From Cellvibrionales bacterium (GTDB lineage: Bacteria > Pseudomonadota > Gammaproteobacteria > Pseudomonadales > Porticoccaceae): 59,582 nt of DNA. The position numbers were made by a program, and so were the translations under genes. Under the pieces are notes generated by a model. The model was not told the origin of the DNA, searched no databases, and worked only from the letters and a program-made list of their open reading frames with translations. Location of the stretch: the NCBI GenBank assembly GCA_002746135.1, contig NVWE01000003.1, forward strand, positions 168,065 through 227,646. Direction: 5' to 3'. Positions 1 to 59,582 of the stretch are shown one piece after another (the stretch's first letter is position 1; each line of letters starts with the position of its first letter).

Positions 1-10089: not shown

Positions 10090-10836
10090 TTACTGAACAG
10101 TTGCGACATAGACGGAGTTGTATGATTCTTCGCTCGTATAGGGATTTGGGAAGCTGATGGTATGGGCTTCGCAATTGATAAATACACGCTTCAACAGGTC
10201 ACTAAACTGAGTGTCGGGCAACTCATTCGACCAAAGCGCAAAGACACCTCCTGAACAAATTTTTGCTGCCAGCTTTGTCAGAGACTCTTCAGTATAAAAA
10301 TCTTGATTGGCATCATTAAGCCAATGACTGGGCGAGTGATCAATATCGAGTAATATTGCGTGTACTTTCTTCTGCGGCTGACTTTGGTCAAAGCCGCTAT
10401 CACTGGCAGTGGCCAGCTTGAAAAAATCGCCCTCGACTAATTCACTGCGCGGATCAGTTGCCAGGATATCACCAACGGGTAACAGGCCTCGCTGATGCCA
10501 GCTAATCACCGGCTGCATAATATCGACCACCCGCATCATTTTAACGGCAGGATCTTTTAAGGCTTCAACAGCGGTATAACCCAGACCCAGGCCACCGACA
10601 ACAATCTCGAGATCCTTTTGGTGGCCATTTTTCTTTAATGTCGCCAGGCCTAGTGCTGAAAGCTGTTCTTCTGCTTCAACGAAAAGGCTCGACATTAAAA
10701 ACTCATCGCCCAGTTTTACCTCAAAGATAATTTTATTATTTAAGCGAGGCTCGGAACGACGCCTCAAACTAATGTCCCCTAAGGGGCTGGGCTGGTTATC
10801 GAGTTCTTCAAATACAAAAGACATCACTTTTACCAC
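10090..10836 (-). CDS. spermidine synthase-like SAM-dependent methyltransferase-fold protein
   Basis: 248 aa with LEIVVGGLGLGYTAVEAL (GxGxG motif I) and ILLDIDHSP. Confidence 0.55.
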   Translation of the reverse strand: MVKVMSFVFEELDNQPSPLGDISLRRRSEPRLNNKIIFEVKLGDEFLMSSLFVEAEEQLSALGLATLKKNGHQKDLEIVVGGLGLGYTAVEALKDPAVKMMRVVDIMQPVISWHQRGLLPVGDILATDPRSELVEGDFFKLATASDSGFDQSQPQKKVHAILLDIDHSPSHWLNDANQDFYTEESLTKLAAKICSGGVFALWSNELPDTQFSDLLKRVFINCEAHTISFPNPYTSEESYNSVYVATVQ

Positions 10837-10891
10837 TCGTGTTGCAGACTATTTATTGGCGCGTAGCTTTTAATATGCTCCAGGCTGAAGC

Positions 10892-11233
10892 CTAGGCCTT
10901 CTTAACGAACTCAGACTTCAGCTTCATGGGGCCAATACCGTCAATTTTACAGTCGATATCATGATCACTATCAACCAAACGGATATTCTTCACCTTGGTA
11001 CCCACTTTCACCACGGAGGACGAACCCTTAACCTTCAAGTCTTTAATGACCACCACACTGTCACCGTCGTTCAGTAAATTACCGTTGCTATCTTTGATAA
11101 CCAAGACGTCTTCATCGCTTTCCTCAACAGCCACCTGTGGCCACTCGTGAGCACACTCTGGGCAAACATAGTTGTCCCGATCTTCGTAGGTATATTGGGA
11201 TTGGCACTGGGGACAGTTCGGAAGTTCACTCAT
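10892..11233 (-). CDS. yjdM: zinc-ribbon protein YjdM (PhnA)
   Basis: 113 aa with [25 protein letters not shown] and a PhnA C-terminal domain ([20 protein letters not shown]...[16 protein letters not shown]). Confidence 0.9.
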
Positions 11234-11455
11234 ATTTGGACCTTTGTAGCGAGTTAGTATTTGAGAGCGTTGATGATAAAAAGTGCATTAAATCGGCTTA
11301 ATCCGGCCAAGGCTCAGCGTGCCCGGAACGATTCTAACAAAACAATGCCTTATAAAAATGCACTTTTTGCATAACCAGGCTACTGCAACAAAACTTGGCT
11401 TGTGGGTACTGGAAGCCTTCAACCCTCAATTATTCATAGCTATCGGTTTACACCA

Positions 11456-11460
11456 AAAAT
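11456..11460. repeat. probable left copy of the 5-bp target-site duplication (AAAAT)
   Basis: The flank reads ccAAAAT|TGATGCGG. The matching AAAAT lies at 51505-51509. The phase is ambiguous by 1 nt because of A/T runs. Confidence 0.45.
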
Positions 11461-11503
11461 TGATGCGGCGCGAGATAAATACCTCCAAAATGCGAGATAA
11501 ATA
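11461..11503. repeat. left terminal inverted repeat with two transposase-binding-site candidates
   Basis: TGATGCGGCGCGAGATAAATACCTCCAAAATGCGAGATAAATA. GCGAGATAAATA occurs at 11470-11481 and 11492-11503, 22 bp apart. Confidence 0.8.
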
Positions 11504-11560
11504 CCCTGCACCTTTCGTTGCCGTCAGTGAAACATAATAATACATAGCAAAACTACGCAA

Positions 11561-12325
11561 TCACCAATTCTTAATTATCAGCTCTTTGCTCGGCTTGCGG
11601 TTTGCTCCTCCACCAACGGTGTAGGCAATGCCTGCTGAGCTGATATGGTGCTTACAAAACACCTTCCTTATGGCTGGGTGGTCGTTAATTGAGAGGATCG
11701 CTTTGCCTTTCATTGTGCTCATTAAATCGGCCATTTCCTCATAGTGTGAAAACGGGAAGTCCATCCCGTAGCCAGCGGTTTGCCAGTATGGTGGATCGAG
11801 ATAGAACAGGGTTGCAGGGCGGTCGTACCGAGCAATGCACTTCTCCCACGACTCATTCTCAATGTTCACTCGAGCCAGCCTCAGGTGCGCCTGGCTAAGG
11901 TCTTCCTCTATCCGTAATAGATTCAGCTTCGGTGGCGAGGTTGTAGCTGTACCAAAGGTTTGGCCTTCAGTTCTACCACCAAAGCATAGCTTCTGCAGGT
12001 AATAAAACCGGGCAGCACGTTGAATGTCAGTAAGGGTTTCAGGCCGCTTAGTCTTCTCCCACTCAAACACCTGACGACTGGATATAGCCCACTTGAATTG
12101 ACGAACAAACTCTTCAAGGTGATGCTGCAAAACACGATAAAGATTGGTGAGCTCACCGTTTAAATCATTGAGCACTTCAACCTTGCTGGGCTCCTTCTTA
12201 TAGAACAATGCAGCCCCTCCCGCGAACACTTCAACGTAGCATGTGTGGGCTGGGAATAATGGCAGGATTTTATCCGCTAATCGTGACTTACCACCCATCC
12301 AGGGAACAATCGGTTTTGCCTTCAT
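11561..12325 (-). CDS. DNA N6-adenine methyltransferase (Dam/D12 class)
   Basis: 254 aa with an N-terminal PWMGGKSRLADKILPLFP motif and the catalytic DPPY motif (FYLDPPYWQ). Last gene at the left tip of the prophage. Confidence 0.85.
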   Translation of the reverse strand: MKAKPIVPWMGGKSRLADKILPLFPAHTCYVEVFAGGAALFYKKEPSKVEVLNDLNGELTNLYRVLQHHLEEFVRQFKWAISSRQVFEWEKTKRPETLTDIQRAARFYYLQKLCFGGRTEGQTFGTATTSPPKLNLLRIEEDLSQAHLRLARVNIENESWEKCIARYDRPATLFYLDPPYWQTAGYGMDFPFSHYEEMADLMSTMKGKAILSINDHPAIRKVFCKHHISSAGIAYTVGGGANRKPSKELIIKNW

Positions 12326-12475
12326 CTTTCACTCTCCGCAACAATGATTCAATCTGTTAGGCTAGCCGCGCTCACGTGAGCAGGGGGTCTTGGCTAACTT
12401 GCAGCTTGTGTCTGCGGGTTGGTACCACGACTTAATGTTAGTGCATTGAGTCGTGGTGCCCTCTTTAATTTGACC

Positions 12476-13180
12476 CTACTCCAGCGCCTTCTCTAGCGCC
12501 TGCAGGTAGTAATCCATACCGTGATAACGACTCACACTCAGCCGCTTGCGGCTATAGGCTTCGCCGATCTGAATCTGAATGCCCTGGTCGACTTCGTGGG
12601 GGTGTTTGTACGACCAGAGCCAGCCACGGGGTAGCGCTGTAATCAGGTCGCTGCCGTGGCGATAGGCGATGACTTCACCAATCATGCCATGAGACCAGCA
12701 GCGCCCCACGGTTGCTCTGGGGCATCCAAAGTCGACGAGTGACCGCACGTCATAACCGCAGCTAGCCAGCATGGCAGCAAGCAAACGGGCTTCACCGCCA
12801 CCTTTAGAATGCCCTGTTACACGCACTGGATAACTGCAGTCGTAAGCCTCTACGACCAACTTAAAAACGCCTAAAGCGCCACCGCCTACTCCGCTATAAA
12901 AGCCCCTATGCACCAGGCCAATCATGGTGCGTTCTGGCATTGCTCTAATGTCATTTAGGATGTCGATAACTCGGCTTTTCATGCGCTGCCAAAAGCTATC
13001 TTCTTTGCGCCCGGCCATCTCGGTACCGCACATAGCCAGCCACAATTCGCCGTTCACTATCTCGGCCAAACACTCAGCCTCACCGGCAACAAAGGTGCTC
13101 TCGCTGTAGGCTCTTTTGGCTAATTTTGCGAGGCGAAGATGCAACCAAAGTGGCTGTGTTGATGGCGTCATTTTATTCAA
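12476..13180 (-). CDS. class-3 lipase-like alpha/beta hydrolase
   Basis: 234 aa with the nucleophile elbow VTGHSKGGGEARLLAAML, FGCPRATVG and a C-terminal HGMDYY. The start is TTG at 13180 (overlapping the tail gene stop) or ATG at 13171. Confidence 0.6.
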   Translation of the reverse strand: MNKMTPSTQPLWLHLRLAKLAKRAYSESTFVAGEAECLAEIVNGELWLAMCGTEMAGRKEDSFWQRMKSRVIDILNDIRAMPERTMIGLVHRGFYSGVGGGALGVFKLVVEAYDCSYPVRVTGHSKGGGEARLLAAMLASCGYDVRSLVDFGCPRATVGRCWSHGMIGEVIAYRHGSDLITALPRGWLWSYKHPHEVDQGIQIQIGEAYSRKRLSVSRYHGMDYYLQALEKALE

Positions 13181-15348
13181 ACCCTGTCGAAAGAAACATC
13201 GTGTTTCTGGGTGCTAGTGAGGCCGTCACGAAGCGACTCCAGCTCAATACGAACACTGGTATTCAAGCGCCCGCTAAGGCCGCTGTCAGCCTCTTCAGTT
13301 GCCCATGTATACGTGATGCCAGCCAGCCCTGACTCAGTGCGCACCAGGGCATTATTTTCATCATACAAACGCAGGGTGTAGGTGGTGCCAGGCTCAGGGC
13401 CGATACTGGCTTCATTCGTGTCGATGATTTGATCATCCTGCAGAATGCGGTCACGGTGCGCCCAATCGATAACGAGTTGGCCAGTGATTGAAACCGGATA
13501 AGCGACACCGTTAATTAGTAATTTACCGGGGGGATAAGGCCTGAACTGGCGCTGATCCATCAGCACAGAATCGGTCGCGGCCAGCAGTGGATCCAACTCA
13601 CCCGCGCTGGTGCGTGTCAGCAACCTAACATCAACAGTGGTGCCCACCAGGTACTCCGTGGCGTCAGCGCCAACCACTTCGTCATAAAACCAAACCAGCA
13701 CCCCAGCTGAGTGCGCCTCGGGCACAGTGTCACCACAGCCACGGGCGAGGGTTGCTGTTTCCAGCCCGTAATCGATTGCCTCTACGCGGAATAATTCATC
13801 GTCTATCAGCGCTGCCTCACCCACTTCGACACCACTCAAATCAATAGCACCGTTCAGGCTAATAAGTACGTTTGCAGCACCTTTAGCCATGGCCGCAACG
13901 AGCAATCCAGTAGAGGGGAAATCACCCAGACCCTGCTCGGTAAAACCAACCGGGGCAACGCGTGTTTGCAACGTGTAATTCAAGCTCAGCCCTGTTGGCT
14001 TTACACCCCACGCCAGCACATAACCCGCGTCGTCTTCGAGTGCCGCCTGATCAGCAGCACTCAGCACAGCCGCCAAATCACGATACGAGGCCTCAATCAC
14101 TTTGCGGGTGGCAATCGCCGTTGGTGTGGTGTTCGGCGGCACCCAGCCAGCAGGCTGAACGCCAACAAAACTACTCGCGGGCAGACCAAAAACATCCTCC
14201 ACGGCCGTCACCGTAATCGCGCCCTTACCCAGGGTGCCATAGTCGATTGCACCGGCTCGCAGAATGATATTTTCGATACCTCGGGCGGGGTCACTAATGC
14301 GAAAAACATCACCAGGATTGAGCTTGTAAGCGCGCCTATCGAGCCTCACTTTAAATCGCTTCAGCCCGGACGAACCAATGCGCAAATCGCGCTGAGCAAC
14401 CCGCAATGCCAGCTCGGCGGTGGGCAGGCCAACATAGTCTGCGGTCACCGACACAGTGCCACCGGCCTGAATTGATGCAAGATTTTGCACCCGCACCGAG
14501 CCTGGCTTGTTGGTAATAGGATCATGCCAATTAACCACTTGCTGGTTAAGCCCTCCACTGGTCGCCGCGTTGTTATCCTGCTCTATGCCCAACAGGCCCG
14601 TATCGGGGGTAAAAAGGTCGAGCGTATTGGGGTCATAGTCATCGCGTATCAACGTCAACGACAGCAAGCCAGTGACGCGATCAACAAAAATATTAGCGCC
14701 AATATAATCCTGAATCTGCTGAATAAAATTCTTTACACCATCTCGCCTTACCCAGCGCAGACACAGCCCAAAACCTTCCGCATGCAGCGTGTCAGCTGCC
14801 GCCGCAAATGCGATCGCATCCAGCCGCGTGGCCGACAAGCCTCTACCCCAGTCTCGGTTGGTACTGGCCTCGTAAATAATGTGGGCACCGTTCATGGCTT
14901 TAATATTGTCGTTACTCAAACTTACGACGGCTTTTTCTGGATACCAGGCCGGGCCATCCCAGTCTTTTGTTGCTCGACGAGCACGAATTTTCCAGGGCTT
15001 TGGGTAGGGGTTCATACTGGTCACAAGGCCATCGTAAAACAGGGTACACACACCGCGAAAGGCGGGCACAATACCGCCCAACATTGCTGCCAGAGGCGCA
15101 TTCACCGGCTGACTTTCGCCACCCATTAGCACTTCCATAGTGCCTTGAATACCGCCTTCGCCTTTGTCGCCACCAAATAATTCAGGGGCATCAATAGCCA
15201 CTGTCTGGTTACTGGTGACAGAGCCTTCCCAGGCTGTTTTACCGCCCACTTCTATGGCGACAATTTCATCCACCTCACCCCGACTAACGCCCATGTGAAG
15301 GCCAAAGGAAAAGCGATAACCAACGGTGACTTTCTTGCTACCGCCCAT
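13177..15348 (-). CDS. tail tip / host-specificity protein
   Basis: 723 aa and the last large gene of the tail module. The N-terminus MGGSKKVTVGYRFSFGLHMG...LFGGDKGEGGIQG is typical of phage central-tail/host-specificity proteins. Confidence 0.6.
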   Translation of the reverse strand: MGGSKKVTVGYRFSFGLHMGVSRGEVDEIVAIEVGGKTAWEGSVTSNQTVAIDAPELFGGDKGEGGIQGTMEVLMGGESQPVNAPLAAMLGGIVPAFRGVCTLFYDGLVTSMNPYPKPWKIRARRATKDWDGPAWYPEKAVVSLSNDNIKAMNGAHIIYEASTNRDWGRGLSATRLDAIAFAAAADTLHAEGFGLCLRWVRRDGVKNFIQQIQDYIGANIFVDRVTGLLSLTLIRDDYDPNTLDLFTPDTGLLGIEQDNNAATSGGLNQQVVNWHDPITNKPGSVRVQNLASIQAGGTVSVTADYVGLPTAELALRVAQRDLRIGSSGLKRFKVRLDRRAYKLNPGDVFRISDPARGIENIILRAGAIDYGTLGKGAITVTAVEDVFGLPASSFVGVQPAGWVPPNTTPTAIATRKVIEASYRDLAAVLSAADQAALEDDAGYVLAWGVKPTGLSLNYTLQTRVAPVGFTEQGLGDFPSTGLLVAAMAKGAANVLISLNGAIDLSGVEVGEAALIDDELFRVEAIDYGLETATLARGCGDTVPEAHSAGVLVWFYDEVVGADATEYLVGTTVDVRLLTRTSAGELDPLLAATDSVLMDQRQFRPYPPGKLLINGVAYPVSITGQLVIDWAHRDRILQDDQIIDTNEASIGPEPGTTYTLRLYDENNALVRTESGLAGITYTWATEEADSGLSGRLNTSVRIELESLRDGLTSTQKHDVSFDRV

Positions 15349-15586
15349 TAGCGACCTCCTGCCGGGCGTGCTCTACCACGCGCAAAGCGAGGGCATCGCC
15401 GGTGTTCTCCAACTCACTTGCAGCAATACCCTCACGCACAAAACGCGACCAGTCCAGGCCATGGCGGGCAAAGAAAACACGACCCATTTTGGCGCAGAAT
15501 CCAACGCGAGAACGCCAGGCAGGCACAGTGCGCAAGTGGGTAATTGTTACCGTAATATCAGCGCCTAACTGAGCCTGACAATTCAC
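15338..15586 (-). CDS. hypothetical tail-module protein
   Basis: 82 aa with a GTG start overlapping the upstream stop (GTGA). Its end overlaps the start of the 723-aa gene. Confidence 0.35.
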   Translation of the reverse strand: MNCQAQLGADITVTITHLRTVPAWRSRVGFCAKMGRVFFARHGLDWSRFVREGIAASELENTGDALALRVVEHARQEVANGR

Positions 15587-15819
15587 TTTTTGCCACCCTT
15601 CGATTTGATCTTGCTGCTGCGGTAATTACCCACACCCAGCACCATCCAGCTTTCAGTCCAGACATCACCAAAAATCACCGCCTGGGGAGTGCCTTCATCA
15701 GCCTGGGGAAAGTTAAAATCTTCAAATGCCTTTGGCTTTGGTGTGGGTGGCTTTTTTGCCAACGACGCAGACAGTACGGCTGAGAGCACCATCAAGCCCA
15801 ACTGAATCCATATATTCAT
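15583..15819 (-). CDS. small membrane-anchored tail-module protein
   Basis: 78 aa with an N-terminal TM segment IWIQLGLMVLSAVLSASLA and a Lys-rich C-terminus. Confidence 0.4.
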   Translation of the reverse strand: MNIWIQLGLMVLSAVLSASLAKKPPTPKPKAFEDFNFPQADEGTPQAVIFGDVWTESWMVLGVGNYRSSKIKSKGGKK

Positions 15820-15828
15820 TTATATCTC

Positions 15829-16647
15829 CTAAAAAACCGGGTCGCCATCAAAGGGGCTGCGGCCCGGCAAGCCCGGCACGCCCCCGTAATTATCTTCGTT
15901 GGCAAATTTACTTTGGCATATCGCTATGGTGCGCAAACACCCTGGGTAAGCCGTCAACGCATCAGCCAGCGCAATACCGTCACTACCGCCCAACAGCGTC
16001 AGCAATCCACCCACCTGGGTTTCAATACCACGGCGGTCAAACTCACCGCCACCCACTGGCCATTGCACCCAGCCACCGTCAAACCAGCCATCGGGATAAC
16101 CCGCCCAGGCAGTGGCCGACACGCTAATGCCGTCGAGGGTAATTACTGTGCCCGCTACTGCGTACAGCTCCATATCCACCCGGCACAGCCTGTCGCCCAG
16201 GGCATGGGGGCAATTGCGCTCCCAGCTCAAACGTAGGCCTTCTCGCGCCATGCTGGCAGCCAGTGATTCGCAGCGAATTTGACAGCGATCCTGCGCAGGG
16301 AAATTAACGTCACCAATACTGCCCGACCAACGCACCAGGGCATCGGCCTCGCCATAGTGCAGATCCCGAATAGTCAAACTAATCTCATCCGACGGCGGCG
16401 CGCCCCGGTACAGCTGCGCCACATCCAGTGTTGCCGGGCCGGTCACTTCCAGGGCATCGGCACTGCTTTGGCCGCTTTGGCGAATACCGTCATCACTAAT
16501 AGCGCGGCCCAAATAATCAATGCCTTGATAGGTGATATCCCGGTCAGAGCTGTTATAAGCCCAGCGCGTACTGGCACCCCGCTCAAATAAATACAGCCGA
16601 ACGGGCTTGCCACCTGCCAGTGATATCTCTCGGGCATCAGAGCTCAT
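15829..16647 (-). CDS. DUF2163 / BR0599-type phage tail protein
   Basis: The preferred start is ATG 16647, with SD aaggag 7 nt upstream; the track ORF extends to GTG 16677. KPVRLYLFERG...WAYNSSDRDITYQGIDY and CPHALGDRLCRVD resemble the DUF2163/BR0599 family found next to RcGTA-like distal tail genes. Confidence 0.65.
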   Translation of the reverse strand: MSSDAREISLAGGKPVRLYLFERGASTRWAYNSSDRDITYQGIDYLGRAISDDGIRQSGQSSADALEVTGPATLDVAQLYRGAPPSDEISLTIRDLHYGEADALVRWSGSIGDVNFPAQDRCQIRCESLAASMAREGLRLSWERNCPHALGDRLCRVDMELYAVAGTVITLDGISVSATAWAGYPDGWFDGGWVQWPVGGGEFDRRGIETQVGGLLTLLGGSDGIALADALTAYPGCLRTIAICQSKFANEDNYGGVPGLPGRSPFDGDPVF

Positions 16648-18358
16648 CGTCTCGTACTCCTTTAAAAATAGCGTCACTCAGGGCAACACCTTCGGCATCG
16701 GTCAGGTGCTCAATATCAATACCGTCCTGGTCGAGCCGACATAAAAACAACCACGATATGCGCAGCACCTGGTTAGTATTTATGGCCACACCTAGAGCGC
16801 TGTCGATGGTCAAGCGCTCTAGGTCGGCATCAATTTCAGTGGCACCGGTAATGCGCCGATGAAAGGCCGTACCATCGCGCAGCTCTATGCGAATATCGCG
16901 TCGCCCAGGGGCTGGCGCACCATCCACCAGGCCAAAGCGGGCATAGTCAATATTGGCGATATCCAGACTCAGCTGCACGTTGCTCATGTCGGCCAGCAAG
17001 GTCAAATCATCGGCGTGAGTTGGCAGCCAAACAGCCACCAGGCGACCCTCCAGCCCATATAGCAAACTGCGAAATGCCGCCTGCTGAGCACGGCCGTCGA
17101 GCAACCAACGGTGCTGGCGCACTGGGAATGCCCGCCCCGCTGTATCGGTGATTTGTGCAATACCAGTGCCGTTATCTAATGCCAGCTGCAAACGCTGCAG
17201 GGTGTGGCTCAGGTCTTTGCTTTCATTGGGCCGCTCTTCCAATACCGGAAAACCGCGATACATTGTCGCTGGCAGCACCGCGGGGTGATCATTGGCCTCA
17301 ACGCCAATAAAAGTCACCACCAGCTCATCGGCCGTATCACTTATGCGTTTTAATTTTGGCTGCTCAGTTAATCGGGCTGCTTGACCAGGGAAAATCCGCG
17401 AACCCTTCGCCCAGGCACTTTGCAGCTCACGGGCAAGATCAATACCGGTGCCGTCAATCGCCAGCACCTCGGCAACCTCTACAGGCAAGGGCGTTTCACC
17501 CTGCAAAATTACCAGACCACCCACGGTGAACTCGCGGTCGACCGTGTCGCAGTCGATGCGCAGGGCATCAACCAATAAGGGTGCTTGCAGGCCTTGAATT
17601 TGGTGCCACAGGGGCAGTGCCCACACCTGGCCACTCCAGGCGAACAATGCCAGGTCAAGCCGCTGGCGATCGCGCTCCGCCAGCAACATGGTCGCGGTAA
17701 ATTCACGGCGGGGGGACAGGCGCAGCGCGCGGCGTTGTTCTGCCGCCGTTGGGCTTTGCAAAATATCGGTGGCCCAGGCCAAATGCTCTTTAATGCCTTT
17801 GTTCCAGTTTGGCGCAAAACCCCAGGGCACAATCCGGGTACCTGTGACGCGTAAACCGGGCATATTGCCGTTGTCGAACAGCCACTGTAATTGCAGGTCA
17901 ATGTTGCTCGGGCCGCTTGTATCAATGCCCAGGTCATAGCTCAGTTCAGCGAGCGCGGGATAAAGCACAGGCGGGTTACTTTGGCCGCTGAGCGTTACAC
18001 CCGGCTCCAGCCCGCTAATACTGTCCAGAGTCAGAGGCACAAACCAGGCATTCCACACCGTAATTTGACTGGCTTGGGTTGATGCAACATTGCCTAAATT
18101 AAGTCGCCGTGGGGTGATATGCACGCGGTAGTAAAAGTCATCGGCATAGCTGCGCACTCTAATGCCAGCCACGCTGCGCCTCGTAGCTGAAACAGGCCAG
18201 GTGTTTACTGTCTCGACATCCGGTGCAGGGCTTTGCTCCAGCGCAGAAGGCGGTGGCCAGCCAACAATGCCGCTAAATAGTTGCAGGTCTGCAGACAGGT
18301 GGGGGTTTACCTGGCCTGCAACGGGCGACTGTACGTGGCTGGCCAGTAAAACCGACAT
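16637..18358 (-). CDS. distal tail protein (hypothetical)
   Basis: 573 aa, located between the post-TMP genes and the DUF2163 gene. ATG start at 18358. Confidence 0.45.
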   Translation of the reverse strand: MSVLLASHVQSPVAGQVNPHLSADLQLFSGIVGWPPPSALEQSPAPDVETVNTWPVSATRRSVAGIRVRSYADDFYYRVHITPRRLNLGNVASTQASQITVWNAWFVPLTLDSISGLEPGVTLSGQSNPPVLYPALAELSYDLGIDTSGPSNIDLQLQWLFDNGNMPGLRVTGTRIVPWGFAPNWNKGIKEHLAWATDILQSPTAAEQRRALRLSPRREFTATMLLAERDRQRLDLALFAWSGQVWALPLWHQIQGLQAPLLVDALRIDCDTVDREFTVGGLVILQGETPLPVEVAEVLAIDGTGIDLARELQSAWAKGSRIFPGQAARLTEQPKLKRISDTADELVVTFIGVEANDHPAVLPATMYRGFPVLEERPNESKDLSHTLQRLQLALDNGTGIAQITDTAGRAFPVRQHRWLLDGRAQQAAFRSLLYGLEGRLVAVWLPTHADDLTLLADMSNVQLSLDIANIDYARFGLVDGAPAPGRRDIRIELRDGTAFHRRITGATEIDADLERLTIDSALGVAINTNQVLRISWLFLCRLDQDGIDIEHLTDAEGVALSDAIFKGVRDDEL

Positions 18359-18397
18359 TATTGAGTCAGCCTATCTAGCACAGCCCTACAATTAACA

Positions 18398-19324
18398 TCA
18401 CGGCCCGTCATAGCGAATTGCCCAGCCAAAGGTACCTGTGTGCGTTATGCCACCGCCTCCATCACGCTCTGTTGTGTTTTTACTGCGAAACGGGTAGACC
18501 ATCCAGAAATCAGGATTCAGGTCAATAATCTCCTCCGGTGCGTAGTTATCGATGCGCAGAAAACGCGCGTGGGCTAAATCGCCAACCATGCTTACCTTAT
18601 TAGAAGGCCTCAAAAGAAAGGGCTGTATAGGCAGCAACACTGCCTCACCGTTCCAGTTACTGGGTGATCGGTCAAGCAGAGGAGCAATAGTTTGGGCAGC
18701 ATTCAGGCTGCTCATAACTGTTGAGAACCCACTACCAGCAGTCCAGCCGTCATCATCGAGTCCGTCATGCAACACAGTATTGTGTTCTGATGCGATAATG
18801 CCTCCGCCCCAAAATGGCGCCCAGGGCGCATCCCAACTCCCAACGTCACTAGTACCACCACCTATTGATGAAATACCGTTGAGACTTCCTTTTCTACCTA
18901 AATCCGCATAGGTTGCAGTAACCCAGTTGCCCGTACCTGGTAGACCCGCGACATTACTCTGGGCAAACGCGGCAAACTGATAATCGTTTGTAACAGGCCG
19001 GATAAAAAAATAAATCTCATCCGGGTCGGTGAGAATGTGCAGATTATAGGCAACGGGCCAGGCCCAACTGGTGGCAGTAAAACCCACTCGCGGCCCCGAT
19101 ATCGCAGGGCCTGACAGGGCACCAGCGGCCTGCGATGTACCCCCCAGAAAGCGCAGCATACGATTTTCGCCATACGCTTCGCCCGTGGGTATTGTCACCT
19201 CAACAAATACATCGCCCTTGTAAATAACATTGCCATCCAGCGTCCAGCCATTGGCCACCAGACCATTGAGCAAGGCGGTGCGCAGCTCGGGGATTGAATT
19301 GGCAGAACCGGTAATAAAGGGCAT
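18398..19324 (-). CDS. hypothetical tail-module protein
   Basis: 308 aa with its start 1 nt after the stop of the upstream gene. No motif recognised. Confidence 0.4.
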   Translation of the reverse strand: MPFITGSANSIPELRTALLNGLVANGWTLDGNVIYKGDVFVEVTIPTGEAYGENRMLRFLGGTSQAAGALSGPAISGPRVGFTATSWAWPVAYNLHILTDPDEIYFFIRPVTNDYQFAAFAQSNVAGLPGTGNWVTATYADLGRKGSLNGISSIGGGTSDVGSWDAPWAPFWGGGIIASEHNTVLHDGLDDDGWTAGSGFSTVMSSLNAAQTIAPLLDRSPSNWNGEAVLLPIQPFLLRPSNKVSMVGDLAHARFLRIDNYAPEEIIDLNPDFWMVYPFRSKNTTERDGGGGITHTGTFGWAIRYDGP

Positions 19325-19325
19325 A

Positions 19326-20705
19326 TCAGTGATCCAGTTTTAGTGCGTAATAGTCCATAAACCCAGTGCGGGCTACGTCCTGAATAACGACATACAGCGG
19401 CAGAATTTCAATGGTGAATACATCGCCGACGATGAAATCGGCAGCACCATCATTGAGGGTTAAATCAATTTGCGAATGGCTAAACGGCGTGCCCACGGTG
19501 GCCGGGCCAATATCGACCGCCTCGGGATCGAGTGCATCAAAAGTACCGCCATTGGCCGCCGCTACAGTGCAGGTCAGGGTGTAAATACCCGGTTTCATGG
19601 CTGCGCCCTGGGCAACGCCGGTTAAGGTGCCGTCACCCGTATTGCCGCCATCAGCCGTGCCGGTGCTGGGTACCGGGCCGAGGCCGATGGTGTTTTCCAC
19701 CACATTGTTGAAACCGGCGATCTGAAAAACACCATCCAGCTCACCATAAATACCGTTGGCATCACTCAGCACCACCGGCAACAATTTGTAGTTTTTAGCG
19801 GTGTAGGTGGCAATGAATTCATCACCAACAAGGTAATCGGCAGCGCCATCAAAAATCGTAAAGCCCAGCAGGCCGTTGTCGTAGGGCACGCCCACCGTCG
19901 CGTCGGCCTGGGCACCTTGTACCGAACCAGTAACCGAAAAGGTGCCACCATCGGCAGCGGCCACCGTGCAGGTGAGCGTCCATACTTCGCTTTGCGCAGA
20001 GGGCGGCAGGGTTACATCACTCAAGCCACCGTCGCCGGTACCCAAATAGGTCACCGCCGCTTCGTCGCCGGTTTCACGCAGCGTGTAAGAGCCATTGAGA
20101 TAGGTATTATTCCAGGGCCAGCACTCCACATTCAGCCAGCTGCCGCTATTAAAGCGCAGAGCTAGACTGCCGCGATCGCCTTTGTAGCCCATAGAGTGAC
20201 TGGTATCGGAATAACGGGTCGCGGGCACACCATCCAACATACCGGCACACACCACCGGGTAGGGGTACTGGCTGGGTGTGCCGTGAGGCAACATTTTGCC
20301 TGCGTAGCCACTTTCGTATACCGGCGTGCCTACTTTCAGGGCCAGGGCAATGCGCTGGGGGTTGACGGTCAGCCAGTAGTCAATGCGATTATTGTGGCCG
20401 GGAATGCCACTTAGCTCGGCACCCGGCTGGGTATCAAAGCTGTTGCCAGACACGTAACCCGTGAAGCCAGCCACCACCAGGTTGTAATAGTCAGCACCAA
20501 TATCGTGATAAGTTCGAAAGCCGATGAAGATTTCTTCGGTGCCGCTGAAACCTACGCCCTTTAATATCAACTCACGCTCGAAGGCAACATTGTCAAAGCG
20601 CAGCACCGTCCAGCCATTGGTCTCGGCCAGCGCTTTGATTTCGTCGAGCATCATGTAATGGGCCAGCGTGCCTGCGTTTTGCACAAAGCCAATCTTTACC
20701 GCCAT
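19326..20705 (-). CDS. hypothetical tail-module protein with an internal ~60-aa domain duplication
   Basis: 459 aa. aa 241-300 and 375-432 share (W/Y)TLTCTVAAA(D/N)GGTF...VG(V/T)P(Y/F)...DGAAD(Y/F)(L/I)VGD. Confidence 0.45.
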   Translation of the reverse strand: MAVKIGFVQNAGTLAHYMMLDEIKALAETNGWTVLRFDNVAFERELILKGVGFSGTEEIFIGFRTYHDIGADYYNLVVAGFTGYVSGNSFDTQPGAELSGIPGHNNRIDYWLTVNPQRIALALKVGTPVYESGYAGKMLPHGTPSQYPYPVVCAGMLDGVPATRYSDTSHSMGYKGDRGSLALRFNSGSWLNVECWPWNNTYLNGSYTLRETGDEAAVTYLGTGDGGLSDVTLPPSAQSEVWTLTCTVAAADGGTFSVTGSVQGAQADATVGVPYDNGLLGFTIFDGAADYLVGDEFIATYTAKNYKLLPVVLSDANGIYGELDGVFQIAGFNNVVENTIGLGPVPSTGTADGGNTGDGTLTGVAQGAAMKPGIYTLTCTVAAANGGTFDALDPEAVDIGPATVGTPFSHSQIDLTLNDGAADFIVGDVFTIEILPLYVVIQDVARTGFMDYYALKLDH

Positions 20706-20744
20706 GGGTTTACCTCTTTACTTAATCTGTTTGAAAAGGCGCGC

Positions 20745-23669
20745 CTACGCACCATTGACAATTTGGCTCAACTTGCCGGGGTTGCGACTCAGGTGAAGAA
20801 AAATCACATCCTCGCCCTGGCTACCGCGCATGCCATCGGCAATGCGATCGGGATCATCCACCAACATAAAGCGCTGATTCACCGACACGTCCGGGGCCAG
20901 TGCGGCGGCGGGCTGGGCCAGCTGGCCACTGTCAGACGGCATGGATGGCGCAGGGAAAACGGGGTCGGGCACACCCGCCAGGCCACCGGTGTTGTGACCC
21001 ACACGCAGGGCATACTGGTTTAAAGCCGCCATGCCGTAGCGGTTAAAATCGTAGAGAAAGGCCAGCGCGCCGGGCTGGGTAACGACCGCCGCCCGCGTGA
21101 CAAATTCCTCATGGCTGAGGCTGGCGGCAATGCTATCGCTGGTGCCGGTACCCGGCCCGCGCACCTGGCCACCGGTGGCCGCTGCGACCCCGCCACTACC
21201 GCCGAAAAATCCGGCGGCCGCGCTCAAAAAACCACTGGCGCTATCACCGCCACTACCTACCGCCTGAGCAGCAACAGCGGCGGCCAGTAAGCTGGTGGCG
21301 GCAACTTCAATCGCCAGCGCTCCCGGCACCAGGGATGCCGACGCCGTACCCAGCGCCAACGATGATGCCGACACAGCTGCAGCGCCTTTTACCAGCCCCT
21401 CATCTTGCTTATCACCACCGCCAAAAATGCTAGTCGTCACCGAGTTGGCAATTTTCTGTGCTGCCAGTTGCGCCAGTGAACGGGCGATATCACGGGCCAT
21501 GCCTTGCACCGCTTCACGAATGGTCAGTGTTCGGGTCGCCAGGCCCTCCAGTGCATTACTCAAGCCATCTTCAAAGCCGCGCTGAATAGCCTGGGCGGTT
21601 TCATCCACCACCACACGCATACGGCCCAGCTCGGCCTGCAGGTCTTTAACCCGCTCAAGGGCTGCGGGGTCACCGGTCACGGCGGCCAGCTCTTGCATTA
21701 AGGGCAACAGCTTTTCAACCTCGGCAGCGGTGGCAGCATGCAGATCAACAATTTGCTGGCGGGCATTAATTTCGCTAATGGTGCCAGCCTGCAATTGCGT
21801 GTCTATCGACTGCTCAGTGCGGGCCTGGTCGCTAAACAAACGGTCGATTTCCGCCTGTAATTCAGCCATGCGGGCACCGGCTTGCTCGACATTAATCAGC
21901 CGATTAATCAGTGCCACGCCTTCTTCATCGCCCACGGCCTGCAGGCGCTGGCTGATCTCGGCAAACTGCTGGCTCAATTCAATCGCCAGGGCGTCAAACT
22001 CATTGCCCTGGCCGCGCAACAACTGGGCACGAATGCCGCTGATGGTGCTGGCATCGGCATCGGCCTGTTGCTTGCGCTCATCGGCATCAATCGCGGCGGT
22101 GGCAGCCTGGGCGCGTTGTAGCAGCGCACCGGTGAGGCCCTTTTCGGCAAGTTCGTAGGCGCGCACCTGGTCGGTGCTGAGGCTCAGTACCGCGACCTGG
22201 CGTTCAAGATCATTGACGTAATTCTTTTGTGATTTTGCCAGCGACTCAGCCGCCCGCTTTTCCGCTTTCGCCTGCTCGACAGACGCACGGCGGGCATCGA
22301 GCTGCTCGGCATATTTCAGCAGCAGTGCTTGCTGGTCAGCGTCGAGTTTACCCAGCAGTTTTTGCTCGATGGCGTAGCGCACTTTGACGGCTTCGCTGGT
22401 TTCGCCAAGTAGCGTCGCCTGCTTTTTTAAATTTACGAGTAGTTGTTGGTATTGCTTATTGATAGCGGGCGGAATGATGGGATCGTCACCACCTTCATCG
22501 GCCTCTGCGTCGCCAGCACCTTTGCCCGCATCCTTTTTCTTTTGCGCGGCTAGCAGTAGATCGCGCTCTGCTTTTAGTTGGGCTTCTAATTGTTTTAGTT
22601 CGTCCTGAGACGTAAAGAGGAAGCCAACACCACCCGCGAGCCAGCCACGCTGGGCTTTTTGGACGTCGTAAATTTGTCGCTCAAGGGCTTCCAGCGGATC
22701 AAGAGTGCCAGTAATTGACTGCACAATGGTATCAAGGCTAACTCCCAAATCACCGAGCTCAGCCGCCAGCTCTATGCCGCCGGTAGCAAGCCCTGCCAGC
22801 AACTCAATCAGTGTCGTAAAGGCGGCCTTGGTACCCGGCTCCTGGAGCACACCCGCGAGGCCTGAAATGCTATCGGCCAGATCATTCGTGACGCCAGTGC
22901 CCGTTACCGTGTCGCCAACCAGAAACAAGACGGAATTATCTAACTCCACCAGGGCCTGGCTCATTAATTTAACGCGGGTATCGAATTTTTCATCGACAAA
23001 ATCATCTGCGGCCAATAAGGCTTTAACCATCACATCGCTGGTTAATCGACCTGCGTCGGCCATCTTTTTCAGCTCACCAATTTCGACACCAAGACCCTTG
23101 GCCAGAGCATCGCGCAAGCCTTGCGCCTGCTCACTAATACTGCGGAATTCGTCGCCACGAAGTACGCCCGAGGATAAGGCCTGCCCAAACTGAACCAGGG
23201 CGGCATCAGCGCTTTGTGCCGTGCCACCTGTAATCGCAATCGACTTAGCAACAATCTCTGTCAGCCGAGCGGTCTCAGCCTGGGTGATGTTGAGTGTCTT
23301 GCCATTTTGTGCGAAGCGCTGATAAATAGTGGCCGTGGAATCAATAGAGGAAGAGGTTTTCTGGGAAATATCAAAGACTATTTGCGTGACAGCCGCCAAC
23401 TCTTCATTGGTTTCTGTCACCAGGCGCAGACGGTTCTGCAAGGCCCCGTACTCATCTGCACTGCGCAGTATTGCGCGGGTTGCAAAGACGGCGGCCGTTA
23501 CAGTCGCCACTCCCTTCATGGTGCTGCTCAGCGTTTTGAATTTCTTATCGGTTTTATCGGTAGCGTCACCGACATCATCAATATCGTTGGTGAGCTTATC
23601 GAGGTCACGGCGGGCCTGGTCAAGATCGGCCTTCATCTTTAACGCGAGTTCGAGTTTTTGCTTTGCCAC
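20745..23669 (-). CDS. tail tape measure protein
   Basis: 974 aa, Ala/Gln/Leu-rich coiled-coil-like sequence directly downstream of the chaperone gene. GTG start. Confidence 0.85.
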   Translation of the reverse strand: MAKQKLELALKMKADLDQARRDLDKLTNDIDDVGDATDKTDKKFKTLSSTMKGVATVTAAVFATRAILRSADEYGALQNRLRLVTETNEELAAVTQIVFDISQKTSSSIDSTATIYQRFAQNGKTLNITQAETARLTEIVAKSIAITGGTAQSADAALVQFGQALSSGVLRGDEFRSISEQAQGLRDALAKGLGVEIGELKKMADAGRLTSDVMVKALLAADDFVDEKFDTRVKLMSQALVELDNSVLFLVGDTVTGTGVTNDLADSISGLAGVLQEPGTKAAFTTLIELLAGLATGGIELAAELGDLGVSLDTIVQSITGTLDPLEALERQIYDVQKAQRGWLAGGVGFLFTSQDELKQLEAQLKAERDLLLAAQKKKDAGKGAGDAEADEGGDDPIIPPAINKQYQQLLVNLKKQATLLGETSEAVKVRYAIEQKLLGKLDADQQALLLKYAEQLDARRASVEQAKAEKRAAESLAKSQKNYVNDLERQVAVLSLSTDQVRAYELAEKGLTGALLQRAQAATAAIDADERKQQADADASTISGIRAQLLRGQGNEFDALAIELSQQFAEISQRLQAVGDEEGVALINRLINVEQAGARMAELQAEIDRLFSDQARTEQSIDTQLQAGTISEINARQQIVDLHAATAAEVEKLLPLMQELAAVTGDPAALERVKDLQAELGRMRVVVDETAQAIQRGFEDGLSNALEGLATRTLTIREAVQGMARDIARSLAQLAAQKIANSVTTSIFGGGDKQDEGLVKGAAAVSASSLALGTASASLVPGALAIEVAATSLLAAAVAAQAVGSGGDSASGFLSAAAGFFGGSGGVAAATGGQVRGPGTGTSDSIAASLSHEEFVTRAAVVTQPGALAFLYDFNRYGMAALNQYALRVGHNTGGLAGVPDPVFPAPSMPSDSGQLAQPAAALAPDVSVNQRFMLVDDPDRIADGMRGSQGEDVIFLHLSRNPGKLSQIVNGA

Positions 23670-23882
23670 GGCCTGCTACCCCACTATTTAACAGGGGGTA
23701 GCGTCGCTCAGCGGGGGTTTAAAGTCTTTTGAACCGGGACAAAAAAGAGGGGGCTTTGACGGGGCGGATGACGCGATATTCTTTGACGCGGCCATGGCGA
23801 ATAGAGAAGGCGCTAACCTCCGTTTACTAGAGCAGGGCTTTCAGCATTTTTTCCGTATGCTCAACACTGGCGCCAGCGGCGT

Positions 23883-24491
23883 TTATGTCGAGGATTCGCT
23901 CGCGCCGTTGTTGGCGCTCGCGGCGCTGGCAAGTGGCGTACCAGAGGAGAAGCTGTCGCCGGGTATAGCGGCCGATTTGTCCTGCTCCGTTGCCGGGCTG
24001 GTGGCCGTGGGCGATGAGGCAGGTGTAGAGTTCAGCCCAGGGGACACTGCCTTGCTGGCCAGTTGTACTGCCGCCAGTTCCTGTTGCGCCATCTGTAGTT
24101 GGCGCAGGCACTGGCGTAGAAAAAAAGGGCCGCAAGCACCCCACCAGGCCATCAGCAATAAATTGCCGTCGTTATCATTCAGATCATTGATAAAGTCACG
24201 ATCGACATCGGCACTAATGGCCACCAGTTGCAAAACAACGTCGTAATGGTCGCCAATCAGGGCCTCGATACGTTCAAAGGCGAATGTTTCACCCTCGGCA
24301 ATAGCGTCTCGCAAGGCATCGGCAAAAGGTTTTGCCAGCGCGCGCAACTGCAAGCCTTCGACGAAGCTGTACTCACGCACGATGAGATCCCGGTGACTCA
24401 AGGTCAGGTAGCGCTCGGAATGGAGGATGTCAAGATCAGAGGTTTCGGGCTCAGCGGGGTTAACAGGCTGAGCGGGTACTTTTTTAGCCAT
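23883..24491 (-). CDS. tail assembly chaperone (G-like); possible -1 frameshift fusion with frame 23827-24126
   Basis: 202 aa, located between the tail tube and tape measure genes. An internal T7 tract sits where an overlapping -1 frame ORF (23827..24144) is open. Confidence 0.55.
   Translation of the reverse strand: MAKKVPAQPVNPAEPETSDLDILHSERYLTLSHRDLIVREYSFVEGLQLRALAKPFADALRDAIAEGETFAFERIEALIGDHYDVVLQLVAISADVDRDFINDLNDNDGNLLLMAWWGACGPFFLRQCLRQLQMAQQELAAVQLASKAVSPGLNSTPASSPTATSPATEQDKSAAIPGDSFSSGTPLASAASANNGASESST
24120..24126 (-). promoter_or_regulatory. candidate -1 programmed ribosomal frameshift slippery heptamer (U UUU UUU)
   Basis: Zero frame CCT TTT TTT CTA (P F F L). A -1 slip continues TCT ACG CCA (S T P...) in an ORF open to 23827. 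A nested stem (GCCAGT 24115-24110 / ACTGGC 24078-24073, inner GCGCCA 24105-24100 / TGGCGC 24091-24086) starts 4 nt downstream. Confidence 0.4.
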
Positions 24492-24493
24492 GA

Positions 24494-25252
24494 TTACTCG
24501 CTCAACAGTTCCATGCGGCCGTAGCCACCCAGGGCGGCATCGAGCACGGCGGTGGTGTCCAGCAAGGCGGTGCCGCTGAGTTTTAAATCACCGAAGCTGT
24601 CGTTGATTAAGTCGAGCTGGCTGGCGGGGTTAAATTTCAGGCGGTACATGCGCACGCGCATCAGGTCGGCTGAACCGTCAACCGTATTGAAGCCATCCAT
24701 AATCAAATAGCGCACGGGCGGGGCCTGGGTAAACAGGGTGATATCGGTATTGCCTGCGTAGTCGTAGGCCGCCTTAAAGGGCTGAGTGTAAGCGGCCAAG
24801 TCGAGCATGCTGATACGGCCGTAATTAGCGTCATCCAGGGCGTAGTCTGTGTCCAGAGTCAGAGTGGCAGGCGTGCCTAAGGAGTCGGTCACCTCCAGGC
24901 TACTAACGTTGCCACGGTCGAGGGCAATAACATCACCGACCGCAACAGGGTTGGGAAACGGCTCCTCGGTTATCGAGCCACCAGCGATAGTATTGACTTC
25001 ACCGTACAAGCCCAGGGCGAGGTTTTTTGCCTCACCGTGGTTGAGGGTGAGATCAAAAGTCACTTCCAGCGCCTTGGCGATGGTGGCACTGGTTTGGCGC
25101 AGACCACTGTAGCTCTCGCTGCGTTTTTCCTCACTTTGCGAGGCTTTAATGCTGAGTAGCGCGGCATCATTAACCCAGCGCATGGCACCGGGCTTGCCGG
25201 TTGACAGGCGCTCACCTAAAAATACTTTGCCTTGAAAACTAAAATCTTGCAT
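24494..25252 (-). CDS. major tail tube protein (siphovirus type)
   Basis: 252 aa, located immediately upstream of the chaperone/TMP pair. Confidence 0.55.
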   Translation of the reverse strand: MQDFSFQGKVFLGERLSTGKPGAMRWVNDAALLSIKASQSEEKRSESYSGLRQTSATIAKALEVTFDLTLNHGEAKNLALGLYGEVNTIAGGSITEEPFPNPVAVGDVIALDRGNVSSLEVTDSLGTPATLTLDTDYALDDANYGRISMLDLAAYTQPFKAAYDYAGNTDITLFTQAPPVRYLIMDGFNTVDGSADLMRVRMYRLKFNPASQLDLINDSFGDLKLSGTALLDTTAVLDAALGGYGRMELLSE

Positions 25253-25319
25253 GGGGCTATCCTCGCTTGGGTTTGATTCTGGGCTTAACTAAAAACGCTA
25301 CTCAAATGCGCTGGCGCTT

Positions 25320-25520
25320 TTACTTCGCGGCAGCTGGCAGGGCTTTTTTAACCAACCCGGCGTCGGCCTTACTGATAATGTCTCGCTCCGCCAAGAAATA
25401 GGCGGTGGGACGATTGACGTGAATCACCGCATCTTTACCGTACTCGCGGCCAGCGTGGGTGTGGGTTTTCAACAGGGTAACGGGGTGGGTTGTTTTAGGG
25501 CCGTCAGTTAACTCGGTCAT
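25320..25520 (-). CDS. hypothetical small phage protein
   Basis: 66-aa ORF in the neck/tail junction region. Confidence 0.3.
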   Translation of the reverse strand: MTELTDGPKTTHPVTLLKTHTHAGREYGKDAVIHVNRPTAYFLAERDIISKADAGLVKKALPAAAK

Positions 25521-25544
25521 TTTGTACTCCGGTTTGTTGCGCGT

Positions 25545-25994
25545 TTAACGCGTGAGAAAATGGCGCACGCTGAATACGTCAATCCATAACAGCGTGCTGG
25601 CGTCGTAGTCCATTACATCGCCCTGCATCCAGCGGATGGGGCGGTGCTTTTTAATGTCGACACTCCAACCCATCAGCGCACCGCGCACGGCGGCAATAAT
25701 GGGTGAGGCGTCAGCGGTGGCGGCACTGCCTACGCTGTCGCGAAAATTCCGTACGGCAACCACCACACCAAACAGGCTTTCGACCTGTTGCGCACCACTG
25801 GGGCGACGCTGGGGGTTGTCAATGTCGGGGGAAATGTCTTTTTCGCCCGCCGGCACCACATAGGCGCTCGGGGTGCGAAAGCTGCTCAGCGACTCAATGG
25901 CCGCATAGTCGGCAGCGGCACCGACTTCCTGTAACTCACTCACCTCAGCCACTAAACGGGCGATGCTGGGGGTTAAATCAAAGGGGCTCATCAT
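25545..25994 (-). CDS. head-tail joining/neck protein (Mu gp37-like)
   Basis: 149 aa, located directly after the DUF1320 gene as in Mu-like head modules. Confidence 0.4.
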   Translation of the reverse strand: MMSPFDLTPSIARLVAEVSELQEVGAAADYAAIESLSSFRTPSAYVVPAGEKDISPDIDNPQRRPSGAQQVESLFGVVVAVRNFRDSVGSAATADASPIIAAVRGALMGWSVDIKKHRPIRWMQGDVMDYDASTLLWIDVFSVRHFLTR

Positions 25995-26003
25995 GGCGGC
26001 AAC

Positions 26004-26522
26004 TCAGCGAAACTTGTTGAGCTGGTCGCGGCCAAACACATTGGGGTCTGACTCAAACATCACGTCGATGGCATCGGGGCCGGTGGTCACCGGGTCGGCA
26101 GCGCCCAGGCTAAATTTGCCCTGGGACGTTTGCTGCAGCAAGCGCGTGGCATCACGGTAGCCCCGCGAAATGGGGTCTTTACCGTCTTCACCGAGGCGAT
26201 GCTTGTGCAAAAAATAGCGTGTAATGTCACGCGCCCAGCCCACCACCAGGGGCGGTACCGGGCTCAGCGGCAGGGTGTAACCGCGCTGAGCCAGAAAGCC
26301 GTCAATAATGCTCTCGGCCTCGGTAATGGCATCGGCAATACGGGCCAATGCACCATCGGCAATATTGGTTTCGTCGGTGGGCCAGGCACCGCGGTCAGCA
26401 CCCCGCAGGGTTGCCTCCATCAGGTCATCTTCGACCTTTTTATGGTGGTCAGCCGTCGCCACCTGGGCCAACTCTCTGGCACCGGGGCGTTCGGCTAACT
26501 GGGCGGTGCTGAGATAGTTCAC
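26004..26522 (-). CDS. DUF1320 head-tail connector protein (Mu gp36-like)
   Basis: 172 aa. N-terminus NYLSTAQLAER and ITEAESIIDGFLAQRGYTLPL...ITRYFL match the DUF1320 pattern. GTG start with SD agagg. Confidence 0.7.
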   Translation of the reverse strand: MNYLSTAQLAERPGARELAQVATADHHKKVEDDLMEATLRGADRGAWPTDETNIADGALARIADAITEAESIIDGFLAQRGYTLPLSPVPPLVVGWARDITRYFLHKHRLGEDGKDPISRGYRDATRLLQQTSQGKFSLGAADPVTTGPDAIDVMFESDPNVFGRDQLNKFR

Positions 26523-26545
26523 GGCTGGCCTCTAAATGTCCCGCG

Positions 26546-26827
26546 TTAAACGCCGGTCACTTCTTCGACGATGAGGTCGGGATCATTGTTGAAAATCTCC
26601 ACCTCTTCATCAGTCAGTGCTGTCAGGGCAATGCCAAAACCCGTTTCGTCAAAACGGTGGCCGCAACGGCGGATAGAGCCAGATTTGGCTTTGATCCACA
26701 GGGCTGGGATGACCTCTTCTTTGGAATCTGCTTTAGGCTTAGGATCTGCTTTGGGCTTGGGGGCGGCTTTGGGACTGGCTTTATTAGTGGCTGTTTTGGC
26801 CGCTGTTTTTTCTGCTGGTGCTGTCAT
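26546..26827 (-). CDS. HI1506/FluMu-like small head-region protein
   Basis: The preferred ATG is at 26827, with SD ggaga. Lys/Pro/Ala-rich N-terminus, then ALWIKAKSGSIRRCGHRFDETGFGIAL..LTDEEVEIFNNDPDLIVEEV. Confidence 0.5.
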   Translation of the reverse strand: MTAPAEKTAAKTATNKASPKAAPKPKADPKPKADSKEEVIPALWIKAKSGSIRRCGHRFDETGFGIALTALTDEEVEIFNNDPDLIVEEVTGV

Positions 26828-26915
26828 CGTGTTCTCCAAATAAAAGCTCGGACTTATTGCGAGGGTCACTGCCGAGGGGCGACTTAAACGCCAGGGTAGG
26901 ATTTTTCAGGGTGGC

Positions 26916-27809
26916 TTAGGCCAACCAGGGCGTGCTGAGTACTTCGACCACATCGCGGTTGATGTTGGTGGCGCCATTGGCATCGCGCTCAGCCTTGACC
27001 ACGGTCAGGGCAACTGCACGCAGGCTCGGTGGCACAACTAACAGCCGGGGTCGAATACCCAGGGGTCGGGCGTTGTCGCCTTTCAGGCTTTGCATAGCGG
27101 CATAAACGGTGTTGAAGTTGGCCGTATCCAGCGTTGCTTTACTGCCATAGGCCAGCTGCCACAAACCGAAACCAACATTCAGGCGGGCATCGGCACCGTA
27201 GAAAAATTGTTTACGCATAAAGACGTTTTCATCGGTCTCGCTGTCCATCATCACAAATTGGTGGGCCTTGCGGTTTTGTTTGATGATGGGCTTCATGACC
27301 CGTGTGTCATCAATCAAAAACCACGGAGCTCCGCCACCGGCCTGGTAATTACTGACCGACTGCTCAACACCGTTTTCGTCCAGTACCGGGTGATCGGTAT
27401 CAAACATAAATTGACCGTCATAGCATTTGCGGGCAAAGCCTGCCTGCAATAGCGGCCAGACCAGGGTGGCAGCATGCTCGCGGGCATCCTGGCCAAGTTG
27501 TTGCATCAGCGGGCTATAGATACCGTACTGATCATCCTCAATGGCATCACGGGGCACACCAACGGTGTTCTCAAAGGATTTGTTTTTGATGCTGTAGTCG
27601 TGCTGCATCAAGTTCTGGATAACTCGATCACCAACCCACTCGCGGTAACCCGTGTTAGCACCCAGCCAGCCGTATTGCTCGATGGCTGTTGTGGAGTTGA
27701 CCTCCATCACCAGACGCTCGTAATCAGGCGCTGCACCTTCAAAGCCCTGGTCAAACGAGGACTGAAAGCCGGTGTGCAAAATGCTCAAATTAGCGCGGTT
27801 AATAATCAT
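26916..27809 (-). CDS. major capsid protein (Mu gpT-like)
   Basis: 297 aa, located after the protease/scaffold and decoration genes. N-terminus MIINRANLSILHTGFQSSFDQGF is typical of the Mu T family. Confidence 0.8.
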   Translation of the reverse strand: MIINRANLSILHTGFQSSFDQGFEGAAPDYERLVMEVNSTTAIEQYGWLGANTGYREWVGDRVIQNLMQHDYSIKNKSFENTVGVPRDAIEDDQYGIYSPLMQQLGQDAREHAATLVWPLLQAGFARKCYDGQFMFDTDHPVLDENGVEQSVSNYQAGGGAPWFLIDDTRVMKPIIKQNRKAHQFVMMDSETDENVFMRKQFFYGADARLNVGFGLWQLAYGSKATLDTANFNTVYAAMQSLKGDNARPLGIRPRLLVVPPSLRAVALTVVKAERDANGATNINRDVVEVLSTPWLA

Positions 27810-27867
27810 AAAGTGTCTCCAGGGACGTGGTGCTAATCAATCAAATAAGGCGTTAAGTGGTGAGGGC

Positions 27868-28272
27868 TTAGGCGAACTCGACCCAGACACCCGTACTGTC
27901 GACATCGACAATTTTTCCGGCGACAGAGCGCGTGTTCGTGCCATTGGTCAGGGCCACGGTGCCATCGTCGACGATGTAGCAATCGCCACCGACATCATCC
28001 AGGGCAATTTCATCAGCGGCGGCGCTGTTGCCAAAATGAAACACGCCTTTGCGTACCGGCACGCTGACATCACCAGCAGCACCGGCGCTGTTATCGACAA
28101 ACTCTTCGGCAACGCCAACGGCAATTAGGCCGATGGCAGCACTGCCGGGCGCACCCCAGCCAGCGGCCAGGACAACAATGCCTCCGGCATAGATGGTTGT
28201 AGCGGCATCAGCGGGGAAGCTGAACTGGACGCCATCACGGCGCTTGGTATTACGGTCTTTGCTTAGGGCCAT
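27868..28272 (-). CDS. DUF2190-like head decoration/cement protein
   Basis: 134 aa, Gly/Ala/Val-rich beta-type sequence between the protease/scaffold and capsid genes. Confidence 0.45.
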   Translation of the reverse strand: MALSKDRNTKRRDGVQFSFPADAATTIYAGGIVVLAAGWGAPGSAAIGLIAVGVAEEFVDNSAGAAGDVSVPVRKGVFHFGNSAAADEIALDDVGGDCYIVDDGTVALTNGTNTRSVAGKIVDVDSTGVWVEFA

Positions 28273-28347
28273 GATGGCTCTCCTTTGCTGTTTGTCTTAA
28301 AAACGGGTGTTACTAATCAGAGCTAAAACGCGTCGCGGCACCCGTAG

Positions 28348-29526
28348 TCAATGACGAGTGGCAGCAGCGGCTTTGGTTTTACCTTTGGTTTTTAAAAAGT
28401 CCGCCTGGGCTATGCCCATAGCACTACAGGCGGCAATTTCATCGGCGCTGAGCGTGTCTTTATCGTCACCGGCGGCGGGTTTCTTGCCCTTGCTTTGCTG
28501 GCCTGTCAGGGCGGCAATAGGCGCAGAGTTATCGATATACGCGGTGAGGGCCGCAATGTCGGATTTCGCCAGGTTCTCGGCCCAGCCTTTTTGCGCCTCT
28601 AATAAACGGCCATCGGCCAGGGCGTCGGCAATCAAGGTATCGGCACCGCTGGTTTGCACCTGCGTACTGAGGGCTGCGACTTTGTCTTGCAGTTCTCGCA
28701 TCACCGCTACGCTGACAAATTTGGCAGGGTCGGGAGCGCTTTTAAGTGATAGCGCGGAGCAGGCAGAGACCAGGCTTGCGGCGTCAGCGTCGGCAGGCTG
28801 GCCAAGGGCGGCGCGCAAGGGCACCAGGGGGTCGTTAGATGCCTTATCAACAAAGGCGGTGAGTGCGGCAATGGCATTGTCCTGACTTGCGTTAGCGGCC
28901 AGGCCTAAAGTGGCAAAGAGTAAGGCGAGTAATTCTTTCATAGTGCTCTCCGGGGGGTTGTCGAGTGAGATGTTGTCGAGTGAGGTGTTAGATTTGGCGT
29001 GTTGGTGGTTAAAGCTGGCTGCGGCGAGCAGATCGAGCTTTTCCATGCCATCAATGCCAGCGGTGTTGGTTAGCGCGCCCATTTCAAGGCCGGTAACCAC
29101 ACCTGTGGTGGGGTGGTAGCGAATGACGGGGGAAAAATAGAGGTACTCGCCACCGGCGATATAAGCTCGCGCACGGGCGGTTAATTCAACGCGAGCAAAC
29201 AAGCCCTTGCCTTCGCGCCACTCCAGCGTTTCAAACCAGCCTGCAGCGGGTGCGGGCTGACCGTTTTCTTCGCGCAGTAGCGTTTGGTGTTCGTAGTCAA
29301 CCACCATGCGATTAGCACGGGCGTTGAAATCGGTAATGATTTTGCCTGCCGACAAGGCATCGATATGCCAGTGGTCGACGGGGATATCGCGGCCATCGCT
29401 GGGCTGAAAATCGCCGGTGGGGGTCACCTGTATCCAGATCGCGTTGTCGGCACTGTCCCTGCCGAGATTGACAGCAAAGCTGCAAGCGGCAACGGCGATG
29501 GCGAGAGACTGTTTGGCGAATTTCAT
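28348..29526 (-). CDS. head maturation protease / scaffold (Mu gpI-like)
   Basis: 392 aa. N-terminal WIQVTPTGDFQPSDGR...VVDYEHQTL is typical of Mu I protease, and the C-terminal half is Ala-rich and scaffold-like. Confidence 0.75.
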   Translation of the reverse strand: MKFAKQSLAIAVAACSFAVNLGRDSADNAIWIQVTPTGDFQPSDGRDIPVDHWHIDALSAGKIITDFNARANRMVVDYEHQTLLREENGQPAPAAGWFETLEWREGKGLFARVELTARARAYIAGGEYLYFSPVIRYHPTTGVVTGLEMGALTNTAGIDGMEKLDLLAAASFNHQHAKSNTSLDNISLDNPPESTMKELLALLFATLGLAANASQDNAIAALTAFVDKASNDPLVPLRAALGQPADADAASLVSACSALSLKSAPDPAKFVSVAVMRELQDKVAALSTQVQTSGADTLIADALADGRLLEAQKGWAENLAKSDIAALTAYIDNSAPIAALTGQQSKGKKPAAGDDKDTLSADEIAACSAMGIAQADFLKTKGKTKAAAATRH

Positions 29527-29828
29527 GGCATCACTGTGCCGCGATGCTAGCGCCGGGTCTTTTGCCCCGGTTCAAAAAATATTGGGCTGGTCTGCTGGTG
29601 AGAACGGCGGTGAGAACGAAATACTGACAAGGCGCGGAACACCCCAAAAAACCATGCCCCGCCTGTTTTGCGAAGAAACCCCCAGCACAAGGGTGGCAAA
29701 GTATCTTTATAAAGCTTTATAAAGCCGTGCTGCGGCTTTTGTGGCCACGGGTAGCAACCTTGTTAGCGGCAAAACCCCTAAAGCGGCTCACAGGGGCGCT
29801 CAGGGGCTTTGCAAAAAAAAATCGCGGG
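29527..29828 (-). promoter_or_regulatory. 302-bp non-coding G-I intergenic region: terminator-like hairpins plus a likely late (P_I-type) promoter region
   Basis: A9 run 29813-29821 (T9 on the coding strand, right after the G stop). Hairpin aaagccg/cggcttt at 29721-29739. Tandem ctttataaag x2 at 29705-29724. Direct repeat ggtgagaacg x2 at 29597-29606 and 29609-29618. Confidence 0.45.
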
Positions 29829-30392
29829 TTAGCGTTTCGCCAGGGCTTTTTGCAGGTAGCGCTGGGTCTTTAGCAATATTTGCTGGTTATCTTTCTTGCT
29901 GGTACCCAACCAGGGCCGTGCGGGCATGGTAATGCTGTGGGCACCCACGTTGACCTGCTGGGCAAAATTGCTGCTGGCTTTTTTGACGAAGCGATTGCCT
30001 ACCCCGGCTTTGGTGCGTTTAAAAAACACCTCCCGTTGTGCCGCGCTTTTTTTAATATCACCACCAAAGTGATGGATGGCGCCATAAACGCGATCGGTGC
30101 CGAACTCCAGCCCGGCATCGTCGTACTGGCCACGCAGGGTATTGCGCAGGTGGCCACGCAGGTGGAGTATTTTGTTGCGATTTTTGTGCTTGCGCTTGAG
30201 ATAGCGCGGGCTTAATGCCTGCCAGGCTTTATTGTCGGGCGAACGCTGGGCGATAAAGCGGTTGCGATGGGCGCGATGCAGGTATTCGATAATAATTTGG
30301 AACAGCGGCGCAGGATTGCCCAGTTCGTGCACAACCTGGCCAATGGCGCTGCGCACCTCGGCTGAATCAATTTCAAAACTGGCACCGGCCAT
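29829..30392 (-). CDS. virion morphogenesis protein (Mu gpG-like)
   Basis: 187 aa. RGHLRNTLRGQ...YGAIHHFGG...MPARPWLG is typical of the Mu G / tail-S family. Confidence 0.75.
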   Translation of the reverse strand: MAGASFEIDSAEVRSAIGQVVHELGNPAPLFQIIIEYLHRAHRNRFIAQRSPDNKAWQALSPRYLKRKHKNRNKILHLRGHLRNTLRGQYDDAGLEFGTDRVYGAIHHFGGDIKKSAAQREVFFKRTKAGVGNRFVKKASSNFAQQVNVGAHSITMPARPWLGTSKKDNQQILLKTQRYLQKALAKR

Positions 30393-30492
30393 GGCGGCCT
30401 CCTGTTATTCGCTCTATACTGTGTGTAGCTGTCGTGTACGTGCCTCTGGCAAGCGCGGATTAACTTCTGTGCACGGGCCTCCAAAGACGACA

Positions 30493-30519
30493 GTGCCGCA
30501 GGGGCGCAGCTTGCGGCAC
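30493..30519 (-). terminator. hairpin terminator candidate downstream of the 97-aa moron gene
   Basis: Minus strand GTGCCGCA-11 nt-TGCGGCAC (8-bp perfect stem) followed by tgtcgtctttgg. Confidence 0.5.
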
Positions 30520-30539
30520 CCTTATCCGTCAAACGTTTG

Positions 30540-30833
30540 CTATCCCCGCACCTTGCCTATCGATTTCCATTGCGCCTCGCCTATCCATTTCACTTCATAG
30601 CCGTCCTTATACGCATAGTTGATTTTATTTGCCTGATCAGCATCCAGAGCACGCCAACGGGGGCTCCATAAATCTGGTACGTCAGCAATAGTTATCTCGG
30701 AGTCTATGCCCTCGGCATTACACGTGCCCGCAATAAAAACGCCGTGCTTTTTACAGACCTCTCTCAGATCATCAATGACGGCCTGGTATCGCTGTTCATT
30801 GATCTCTCTTACAAAATCGTCTTCTTTGCTCAT
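30540..30833 (-). CDS. hypothetical acidic 97-aa protein (moron between MuF and G)
   Basis: ATG start. Visibly AT-richer than the flanking head genes, with its own upstream spacer and downstream hairpin. Confidence 0.5.
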   Translation of the reverse strand: MSKEDDFVREINEQRYQAVIDDLREVCKKHGVFIAGTCNAEGIDSEITIADVPDLWSPRWRALDADQANKINYAYKDGYEVKWIGEAQWKSIGKVRG

Positions 30834-30895
30834 GTTTTCATACCCAATAATGACCTAATCATAGGTTTGCATTTTAGCGGCATTCACCTATCGAG

Positions 30896-32143
30896 TCATT
30901 CCTCCCGCCGGTACAACCTGACACCAATACGCGCATCTTCTAGCACTGACACTTCTGGCGCGAAAGTGGTAATGCCCGACCAGCCGTCAGTACCCCACTC
31001 AAAGACGGCCATCGTTGGCACATCCTGTCCCGGCAATTCAAACTGCGCGATATAGCGCCTGCGTACCACGGTTTTTTTCTGTTTAAACTGATACTCCATA
31101 CGCACCCAGATTTCGTCGGGGTCGAGCAGTGCCTCGGCCAGCACAGACATTAGCGGACCACGGTCGCGCTTGTTGGCTTTCAGCAGGCCACTTCGCCTGT
31201 CTAAAAACAGGTTTCTACCCACGGCAACAGCCTCGCCGATAACATCGATATGCACCACCGGTTGCTCCAGCGTTGCGCCAAAAGGTTCGAGGAAGGCCTG
31301 GGCATAAGCCTCATCGCTGAGATTATCGGGCAGCAACTTATCGGCACCCAGGCTGCGCGGTGCGGGCAGCGGGTCAACGGGTCGGGTATTGGGCAAGCCG
31401 GGGCCGCCGGTCGCGCCAGTGATGGGCGGATTCGGCAGCTCTGGCGGTATCGCACCCTCTAGCCGCGAGCGCCCGGGGGTATGCTCAAAACCGGGGTCAA
31501 TGCCTTTGGGCACGGTGACTTCGCGGGGGCCGTTGAGGCTGCGCTGGCCGATTGTGTGGGTCTCTAGTTCCAGCGGCGGGGCTTTGTCTGGCGCTGTTTT
31601 GCCCAGGGCAGCGAGATCGTCTTCGGTCAAACCACTCAGTGAGCACTGGCAACCCCAGGCATTGATAGGGGTATGGGTTTGCAACCAGGGATCGTCGGCA
31701 CGCAGTATTAAACCGTCCCAGGCGAGGTGTTCAGCCCGTGGGTTTTCAGAGCCGCTGTGGTGGTACTGCCTATACGGCAGGGCATCACCGGCCGCCTCTA
31801 GCTGTTCAAAGCGTCCGGCGTTGTAGCTGCTGAATAGATTAGTTTCGTAAATGGTGCGGCTGCGCCAACTGCGCCCGCCGTTGTAGTCCCAGCCATGGGC
31901 GGCAACGATGTTGTCAAAGTCTTTGCGGAAGCCTTCCAGCGTTTCACCCTCGGCAATCACCTTTTCAATAGCGCTGCGAAAGTCGGCAACGATGGCATTG
32001 CGATTGGCACCGGCCACGGTGAATGCATAGTCGCGTTCCGCGCCGTAGATGTCCGTCCAGCTATCCGTGGGGATATTGACCTTGCGGCGCAGGAATTCAA
32101 TTTGTTCGGCAAATGGCAGGGAGCCGTAGCTGGTGTTTGGCAT
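30896..32143 (-). CDS. head morphogenesis protein (Mu F / SPP1 gp7 family)
   Basis: 415 aa from ATG 32143; the track ORF extends to 32191. YRQYHHSGSENPRAEHLAWDGLIL...PINAWGCQCS is the gp7/MuF motif. The chosen start is supported by a duplicated copy of the same 5' end at 32651-32707. Confidence 0.8.
   Translation of the reverse strand: MPNTSYGSLPFAEQIEFLRRKVNIPTDSWTDIYGAERDYAFTVAGANRNAIVADFRSAIEKVIAEGETLEGFRKDFDNIVAAHGWDYNGGRSWRSRTIYETNLFSSYNAGRFEQLEAAGDALPYRQYHHSGSENPRAEHLAWDGLILRADDPWLQTHTPINAWGCQCSLSGLTEDDLAALGKTAPDKAPPLELETHTIGQRSLNGPREVTVPKGIDPGFEHTPGRSRLEGAIPPELPNPPITGATGGPGLPNTRPVDPLPAPRSLGADKLLPDNLSDEAYAQAFLEPFGATLEQPVVHIDVIGEAVAVGRNLFLDRRSGLLKANKRDRGPLMSVLAEALLDPDEIWVRMEYQFKQKKTVVRRRYIAQFELPGQDVPTMAVFEWGTDGWSGITTFAPEVSVLEDARIGVRLYRREE
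32087..32143. repeat. 57-bp direct repeat, copy A (functional 5' end of the MuF gene)
   Basis: gcgcaggaattcAatttgttcggcaaatggcagGgagccgtagctggtgtttggcat is 55/57 identical to 32651-32707. Confidence 0.95.
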
Positions 32144-32144
32144 T

Positions 32145-32414
32145 TTATTTTTGCTCGATACCCTGCTGCTCTCTCGCCTGCCAGACCGCACCCAAAACCT
32201 CGGCTACAATCAAGGCGCGCTGAGAGTAGCGACGATCTTCGCACCGGGGATAATAAAAACAGACTTCATATTTCTGCAGATCATAATCCCACTCGACAGC
32301 AAGACCGCTATAGCCATCACTATTTCTTACGCCCGTATTGACCTTGCATTGCTGTCCACTGAGTGCCTCACGAACCTCCTCTGCCGCTTCTAAAACATCG
32401 TTGCAAATATTCAT
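32145..32414 (-). CDS. hypothetical acidic 89-aa protein (cassette gene 2)
   Basis: Its ATG overlaps the stop of the upstream 53-aa ORF (ATGA). Its stop TAA lies 1 nt before the MuF ATG. Confidence 0.5.
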   Translation of the reverse strand: MNICNDVLEAAEEVREALSGQQCKVNTGVRNSDGYSGLAVEWDYDLQKYEVCFYYPRCEDRRYSQRALIVAEVLGAVWQAREQQGIEQK

Positions 32415-32572
32415 TTTCTAGCTTCTCGCTTTTTTTTCAGCATTTCACGGATTTGGGGCTTTAACCAAAGCTCTTCTTTTGACGAAACCCATATGCCCCG
32501 CATTTCTTTTTGCCCCTGGTCGGCCCTACGTTTTCGCAGAGCTGCAGACTTTTCTTTGCTTGATAACGGCAT
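32411..32572 (-). CDS. small basic 53-aa protein, possibly ribbon-helix-helix-like (cassette gene 1); not in the ORF track
   Basis: My translation: MPLSSKEKSAALRKRRADQGQKEMRGIWVSSKEELWLKPQIREMLKKKREARK. SD aggaa upstream of ATG 32572. Confidence 0.45.
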   Translation of the reverse strand: MPLSSKEKSAALRKRRADQGQKEMRGIWVSSKEELWLKPQIREMLKKKREARK

Positions 32573-32617
32573 TTCCTATTCCTGCCAATATTGAAGACGC
32601 TCTATTCTAGCGCTCAA

Positions 32618-32707
32618 TCAATCATACCGGAGTTGCGCGCAACCGCAAGGGCGCAGGAATTCGATTTGTTCGGCAAATGGCAGTGAGCCGTAGCTGGTGT
32701 TTGGCAT
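32618..32707 (-). pseudogene. duplicated 5' remnant of the MuF gene (19 MuF codons, then out-of-context sequence and a stop)
   Basis: Reads MPNTSYGSLPFAEQIEFLR then PCGCAQLRYD*. Its ATG overlaps the TAA of the upstream 68-aa gene (TAATG). Confidence 0.6.
32651..32707. repeat. 57-bp direct repeat, copy B
   Basis: 55/57 identical to 32087-32143. Confidence 0.95.
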
Positions 32708-32913
32708 TACTTACACCAGACACTAGAGCGCTGTCTGCCTGTTAAGTCGACCCACTTCAACTGTATTGAGGACGGAGACTCTTTACCCGGGTCAAACCAG
32801 ACATTAACGATTTCAAAATTTCCGGCATGTTTGGCCTCGCACAACGAGGCCTTATCCTCGGATTCGTAAATCGCTTCGCATTTTTCGCATTGATAAGCGC
32901 TAATAGGTTTCAT
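32707..32913 (-). CDS. small zinc-ribbon-like protein (68 aa)
   Basis: CEKCEAIYESEDKASLCEAKH (CxxC...C..H). AT-richer than the backbone. Confidence 0.45.
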   Translation of the reverse strand: MKPISAYQCEKCEAIYESEDKASLCEAKHAGNFEIVNVWFDPGKESPSSIQLKWVDLTGRQRSSVWCK

Positions 32914-33056
32914 AGTGTTCTCGCGTTTCTAGCCTTACATTTCTACCCACAAAGCGCTGGCCCTGTCGTGTGATAAAACCGCCAGGCACAGGCTTTGGCT
33001 GCTGCACAAGATAGGTAGCTCGGTTGCCGTGTACCACCACCCATTTAAATCGTTTA

Positions 33057-33239
33057 CTAATCAATTGATTTCTCCTTGCTCGGTGTTACTTTCTTAATCT
33101 TTGTACATTCAAAAACAGTGTCGCCAACAAAAAACTTACCCAGCCTTTCGCATTCATCTGCAACGGTGATGTGGGCATGCCGCCAGCCACCGAGCCAACC
33201 GATTAGAAACGCCAACAAGACCCAGAAAAGCAACTTCAC
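33057..33239 (-). CDS. small membrane protein (60 aa)
   Basis: GTG start overlapping the portal stop (GTGA). TM segment LLFWVLLAFLIGWLGGW. Confidence 0.4.
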   Translation of the reverse strand: MKLLFWVLLAFLIGWLGGWRHAHITVADECERLGKFFVGDTVFECTKIKKVTPSKEKSID

Positions 33240-34843
33240 CGCAACCTTTCGCTTTCATCGAACACTTCATTGCGCCCCGCCAAATTCGCGGTCGCGAGGC
33301 CGTCACGCATGGCGGCGGCGTAGTCGTCTAGGGTCATGGCTGGGTACAGCTCTAGCAGGCGATCGCGCAGTTCGTCGAGGCTGCTCACCTGGTGGGCGAG
33401 TTCGCGCACGGCGTTGATCCACTGGTCGATGGGCTGACTGAGGTTGTCGGCGAGCTGGTCGAGCATTTGCTGGGGTGGCTGGGGATCTGCGGTTTTTTGT
33501 TTTAAGGGCCTCAACACTGCGTTCAGTGTTGCCTGCTGTTCGTCGGCAATCGGCAAGGGCTTGGGGGCTGCAGGCGCTGCGGGTGGCATGAGAATATCCT
33601 CACCCTCTTCCGGCTCGGGAATGCCCACTTTCTCCTGTGCCCATTGGCGGCCAATGCGATAGCCCATGGCCACCAGTTTGGGCAGGGCTTCGGCGTGGGC
33701 GCTGAGGTCTTCGGGCTGGCTGACGTCAAACTGATAGCGCGGGCAGCGCCGCCAGTCGGCAGTGAGTCCGTTTAAAATAGCGATGGGGTAAATCAGGTCG
33801 CGGCTAATGGTGTTGGCCACTTGCCGGGCGTCGGCGTCGCGCAGGTCAATGCGGCATTCGTTATGTACATTGCCCAGGGCGTTGGTGTTGGTGCCCGCAC
33901 CGCTGTCGCTGGTGAGGGTGCCGCCCAGTATGGCTTTGCTTTGGGTGCGCTCTGCCCACGAAATCATCGCGTTGTAGGCATCGGGGTCGCCAGTAGTGGC
34001 GTTGTGAAAATCGACTTCCATACCAGCCGGAATAATACCGGCGGCGTTGTGGCCGATTTGTGCCAGCGCGCGCAGCAGAGTCAGCTTTTCGTCATTGCTG
34101 GCACCGCCGGGGTATTTACCCAGACGCATGGGGATGCCGTAAATTTCTAGGAATTCAGCGAGATCACCCACCGAGTAATTTTTAAACAGGTAGGGCCAGA
34201 CCAGCACGCGGAACAGGGCCGAGCGCTCAAGGTAACCGCTTTTGGCTTTGTGCTTGTGCACGATCCAGCCGAAGGGGTTGAGGGGCTCGCCGCCCACGGG
34301 GCCACGCAGACGAAGGTGTTGCTCGGTGGTGTCGCGATAGGTCACGAACCAGCTTTGGGGCCGGTGGGTAATGCTGAGGGGCAGGCGTTCGCCCTGGGTG
34401 CGGCTCCAGCCGCCGAATTCGAGGCAGGCAAAGCCTTTGCCGATGGCGTCGGTAATATCAAACAGCACGTCGTCAAAATCGTCAATGGCGTGCAGTAGTT
34501 CGCCCAGCACGCGGGCGTTGTCTTTTTCTTTCTCGCTGGCATTGGGGGGCGGTACAACTTCACCCGGCAGGCTCAGCAAGGCTCGGCGGCGCTTGCCCAT
34601 CTCGGCATAAACGTGGCCATCTTTTTCTTCGATATCTTCGTACAGCTCAAACTGGGCCTGCATGTTGCCGCGCTCGGCTTCATCGAGAATAGTGGCCAGC
34701 TTTGAGGGCGTTAAACCCCGCGAGGGGTGGCCCTGAAATTCGTGGTGCAGGCCTAAGAGCTTTGCGGTTTGCGGCTCAGCCAGGGTGGCTTTGTCGATTT
34801 TCATGGGCTTACCATCGAGCCCCAATATAGATGTCATCACCAT
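33236..34843 (-). CDS. portal protein (Mu gp29 / DUF935-like)
   Basis: 535 aa, overlapping the end of TerL. Size and position match a Mu-type portal. Confidence 0.8.
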   Translation of the reverse strand: MVMTSILGLDGKPMKIDKATLAEPQTAKLLGLHHEFQGHPSRGLTPSKLATILDEAERGNMQAQFELYEDIEEKDGHVYAEMGKRRRALLSLPGEVVPPPNASEKEKDNARVLGELLHAIDDFDDVLFDITDAIGKGFACLEFGGWSRTQGERLPLSITHRPQSWFVTYRDTTEQHLRLRGPVGGEPLNPFGWIVHKHKAKSGYLERSALFRVLVWPYLFKNYSVGDLAEFLEIYGIPMRLGKYPGGASNDEKLTLLRALAQIGHNAAGIIPAGMEVDFHNATTGDPDAYNAMISWAERTQSKAILGGTLTSDSGAGTNTNALGNVHNECRIDLRDADARQVANTISRDLIYPIAILNGLTADWRRCPRYQFDVSQPEDLSAHAEALPKLVAMGYRIGRQWAQEKVGIPEPEEGEDILMPPAAPAAPKPLPIADEQQATLNAVLRPLKQKTADPQPPQQMLDQLADNLSQPIDQWINAVRELAHQVSSLDELRDRLLELYPAMTLDDYAAAMRDGLATANLAGRNEVFDESERLR

Positions 34844-36528
34844 GCGCTGGGCTCCATTAATAAGTTGTCGTCGTCATGGGCCTGCTGGTCGCCATGGCGG
34901 TCGGTGTTTGTCTGGTTGTCAAAACCACGGGGCTGTTTGGGGAGGGTCTGGAATTCGATCACCCCGCCCTCCATCCAGGTGGCGCGAATGGCCATGGCCA
35001 GAGCGACGGCTAAATCACCGTGGCGACGGGCTTTGCTGTCATTGGCTTCAAGGTCCTTCTGGCGGCCTTTGTCGATACAGGGAATGCCGTTTTCGACTTT
35101 GATATGCAGCAGGTCGTCCAGCACCGATTGATGGCGTGGCAGCTCTAAATTGAAGGCTTCAAACTCGCCCTTCATTTTTGGCATCCACTCGGCATACCAA
35201 CTGAGGTTTAGCGATATTTGGTCGACCATATTGGTGCCGTATTTAAGGGCAGCCTGCTCGGCCAGATAGCCACCATTGCCGGTGGCGTCGAAAGCGGCAC
35301 CGCTAAAGCGTGGCAGGCGGTCGATAATAAAATACATCACCTGGCGTTGTTGCTCGTAGGTGAGATTGCGCAGCTCTACGGTAAAGGGCACCCGCTTGCG
35401 CAGGGTGGGCGCAATGACCAGGGGCACGAATACGGTGAGGTCGCCACGGCGGGCGAAATCTTCACCAAACACATGGCGGTGATTTTTGTTGAGCTGGCTT
35501 AGCTCCTCGGCCAGATTTTCTTCACACCAGGCGTCGATCTCGGCTTCGCGCTGGGCTTGTGTCCAGCCTTCAAAACCTTCCGGGGCCTCGTAGCGCAGTA
35601 TGGGCAGGGAGTGGTCCACCACCATGGCCTGCTCGATGAGGATGCGCGACAGGTAGTTGCCGCCGGACTTTTTCGGCACGCAGCCGTACTCTTCATCGGC
35701 GCTTTCTTTGTTGGGGGCATTTTTGTAGAGATCGGCGCGCCACTTCTGTTCGGCCTCGGGTGACCAGGGCTGGGAGTTGACATAGCAAATGCGCTTGTAC
35801 AGGCCCTGGGCAATGGCGTCGTCAAGGGTAATGCGATGCAGGGAGTAGTCTTTGCGGCCCTCTTTGGCATCGTTAATGTACTGGTTAAAGGCGTTGTCGA
35901 CACCATTGTGGGTGCTGATCAGCCGCACTTTGTTGCCCCACATAGTCAGTGCTAGCGCGGCTTTTAGCAGCTCTTCAAGACTTTCGTGAAAGGCCGCCTC
36001 ATCAATAACCACGTCACCCTGCAGGCCTCGCAGGTTACTGGGTCGACTACTGAGCGCCTGAATCTTAAAACCCGTTTTCGGGAAGCGGATCATGTAGGCA
36101 AGAATTTCTTCTTTTTTGGCGCTATCCCAAAAGGTTTGCTCGTAGACATCGGCTTCGGCCAACTCGTTAAAGGCGCGGGCAAACAGGGCACAGGCGGCGA
36201 TGTATTCCAGCGCCATTTCCTGTTTTGAGCCTACGTAGAAGGTGTTGCAGCCCCGGCGACTGCGCGGCTTGGCGGCGTTGATAACATTGCGGCCTGCCTC
36301 TGCCCAGGTTAAACCGGTACGGCGGGATTTTTCTGCCATAACAATTTGCGATTCATCTTCAAACCAGCGTTGCTGGTAGGGCAAAAACACGGCCTCGCCA
36401 CCGGGCACGGCCTCGTCAACGTTCTGGGGCACCACCACGCCGTAGGTGGTCATCTCTGCCGCCAGATCAATTTTGCGTGGCTCGGAGGTGGCCTTCATGT
36501 TGGCGGTTGGTGGGCTTGAATCTGACAT
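34837..36528 (-). CDS. terminase large subunit (Mu gp28-like)
   Basis: 563 aa with Walker-A-like AEKSRRTGLTWA and a C-terminal nuclease-like half. Follows the DUF3486 gene. Confidence 0.85.
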   Translation of the reverse strand: MSDSSPPTANMKATSEPRKIDLAAEMTTYGVVVPQNVDEAVPGGEAVFLPYQQRWFEDESQIVMAEKSRRTGLTWAEAGRNVINAAKPRSRRGCNTFYVGSKQEMALEYIAACALFARAFNELAEADVYEQTFWDSAKKEEILAYMIRFPKTGFKIQALSSRPSNLRGLQGDVVIDEAAFHESLEELLKAALALTMWGNKVRLISTHNGVDNAFNQYINDAKEGRKDYSLHRITLDDAIAQGLYKRICYVNSQPWSPEAEQKWRADLYKNAPNKESADEEYGCVPKKSGGNYLSRILIEQAMVVDHSLPILRYEAPEGFEGWTQAQREAEIDAWCEENLAEELSQLNKNHRHVFGEDFARRGDLTVFVPLVIAPTLRKRVPFTVELRNLTYEQQRQVMYFIIDRLPRFSGAAFDATGNGGYLAEQAALKYGTNMVDQISLNLSWYAEWMPKMKGEFEAFNLELPRHQSVLDDLLHIKVENGIPCIDKGRQKDLEANDSKARRHGDLAVALAMAIRATWMEGGVIEFQTLPKQPRGFDNQTNTDRHGDQQAHDDDNLLMEPSAW

Positions 36529-36529
36529 A

Positions 36530-37087
36530 TCAGGACTTGCCCAGCAGTATGCCGCGAATACGGCCTTCGAGCTGCTCGCTCATGCCGTCACTGCCGAGGG
36601 CTTCTTCAAGGCGGGATTCCTGTTCTTTTAGCAAACGCGCACGGGCATCGGCTTCAACCTGGCGGCGTTCATCCATGCTCAACTTGCGGGCCTGAATCAC
36701 GTCTTTAGCCGCACGGGCCAACTTGCGCACATCGTCGATAGCCAGCTTGCTATCGGCGGCGTCTTGTTGCGCGGCAAAGGTGGCGTGGTTTACCAGGGTG
36801 GTGAGAGATTGCACCATTAGCGCACCGGCGCGGTCGTCAGGGTTTTCGCCCAGCTCCTGCACTAGCAGGCGGGACATGGTTTCTTGCTCGCGCATATTCG
36901 CGACCAGCTGGTCGAAGCCGACGCGGTAACGGCCCAGGGCGGAGCGGCTGGGCTTTTGCTCAGCGGGGAATTCGGTGTGCAGGTCGGTAATTAACTCATC
37001 GAGAGTGAGGCGATTTTCACGCAGGCGGCGCTCGATATGGGCGCGCACATCAGGCTGGAGTTTGTCGATAGTGGATTTACGGCCCAT
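36530..37087 (-). CDS. DUF3486 protein (terminase small subunit-like, Mu gp27 position)
   Basis: 185 aa. MGRKSTIDKLQPDVRAHIERRLRENRLTLDELI is typical of DUF3486. Confidence 0.65.
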   Translation of the reverse strand: MGRKSTIDKLQPDVRAHIERRLRENRLTLDELITDLHTEFPAEQKPSRSALGRYRVGFDQLVANMREQETMSRLLVQELGENPDDRAGALMVQSLTTLVNHATFAAQQDAADSKLAIDDVRKLARAAKDVIQARKLSMDERRQVEADARARLLKEQESRLEEALGSDGMSEQLEGRIRGILLGKS

Positions 37088-37088
37088 G

Positions 37089-37382
37089 TCATGCCCCCGG
37101 CTTTTTCACGCCCGGCACCTGGGCACGGCCGGCGGCAACGTCGGCACCGCGCTCGGTGAGGGTGGCGATGAGCAGATTGCTGATATCGTCAATGCTGACC
37201 AGGCCTTGCTCCTGTAACCAGAGCAGCTCGGTTTTCACCAGGTCGCGGCTGGGGCTGTGGCCATATTCGCTGAGCACATTGGTGAGCACCGAGCTGTTGG
37301 CTTTGTAGCTGGGCATGTTGGCGAGGATGCGCAGCATGACCAGGCGCTGGTCTTCGCGTAAATATTCGGTGAAAGGCGGCAT
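37089..37382 (-). CDS. winged-helix-like small protein (Mu gp26 position)
   Basis: 97 aa. REDQRLVMLRILANMP...ELLWLQEQGLVSI. Confidence 0.4.
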   Translation of the reverse strand: MPPFTEYLREDQRLVMLRILANMPSYKANSSVLTNVLSEYGHSPSRDLVKTELLWLQEQGLVSIDDISNLLIATLTERGADVAAGRAQVPGVKKPGA

Positions 37383-37407
37383 GGCTATTCCTTCTTTTAA
37401 TCAATCG

Positions 37408-37626
37408 CTATGTTTCTTTACGAGCTATGTTTTCAACAGCATCAATAATGTCCTTTATTTCCCAGTCAGCATTACTCTTGATGCCCACCAGCTCGCGTAC
37501 TCTCTGCATACCCATTTCCCAGCGGTCTTTCCTTATGCATACGCCGTCGTTACGAACCTCGTAATCCGCAGGATCTTTTCCCCTGAATTCAGGGATGACA
37601 AAATCTTGTTGTGTTGCTTGTCTCAT
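37408..37626 (-). CDS. hypothetical 72-aa protein (AT-rich moron)
   Basis: ATG start, own spacers on both sides, AT-richer than its neighbours. Confidence 0.35.
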   Translation of the reverse strand: MRQATQQDFVIPEFRGKDPADYEVRNDGVCIRKDRWEMGMQRVRELVGIKSNADWEIKDIIDAVENIARKET

Positions 37627-37671
37627 AATGTTCTCAAAATTGAGAGCCCAATCTTGCGTGCCTTTAAAGCC

Positions 37672-37974
37672 TTATTTGTGGCTTAACAGATAGTCGTTAA
37701 TACGATTGAGGCTGCTATCAATGGGTTTTAGCTGTTTTGACAGGCCGTCGATTTCGGCCTCCATTTTGCCGAGGCGTTCAAACAACAGGCTGATTTGCTG
37801 GCGGGTGGGCACATGGGCCATCTGGCTTTCCATGGTGATTATTTTGCGGTTCATTTCGTCAAAGACGGTTTGCTTGACCGACTGACGATTCGCGTTAAAG
37901 GAATAAATAGCGAAGGCAATAACGACCACCCAGCGGATAAATTCACTACCAAAATACAATTCATCAGCGTTCAA
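37672..37974 (-). CDS. DUF2730-like membrane protein (Mu gp25 position)
   Basis: 100 aa with TM segment FIRWVVVIAFAIYSF followed by a coiled-coil-like tail. TTG start. Confidence 0.5.
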   Translation of the reverse strand: MNADELYFGSEFIRWVVVIAFAIYSFNANRQSVKQTVFDEMNRKIITMESQMAHVPTRQQISLLFERLGKMEAEIDGLSKQLKPIDSSLNRINDYLLSHK

Positions 37975-38158
37975 GATTCTTTCCTTCTGAGCCTATGGCC
38001 CCAGCGCTGGTGCTTTGGCCATCACACCAGCGACCAAAGGCGCGAGCCTGATTCACCAGTGCCCGGCGTAACGCAACGATTTCAGCGTGGGCCTGGCTGC
38101 ATAAGGGCAAGTCGCTCGCCTGTAGTTTTTCAAGAAGATCACCTTTCACATCGTTCAA
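37964..38158 (-). CDS. hypothetical first gene of the late operon
   Basis: 64 aa. TTG start, or GTG 9 nt further in. No motif recognised. Confidence 0.3.
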   Translation of the reverse strand: MNDVKGDLLEKLQASDLPLCSQAHAEIVALRRALVNQARAFGRWCDGQSTSAGAIGSEGKNLER

Positions 38159-38278
38159 CCCTTATCAATTGACAGCTACTCATTGCAAACAAGTGCCGTG
38201 ACAGTAGGCTAAAAACGACGGATAGGCTTTTGAACGGGGGCAAAATCAACACCGCGCGCGCAGGTGTAATCTGGCGAT

Positions 38279-38797
38279 ATGAGTAATATTTCTCTAAGCC
38301 CAGACGCTATTCTTGAGCAAACTAACCTCACCGGGGCAGTTGCCGATATCCAGGATAGCCCGGCCAGTCCTGACGCCAATTGGCTTACCGCGCCAGGCAA
38401 TAATGTAGCCACTACGGTACGCACGTCGCTGCCAACACCACCCAACAATTTGAACGCCGGTGCGGCCTTACAACAATTTCGCCTGTGGGTGCGCAAAACA
38501 AACCATTCCACTGATCCGCTGATGACAGTGGAGCTATACGAGGATGGCGCACTAATAGCCACGCTGGCCACGGGGGCCGGGGTCTCTAGCATCAGCGGCC
38601 AACTGCTGACATACACCTGGGACGCAGCCCTTTTAAGCGCCATTAGCGGCGTTGATGTGGAGTGCCGAATCAGTGGCACCTCTGGTGGGGGCAAGCCTAC
38701 CAACCGTGCGGCCCTTGAAATTGGCGCTATGGCCTGGGATGCCGATTATGCGGTCAGCACCGGCCCCACGTTGCTGTTAGCCCTGGTACCGGCATGA
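38279..38797 (+). CDS. hypothetical protein, cassette gene 1 (beta-rich, structural-like)
   Basis: 172 aa. First of seven tightly packed plus-strand ORFs. Confidence 0.5.
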   Translation: MSNISLSPDAILEQTNLTGAVADIQDSPASPDANWLTAPGNNVATTVRTSLPTPPNNLNAGAALQQFRLWVRKTNHSTDPLMTVELYEDGALIATLATGAGVSSISGQLLTYTWDAALLSAISGVDVECRISGTSGGGKPTNRAALEIGAMAWDADYAVSTGPTLLLALVPA

Positions 38798-38807
38798 GCA
38801 GCCACGC

Positions 38808-39320
38808 ATGAGCACGGTCTATCGCGGCGCATTCGCTACCCTCTGGATTACCCTGCAGGCCAATGAAGCCCTGGGCATTCTCGACGCTGACTATTTAGAA
38901 GATTACTTCGGCAACGACAGCCAGGTATCGCTGTATCACATCGCTAGCGATACCCATTACCCGGTGTTGATGCTCGACCAGCCACTGGTAACACCGCTGA
39001 TCCCCTATGACATATTCAAGGGCCAAATAGCCATGGCGAGCCTGCCTGACGGGGCTTACCAGGTGCGCGGCCGTTGTCGTGATGTGGGCGGCAATTACAC
39101 CATCTTAAGCGCCGTACAAAGCCCCCTTGGCGGCGAGCAGGTGCTGGCGATGGAATTTAACATTCAGCCGGGGCAAGGCTTGCACTTCACCGTGCAACTG
39201 CCCTTTGGGCTGATTCGCATGGGTCTGGATATGGGCACGCTGGATCGCCCGACATTGCCCCATCATTTACTCAACCGTGACCAGCCAATGGCTGAATTAC
39301 GCACTGTACTGGAGCGCTAA
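38808..39320 (+). CDS. hypothetical protein, cassette gene 2
   Basis: 170 aa, starting 10 nt after gene 1. Confidence 0.5.
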   Translation: MSTVYRGAFATLWITLQANEALGILDADYLEDYFGNDSQVSLYHIASDTHYPVLMLDQPLVTPLIPYDIFKGQIAMASLPDGAYQVRGRCRDVGGNYTILSAVQSPLGGEQVLAMEFNIQPGQGLHFTVQLPFGLIRMGLDMGTLDRPTLPHHLLNRDQPMAELRTVLER

Positions 39321-39631
39321 TGGTCTACACCGACGACAACGGTTTTACGCTGGATTTTACCAGCCAGTTTGACCTCACCGCCATGACCAGTGTGCGCATG
39401 TTAATTCGTCGCCCCAGCAACAGCGTGGCGGCCTACGATTTTGCCCTGGCTGAATTCAATACGGTGAACGTGGGCGGTGTGCTGAGCTACTTGGTGCGCC
39501 CTGGGGATTTGACGGTGGATGGCGATTATTTGTTTCAGGTGATTGCCAAAGATGCGAATTCTGACGTGGCGTTTAAGCCCTACACCCTAAAAGTTGAACG
39601 CCGCATTGCCGGTAATGGGTGGAATATATGA
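39320..39631 (+). CDS. hypothetical protein, cassette gene 3 (Ig/beta-sandwich-like)
   Basis: 103 aa. Start overlaps the previous stop (TAATG). Confidence 0.45.
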   Translation: MVYTDDNGFTLDFTSQFDLTAMTSVRMLIRRPSNSVAAYDFALAEFNTVNVGGVLSYLVRPGDLTVDGDYLFQVIAKDANSDVAFKPYTLKVERRIAGNGWNI

Positions 39632-39777
39632 GCGTGATAAGCGTGCGCTGCAGCCAGTGCAATAAGTCCTTTTCAATCAACCCGGCAGCGGGCCAGCCCG
39701 TCGCGCCAGTGTGCCCCAAGTGCGCGCCACGCATTAACAAAACCATTGTTAAAAAGGAGAAAAACCATGCGCTTTGA
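39628..39777 (+). CDS. 49-aa zinc-ribbon protein, cassette gene 4; not in the ORF track
   Basis: My translation: MSVISVRCSQCNKSFSINPAAGQPVAPVCPKCAPRINKTIVKKEKNHAL. Two CxxC pairs. ATGA overlap with gene 3. Confidence 0.45.
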   Translation: MSVISVRCSQCNKSFSINPAAGQPVAPVCPKCAPRINKTIVKKEKNHAL

Positions 39778-39982
39778 AAGCATTCACGAGATCCCCAAGA
39801 CCCTGCGCAGAATCGGCGGCACGCAGCTGTCGATTGACCAAATTGAAGCACTGCTCGACGAAGCAGACAGCAGCGAATTGCCCAATGGTGCCGCACTGGC
39901 ACAGGCGAAACGCGATTTTATAACCCGCCACAAGCCCGTGGGCGGGCACTGGGTTGCCACTAACACAGGAGCAAGCGCGTAA
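39767..39982 (+). CDS. hypothetical 71-aa protein, cassette gene 5
   Basis: The preferred ATG is at 39767, with SD aaggag 7 nt upstream; the track ORF starts at 39746. Confidence 0.45.
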   Translation: MRFESIHEIPKTLRRIGGTQLSIDQIEALLDEADSSELPNGAALAQAKRDFITRHKPVGGHWVATNTGASA

Positions 39983-40899
39983 TGTTGACACTCAATTTAG
40001 CAGGCGGCTCACAGGCCGACCCTATTCTCGCAGGCCTGGGCCTGAAGCTGGTGGGCGCAGGCTCATCATTCGACATCGCCACGGTGAACGACGCGTTTAT
40101 TGATGCCGCCACTGGGGCTGGTGTAACCACGGTGAAAGCCAGCCTTACCCCAGCGGCGACGGTGGTGACGGCGGCCTCTACCGGCAGCTATAACGACACC
40201 ACCAAAAGCTGGACGATGAGTAGCACCACCGGCCTGACAGCAGGCGACCCCATTTACCTGAGCCATGCCAGCATTACCGATGGCATTTACTACCTTGGCA
40301 GCGTGGTGAATGGCACCGACTACACGGTGGAGGATGCCAACGGCGTCAACCCCATGGACGGCGGCGGCGTCCAGAGCAGCATTTTCTATCAGGTGGCCTG
40401 GGCCTGGGTGGGGGCTGGTGACGCGGTACCCATTAACCACAACAGCGCAGGCGACCAAAACTTTTGGAAATTTCAGGCCGACGATGGCGCGGTAAGCTCC
40501 ATCGCCGAAGACAGCTTTTGGGTGGCCGACAGCCCCGCTGGCGCTGCCTTTATTCAGATTGAGGGCGGCGACTACAGCGGCCAAACCGTGGCCGACAATT
40601 TGCTGACACTGGTGATACTCACCGGCTGGGCGAACAATGGCGGCATTAGCCATGTTGAAATGGCCAACCATTCGGTGCAAACGGTTAACAATTTCATCTG
40701 GACATCGGGCGGCGGCACTGGCGAAGTGGCCCTGGCCACGGCCGAAGGTGGCCTGACCGCATCGGCAGGCGACGGCAACAAGTACGGCCAGCTGGTGTTT
40801 AAAGCCAAAGCGGGCAGCGCCTATGACGTAACGGCCGATATTGACGTGATTGTCGATAGCACCGGGCCATTGTTGGTATTAACTCTGGTGGCGGCGTAA
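39982..40899 (+). CDS. hypothetical 305-aa Gly/Ala/Thr-rich protein, cassette gene 6 (fibre/structural-like)
   Basis: Start overlaps the previous stop (TAATG). Beta-rich composition, no enzymatic motif seen. Confidence 0.5.
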   Translation: MLTLNLAGGSQADPILAGLGLKLVGAGSSFDIATVNDAFIDAATGAGVTTVKASLTPAATVVTAASTGSYNDTTKSWTMSSTTGLTAGDPIYLSHASITDGIYYLGSVVNGTDYTVEDANGVNPMDGGGVQSSIFYQVAWAWVGAGDAVPINHNSAGDQNFWKFQADDGAVSSIAEDSFWVADSPAGAAFIQIEGGDYSGQTVADNLLTLVILTGWANNGGISHVEMANHSVQTVNNFIWTSGGGTGEVALATAEGGLTASAGDGNKYGQLVFKAKAGSAYDVTADIDVIVDSTGPLLVLTLVAA

Positions 40900-40904
40900 T
40901 TACC

Positions 40905-41228
40905 ATGAAAATTGACATCGCCCAACTCGCGTTTATCGACCCCACCCTGCGCGACATATTGCTGCAGGCGGAAAAAGCCACCGGCTTTGAATTCACCATC
41001 ACCAGCCTGTACCGCATTGGCGACAAGGGCGTGCACGGCACACTGCCACTGCGGGGGGCTGACCTGCGGGTGCGCCTACCCGCCGCTGGCGAGGTGATGG
41101 CGGATTATATTAATGCGCGCTGGCAGTACGATAGCGAGCGGCCCGCTATGCGCTGTGCGGTGCTGCACGGCATGGGGGCTAATTTACATTTGCATGTGCA
41201 GGTGCATCCCAGGACTGGGAGGGCTTGA
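40905..41228 (+). CDS. small peptidase M15-like protein (tentative cell-wall hydrolase), cassette gene 7
   Basis: 107 aa. TSLYRIGDKGVHGTLPLRGADLRV and HLHVQVH loosely resemble the SxxR / H..D / H zinc-ligand pattern of M15 peptidases. Confidence 0.35.
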   Translation: MKIDIAQLAFIDPTLRDILLQAEKATGFEFTITSLYRIGDKGVHGTLPLRGADLRVRLPAAGEVMADYINARWQYDSERPAMRCAVLHGMGANLHLHVQVHPRTGRA

Positions 41229-41232
41229 GGGT

Positions 41233-41781
41233 TTAGCAGTCACGCAAGATAGCCAACAATTTAGTCCGCTCAGCACTATCCATCGTCAGCCTGTGCTTTG
41301 CTTTAACTAACCACCACCGGGCTGCGTACTCGCAATGATACCTTGCCAGTGGTGGCATCCACTTCGCAGGATCTTTACTTCCCTTAGACCGATTGGCCCT
41401 TGCGATGACCGGGAGCAGGTTTTCAGGGTCATTAGCAAAGGCTCTCTTTTTGGCCCGCGTCCAGTGCTCACCGCCAGAGATATGCGCCTCTTTTAGCGGC
41501 ACGATATGGTCAATATCTAACCGCCCTGCATTAATAAAAACATCACCCGTGTAGGGGCCAATCCATCGACCTGAAACCACTCGACAACCCTGTAGAGTCA
41601 GCGGCCCTGCATTTTTTGCTATGAGTATTTCAGCCCGTGTGTTTTGGCAGTCGCCATCAACATCAGCCCAATAAGGCCAGTCCAGCCGATCATAAGAGCC
41701 CGCGAAAGCGACCAGGGGGATGAGTGCTAGTAGAGCGAGCTTCAAGGCTAGGGCACGACTAAAACCGCTTTGATGGCACAA
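41233..41781 (-). CDS. exported DUF1524 / His-Me finger (HNH-like) nuclease
   Basis: Signal peptide KLALLALIPLVAFAG/S, then DIDHIVPLKEAH and NDPENLLPVIARANRSKGSKDP. The start is uncertain: TTG 41781, or TTG 41745 just after the upstream stop. Confidence 0.6.
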   Translation of the reverse strand: MCHQSGFSRALALKLALLALIPLVAFAGSYDRLDWPYWADVDGDCQNTRAEILIAKNAGPLTLQGCRVVSGRWIGPYTGDVFINAGRLDIDHIVPLKEAHISGGEHWTRAKKRAFANDPENLLPVIARANRSKGSKDPAKWMPPLARYHCEYAARWWLVKAKHRLTMDSAERTKLLAILRDC

Positions 41782-42113
41782 ACAAAGTTAGCCAGGTCGC
41801 TTTTGCTCGAGCCGTCAACAAGATCAAACCATTTGGTCGGCCTAATTGTCATGGCGGAAAGCGACTCACCATAACCCAGCTCGCGCATTTTCGTCGTCTT
41901 ACAGTTTGTTTCTGTTTTTGAATAGGATGCGGACAAAGCGCTAATGCGACTGCTGCTTGCGACAACAACATCACCTTTTATCGCCATTGTTAGCAGGTAA
42001 TAATTAGCGTTCTCAACCCGGCTTCGCGGGATAAGTAGTTCGGCATGGACTAGCACCGGGGTGTTTGCCGCAATGGCTAATAGTCCAATTAGTACGACTT
42101 TACACAGTCTCAT
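41748..42113 (-). CDS. exported 121-aa hypothetical protein
   Basis: Signal peptide MRLCKVVLIGLLAIAANTPVLVHA/E. ATGA overlap with the repressor stop. AT-rich. Confidence 0.45.
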   Translation of the reverse strand: MRLCKVVLIGLLAIAANTPVLVHAELLIPRSRVENANYYLLTMAIKGDVVVASSSRISALSASYSKTETNCKTTKMRELGYGESLSAMTIRPTKWFDLVDGSSKSDLANFVCAIKAVLVVP

Positions 42114-42601
42114 TGTTTTTCCTCTTTTGGCTTATCACTAGCGGCCTGTTGAGCCAGGGCTTTTGCAGACACGTCGAGTGACAGCTTGCCAACACCATTA
42201 CTACGCCGATAGTTGTCGACCAGGTTTAGCTCTCGACCGCTGAGATAAACCGGCGAAGGCGGCTCGGCCACGCTGCCCCCAGGCTCATGTTTCACGACTT
42301 CATACGCTTCTAAGGCCAGATTTGTTAGTTCGCCACCCTCTGGCTCCCTATCAACACTGAGGCTTAGAGCTGCGGCGAGCTTATCGTCAATCGCTTTTGG
42401 CAGGCGGTTGCCAGTGAGGATGTAGGCGATATCGACCCCGGCTTTACTGATAGCTAGCAAATAGTCCGCGTTCGGCGAGCGATCCCCCTTTTCATAATTG
42501 ACCTGTGAACGCCTGTTCACACCAGCCAGCTCGGCAAATTCACCCTGCCCATAGCGCAGCCTGTTTCGCTCTTCTTTTAATCGATCACAAAATAAAGCCA
42601 T
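42110..42601 (-). CDS. prophage repressor (XRE-family HTH)
   Basis: 163 aa. LRYGQGEFAELAGVNRRSQVNYEKGDRSPNADYL is an HTH_3 motif. Divergent from the early operon. Confidence 0.75.
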   Translation of the reverse strand: MALFCDRLKEERNRLRYGQGEFAELAGVNRRSQVNYEKGDRSPNADYLLAISKAGVDIAYILTGNRLPKAIDDKLAAALSLSVDREPEGGELTNLALEAYEVVKHEPGGSVAEPPSPVYLSGRELNLVDNYRRSNGVGKLSLDVSAKALAQQAASDKPKEEKQ

Positions 42602-42619
42602 ACAAGCCCCGACAAACTA

Positions 42620-42648
42620 TTGACAAGCGCACGTTTATGCGCAATTAT
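42620..42648 (+). promoter_or_regulatory. candidate early promoter (TTGACA-17 nt-AATTAT) with an embedded operator-like inverted repeat
   Basis: TTGACA at 42620-42625 and AATTAT at 42643-42648. GCGCA (42627-42631) / TGCGC (42638-42642) lie inside the spacer. Confidence 0.45.
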
Positions 42649-42690
42649 GAGAACGTAAATACACAACAGCACACAGAAGAGGCGACCCCC

Positions 42691-42927
42691 ATGAACAAAT
42701 CCAGCCCCAACACACCCCTGCCGTATCCGCAAACTCCAGAAAGCGCACGCGCCTGGTTCGTTGATCACGGCATTTGCCAAACAGCCTGGTCAAAATCCCT
42801 GGGCATATCTCGCGCAGCCGTGGTCGATCTTATTCATGGCCGCCGCAAAGGGCATCGTGGAGAAGGCCATCGCGCCGCCATCTTGCTCGGCCTAAAGCTT
42901 GACCCCTCTGCAAGCCAGGCTGCTTAA
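42691..42927 (+). CDS. Ner-like small DNA-binding protein
   Basis: 78 aa from ATG 42691, with SD gaagagg. AWFVDHGICQTAWSKSLGISRAAVVDLIHG. First gene of the early operon. Confidence 0.5.
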   Translation: MNKSSPNTPLPYPQTPESARAWFVDHGICQTAWSKSLGISRAAVVDLIHGRRKGHRGEGHRAAILLGLKLDPSASQAA

Positions 42928-43035
42928 GCATGCATTCAACACCGCTCATTATCCACAATGAAACGCTATTGCCTATGGGCAATCTTGTCTTTTGTTTGGA
43001 AGCCCTGCAATGCCCCCCTTTACGGGAGATGTCCA

Positions 43036-43521
43036 ATGCCTCGGCGTAATTGGAAACGGCTTGCCCCGACATCACTACGCCAGGCGATGGAGTTGTGCCT
43101 GGAGTATGCCCGCAGCAAGCACAACCGCTCGGTAGATGGCGTTGCCGACCTGATGGGTCAGTCGAATAAATGGAGCCTTTATAAGTGGATGGAGAACGGC
43201 CGCTTGCCCAGTATTTTGATTCGCCCCTTTGAGCATGCCTGCGGTTGCAGCTATGTCACCCAGTACCTCGCGACCAGCGCTCACAAATTATTAATCGATA
43301 TACCCAGTGGCCAGCCCGCAGGCGAGGCCGATTTACTGGCCTTACACAGCGACTTTAATGCCGCCGTTGATTTGCTGGCGGGTTTCTACGGCGGCAAAGC
43401 CGAAGCCGATGAAACCCTGAGCGCACTGACCGAGGTAATGAGCCAGATTGCCGGGCACCGCGAGAATGTAAGCAAAGCCATGGCCCCGGAATTGGGGTTA
43501 TTTGAAGGAGAGACACTATGA
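43036..43521 (+). CDS. hypothetical early protein (HTH-like N-terminus)
   Basis: 161 aa from ATG 43036. VDGVADLMGQSNKWSLYKWMENGRLP. Confidence 0.4.
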   Translation: MPRRNWKRLAPTSLRQAMELCLEYARSKHNRSVDGVADLMGQSNKWSLYKWMENGRLPSILIRPFEHACGCSYVTQYLATSAHKLLIDIPSGQPAGEADLLALHSDFNAAVDLLAGFYGGKAEADETLSALTEVMSQIAGHRENVSKAMAPELGLFEGETL

Positions 43522-44096
43522 GTGCATTTACCCCCACCCAACCCAGCGCCCTGACTGCCCGCGACAGTTTGTTTATGTCGACCGATGGCCAGCCTTATGT
43601 GAGTAGTCGAGCTATTGCTGAGCGCTTTGGCAAACGCCATACCCATGTGCTGAGAATTATCAAAAAGCTGTTAGCTGACATACAAGCTACCGAGTTCGCC
43701 CAGCCCAATATTGGGCTGGGGTGTCACCATAAATCAGGGTTTGATCGGACAAATTTTCGTCCGATCTCTTACCCGGATGCCAACGGTCAACAGCGCCCTG
43801 AGTATCACCTCAGCCACGATGGCTTTGCTCTGGTGGTCATGAGTTTTACCGGCCCTGAAGCCCTGGCCTGGAAGATTGCCTTTATCGAAGCCTTCAAAGC
43901 CCTTGAAGCAGAACTCAAAGCGAAAGATCAGCTCTTTCTCGCTGCCCTGGACAAAATACGACCCTGCCTGCGCATTGTTGTCGAAGGCGGCGAGCAGGGT
44001 TTGAACAGGGCGCAGATAGGCGCACAACTGGATAAATCACTGGCAGCAGTGACCTACCACCGGGGCCAGGCACGAAAGCTGGGCTTGCGAGCATGA
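43518..44096 (+). CDS. Rha-family phage regulatory protein
   Basis: 192 aa. DGQPYVSSRAIAERFGKRHTHVLRIIKKLL is the Phage_pRha motif. Confidence 0.7.
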   Translation: MSAFTPTQPSALTARDSLFMSTDGQPYVSSRAIAERFGKRHTHVLRIIKKLLADIQATEFAQPNIGLGCHHKSGFDRTNFRPISYPDANGQQRPEYHLSHDGFALVVMSFTGPEALAWKIAFIEAFKALEAELKAKDQLFLAALDKIRPCLRIVVEGGEQGLNRAQIGAQLDKSLAAVTYHRGQARKLGLRA

Positions 44097-44413
44097 GCAA
44101 CCTATCCAAACCCACAGGCCGCACCAGCAATAGCGGCGGTCGCGTATTACGCGTTATGGCAGCCCTACAGGGTCGCACCCTCAGCGGGGTGAGTAATGGC
44201 GAGCTGGCGAAAGCGCTGGGTGAAAGCACGGCCACTATTAACCGCTGTTGCAACACGCTAATTGCCGAGGGTTACGCCCAGAAGCTGGACAACGGTAATT
44301 TTTGCCTGAGCATTAAATTGCTGCAAATCGCGCAGGCCCACAGTACGGAATTTGCCCGCATGCAAGACCGCATGGGGGAGATCAACCAACGGGTGCTCGC
44401 ACCCTCACGTTAA
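44093..44413 (+). CDS. winged-helix (IclR/MarR N-terminal-like) DNA-binding protein
   Basis: 106 aa. VLRVMAALQGRTLSGVSNGELAKALGESTATINRCCNTLIAEGYA. Confidence 0.5.
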   Translation: MSNLSKPTGRTSNSGGRVLRVMAALQGRTLSGVSNGELAKALGESTATINRCCNTLIAEGYAQKLDNGNFCLSIKLLQIAQAHSTEFARMQDRMGEINQRVLAPSR

Positions 44414-44458
44414 ACACTAGCCGCCCGGCGGCCAATAACAACGGAAAAGGAAAGCACC

Positions 44459-44758
44459 ATGGGAATTAAAATATCTAAGCAGGTGAAAGCCCTTCTAAAA
44501 CGACGCCAGGAGCAATGGCTAAAGGACAGGGGCCATCGCGCCCTGGTACGGCTCGACCGCTATATCGAGTTAATGAGCAACACGCCGGGCGGTGCCACGC
44601 CGCTGCAGGCCGAGAAGCTGAAGGGCTTTGTTGAGGCGCTGTGTTTTGCCGAACTGCTAAGCGAGGCGGATGCAGATATCTATACCAGCGTGATTGATGG
44701 TGTTGTGCAAACCGAGGCGCTGGTGAACCCGTTTTTGACGGAGGAGTTGGCGTCGTGA
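44459..44758 (+). CDS. hypothetical early protein
   Basis: 99-aa ORF in the operon. No motif recognised. Confidence 0.35.
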   Translation: MGIKISKQVKALLKRRQEQWLKDRGHRALVRLDRYIELMSNTPGGATPLQAEKLKGFVEALCFAELLSEADADIYTSVIDGVVQTEALVNPFLTEELAS

Positions 44759-45108
44759 GTGAGCCAAAAAAACTCACCAAACAAGATGAAACCACCGCAA
44801 GCCATGTCATCGATATGGTTGCAGGGCTTGTGGTATTGGGCATGGATCTGGAGACGCTGAGTATCAACGGGCAGCGAGGTATTGCGTTACGCGGAATTGG
44901 TGGGAGCGACACTGACTTACAAACGTTGATCGATCTAGGTTCGATTTTTATCAGCATGATTAACTCTGGAAAGACCGTAGAAGAAGCTGTTTGTCAATTA
45001 ATCATAGATGGATACCTTGTTCATTTAACCCCAATTGCAGAGCGTCTTATTGAATTATCCGATGCAGAGTCTGATGCAAAGTTCGCCAACCTTGAGAAAA
45101 AAACATGA
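44755..45108 (+). CDS. hypothetical early protein
   Basis: 117 aa, overlapping its neighbours by 4 nt on both sides. Confidence 0.35.
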   Translation: MSEPKKLTKQDETTASHVIDMVAGLVVLGMDLETLSINGQRGIALRGIGGSDTDLQTLIDLGSIFISMINSGKTVEEAVCQLIIDGYLVHLTPIAERLIELSDAESDAKFANLEKKT

Positions 45109-45995
45109 GCAAACCACCCGAAGATAACGACACACCCAAAGCACCCCAGGACATCGTTTCCCAAATTGAAGAGCAGCACAGTGATGCCGCTGAGCACTCT
45201 GAGCAGGTGATGGCCATTTATGGTGACGGGCTGCCCTATGAGCAGTCGCGCCTAATGAATGAAACCCGGTTTTACTTGACGCAATCCGCTGACAGCATGC
45301 TAGAGGCTGGCAAGCGCCTGATCATCATGAAAGAGCACGAGCCCCATGGCACGTTCCAGCACCTGGTTGAAAACGACCTGCAGATAGAGCCGAGGCTTGC
45401 CCGCAAAATGATGCAGGCTGCCGTTAAATTTCTTTCCCCTCGATTAGCGTCAAAACGGAATACGTTTTCCCTTTTGGGGAAAAGCAAAATTTACGAGCTG
45501 ATGCTTGAGGACGAAGATGACCTTGAGGAACTAGCAGAAGGCGGCACTTTCCTGGGCATGGACATGGACGATATCGAGCGCATGTCGTCTCGCGAACTGC
45601 GCAAAGTATTACGCGATCGCCGCGCCGATGATGAGGCCAAAGACCGGGTGTCTTCCGATCAGCGCCAAACCATTCAAGACCTGCAAACCCAATTACAACG
45701 GGCTGCCCAGCTACCCCCTGACGAGATCGACAGGGAGTTGCGCGAGGAGGCTGGCAAACGTGCATGGGCCGCCGAAACAGGCTTGAGGGGGCAATTGCGG
45801 CCCGCCCTGCAGGCGCTAAGCGATAACGGCAATACGAACGGCATTGATGTCTCTGCCTGCATCGCGGGGTTTGTGAACCAGGTCGAACTGGCCCTGGCGG
45901 ATATTCGCCTGGAGCTGAACATTATGCCAAGCGAGTCTCTGGACGATGGCATGGACTGGGATGTGCCACCGTCTGCAAGCCCTGAAACCCACTAA
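45105..45995 (+). CDS. DUF3102-like early protein
   Basis: 296 aa. SMLEAGKRLIIMKEHEPHGTFQHLVENDLQIEPRLARKMMQAA resembles DUF3102, which is common upstream of Mu-type transposases. Confidence 0.45.
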   Translation: MSKPPEDNDTPKAPQDIVSQIEEQHSDAAEHSEQVMAIYGDGLPYEQSRLMNETRFYLTQSADSMLEAGKRLIIMKEHEPHGTFQHLVENDLQIEPRLARKMMQAAVKFLSPRLASKRNTFSLLGKSKIYELMLEDEDDLEELAEGGTFLGMDMDDIERMSSRELRKVLRDRRADDEAKDRVSSDQRQTIQDLQTQLQRAAQLPPDEIDRELREEAGKRAWAAETGLRGQLRPALQALSDNGNTNGIDVSACIAGFVNQVELALADIRLELNIMPSESLDDGMDWDVPPSASPETH

Positions 45996-46011
45996 ACGAA
46001 GGCCTATAACA

Positions 46012-47811
46012 ATGCAGTCAACACTGAATGGCGGCCTGATTGAGTACCTGCAAAGCGTGGTACAGGCGGCAGATGATGCGGGCCATGGTGGCAAAACAGC
46101 GGTGTACCAGGCCGCTGCCGACAAACTAGGTATTGGCAAAGCAACGCTATACCGCAAGATTGGTGAGATCGTGATGCCGACACAACGCAAGCAGCGTAGC
46201 GATGCGAGTGCAACGGCGCTGACCCTTGACGACGCGCAGCATATTAGTGCTTTTCTGATTGAAAGTTATCGGGCTAATGGCAAGCAACTCAGCTCACTCG
46301 AGAATGCGGTTGAGGTGTTACTGAGTAATGGCCGCATTACCGCTGGCCGGGTGGATAAAGCCACAGGGGAGTTTGCGCCTTTATCCATTAGCGCTATTCG
46401 CCGGGGCCTTGAAGTTTATGGCTTGCTGCCGAAACAGTTGAGCAGGCCCTCGCCCAAGGTGCGACTGGCTAGCCAGCACCCCAACCATGTCTGGCAAATA
46501 GATCCCTCGTTATGTGTGCTGTATTACCTGCCACGCAAGCAAAGCGAAGGCCTGCAGGTAATGGATAAGACGCAGTTCTACAAAAACAAACCGGCCAATA
46601 TTCGCAAGATTGAGAAAGAGCGCGTCTGGCGTTATGTGATTACCGACCACGCCAGTGGCTGGGTGTTTGTGCATTACGTGCTGGGGGCTGAGAGCGGCAA
46701 AAACTTGGTAGACAGTTTTATTGCCGCCACCCAGCGCCGTGACAACGACCCGGTGCACGGGGTGCCGCTGAACGTAATGGTTGACCCCGGCAGCGCGAAT
46801 ACCGGGGCGATATTTCAAAACCTGTGTAGAGCATTAGAAATAGAGGTGCTGGTTAATCGCCCCGGCCAGCCCTGGGCAAAGGGGCAGGTAGAGCAAGCCA
46901 ACAATCTGGTGGAATGCGATTTTGAACATCGCCTGCGCTTCTTAAAACAACCCCCCACCACGCTTGATGAGATTAACCATTACGCCGGGCAATGGATGTG
47001 CCGCTTTAACGTGCGCAACAAACACAGCCGCCATGGCAAAAGCCGCTTTGCGGTATGGCAAACCATTTTACCGGATCAATTACGGGTGGCACCACCAGCC
47101 CAGGTGATGCGCGAGCTGGCCACGACGCGGCCAGAACACCGTCTGGTGTCGGTAAATTTAACCATTAGCTTTAAAGGTAAGACCTATAGCGTGGCCGAGG
47201 TTGAGGGCGTGATGGTGGGCGAAAAGCTATTAATTACGCGAGACCCCTGGGGTGCTGACAATAGCGCCCGTGTGGTTGTCACCGATGAGGATGGGCGCGA
47301 TGTGTTCGTACCCCTGGAAGCGGAAGAGTACGACGCCTTCGGCTTCCCCACCACGGCGGTGATGATTGGTGAGGGCTACCGGGGCATGAAGGATGGTCAG
47401 ATAGATATTAACCGCAAGGCGGTTGAGCGCCTGGCGATGGGGGCGGATACGGATGAGGCGGCAGAGAAGGCCCGCAAGAAGCAGACCGTGCCGTTTAACG
47501 GTGAGATTGACCCGATGTTGCCGATTACGAATACGCCGCTGCCGGACTATTTGCCGCGCCGTGGTACGGCGATGGATGTGGCGTCACCGATGATTGAGAT
47601 TAAGCCCTTGGGTCATGTGGCGGCGGCGAAGCGCTTGACGATGATGCTGGGCAATAAATGGCAGGGTGCGAGGCACTTTAGCTGGCTGCAGGCCGAGTAC
47701 CCGGCGGGTGTGATGGAGGATGAACTGGCGAGTATCGCCAGGCAATTGGCCGGGGCTGGCCCCGGTCATTCAGGGCCATTGGATGTGGCTCGAAAAACAG
47801 GAGGTGGATGA
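46012..47811 (+). CDS. Mu-type DDE transposase (A)
   Basis: 599 aa from ATG 46012, with SD gaagg. N-terminal HTH (GIGKATLYRKI). DDE-core candidates HVWQIDPS, NVMVDPGSAN and KGQVEQANN. Confidence 0.85.
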   Translation: MQSTLNGGLIEYLQSVVQAADDAGHGGKTAVYQAAADKLGIGKATLYRKIGEIVMPTQRKQRSDASATALTLDDAQHISAFLIESYRANGKQLSSLENAVEVLLSNGRITAGRVDKATGEFAPLSISAIRRGLEVYGLLPKQLSRPSPKVRLASQHPNHVWQIDPSLCVLYYLPRKQSEGLQVMDKTQFYKNKPANIRKIEKERVWRYVITDHASGWVFVHYVLGAESGKNLVDSFIAATQRRDNDPVHGVPLNVMVDPGSANTGAIFQNLCRALEIEVLVNRPGQPWAKGQVEQANNLVECDFEHRLRFLKQPPTTLDEINHYAGQWMCRFNVRNKHSRHGKSRFAVWQTILPDQLRVAPPAQVMRELATTRPEHRLVSVNLTISFKGKTYSVAEVEGVMVGEKLLITRDPWGADNSARVVVTDEDGRDVFVPLEAEEYDAFGFPTTAVMIGEGYRGMKDGQIDINRKAVERLAMGADTDEAAEKARKKQTVPFNGEIDPMLPITNTPLPDYLPRRGTAMDVASPMIEIKPLGHVAAAKRLTMMLGNKWQGARHFSWLQAEYPAGVMEDELASIARQLAGAGPGHSGPLDVARKTGGG

Positions 47812-47812
47812 T

Positions 47813-49015
47813 ATGAGAACTGCTTTGAAGTTGAAAAAAACACTGCGCCTGGCGGGTGCTGGCCAGACCGAGTTGGCAGGCCATTTGGGGATTAGTCAAG
47901 CGGCGGTGTCGTTGCTAATTAACCATAACCAATGGCCAAAACGTCGGGCGCGTGACGATATAGAGAGTGGCATTACGGCGTTTTTAAGTGATCGCGGATG
48001 CTATGAAAAGAACCTTTTTGCCACTGGGCAAGGGTCTGGAATAAAACCGCCCCATGGCAGTGGGGCGGGGTTTGATACCACTAAAAAGCAGCATCAAGAG
48101 TCCCAGGAGGACGAGCCTATGTTACTACGAAAGCAGAATTTATTACCAGCCACGTGCAAGGCCTTTGGTTTGTTTCGCGACCCCTTTGCGGAGCTGCAGG
48201 AGGCTAATGATATGTGGCTTAGCCCGGATATTCGCTATGTGCGAGAAGCGATGTGGCAGAACGTGAGGCACGGTGGTTTTCTGGCTGTTGTCGGTGAAAG
48301 TGGCGCGGGTAAAAGCACGCTGCGCCGCGATTTGGCGGAGCGTATTACGCAGGAGAATGAGCCGGTAATTATCATCGAGCCTTATGTATTGGGGGCTGAG
48401 GATAACGATATAAATGGCAAGACGTTGAAGGTTTCACATATCGCTGAGGCGCTGCTGAGTGCCGTGGCACCGCTGGAGAGTATTAAGCGCAGCAGTGAGA
48501 TGCGTTTTGCGCAAATGCACCGGGCATTGAAAGATTCTCATCAGGCGGGATATCGCCATTGTTTGATTATTGAGGAGGCGCATAGCCTGCCGATCCCGAC
48601 GCTAAAGCACTTGAAACGGATTCTTGAATTAGAGCTGGGTTTCACCAAGCTGGTGAGCATTATTCTAATCGGCCAGCCGGAATTATTGAGCAAGCTGAGC
48701 GAGCGCAATGCCCAGGTGCGCGAGGTGGTGCAGCGCTGCGAGGTGGTGACGCTGTCGTCTATTGAGCCGAGCAAGCTGGGTGAGTTTTTGGCCTATCGAT
48801 TGGGCCGTGGCGGCAAGCAGTTAGCCGAGGTGATTGATGAGCCTGGCATTGCGGCTTTGGCGCAGCGACTGGTGCTGCCGGGGCGGGCTGGGCGCAATGA
48901 GGATGTGTCGCAACTCTACCCCCTGGCCGTTGGTAATTTTATGTTGGCGGCGATGAATTTGGCGGCGCAGTTAGGCTCGCCCGTGGTGACCGCTGACATT
49001 GTAGGAGGTGTGTGA
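47813..49015 (+). CDS. AAA+ transposition ATPase (MuB/ExeA-like) with N-terminal HTH
   Basis: 400 aa from ATG 47813, with SD caggagg, 2 nt after the transposase stop. Walker A GESGAGKST and Walker B CLIIEEAH. Confidence 0.8.
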   Translation: MRTALKLKKTLRLAGAGQTELAGHLGISQAAVSLLINHNQWPKRRARDDIESGITAFLSDRGCYEKNLFATGQGSGIKPPHGSGAGFDTTKKQHQESQEDEPMLLRKQNLLPATCKAFGLFRDPFAELQEANDMWLSPDIRYVREAMWQNVRHGGFLAVVGESGAGKSTLRRDLAERITQENEPVIIIEPYVLGAEDNDINGKTLKVSHIAEALLSAVAPLESIKRSSEMRFAQMHRALKDSHQAGYRHCLIIEEAHSLPIPTLKHLKRILELELGFTKLVSIILIGQPELLSKLSERNAQVREVVQRCEVVTLSSIEPSKLGEFLAYRLGRGGKQLAEVIDEPGIAALAQRLVLPGRAGRNEDVSQLYPLAVGNFMLAAMNLAAQLGSPVVTADIVGGV

Positions 49016-49314
49016 TGACCGCGATGGTAATGGTACGTGCAGGCAACCAACAGAATGCCCATATAGCCGTGGGTATGGCGGCGGTGGCTGAGGTGGTAAC
49101 GGCGCTGGCGATTCAACAAATTACGGTGTTGAGCATCAGCATTGGCGCTAGTGCCCAGCCTGTTATGTCGTTGCAGTTTGATGAGCGTTTAAAAGAGGCG
49201 CTGGGTGACGGTGTGGCTGTAAAAATGCAGGGGCAAGCTGCTGGCATGTCCACTTATATAAAACACCTTGGCGGTTGTTTGCTGGAGTGGCAGCAAGCGG
49301 ATGTGGTGCATTGA
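49012..49314 (+). CDS. hypothetical early protein
   Basis: 100 aa with a 4-nt overlap with the ATPase gene. Confidence 0.35.
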   Translation: MMTAMVMVRAGNQQNAHIAVGMAAVAEVVTALAIQQITVLSISIGASAQPVMSLQFDERLKEALGDGVAVKMQGQAAGMSTYIKHLGGCLLEWQQADVVH

Positions 49315-49315
49315 T

Positions 49316-49513
49316 ATGAACCCCTTTCTGAGAGAACAAGTAGGCCGAGGCGCGCAGGTGGTTGATGTGGTTGGCCGCTGTGATGCGGTGGCTGAGTTTT
49401 CATTACAGCAGTGTCGAAATGCCTTATTTGTGCCTGATTTACAGGCCACGGTACAGCAGGCCATTGGGCGACGTATACGTTATTTAAAGAAGCAACCGGA
49501 GAACAGAATATGA
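49316..49513 (+). CDS. hypothetical early protein
   Basis: 65 aa from ATG 49316; the track ORF starts at 49268. Confidence 0.35.
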   Translation: MNPFLREQVGRGAQVVDVVGRCDAVAEFSLQQCRNALFVPDLQATVQQAIGRRIRYLKKQPENRI

Positions 49514-50145
49514 GTGTTGATATTGATGAAAGGCAAGCCATTCCTGATGGCTTTAAAGCGGACAATAAAGGCCGGTTGGTGCCAGTTGATTTGATCAAGC
49601 CTATCGATATGGCGCGCGATGATTTGGTTAGCGACCTGGTAATTGGCGCCAAGTTGGTGAAGGAACATATCGAGGATTTCAAGTCGGCAGCGATGGGTGA
49701 CATTGGTGCATTTATTGAGTTGTCTGCTGAAAAATACGGTGTCAAAAAGATGGGCGGCAGTAAGGGCAATGTAACCCTGTACAGTTTTGACGGGCGTTAC
49801 AAAATTCAACGTTCAATCGCCGAGTTTTTGGTTTTTGATGAGCGTTTGCAGGTGGCGAAGGTGCTGGTCGATGAGTGCATTCATGCCTGGACTGAGGGCA
49901 GCAGTTCGCAGATTCGCGCGCTTATTGATCATGCCTTTCAGGTGGACAAAGAGGGCAAGGTGAACACCAGCCGAATACTGGGCTTGAAACGCCTGGATAT
50001 TAAAGATGCGAAGTGGCGAGAGGCGATGCAGGCGATTACCGATGCCATGCAGGTGGTGGGTAGTAAGACCTATTTGCGCTTTTATGAGCGGATGGGTGAG
50101 TCGGATCAGTATGAGCCGATTGCGCTGGATATGGCGGCGCTTTGA
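49510..50145 (+). CDS. DUF3164-like protein
   Basis: 211 aa. Position and general sequence resemble DUF3164, which is common in Mu-like early regions. Confidence 0.5.
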   Translation: MSVDIDERQAIPDGFKADNKGRLVPVDLIKPIDMARDDLVSDLVIGAKLVKEHIEDFKSAAMGDIGAFIELSAEKYGVKKMGGSKGNVTLYSFDGRYKIQRSIAEFLVFDERLQVAKVLVDECIHAWTEGSSSQIRALIDHAFQVDKEGKVNTSRILGLKRLDIKDAKWREAMQAITDAMQVVGSKTYLRFYERMGESDQYEPIALDMAAL

Positions 50146-50146
50146 G

Positions 50147-50395
50147 ATGGGGATTTCACGCCTCACAGCTTTCACAATTGCTGAAAGAGACGATCTTATA
50201 TATGACTCTTCTGGCCCAGGTGAAAATGGAAAATATGCGGGCTCGATACACATGCCAAATGGCAGATTATTACTGAACACTACCCCGGTATTTAACTCCC
50301 CAGTATTAGCCATTAAGCACCTGTTTGAATTAAAAGATCGATGCAAGGATTTGGTTATGGCGAAAACAAGCCCGCAAGTGGATATAAAAGCATGA
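50147..50395 (+). CDS. hypothetical 82-aa protein (AT-rich early moron)
   Basis: ATG at 50147, right after the DUF3164 stop. AT-richer than its neighbours. Confidence 0.35.
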   Translation: MGISRLTAFTIAERDDLIYDSSGPGENGKYAGSIHMPNGRLLLNTTPVFNSPVLAIKHLFELKDRCKDLVMAKTSPQVDIKA

Positions 50396-50583
50396 GCGAT
50401 GTCGCTGACAGAGCCAACGATTTGGCCGATTTGCAACGTGACCAGGCGCTGGAAAAGGTGCCGCGCTATGCGGGCGTTTCTGCTGCTTATTGTGAGGATT
50501 GTGATGAGCAAATACCGGATGCTCGACGCACGGCGATACCGGGCGTGACGCGGTGTGTTGTGTGCCAGCAGGTTATTGAATGA
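50392..50583 (+). CDS. TraR/DksA-family C4 zinc-finger protein
   Basis: 63 aa from ATG 50392 (ATGA overlap). CEDCDEQIPDARR...TRCVVCQ. Confidence 0.65.
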   Translation: MSDVADRANDLADLQRDQALEKVPRYAGVSAAYCEDCDEQIPDARRTAIPGVTRCVVCQQVIE

Positions 50584-51047
50584 GTAAAGCAGCTGCGAAT
50601 CCGACCCGTTTACGTTTGATAAAAATCATTCATGTGGCCCGTCGTGAGTTGGGTATGGATGAGTCAACCTATCGTTTAATGCTGGGCAATTTGCCGGGTT
50701 TGGATGGTGCGACATCAAGTGCAAAATTGACCATTCCACAACTACGGTTGGTTTTGGATGGGTTCAAAAAGCGGGGCTTTAAGGTGCGTCCAAAAGGCGG
50801 CCCTGGTAAAGCAGGCACTCGAAAAATGGCTGATGATAATCAGTCGAAATTGATCCGCCATTTATGGTTGGAATTACACAGCGCGGGTGCTGTGCGCGAC
50901 CCTTCTGAACAGGCCCTGGCGAAGTTCGCTGGCAAGATGACGAAGGTGGGCTCGCTGCAATGGTTGAGCTCGCAGCAGGCGAGCCAGGTGATCGAGAATC
51001 TGAAGAATTGGTTGCACCGAATTAAGGAAGGAGCAGATGATGAGTAA
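50580..51047 (+). CDS. GemA-like regulatory protein (DUF1018, Mu gp16)
   Basis: 155 aa. LIKIIHVARRELGMDESTYRLML...LTIPQLRLVLDGFKKRGF. Confidence 0.65.
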   Translation: MSKAAANPTRLRLIKIIHVARRELGMDESTYRLMLGNLPGLDGATSSAKLTIPQLRLVLDGFKKRGFKVRPKGGPGKAGTRKMADDNQSKLIRHLWLELHSAGAVRDPSEQALAKFAGKMTKVGSLQWLSSQQASQVIENLKNWLHRIKEGADDE

Positions 51048-51390
51048 TGATTCACCGATGGAAGCATTACGCCATGAACTGCTTTCAGATGTGGCCGAGC
51101 ATACGACATTAATACTCAAGCAGCATGGCATTGATACCGATGTCGCTGACCAGGCTGGCTGTTCTATCAGCAATCATCTCGCCGAGCATTGGGGTGGCCA
51201 GGTGGTGAGCATTCCAAAAAACTATTTATACAAGTTGAGCCAACGTGACCAGGTCATCTATGAGGAGTTCAACGGCACTAATCACTCTGCGTTATCACGC
51301 AAGTATGATGTGTCGGTGAGGGCTATCTATAAGATCATCACGAGAGTACGAAAAAGAGAGGTCGATAAGCGTCAAATCCAGATGTTTTGA
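51037..51390 (+). CDS. Mor-family transcriptional activator
   Basis: 117 aa. WGGQVVSIPKNYLYKLSQRDQVIYEEFNGTNHSALSRKYDVSVRAIYKII is the Mor/C HTH pattern. Last gene before the right tip. Confidence 0.75.
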   Translation: MMSNDSPMEALRHELLSDVAEHTTLILKQHGIDTDVADQAGCSISNHLAEHWGGQVVSIPKNYLYKLSQRDQVIYEEFNGTNHSALSRKYDVSVRAIYKIITRVRKREVDKRQIQMF

Positions 51391-51460
51391 CCGTTTCATA
51401 ATAAGCAACGCCTTTTCAATACCTGTCCCGCTATAGACCCGTTTTTGGTGCTATATCCCA

Positions 51461-51503
51461 TATTTATCTCGCATTCCCTTATAATTTATCTCAACCTAGA
51501 TCA
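51461..51503. repeat. right terminal inverted repeat with two transposase-binding-site candidates
   Basis: The reverse complement reads TGATCTAGGTTGAGATAAATTATAAGGGAATGCGAGATAAATA, 29/43 identical to the left end with identical site spacing. Confidence 0.8.
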
Positions 51504-51504
51504 A

Positions 51505-51509
51505 AAAAT
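51505..51509. repeat. probable right copy of the 5-bp target-site duplication (AAAAT)
   Basis: The flank reads ...AGATCA(A)|AAAAT|g. The phase is ambiguous by 1 nt. Confidence 0.45.
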
Positions 51510-51563
51510 GCTAACATTCATGATCGCATGCTGCGTAAATAACACTAACGAAAAGAGGTAAGT

Positions 51564-52214
51564 ATGAAACTCATCAATTCTTTTGGCCCCAACCCCCGCA
51601 TGGTTCGTATGTTTATGGCCGAAAGGGGTATCGAGCTTGCGACAGAGGAAGTCGATTTATTAGCAGGGGAAAACCGCCAGGCAGCCTATATGGCGCGCAA
51701 TCCTGGTGCTCAAATGCCCGCCCTCGAACTCGACGATGGTTCAGTACTGGCTGAAACCACCGTCATGTGTGAATACCTCGATGAAACGTGTCCCGGCCAA
51801 TCAATGCTCGGCGAGACTGTTGAAGAGCGGGCCAAAAACCGCATGTGGACACGTCGAGTCGAGTTGAATATTACCGAGAATATTTACAATGCCTTTCGTT
51901 ATTCCGAAGGGCTTGAGCTCTTCAAAGACCGTTTACACTGCCTGCCAGAAGCCGCCGATGGCCTTAAAGCAAAAGCGCAGGGCCAACTCGAGTGGATTGA
52001 TGGTTTAATGGCCAGTAGCGACTACGTGGGCGGAAACTCACTGAGCATAGCTGATTTGGTGCTCTATTGCTGTCTCGATTTTGCTCAGGGTATTGGTCAA
52101 CCGCTGAACCCAGACATGAAAAACCTCAGCGCCTGGTTTGCGCGTATAGATCAACGCCCCAGCGCGAAAAGCAGCCTTCACCCCAGCAGTGCAGCTGTTG
52201 GCATGAAGGGCTAA
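51564..52214 (+). CDS. glutathione S-transferase
   Basis: 216 aa with a thioredoxin-like N-domain (NPGAQMPALELDDGSVLAETTVMCEYLDE) and a helical C-domain. Confidence 0.8.
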   Translation: MKLINSFGPNPRMVRMFMAERGIELATEEVDLLAGENRQAAYMARNPGAQMPALELDDGSVLAETTVMCEYLDETCPGQSMLGETVEERAKNRMWTRRVELNITENIYNAFRYSEGLELFKDRLHCLPEAADGLKAKAQGQLEWIDGLMASSDYVGGNSLSIADLVLYCCLDFAQGIGQPLNPDMKNLSAWFARIDQRPSAKSSLHPSSAAVGMKG

Positions 52215-52327
52215 GCCAGGATACGTTAATCAAAAGAAGTCGGGGCAGGTGTAATAACAAACCTGCCTCGACCCATTTAATTCACTTTCCTTCAGCTTTT
52301 AGCACACATTTACTGAGCGTTAGAGAG

Positions 52328-53239
52328 TCATTTCAACTCCTGCACCACATGCATGCCTTCCACGGCCAAGGGTGCACCCGCATAGGCAAAAGCCGTCAGC
52401 ATCAGCTCTTCAAGCTCCGCTTTCGTGACACCGTGGCGTATGGCTGCAGGCACGTGAATATGCAGCTCTTTAGTTCTACCGAGAGCGGTCAAAACGGAGA
52501 CGACCAGCAGGCTTCTGTCGCGACGCGATAGCTGTGAGCGCGCCCACACCTCACCAAAGGCGAAGTCGATACCGTAGGCACCCAGTGGTCCCAACTTGCC
52601 CGCCATTGCGGTAATCACTTTTTCGGGATCAGATGCAAGGTTGCCTGAAAGTTTGGCCATCACATCTACCCCTCGCTGGCGCCGCTCAGCATTGGAAAAT
52701 TTCTCAGCCCCCGGCAGCTTGCCATTTTGTGGCCGGTGGCCAAGCTCTGTAAGAATGCGATTGGTTTCAGCCATGGCATCGAGAGCGCGAGGGAAGCCCG
52801 CATAAGCAGCAACGTGAGTCATAATTTCTCGAATTTCAACAACCGTCAGCCCATGGTTCAGACCACCGGGCACGTAATATTTCAATTGGTTTGTTTGATG
52901 CAGCGTCGCAAGCATCGTCAATACAATAAGATTGCGGTCACGCTTGCTCAGCCCAGGGCGACTCCAGATATCGCCCAGTACAAAATCGAGGGCGAAAGAC
53001 CCCAGGGCACCATTTTCCGCTTCTAGCTTTGCAGCCATTTGACGGGCATCTTTCACACCGGTGAGAGAACCCAGTACCGCAACACCGCGGGCACGGCGCT
53101 CTTCATAATCACTATCACCTGCACTGGCAGTGCTAGCGAAAAACAAAAGTGAAGTAACTGCAGCCACTATAAAAACCAAACCAAGCCTTTTTTTACCGAT
53201 CATTTGAATCACCTTTTTATTGTGTTTTGTTAAAATCAT
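52328..53239 (-). CDS. exported protein with two carboxymuconolactone decarboxylase (AhpD-like) domains
   Basis: 303 aa with a signal peptide (LGLVFIVAAVTSLLFFASTASA). It has two copies of the FGD/EVW...LS.RDR.L..L..L pattern. Confidence 0.6.
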   Translation of the reverse strand: MILTKHNKKVIQMIGKKRLGLVFIVAAVTSLLFFASTASAGDSDYEERRARGVAVLGSLTGVKDARQMAAKLEAENGALGSFALDFVLGDIWSRPGLSKRDRNLIVLTMLATLHQTNQLKYYVPGGLNHGLTVVEIREIMTHVAAYAGFPRALDAMAETNRILTELGHRPQNGKLPGAEKFSNAERRQRGVDVMAKLSGNLASDPEKVITAMAGKLGPLGAYGIDFAFGEVWARSQLSRRDRSLLVVSVLTALGRTKELHIHVPAAIRHGVTKAELEELMLTAFAYAGAPLAVEGMHVVQELK

Positions 53240-53259
53240 TCTACCCTTGCCTGCTTACC

Positions 53260-54075
53260 TTAACGACTCACCCGCAGTTTCGCTGTTTGCCGCGATAGTG
53301 CCACCAGATTATCGGCGCTATCCCAAATCATGCCGTCTTCATTGACCACACCTTCGGTGATAAAGCTGGTTTTAAACTGGCAGCGCAGTGGCCCCGGGCA
53401 AGGGCGACGATGAATTTGCACCGACATTTCAATCGTTGGCACCCTACCCTTTGCACCGTAAATGGCGAAGGCTGGGGGCGGCAAGGCATCGCAAAACATC
53501 AACACTGCGAATAGATCAATATCAGACCCGTCGTTAAAACCCTGCCAACCCACCCAGGTCGAATCGCCATCGGGGCCATTAATCAGGGCATTAATATTGC
53601 TCGGTGCCAGCCGCTGTATCAACCGGTCACGAAGTTTAAGGTTGGGTGCATGGGGCATGTCGACGCAGTGATCATAATCGGGCATATCAGGCACCGCTTC
53701 CTTCACCTGCGTTTCACCATTGAGACGATCAATATCCTGAAAAACACCGACAAGCTGTATTTTCACCTCGCCATTTTGAATCAGCTTCACCATGCCATTA
53801 GACGTCGACTTACCCACCCGCAATAGCTCGACCTCACAGCGCACCGGGCCGGGCTCAGTGCGCGCCAGATAATAGGCCGTGACATTAAGCGGGTCGCTAT
53901 GAGGTAAAGCTTCACCGAGCACTTTGGTACCCAAAGCCAGAGTGTAGCCACCATTGGGCACCTGCCCAATACACCAGTCGGCGGAGAAATCACTCTCCCA
54001 CACCTGCTCATCAATTTTGCGTATGGCCGTACTGCGGGAAAATTCGCTGCCCTGACTTTGCATGCTAGCGCTCAA
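53260..54075 (-). CDS. thioesterase-superfamily protein (TesB-like double hotdog)
   Basis: 271 aa. Size and sequence character resemble acyl-CoA thioesterase II-like proteins. No strict motif verified. Confidence 0.45.
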   Translation of the reverse strand: MSASMQSQGSEFSRSTAIRKIDEQVWESDFSADWCIGQVPNGGYTLALGTKVLGEALPHSDPLNVTAYYLARTEPGPVRCEVELLRVGKSTSNGMVKLIQNGEVKIQLVGVFQDIDRLNGETQVKEAVPDMPDYDHCVDMPHAPNLKLRDRLIQRLAPSNINALINGPDGDSTWVGWQGFNDGSDIDLFAVLMFCDALPPPAFAIYGAKGRVPTIEMSVQIHRRPCPGPLRCQFKTSFITEGVVNEDGMIWDSADNLVALSRQTAKLRVSR

Positions 54076-54455
54076 GTTACTACCTCTCTCGATGTTGTTT
54101 TACTAATGCTTGTTACTGATAGTCTTAGTCGCAGACCAGGCCGCCATCGACATTCCATTAGTGACGATAGCCACCTGATGATCGAGTCTTTTTACTATTC
54201 ATACCTATATGTTGTTTTATTATTCTTCAGTACGCTGACTTACCAGACCCGGCACATTGTTATTATTTAGCGTTCCAGACAGTTTATCGTAAACTATTTT
54301 TGTCCACGGCCAAACAGTCAATACATAAAAAATAACCTCCAATAATAATCAGGGGATATCACAATGTCTGACCAGGAAAAAGAGAAAAGGGAATCGCTTT
54401 CTTTAAACAACTCACTGCAGGGGCTAAAAATCCGCCCAAACTCGTTAAAGGGGCA

Positions 54456-59582: not shown

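Follow-up and report, generated by a model that had tools for sequence, protein, structure and literature searches.

A seven-gene cassette in a Mu-like prophage contains a conserved, portable module that may serve the surface of the phage particle

Results

Gene content and surroundings of the cassette

The window analyzed here is a stretch of 59,582 nucleotides from Cellvibrionales bacterium (Porticoccaceae), of which ~11.5–51.4 kb are spanned by a Mu-like prophage. Roughly in the middle of this prophage, seven plus-strand ORFs (c1–c7) occupy 38279–41228; on one side of them the late operon starts on the minus strand (38158), and on the other is the repressor operon (41233–42601), also on the minus strand. 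A preliminary description had reported these ORFs, their location and their tight packing, and in each respect we find them as it described. The first two genes, c1 (38279–38797, 172 aa) and c2 (38808–39320, 170 aa), are separated by a 10-nt gap; c2 meets c3 (39320–39631, 103 aa) in a TAATG, and c3 meets c4 (39628–39777) in an ATGA. The 49-aa c4, which would be 52 aa long if started from a GTG at 39619 instead of its ATG, overlaps c5 (39767–39982) by 11 nt; c5, with 71 aa from an ATG preceded by AAGGAG or 78 aa from a TTG at 39746, is joined by another TAATG to c6 (39982–40899, 305 aa); and a 5-nt gap precedes c7 (40905–41228, 107 aa), no gap exceeding 10 nt and the remaining junctions being overlaps of stop and start codons. 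The G+C content of the cassette (0.55–0.59) is like that of the remainder of the prophage, as had also been noted.

Against Pfam, PHROGs, NCBIfam and PADLOC, none of the seven proteins gave a significant match except for weak zinc-ribbon matches of c4, in agreement with the earlier remark that no motif could be assigned confidently. The tail-fiber, baseplate and tail-assembly profiles of Pfam and PHROGs returned nothing for c1–c7 at E ≤ 1, unlike the prophage's own tail genes, which do match tail profiles (Phage-tail_3, BR0599/Gp84_N). No usher or chaperone family of Pfam or NCBIfam was matched by the cassette proteins, PADLOC was also empty for the two adjacent minus-strand genes, and no TM segment, signal peptide or N-terminal hydrophobic segment was found in any of c1–c7. 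Judging from the homologue counts and from the dN/dS values of c2–c6 given below, c1–c7 are more than chance ORFs.

For TerL, the prophage's best matches come from the JBD25 group of Pseudomonas transposable siphophages (78% identity), and the tail genes of the prophage are of the siphovirus/J type, the late operon holding a complete siphovirus-type distal tail set (a Phage-tail_3 J-like protein and a BR0599/Gp84_N hub). The backbone is closest to B3/JBD25-type transposable siphophages and not to BcepMu; a BcepMu gp16-family protein is encoded at 42505–42927. From the BcepMu-type frame in which the region had been placed, the divergent early/late arrangement stands, but the terminase and the tail point to the JBD25 group instead. 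The c2–c6 module is wholly missing from these closest cultured relatives. JBD25-group phages carry an SLT lysis cassette at the start of the late operon that is absent from this prophage: the window contains no homologue of JBD25 gp24–gp28 (SLT transglycosylase included), and homologues of the flanking gp29–gp31 are present. Adjoining the cassette on the minus strand, and co-oriented with the repressor, are genes for an HNH/GmrSD_C nuclease and a secreted-looking 121-aa protein.

A divergent intergenic region (38159–38278, assigned to neither strand) separates the minus-strand late operon from the plus-strand cassette. Inside it lies a 22-nt element (TTTTGAACGGGGGCAAAATCAA, 38228–38250) that is unique in the window even at three mismatches, against a chance expectation of 0, and that is identical in two Mu-like relatives, L001 and L023. 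It had been proposed that the cassette has its own promoter in this 120-bp region; however, no sigma-70 consensus-like promoter was found in 38159–38278, and the 22-nt element recurs in L024, a Mu-like contig that lacks the cassette. Because it occurs in this cassette-less relative, the element is probably part of the backbone late promoter, where it may serve as an activator (Mor-type) site.

A conserved module of five genes

Despite the tight packing, which the preliminary description had read as one seven-gene unit, only c2–c6 (38808–40899) travel together, and comparison of the loci shows a composite: a conserved c2–c6 module, an exchangeable partner, c1, and an unlinked c7. Homologues of c2–c6 are found in ~20 other phage or prophage contigs with ~ten unrelated backbones, mostly within head or tail gene clusters. 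Among 50,697 sequenced phage genomes there was no homologue of the module, tblastn with c6 included. Compared with two relatives, at dS ~1, dN/dS is 0.11–0.33 (c6, 0.11–0.12; c2, 0.13–0.14; c5, 0.16–0.27; c3, 0.23–0.25; c4, 0.33), and c2–c6 are thus a module under purifying selection.

The module's signature protein is c6, with at least 122 clusters of homologues that are constant in length (~304 aa) and without exception unannotated. Its AF2 model (pLDDT 95.8, pTM 0.89) is all-beta, multi-domain and Ig-like, and the Foldseek matches are Ig-like repeat proteins, phage structural proteins among them, as expected of tandem Ig-like domains. These matches are generic (Ig-like, pilin, S-layer and cadherin proteins, at TM ~0.2). 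The best one in the PDB is a donor-strand-complemented CfaB fusion (E = 1.3e-5) with a TM-score of only 0.16, and the likeness is therefore of the generic Ig-like kind. In c2, with 33 homologous clusters (alignment A3) and 20 homologous ORFs among the c6 loci, the N-terminal ~125 aa fold into a conserved Ig-like/E-set beta-sandwich (AF2 pLDDT 69; Foldseek matches to CopC and to the sulfite-oxidase dimerization domain at E ~2e-3 to 6e-3), followed by a variable C-terminal stretch of ~45 aa. The beta-rich or structural look previously ascribed to several of the proteins is thus borne out by the models of c6 and c2.

The core protein c3, also beta-rich, has no family match in Pfam, PHROGs or NCBIfam, and its homologues lie directly 3' of c2 in 13 locus ORFs. 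The CxxC..CxxC zinc ribbon seen earlier is c4, which ends in a basic C-terminal helix and weakly matches Zn_ribbon_8 (E = 7e-4) and FmdB-type ribbons (E = 2e-3); both Cys pairs are kept in most of 11 aligned sequences, the second pair being absent from L008 and the spacing of the first varying. Directly upstream of c6 in 20 of 20 c6 locus ORF sets stands c5, with invariant P10, Q25 and W62 (alignment A4) and no match in the PDB or Pfam, a candidate assembly factor or chaperone.

Distribution among phage backbones

Taking c5–c6–c2, usually accompanied by c3 and c4, as the portable core, we find it at exactly the position of the window in L001 and L023, and in all three of these Mu-like prophages the unit adjoins the immunity region, not belonging to the late operon and running on the other strand. 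Elsewhere the surroundings differ. In a Mu-like Porticoccaceae MAG contig the core is inside the head module, between Mu F and scaffold/cement genes; in a P2/HP1-like prophage it lies 3' of tail fiber and DUF4376 genes; it is 3' of the major head protein in L006, L011 and L019, 3' of the central fiber J in L007 and directly 3' of a tail fiber in L012, and it precedes the major tail protein in L015. Altogether, in at least eight backbones the module lies within head or tail gene clusters and runs in the direction of their genes, with tail-fiber genes adjoining it in L002, L007 and L012. It is also found in phage-like contigs of 172–191 kb; in two large contigs (L004 and P0098) it stands among nucleotide-metabolism, metabolic or replication genes, and no temperate-phage genes are among those called around it in such contigs. 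The module moves among myovirus-, siphovirus- and Mu-type backbones, whose capsid proteins belong to different families (PHROGs 212, 371, 752 and Mu-type).

A C-terminal tail shared by c6 and its variable partners

The variable partner protein c1 consists of an N-terminal domain of ~150 aa and a tail, ...AVSTGPTLLLALVPA, encoded at 38762–38794, and c6 ends in a related tail, ...VDSTGPLLVLTLVAA, encoded at 40864–40896. The two tails align with a score of 32 against a background of −9.6 ± 6.8, and this C-terminal, strand-like stretch of ~11 residues is all that the c1 class and c6 have in common. The consensus is G-P-[TV], followed by alternating hydrophobic residues and ending in G/A-A/R. In 17 of the 19 c6 locus records (14 distinct loci), a single further ORF on the same strand is conspicuous for bearing the tail of the c6 in its locus; within reach of the core in L014 and L022, no tail-bearing partner was found. 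The bodies of these partner ORFs are otherwise unrelated and 172–802 aa long; the tail-bearing ORFs called in L012, L015 and L017 (58–91 aa) are probably fragments of larger genes. Tails are more alike within a locus than across loci (22.9 versus 8.6; none of 20000 permutations attained the observed value). In the window, the tail codons of c1 and c6 agree at 23 of 30 first and second positions and at 7 of 15 third positions; likeness kept at positions 1 and 2 and not at position 3 suggests selection and not a recent gene conversion.

Among 5.8 billion proteins c1 has only four homologues. Its N-terminal domain resembles a 374-aa tail-bearing protein of L011 (E = 3e-23), and it has only the last 30 residues in common with its 333-aa counterpart in L001. 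Other partner bodies contain an Exo_endo_phos domain (E = 7e-16), weakly matched ConA-like lectin domains and, in L015, a tail-fiber N-terminal domain, and partner genes can lie as far as 3–6 kb from c5 (L010 and L011). By these sequences, c1 belongs to a hypervariable class of exchangeable partners, lectin-like, phosphoesterase or fiber-like. In the model of the c6 monomer the tail is an unpaired coil. Within c6 it co-varies weakly (z 3.4–4.4) with the strands at ~20–28 and ~141–149. The tails of c6 and its partners, which co-vary within loci, show a donor-strand-like pattern, that is, a terminal strand of alternating hydrophobic residues.

A probable endolysin at the end of the cassette

The last gene, c7, was earlier said to resemble M15 peptidases loosely, and its family supports this likeness. 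In a representative library of 1.8 billion proteins it has 324 homologous clusters; T33, S34, R37, H44, D53, N70, Y75, D76, R79, H88, H95, Q99, H101 and T104 never vary in alignment A8, and H97 hardly does; in an alignment of 105 members (A6), conservation is 90% or more at H44, D53, H88, H95 and H97. Like the M15/LAS endolysins (the T5 L-alanyl-D-glutamate peptidase; Peptidase_M15_3 and M15_4), c7 is small, ~110 aa, and has a conserved (T/S)-S-x-x-R ... H-x8-D ... H-x-H pattern. It differs in that c7 and 104 of the 105 relatives fall below the Pfam M15 models, with no PDB sequence match, and in that its His and Asp are separated by 8 intervening residues. In LAS enzymes this spacing is 6. For c7 itself there was no match in Pfam, PHROGs or the PDB, hhalign against an M15_4-like protein of L001 gave a probability of 0.7%, and among the 105 members searched the only informative matches were one to Peptidase_M15_3 and two to endolysin PHROGs.

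Family members adjoin holin-, i-spanin- and o-spanin-like ORFs, and small TM or lipoprotein ORFs are overrepresented among their neighbors (42% versus 23%, p = 0.001), standing within two genes in 31 of 52 viral loci. In the window, c7 stands between c6 and a gene convergent with it and has no holin-like or spanin-like genes at its flanks. No c1–c6 homologue was found at 64 loci of the c7 family, and c7 is missing from L001 and L023. It is thus an add-on unlinked to the module, and probably a small, divergent metallopeptidase-like endolysin of LAS/M15 type that may have lytic activity.

Discussion

We tentatively favor, as plausible rather than probable, a reading of the cassette as a composite late-type unit made up of an accessory, portable module for display or adhesion at the virion surface (c2–c6), a swappable c1 docked by its tail and a replacement endolysin (c7). 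Most likely, c2–c6 would build a non-essential structure on the virion exterior, an appendage or a decoration, with c6 as the main displayed subunit, c2 and c3, taken as small Ig-like sandwiches, as adaptor or acceptor pieces, and c4 and c5 as assembly factors. This phage's exchangeable "head" protein would be c1, docking to the same acceptor as c6 through the common ~11-residue tail, probably by adding a beta-strand to an Ig-like domain, and proteins of its class would bring an extra, swappable binding or enzymatic activity to the particle. For its part, c7 might stand in for the SLT lysis cassette of the closest cultured relatives. Of the two roles that the preliminary description had considered, an auxiliary receptor-binding/fiber plus lysin module is the better one, the other being an independent cargo system. 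Several points weigh against a place on the virion: a position by the immunity region on the opposite strand is also typical of cargo expressed in lysogeny, two large contigs have the module among nucleotide-metabolism genes, L014 and L022 offer no tail-bearing partner within reach, and the varied capsids and tails of the carriers would demand a generic docking site or a platform of the module's own, neither of which was found.

Several known systems share features with the module. Hoc-type decoration proteins (T4 Hoc, T5 pb10, the N4 Ig-like protein) are likewise phage-carried, non-enzymatic strings of Ig-like domains whose genes are often near the major head gene. However, c6 has no sequence or specific fold match to them, nor similarity to any annotated decoration protein; in the module it is the Ig-like body that is conserved, the putative attachment element is only ~11 residues after the last domain, and c6 is accompanied by four further conserved genes and by an exchangeable protein that bears the same tail. 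Chaperone-usher pilins (CFA/I CfaB) and the type V pili of Bacteroidia, linked by a C-terminal donor strand that inserts into the groove of the neighboring subunit, resemble the module in their Ig-like subunits, in a short terminal strand of alternating hydrophobic residues and in the pairing of a conserved "stalk" subunit with variable "tip"-like proteins that bear the same strand. The module differs in that signal peptide and lipobox are lacking, as are an usher, a periplasmic chaperone and a processing protease, and its assembly would have to be cytoplasmic. The modular receptor-binding or fiber cassettes P2 H/G, Mu S/U and lambda Stf/Tfa, which have dedicated assembly proteins, are, like the module, accessory and horizontally exchanged late-gene cassettes (late expression being presumed here), with a hypervariable distal protein, small companion genes and, in several backbones, placement 3' of tail-fiber genes. 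Yet the module has no homology to fiber or Tfa families, the c6 model is monomeric and Ig-like rather than a trimeric fiber, and the C-terminus, normally the variable part of a fiber, is here the conserved tag.

The cassette appears to be neither an ordinary tail-fiber or baseplate set nor a known defense system. It could be cargo that acts in or at the cell, a moron for superinfection exclusion, anti-defense, a new type of defense or another lysogenic conversion. Its place beside the repressor operon and opposed to the late operon in the window, L001 and L023, the cargo-like nuclease and secreted-looking genes next to it, the metabolic or replication surroundings in L004 and P0098, and the lack of homology to structural families of Pfam and PHROGs would all suit such a role. 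We nevertheless consider it unlikely, if deserving of attention, in view of the empty PADLOC search, a core devoid of enzymatic, NTPase or nuclease domains, the Ig-like sandwich in every protein modeled (c6 and c2), the co-directional placement in head/tail clusters of eight or more backbones, the large phage-like contigs where the genes called around the module include none of temperate phages, and a G+C content that matches that of the backbone. That the proteins are ordinary tail-fiber or baseplate components too divergent to be recognized is very improbable. The genes are indeed conserved in place in two related Mu-like prophages, a finding that would have spoken for this idea by the terms of the preliminary description, and tail-fiber genes adjoin the module in three loci; but no tail or baseplate model of Pfam or PHROGs is matched, the late operon already has a complete distal tail set, the JBD25 group lacks the module entirely, and the module shifts between backbones with different types of tail.

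Two other accounts keep c1 and c6 with the particle and give the tail another task. Tail-fiber assembly proteins act on fiber C-termini, and the tail might similarly be recognized by one folding or assembly chaperone (c5, possibly with c4) that serves both c1 and c6 as virion proteins, and not be a docking strand. The co-variation of tails within loci is what one shared binder would produce. This account is also favored by the constant, translationally coupled position of c5 immediately upstream of c6 and by the partner of L015, whose tail-fiber-type domain is at the N-terminus, by which such proteins normally attach to the particle. However, c6 is predicted to be a well-folded monomer (pLDDT 96) without a partner, unlike intertwined trimeric fibers that need chaperones, c5 belongs to no chaperone family known from the PDB or Pfam, and the partner genes of L010 and L011 are 3–6 kb away from c5, so that we regard this account as rather unlikely. 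The tail could also load c1 and c6 into the procapsid as internal or ejected proteins, as do the tails of encapsulin cargo and the C-terminal tail of the HK97 protease. It is a short C-terminal tag on otherwise unrelated proteins, the module often adjoins major head or scaffold genes, and one partner has a phosphoesterase or nuclease-type domain. We give this hardly any weight, as Ig-like and lectin-like domains typify exposed and not internal phage proteins, the module is found 3' of tail-fiber genes too, and the tail co-varies with c6 and not with the capsid type.

Returning to the virion-surface reading, it would be tempting to take the tail for a donor strand, which inserts into the Ig-like domain of the next subunit so that c6 polymerizes head-to-tail in the cytoplasm, with a c1-class tip as the cap and the whole seated on c2/c3. 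We consider this further step decidedly speculative and would not expect it to hold. If it did, the module would encode a secretion-independent, pilus-like phage appendage with plug-in tips that can move between unrelated backbones. Such an appendage would represent a new principle of virion appendage assembly, and its tail would be a naturally occurring "tag" of 11 residues by which any chosen protein could be fixed to phage particles.

Composition and spread of the cassette

The seven plus-strand reading frames of the preliminary description, here called c1 to c7 in 5' to 3' order, were all found where it had placed them: c1 (38279-38797, 172 aa), c2 (38808-39320, 170 aa), c3 (39320-39631, 103 aa), c4 (39628-39777, 49 aa), c5 (39767-39982, 71 aa, with an AAGGAG ribosome-binding site), c6 (39982-40899, 305 aa) and c7 (40905-41228, 107 aa). 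Gaps of 10 nt and 5 nt separate c1 from c2 and c6 from c7, c4 and c5 overlap by 11 nt, and the remaining junctions are TAATG (c2/c3 and c5/c6) or ATGA (c3/c4). The cassette has the G+C content of the flanking prophage (0.55-0.59), and its products match nothing significantly in Pfam, PHROGs, NCBIfam or PADLOC, save for weak zinc-ribbon matches of c4; the backbone-like composition and the want of confidently assignable motifs noticed earlier are thereby borne out. Signal peptides and transmembrane segments are absent from all seven. We conclude that c1-c7 are genuine genes rather than chance ORFs, because dN/dS of c2-c6 is 0.11-0.33 against two related prophages (dS ~1), and because homologous clusters exist for c6 (at least 122, of near-constant length), c2 (33) and c7 (324), together with four homologues of c1.

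The cassette had been presented as one seven-gene unit. When c1-c7 were searched against every ORF of 21 loci encoding a c6 relative, it proved to be a composite of three units of differing history. c5 and c6 are adjacent in every locus, c2 occurs in nearly all of them and c3 and c4 in most, whereas c1 matches a single locus and c7 none. Two gene orders occur in the module c2-c6: c2-c3-c4-c5-c6 and, in other loci, c4-c5-c6-c2-c3.

Among these loci, two further Mu-like prophages (L001 and L023) carry the module at the same site, between the late operon start and the immunity region, with c6 83% and 87% identical to that of the window, respectively; different genes stand in front of the module in both, and c7 is absent. 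Elsewhere the surroundings are diverse. In a Porticoccaceae MAG contig (L022), Mu F and scaffold/cement genes flank the module; an HP1/P2-like prophage has it behind its P2-type tail fibre and DUF4376 genes. Three contigs with three different capsid families (L006, L011, L019) carry it shortly after the major head protein, L015 just upstream of the major tail protein, L007 downstream of central fibre J and L012 directly after a tail fibre. In two phage-like contigs of 172-191 kb, it lies amid metabolic genes. Altogether, the c6 clusters come from marine, soil and other metagenomes and cover about ten backbone types. Three divergent c6 proteins had no tblastn match in the 50,697 deposited phage genomes, and a megablast search with 37000-43000 matched neither phages nor E. 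coli genomes; representative bacterial and archaeal genomes, scanned twice, yielded no c6 relatives. A c2 protein from a Kordiimonadaceae (alphaproteobacterial) MAG (P0126) is 99% identical to that of the window; Porticoccaceae (gammaproteobacterial) MAGs contain more distantly related copies of the module.

Predicted structures

Several products had been suspected to be beta-rich, which the models uphold. The c6 model is all-beta (pLDDT 95.8, pTM 0.89). Foldseek searches with it against PDB and BFVD returned only generic Ig-like repeat proteins, namely pilins, S-layer domains, cadherins and phage structural proteins, with E down to 1e-5 or 1e-6 and TM of only ~0.2; in the model, an Ig-like fold class is clear and a specific family is not. 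c2 is predicted, with a pLDDT of 69, to form an Ig-like/E-set sandwich over ~125 residues; the C-terminal region after it is variable. The zinc ribbon proposed for one protein from its CxxC..CxxC motif agrees with the matches of c4, both Cys pairs of which are kept in most loci. Pro, Gln and Trp residues are invariant in the small protein c5, which has no detectable relatives outside the module in Pfam and PDB profile searches; a likeness to ChaB-like proteins, unsupported by these searches, was dropped. Alignment profiles of c5, c6 and c7 gave no meaningful match to PDB sequences.

A C-terminal tail shared within loci

The C-termini of c1 (...STGPTLLLALVPA) and c6 (...STGPLLVLTLVAA) are closely similar. 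To score this likeness elsewhere, the last 11 residues of each ORF were compared with the c6 tail from its own locus. Exactly one other ORF stands out in 17 of the 19 locus records (14 distinct loci), always within the cluster and on its strand. These partner proteins are 172-802 aa long and mostly unrelated to one another; one has an Exo_endo_phos domain (E=7e-16), another a tail-fibre-type N-terminal domain, and two give weak matches to ConA-like lectins. The tail-bearing ORFs called in L012, L015 and L017 are only 58-91 aa and are probably fragments of larger genes. The partner of L015 looks split into a 661-aa ORF with the tail-fibre-type N-terminal domain (7383-9368) and, overlapping it by 120 nt in another frame, a 91-aa ORF bearing the shared tail (9248-9523), which could reflect a sequencing error or a programmed frameshift; in L017, the tail-bearing 88-aa ORF (13897-14163) is directly 3' of a 704-aa ORF.

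Tails vary from locus to locus yet agree within each locus, as in L018 (c6 ...PTLSISVEAR, partner ...PTLSMGVEAR), L015 (...PTITHSVVGR and ...PTITQSIVGR) and L006 (...PVLTLSLYGA and ...PSLFMSAYGA). The mean tail score is 22.9 within the own locus versus 8.6 across loci, and the observed sum was reached in 0 of 20000 permutations, a figure that is not a strict probability as some loci are related. In the window, the DNA coding for the c1 and c6 tails agrees at 23 of 30 first and second codon positions but at only 7 of 15 third positions, which argues that selection on the peptide, rather than recent gene conversion, maintains the likeness.

The tail comes after a conserved Gly-Pro, has an alternating beta-strand pattern and is unpaired in the c6 monomer model. 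The simplest reading of sequences and model would be that c6 and the variable protein bind one common partner through the tail strand. A mutual-information scan within c6 gave two candidate partner registers, strands ~20-28 and ~141-149, and was not decisive. A membrane anchor was rejected: the hydrophobic stretch after Gly-Pro has just ~9-10 residues, and the tail is polar in other loci (e.g. GPTLSISVEAR).

The host prophage and the putative lysin c7

The Mu-like transposable prophage occupies ~11.5-51.4 kb of the window. Its minus-strand late operon encodes DUF2730, Mu gp27-like, TerL, Mu portal, Mu F, Phage_tail_S and Mu I protease proteins and ends in a siphovirus-type distal tail, with a BR0599/Gp84_N hub protein and a Phage-tail_3 J-like protein; the plus-strand early operon encodes a BcepMu gp16-family protein, Rha, transposase, DUF3164, GemA and, last, Mor (51037-51390). 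TerL is 78% identical to that of the JBD25 group of Pseudomonas transposable siphophages. In JBD25, the DUF2730 gene is directly preceded by a lysis cassette, with an SLT transglycosylase among its products, that opens the late operon. The flanking genes are conserved, homologues of JBD25 gp29-gp31 being present in the window, whereas gp24-gp28, the genes of this lysis cassette (JBD25 record L097, 2444-4352), have no homologue there (37964-38158 region). The usual lysis cassette is therefore absent exactly where the plus-strand cassette starts.

Relatives of c7 form ~324 clusters of proteins of 105-125 aa (P0159-P0308; L033-L096), are common in viral contigs, and share the consensus ITSxxRxGDxGVHGTxPxRGxDLR...HxHxQVHPNT with invariant or nearly invariant His, Asp and Arg residues. 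c1-c6 never co-occur with the c7 family in 64 viral contigs. The family is enriched beside small transmembrane or lipoprotein ORFs (42% vs 23%, p=0.001), whose N-termini are holin-, i-spanin- and o-spanin-like. The loose resemblance to an M15 peptidase reported for the last gene survives in part: among 105 family members, the only informative profile matches are one to Peptidase_M15_3 and two to endolysin PHROGs, while c7 itself matches nothing in Pfam, PHROGs or a PDB profile search. Given these neighbours and profile matches, and the missing SLT cassette, c7 is best read as the putative replacement endolysin of the prophage, and its family as an unannotated one of small probable endolysins (~320 clusters), which Pfam and PHROGs do not recognise.

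A minus-strand insert of low G+C (~0.50; 32200-33240) separates Mu F (30896-32191) from the portal gene (33236-34843). It has five small ORFs, which include those for a 68-aa Cys-rich protein (32707-32913) and a 60-aa protein with one transmembrane segment (33057-33239), and may be the site of the missing holin or spanin. L001 has a Peptidase_M15_4-like gene in this slot; its equivalence to c7 was rejected (no BLASTP alignment; hhalign probability 0.7%). On the far side of c7, three overlapping, co-oriented minus-strand genes (41233-42601) encode the HTH_3 repressor (42110-42601), a 121-aa protein of unknown function whose N-terminus resembles a signal peptide (41748-42113; PHROG 13843) and a 182-aa GmrSD_C/HNH-type nuclease, likewise hydrophobic at its N-terminus (41233-41781). 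The end of the nuclease gene lies at a distance of 4 nt from the c7 stop codon. The two genes beside the repressor look like lysogeny-expressed cargo, and neither product has a PADLOC match. Downstream of the J-like tail gene, on the minus strand, 12476-13180 encodes a Lipase_3 domain protein and 11561-12325 a D12-class adenine methyltransferase; these genes may be the last of the prophage.

Regulation

The divergent region had been suggested as a possible site of a promoter of the cassette's own. No sigma-70-type promoter or terminator is predicted there or after c7. The region contains a 22-nt element, TTTTGAAC(N)GGGGCAAAATCAA (38228-38250), which is identical in L001 (6942-6962) and L023 (1030-1050), perfectly conserved though the coding DNA of these Mu-like relatives has diverged to dS ~1. 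It also occurs in L024 (1992-2012), a Mu-like contig without the plus-strand cassette, and its distance from the late operon start is constant at ~60-70 nt (window, L001); both points weaken its reading as a promoter mark of the cassette. Six other metagenome matches are chance occurrences inside unrelated genes. The element probably serves the backbone late promoter as an activator site, and may be a Mor-type activator or operator site. Late expression of the cassette is inferred from the structural genes that surround the module in other loci and from the probable endolysin at the cassette end.

Discussion

We tentatively favour the view that c2-c6 is a portable accessory module that places Ig-like proteins on the virion surface. 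c6 would be the main displayed subunit, c1 an exchangeable ligand-binding partner, tail-attached through the same C-terminal strand as c6, and c4 and c5 assembly factors; c7 would be a lysin unrelated to the module. By mode of action, the closest analogues are Hoc-type Ig-like decoration proteins, which combine a C-terminal attachment element with exposed Ig domains (PMC10385173), as well as modular fibre cassettes and strand-exchange pilins. The module is not demonstrably a member of any of the three, and we provisionally class it as an accessory surface module of the virion, unusual in its shared tail.

Other explanations have to be weighed against this one. A cargo outside the virion, such as an exclusion or anti-defence system, is unlikely; the module does sit amid metabolic genes in the two phage-like contigs of 172-191 kb, and elsewhere it adjoins head, tail and fibre genes. 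Agreement of the tails within each locus is also expected of a tag recognized by a chaperone, a reading of the shared tail that we consider improbable. It is rather improbable that c6 builds a pilus-like filament by strand exchange, with the variable proteins as plug-in tips. Very improbable is a peptide targeting proteins to the capsid interior, for which the module's place after major head proteins might be cited and its place beside tail genes might not. Equally far-fetched are ordinary tail or baseplate parts: fibre genes precede the module in some loci, and the prophage has a distal tail of its own.

The module c2-c6 is not represented in Pfam, PHROGs, NCBIfam, PADLOC or PDB, and with its many clusters and backbones it amounts to widespread phage 'dark matter'. 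For annotation, the 'seven-gene cassette' should be divided into three units with different histories. The signature of the module, a conserved Ig-like protein and a hypervariable partner that end in a common, short, locus-specific C-terminal tail, predicts a concrete mechanism of protein-protein docking. If the module is on the particle, it would be a new route by which phages gain or swap adhesins or surface enzymes independently of tail fibres, and the tail would be a candidate for a minimal tag with which phage particles could be decorated.

Follow-up and report, generated by a model that had tools for sequence, protein, structure and literature searches.

Whether two genes that lie directly behind a prophage repressor gene, and that appear to encode one exported nuclease and one small exported partner, work together as a defensive module or merely share a convenient position is the question raised by the locus described here. 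This locus forms the lysogeny module of a transposable, Mu-like siphovirus prophage of ~40 kb in the chromosome of a marine Porticoccaceae. A sequence-only reading of the window (the whole 59,582-nt stretch of DNA analyzed here) had proposed a superinfection-exclusion or toxin/immunity pair expressed in the lysogen. The evidence gathered below argues instead for ordinary prophage cargo, and it bears on a widespread family of stand-alone nucleases of the DUF1524 group.

The Prophage and the Organization of Its Lysogeny Module

The phage type is evident from genes coding for transposases A and B, a Mu-F-like protein, a portal protein, TerL and a tape measure protein, and from 12-nt repeats, two per end with a 22-nt spacing and inverted between the ends, at positions 11470-11503 and 51461-51493. 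The host was assigned to the Porticoccaceae. In a blastn comparison with INPHARED, nothing but short stretches of the cII region matched, and scans of the window for tRNAs and Rfam families were empty. The module comprises a trio of tightly packed minus-strand genes and its immediate surroundings, as follows:

40905..41228, plus strand, 107-aa ORF converging on the nuclease gene (stops 4 nt apart), a variable cargo neighbor
41233..41745, minus strand, DUF1524/GmrSD_C His-Me finger nuclease of 170 aa (GmrSD_C match; the listed ORF extends to 41781)
41748..42113, minus strand, putatively exported protein of 121 aa (sp121) with a signal-like leader and a predicted Protein E-like fold
42110..42601, minus strand, XRE/HTH_3 repressor of 163 aa (HTH_3 match), first gene of the presumed operon
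42602..42684, no strand assigned, divergent regulatory region between the repressor gene and the Cro/Ner-like gene
42685..42927, plus strand, Cro/Ner-like HTH gene (phrog_925, E 2.9e-20), first early gene, divergent from the repressor gene

The repressor matches Pfam HTH_3 (E 3.5e-5) and the repressor/regulator families phrog_8, phrog_4, and phrog_3 of PHROG, with a weak match to the RstR family in NCBIfam. It is 66% identical to its counterpart in a related Mu-like phage, L009, and evolves under a dN/dS of 0.13; the Cro/Ner-like gene is 79% identical in the same phage. Between the two divergent genes, a promoter-like site (TTGACA-17-AATTAT, 42620-42648) lies on the plus strand. On the minus strand, a weak candidate for the repressor promoter was recognized by eye only (TTGCGC-17-AATAGT, 8/12) and, if used, would make the repressor mRNA near-leaderless.

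The repressor, cro, cII, and orf305 genes recur in L009, which carries different cargo behind the repressor gene; for this reason the position is regarded as a variable cargo (moron) slot, co-oriented with and packed against the repressor gene, as had been suspected from the window itself. The 107-aa ORF on the far side of the slot has no family match in Pfam, PHROG, or NCBIfam; an 83% identical counterpart exists in the near-twin phage L013, and the gene is missing from L009. No terminator-like site was found between this ORF and the convergent nuclease gene. NCBIfam gave no name to either cargo protein or to the neighboring plus-strand genes.

Gene Packing, Transcription, and Base Composition

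The order that the sequence-only reading had described, i.e., repressor gene, 121-aa ORF and nuclease gene on one strand, is correct, as is the ATGA overlap (42113-42110) that joins the first two genes. The 121-aa ORF is preceded, at a distance of 7 nt, by the Shine-Dalgarno sequence AGAGGA, and a 2-nt gap separates its TAG stop from the TTG start of the nuclease gene. A scan of the minus strand revealed neither a sigma-70-like promoter nor an intrinsic terminator within the trio, a result that is compatible with a single transcript and is not proof of one.

Both cargo genes had also been described as AT-richer than the phage backbone. The direction of this difference holds (G+C contents of 47.8% for the 121-aa gene and 52.2% for the nuclease gene, compared with a prophage mean of 55.1%, sd 3-4%), but its size had been overstated and is modest. 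The repressor gene itself stands at 52.8%, the host flanks at 47-49%, and only the 121-aa gene falls within the lowest ~5% of phage G+C windows.

A Stand-Alone DUF1524 Nuclease with a Signal-Like Leader

Translation of the nuclease gene almost certainly begins at the TTG at 41745, giving a product of 170 aa; close homologs share this first residue, the start codon being TTG in L013 and ATG in L007, L002, and L006. The N-terminus read from this codon, MKLALLALIPLVAFA/GSYD, is a hydrophobic leader ending in an AFA/G cleavage motif. The TTG start is not preceded by a Shine-Dalgarno sequence, and the combination of the two suggests that the nuclease may be translated very poorly. The gene is under purifying selection, with a dN/dS of 0.38 relative to L013.

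That this second cargo gene encodes a His-Me finger nuclease, as first proposed, is borne out by a Pfam GmrSD_C match (DUF1524, PF07510) that covers residues 87-176 with E 1e-9 and 38.8 bits (cut-off 23) and by intact catalytic residues within the motifs DIDHIVPL...FANDPENLL...ANRSKG. All 34 aligned homologs match PF07510. Across 120 homologs, H92, N117, and K133 are invariant, N130 is found in 119 and D91 in 118, and the protein in the window has all five. An N-terminal hydrophobic leader occurs in 105 of the 120. Cysteines are similarly constrained (positions C45, C66, C150, and C182 refer to the 182-aa ORF): 117/120 homologs have both C45 and C66, and C150 and C182 covary (Fisher 2e-9), a pattern suggestive of two disulfides, C45-C66 and C150-C182.

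The AlphaFold model of the nuclease is of high confidence (pLDDT 92.5), and its top five fold matches in the PDB are all Endonuclease I structures, including 2pu3, 1ouo, 2g7f, and 1oup (prob 1.0, TM 0.45-0.48, rmsd 6-7 Å over ~175-181 aligned columns). Endonuclease_1 was absent from the Pfam matches of all 34 members at E <=1, and the resemblance may extend no further than the beta-beta-alpha-metal core common to both, with additional helices. When PDB sequences were searched with a profile of the nuclease family, just weak Cas9 HNH matches were recovered; neither this family nor that of the 121-aa protein has solved-structure relatives detectable by sequence.

The nuclease family has at least 594 matches in species-representative genomes, alongside 70 from IMG/VR, and it is abundant in marine and environmental MAGs, with Alcanivorax, Marinobacter, Nitrosomonas, and Dehalococcoidia among them. 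Relatives in IMG/VR and in metagenomes were gathered by alignment-based scans; single-protein scans of the same collections returned nothing. To judge from this distribution and from the leaders, the protein is a member of a widespread stand-alone family with predicted signal peptides. A search of the literature turned up neither experiments on exported DUF1524 proteins nor a characterized member of the family.

A Small Protein with a Protein E-Like Fold

The N-terminus of the 121-aa protein, MRLCKVVLIGLLAIAANTPVLVHA/ELLIPRS, is likewise signal-like, and its hydrophobic leader stops exactly where conservation within the family starts. Signal-like leaders are found in 113/120 family members, and residues C71 and C112 are invariant. 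The claim that both cargo products look Sec-exported is thus upheld by their leaders, export and cleavage sites having been judged from hydrophobicity and AXA motifs in both cases. At the junction VHA/ELLIPRS, where the leader of the 121-aa protein ends, cysteine is absent from every family member; the protein has no lipobox and so is not a lipoprotein.

Its AlphaFold model (pLDDT 87.8) was matched by Foldseek to Protein E of Haemophilus influenzae (6gus, TM 0.47) and to 9m3l_B (TM 0.50), both with prob 1.0, and to BFVD phage proteins named “Surface-adhesin protein E” (TM 0.51-0.61). A literature search on “TdeM,” the name attached to the fold match 9m3l, found nothing. The Pfam family Adhesin_E scores below threshold on the window protein (13.1 bits against a cut-off of 23.7) and gives weak matches in 19/35 family members (best E 0.0066). 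DUF2511, a label that one source gives to a Shewanella homolog, was rejected, as it had no Pfam match at E <=10 among 35 members. The gene is under constraint (dN/dS of 0.17-0.25 from a codon-aware alignment). An exact look-up of the 121-aa protein yielded no record, and tblastn searches with it in phage collections found nothing. A small protein, DUF4236-like by motif reading, recurs at seven loci of the 121-aa protein family and is absent from the window.

Two Genes That Do Not Travel Together

Co-occurrence of the two cargo families was surveyed at 159 loci of the nuclease family, each taken with flanking DNA of up to 8 kb. The family of the 121-aa protein is found at only one of them, that of the near-identical twin phage L013, and none of the remaining 53 loci of the 121-aa protein family has a nuclease. 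In L009, the repressor gene is followed by a gene for a 94-aa membrane protein and then by a homolog of the 121-aa gene, with the nuclease absent. Elsewhere, the two families occupy quite different positions. A nuclease of 69% identity adjoins the holin gene, immediately upstream of the holin/lysis cassette (L007/L008); one of 61% identity is the last gene before the integrase (L001-L005); and a homolog of the 121-aa protein (57% identity) is encoded between the tail chaperone and tape measure genes (L011). A search for a conserved nuclease neighbor came to nothing: the largest cluster was present at 8/159 loci, and the 106 flanking genes annotated with PHROG proved heterogeneous. Given the near-nil co-occurrence and the presence of the 121-aa gene without the nuclease gene in L009, the two are, on their genomic distribution, independent and unrelated morons and not a functional pair. 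A two-protein exclusion, toxin/immunity or inhibitor module is therefore not supported, since the families share, besides the present locus, only that of L013.

Proposed Role of the Cargo and Alternative Explanations

The explanation that we favor, and consider rather probable, is that two independent morons lie behind the repressor gene and that the nuclease is lysogenic-conversion cargo acting on periplasmic or extracellular DNA. Two unrelated accessory genes would have accumulated downstream of the repressor gene and would probably be read through from its promoter, so that low-level product is proposed to be present in lysogens. The nuclease would be a Sec-exported, disulfide-stabilized and non-specific His-Me finger enzyme, like Endonuclease I (Vvn/EndA/Dns) in lifestyle, that degrades free DNA, periplasmic or extracellular, and thereby changes the phenotype of the lysogen. 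Possible effects are a reduced uptake of intact DNA by transformation and the turnover of extracellular DNA (eDNA) and biofilm matrix with release of nucleotides. The 121-aa product would be a small exported Protein E-like protein acting independently of the nuclease. Co-transcription, export, disulfides, nuclease activity and its substrate, and the physiological effect are what we infer from the features described above.

Other explanations assign the two proteins a common task. As a superinfection-exclusion system or DNA-entry barrier expressed in the lysogen, the 121-aa protein would disturb DNA ejection or uptake and the nuclease would destroy the DNA exposed in the periplasm, by analogy with T4 Imm and the host Endonuclease I. 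DNA of excluded T4 is degraded by periplasmic Endonuclease I. Both genes belong to the presumed repressor operon and both products have export leaders; the near-twin L013 retains the pair, and the nuclease start is coupled to the upstream stop by the 2-nt gap. However, the pair is confined to one narrow lineage, the two families never being found together at another 158 loci of the nuclease and 53 of the 121-aa protein, and L009 retains the small protein without the nuclease. In addition, a recent review of superinfection exclusion includes no nuclease-based mechanism, and most tailed-phage DNA crosses the periplasm within a channel. Such a barrier is thus very unlikely, and its restricted form, a lineage-specific recruitment of both proteins into periplasmic defense against DNA entry, is slightly less probable again. 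The likelihood sinks almost to nothing for a toxin/immunity or inhibitor pair in which the small protein neutralizes the nuclease until needed. The genes are adjacent and translationally close and the small protein is encoded first, as such a pair would have it, but immunity genes co-vary tightly with their toxins and co-occurrence here is essentially nil, while hundreds of nuclease homologs stand alone among heterogeneous neighbors. Moreover, both proteins carry predicted signal peptides, there is no genome in the periplasm to protect, and the Protein E-like fold is no known nuclease-inhibitor fold. Nor does a nuclease that is exported and depends on disulfides require an immunity protein.

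The remaining explanations concern the nuclease and what it is for. It could serve mainly the phage at lysis, cutting viscous host DNA or eDNA for virion dispersal or recycling nucleotides. Homologs placed immediately upstream of the holin/lysis cassette, beside RIIA/RIIB in large and probably lytic phage genomes, and in jumbo Vibrio phages, where they are annotated as HNH endonucleases, all point in this direction, as does the frequency of the family in IMG/VR contigs. In the window, however, the gene lies on the repressor strand, convergent with the neighboring plus-strand operon and outside it, and a Sec signal peptide would be unnecessary if lysis released the protein; a main role at lysis is accordingly rather unlikely. 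The occurrence of the nuclease near lysis genes or in lytic-phage contexts elsewhere nonetheless means that its benefit may not be lysogen-specific. Nutrient scavenging, in which the exported nuclease lets a marine lysogen use dissolved DNA for phosphorus, nitrogen or carbon, suits the marine Porticoccaceae host and the abundance of the family in marine and environmental MAGs, and a role in acquiring carbon and phosphate is known for extracellular DNases (PMC4372405). Against it, no phosphatase or nucleotidase gene or Pho-box was seen beside the nuclease gene, and the TTG start without a Shine-Dalgarno sequence suggests low expression. Scavenging is likewise doubtful as an explanation of its own; it is compatible with lysogenic conversion by an exported nuclease and does not exclude it.

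Significance

The locus is ordinary prophage cargo and no new two-part defense architecture. Prophage-borne exported nucleases alter how lysogens handle free DNA, in transformation, in the biofilm matrix and in nutrient use, and thereby shape gene flow. To these the locus would add a marine, Mu-like example that uses a stand-alone signal-peptide DUF1524 nuclease family. Characterization of a single member would annotate the whole exported DUF1524 family, and would tell whether DUF1524, known from cytoplasmic Type IV restriction, also works in an Endonuclease I-like manner in the periplasm. Were the two proteins a barrier to DNA entry after all, the locus would represent the first prophage-encoded superinfection-exclusion or anti-transformation system based on a nuclease, and would provide the first function for exported stand-alone DUF1524 nucleases.

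Comparison with Known Systems

The defense nucleases of the GmrSD, BrxU, and SspE types have the catalytic domain GmrSD_C (DUF1524) in common with the window nuclease. They are large, cytoplasmic, NTP-dependent and modification-sensing enzymes with an N-terminal DUF262, whereas the window nuclease has 170 aa, no DUF262, a signal-like leader and adjoining genes other than DUF262. A GmrSD-type Type IV restriction enzyme was rejected, as there is no DUF262 partner and the leader conflicts with a cytoplasmic location. The structure of BrxU is a weak fold match of the nuclease model, at rank 19. Membership of a defense system was likewise dismissed: the repressor drew just noise from its HTH in PADLOC, and the nuclease matched at E 0.058, with nothing below E 0.05. 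A DUF262-only gene is present in host DNA at 1959-3035, 38 kb away and unlinked to the nuclease gene.

Endonuclease I enzymes (Vvn, Dns/EndA of V. cholerae, EndA of E. coli) are small, Sec-exported and disulfide-containing His-Me finger nucleases, inactive when reduced, that lower the transformation rate (PMC5714182). The same source notes putative extracellular nucleases within the DUF1524 group (PMC5714182). Endonuclease I is the best structural match of the nuclease model, yet sequence-level Endonuclease_1 matches are lacking, and the DH...N...N motif of the window nuclease is of the DUF1524 type, unlike that of Endonuclease I. Furthermore, Endonuclease I genes are chromosomal housekeeping genes, whereas the nuclease gene described here is phage cargo.

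Protein E of H. influenzae resembles the 121-aa protein in its beta-sheet packed on a C-terminal helix, an arrangement that is predicted for the latter. The 121-aa protein differs in being shorter, without a lipobox, and below the Pfam threshold for Adhesin_E, and an adhesion function in a marine bacterium cannot be inferred from the likeness.

Prophages of Streptococcus pyogenes code for secreted His-Me finger DNases (Spd1, Sda1, and relatives), morons that alter the phenotype of the lysogen. Streptococcal nucleases are covered by group 5 in PMC5714182. These DNases differ from the window nuclease by their Endonuclease_NS-type family, their Gram-positive host and their role in immune evasion in animals. 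Their genes adjoin the lysis module or the attachment site, unlike the nuclease gene in the window.

The C. jejuni prophages CJIE1, CJIE2, and CJIE4 encode signal-peptide DNases, respectively dns/CJE0256, CJE0566, and CJE1441, that block natural transformation, degrade eDNA and also remove biofilm (PMC4372405). Like the gene in the window, theirs are accessory genes borne by prophages; they encode non-specific nucleases with signal peptides and are expressed from the integrated element (PMC4372405). The earlier remark that no described exclusion system of this make-up was known therefore holds for the particular pairing, but not for the broader kind of system, which these DNases exemplify. They differ in their epsilonproteobacterial host, in that linkage to a repressor gene is not reported, and in that their function was experimentally tested; the likeness to the window nuclease is one of description. 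CJIE1 is itself a Mu-like prophage. By analogy, the nuclease of the Porticoccaceae prophage would most likely act as the C. jejuni prophage DNases do.

The Prophage and Its Host

The window carries a prophage of ~40 kb, with two transposition genes in a rightward early operon:

45946-47811, plus strand: transposase A
47720-49015, plus strand: transposition protein B

Its other genes code for a Mu-F-like minor head protein, a portal, large and small terminases, a 974-aa tape measure and large tail proteins, and its early region holds Cro/Ner-like, CII-like and Rha genes and one further regulator. Two copies of a 12-nt motif (GCGAGATAAATA) stand 22 nt apart at 11470-11503; the motif recurs, inverted, at 51461-51493, where the outer right-hand copy, read by eye, is degenerate. 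These repeats are probably the transposase-binding ends of a ~40-kb Mu-like prophage, and the length between the two sets is close to that of a 40,262-nt contig bearing an identical 121-aa protein (see below). The prophage is flanked by cellular genes (for prfC, Dus, GST, an MFS transporter and a Ser/Thr kinase), whose 90%-identity clusters bear the names Porticoccaceae or “Candidatus Reddybacter.” Because of its gene content, its inverted end repeats and these cellular flanks, the element is identified as the prophage of a Mu-like transposable siphovirus residing in a marine gammaproteobacterium, and the gene trio described below as its lysogeny module.

The head and tail genes run leftward (12476-37382, minus strand) and the early transposase operon rightward toward the nearer end (42685-51390, plus strand); the corresponding modules of Mu itself run collinearly. 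Between them lies a block of six plus-strand genes (37795-41228), none of which has family matches. At the left end (11561-13180, minus strand), a DNA methyltransferase (phrog_56, E 1.7e-94) and an esterase/lipase-like protein (phrog_21992) are likely two more cargo genes. In the host DNA, a low-G+C island (37-41%; 1959-3778, minus strand) encodes a DUF262/GmrSD_N-only protein of 358 aa, then an FRG-domain protein, and looks like a defence island; of a GmrSD-type enzyme it has the N-terminal half but no DUF1524 half.

Organization of the Repressor-linked Genes

Three closely packed ORFs occupy 42601-41233:

42601..42110, minus strand: repressor, 163 aa, with an N-terminal HTH_3 domain and matches to PHROG repressor and regulator families
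42113..41748, minus strand: 121-aa gene, its ATG overlapped by the repressor TGA stop as ATGA
41745..41233, minus strand: nuclease gene, 170 aa (listed ORF of 182 aa from TTG 41781)

The trio is thus present as the sequence-only reading had described it, with a corrected nuclease start. Since all close homologs (e.g., P0001, MKRALLLLIPLVAFAG..., and P0002, MKLALLAIIPLVVFAD...) and the near-twin phage L013 start at the position of the internal TTG 41745, the gene is taken to begin there; the TTG is common to L013, and remoter homologs have ATG. This start lies 2 nt past the TAG that ends the 121-aa gene and is not preceded by a Shine-Dalgarno sequence; the 121-aa gene has one (AGAGGA) 7 nt 5′ of its ATG. 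Inside the trio, a consensus scan turned up neither a sigma-70-like promoter nor an intrinsic terminator on the minus strand; it did locate a strong promoter-like site at 42620-42648 for the divergent early genes. The cargo had also been described as AT-richer than the phage backbone, a contrast that is real but small: G+C is 47.8% in the 121-aa gene, 52.2% in the nuclease gene and 52.8% in the repressor gene, vs. 55.1% for the whole prophage and 47-49% for the host flanks.

The stop codons of the nuclease gene and of orf107, a convergent 107-aa ORF (40905..41228, plus strand), are 4 nt apart (41228-41233). Since no terminator-like structure was seen between them, each transcript should run antisense into the opposite gene.

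The Nuclease Family

The nuclease matches Pfam GmrSD_C (DUF1524; E 1e-9), and its catalytic residues are near-invariant, H92, N117 and K133 being found in 120/120 homologs, N130 in 119 and D91 in 118 (182-aa numbering). An N-terminal hydrophobic segment is present in 105/120 homologs, and in the alignment the leaders end in A/V-x-A-like motifs just ahead of the point where the domain opens with a conserved Y-x-R-x-x-W. The C45/C66 pair is complete in 117/120 homologs; C150 and a C-terminal cysteine occur together in 89, are jointly missing from 13 and disagree in 11 (Fisher p 2e-9, phylogeny not corrected for). Such a pattern is expected of an extracytoplasmic protein with two structural disulfides. 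The five best PDB matches of the AlphaFold model (pLDDT 92.5) are all periplasmic or extracellular Endonuclease I (prob 1.0, TM 0.45-0.48, ~180 columns), including V. salmonicida 2pu3, Vvn 1ouo and 1oup, and V. cholerae 2g7f; Cas9 HNH domains rank below them and the GmrSD enzyme BrxU far below. Because no Endonuclease_1 match was found at the sequence level, the protein is best regarded, from its modelled fold, as one that works like Endonuclease I, not as a member of that family.

The family is large and mostly cellular, with at least 594 matches in one-genome-per-species contigs (among others in Shewanella, Alcanivorax, Marinobacter, Nitrosomonas, Halobacteriovorax, Dehalococcoidia and Nocardioides), and is frequent in viral contigs too. 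The dN/dS ratio of the nuclease vs. L013 is 0.38. Many relatives of 220-290 aa (P0008, P0010, P0015-P0017, P0035, P0044 and others in the alignment A2) bear, between leader and nuclease domain, an extra His/Gly/Cys-rich segment (HGGGxDSxGGHxNRKTGEYHCH...) that may be a metal-binding module and is not in the window nuclease.

The 121-aa Protein

The 121-aa family is tight, numbering 280 clusters (50% identity, E up to 1e-3) in a set of 1.84 billion representatives, with a mean column identity of 50%, invariant C71, C112 and GSSKSDLA motif, and a leader in 113/120 members; no lipobox was found in the 121-aa protein. Its model (pLDDT 87.8) places a four-stranded sheet against a C-terminal helix and best matches 9m3l chain B and H. 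influenzae Protein E (6gus; prob 1.0, TM ~0.5) in the PDB, and the best BFVD matches include phage proteins labelled “Surface-adhesin protein E.” Sub-threshold matches to Pfam Adhesin_E occur in 19/35 members. Members turn up within tail modules, at one end of an Acinetobacter prophage and on a Shewanella chromosome; dN/dS is 0.17-0.25. The protein is a recurrent, putatively exported phage moron (accessory prophage cargo) with a predicted Protein E-like fold.

The window copy (41748-42113) deviates at several near-invariant sites, with SSSRIS vs. consensus LHKRVG and, by a one-residue deletion, ENANYY vs. GDKGKYY; part of this divergence is common to its closest relatives, L013 and the related Mu-like phage L009. 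At seven loci (L173-L177, L095 and L196), the family adjoins a small protein starting MGLNFRKSFKLAPGVRLNVSKKG..., read as DUF4236-like, which is its only recurrent neighbour and is absent from the window.

Association of the Two Cargo Genes

Comparison loci with homologs of the nuclease or the 121-aa protein (percentages are identities)
L013, near-twin: nuclease 90%, 121-aa protein ~82%, orf107 83%; gene order as in the window
L009, related phage: repressor 66%, cro 79%, cII 70%, orf305 87%; repressor, 94-aa membrane protein, 121-aa homolog (68%)
L007/L008: nuclease 69%; unrelated 120-aa gene before, holin after
L001-L005: nuclease 61%; final gene of structural operon, adjoining integrase
L011, another siphovirus: 121-aa homolog 57%, between tail assembly chaperone and tape measure genes

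The central claim of the sequence-only reading, that the two exported proteins form a two-component exclusion or toxin/immunity module, fails. L009 has the 121-aa homolog and neither the nuclease nor orf107, and no nuclease was found in four IMG/VR, 40 metagenome and five other loci with a member of the 121-aa family. Conversely, when 80 cellular and 70 IMG/VR loci were added to the nuclease sample (flanks of up to 8 kb each side) and searched with profiles of both families, the 121-aa family appeared in 1/159 nuclease loci, L013. Clustering of all ORFs within 2.5 kb gave no family in more than 8/159 loci, hence no conserved nuclease neighbour, and by PHROG the 106 immediate neighbours are heterogeneous (sigma factor/HTH, RIIA/RIIB, integrase, terminase, tail and others). 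The nuclease and 121-aa genes are, judged from these loci, independent mobile accessory genes stacked by chance in the window/L013 lineage. What stands of the earlier interpretation is repressor-linked cargo with predicted export.

Synonymous divergence between the window and L013 is uneven (dS 0.14 for the nuclease gene, 0.41 for the 121-aa gene and 0.47 for orf107, from small substitution counts); being lowest for the nuclease gene, it hints at more recent exchange or acquisition of that gene. In L009, the 94-aa protein between repressor and 121-aa homolog (3681-3965) seemingly has two or three transmembrane segments; it is another repressor-linked moron and a candidate of a more classical sort for superinfection exclusion.

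Proposed Function and Comparison with Known Systems

The best-supported reading is lysogenic-conversion cargo. Read-through from the repressor promoter would keep the cargo expressed constitutively, at a low level, in lysogens. A good ribosome-binding site precedes the 121-aa gene; the nuclease would probably be translated by re-initiation at its TTG and, being dependent on it, be made in small amounts. Following Sec export and oxidation in the periplasm, the nuclease would cleave free nucleic acid either there or extracellularly. A serious rival is that it serves at lysis, since the same family adjoins lysis genes in other phages. For lysogenic-conversion cargo, candidate benefits are a DNA-uptake barrier, protection against losing the prophage by recombination, turnover of eDNA and release of nutrients.

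In the literature searched, DUF1524 is discussed almost exclusively as the nuclease part of defence enzymes (GmrSD, BrxU and SspE-type), and no experimental study of an exported member was found; a survey mentions “putative extracellular nucleases” within the group (PMC5714182). Exported nucleases of such a lifestyle reduce transformation and have no activity under the reducing conditions of the cytoplasm (PMC5714182). In C. jejuni, prophage-encoded DNases with signal peptides, whose activity is non-specific and EDTA-inhibited, eliminate natural competence and clear away eDNA and biofilm (PMC4372405). By its predicted properties, the locus belongs with such prophage-borne exported nucleases, a known kind, and its main value lies in its use of an uncharacterised nuclease family.
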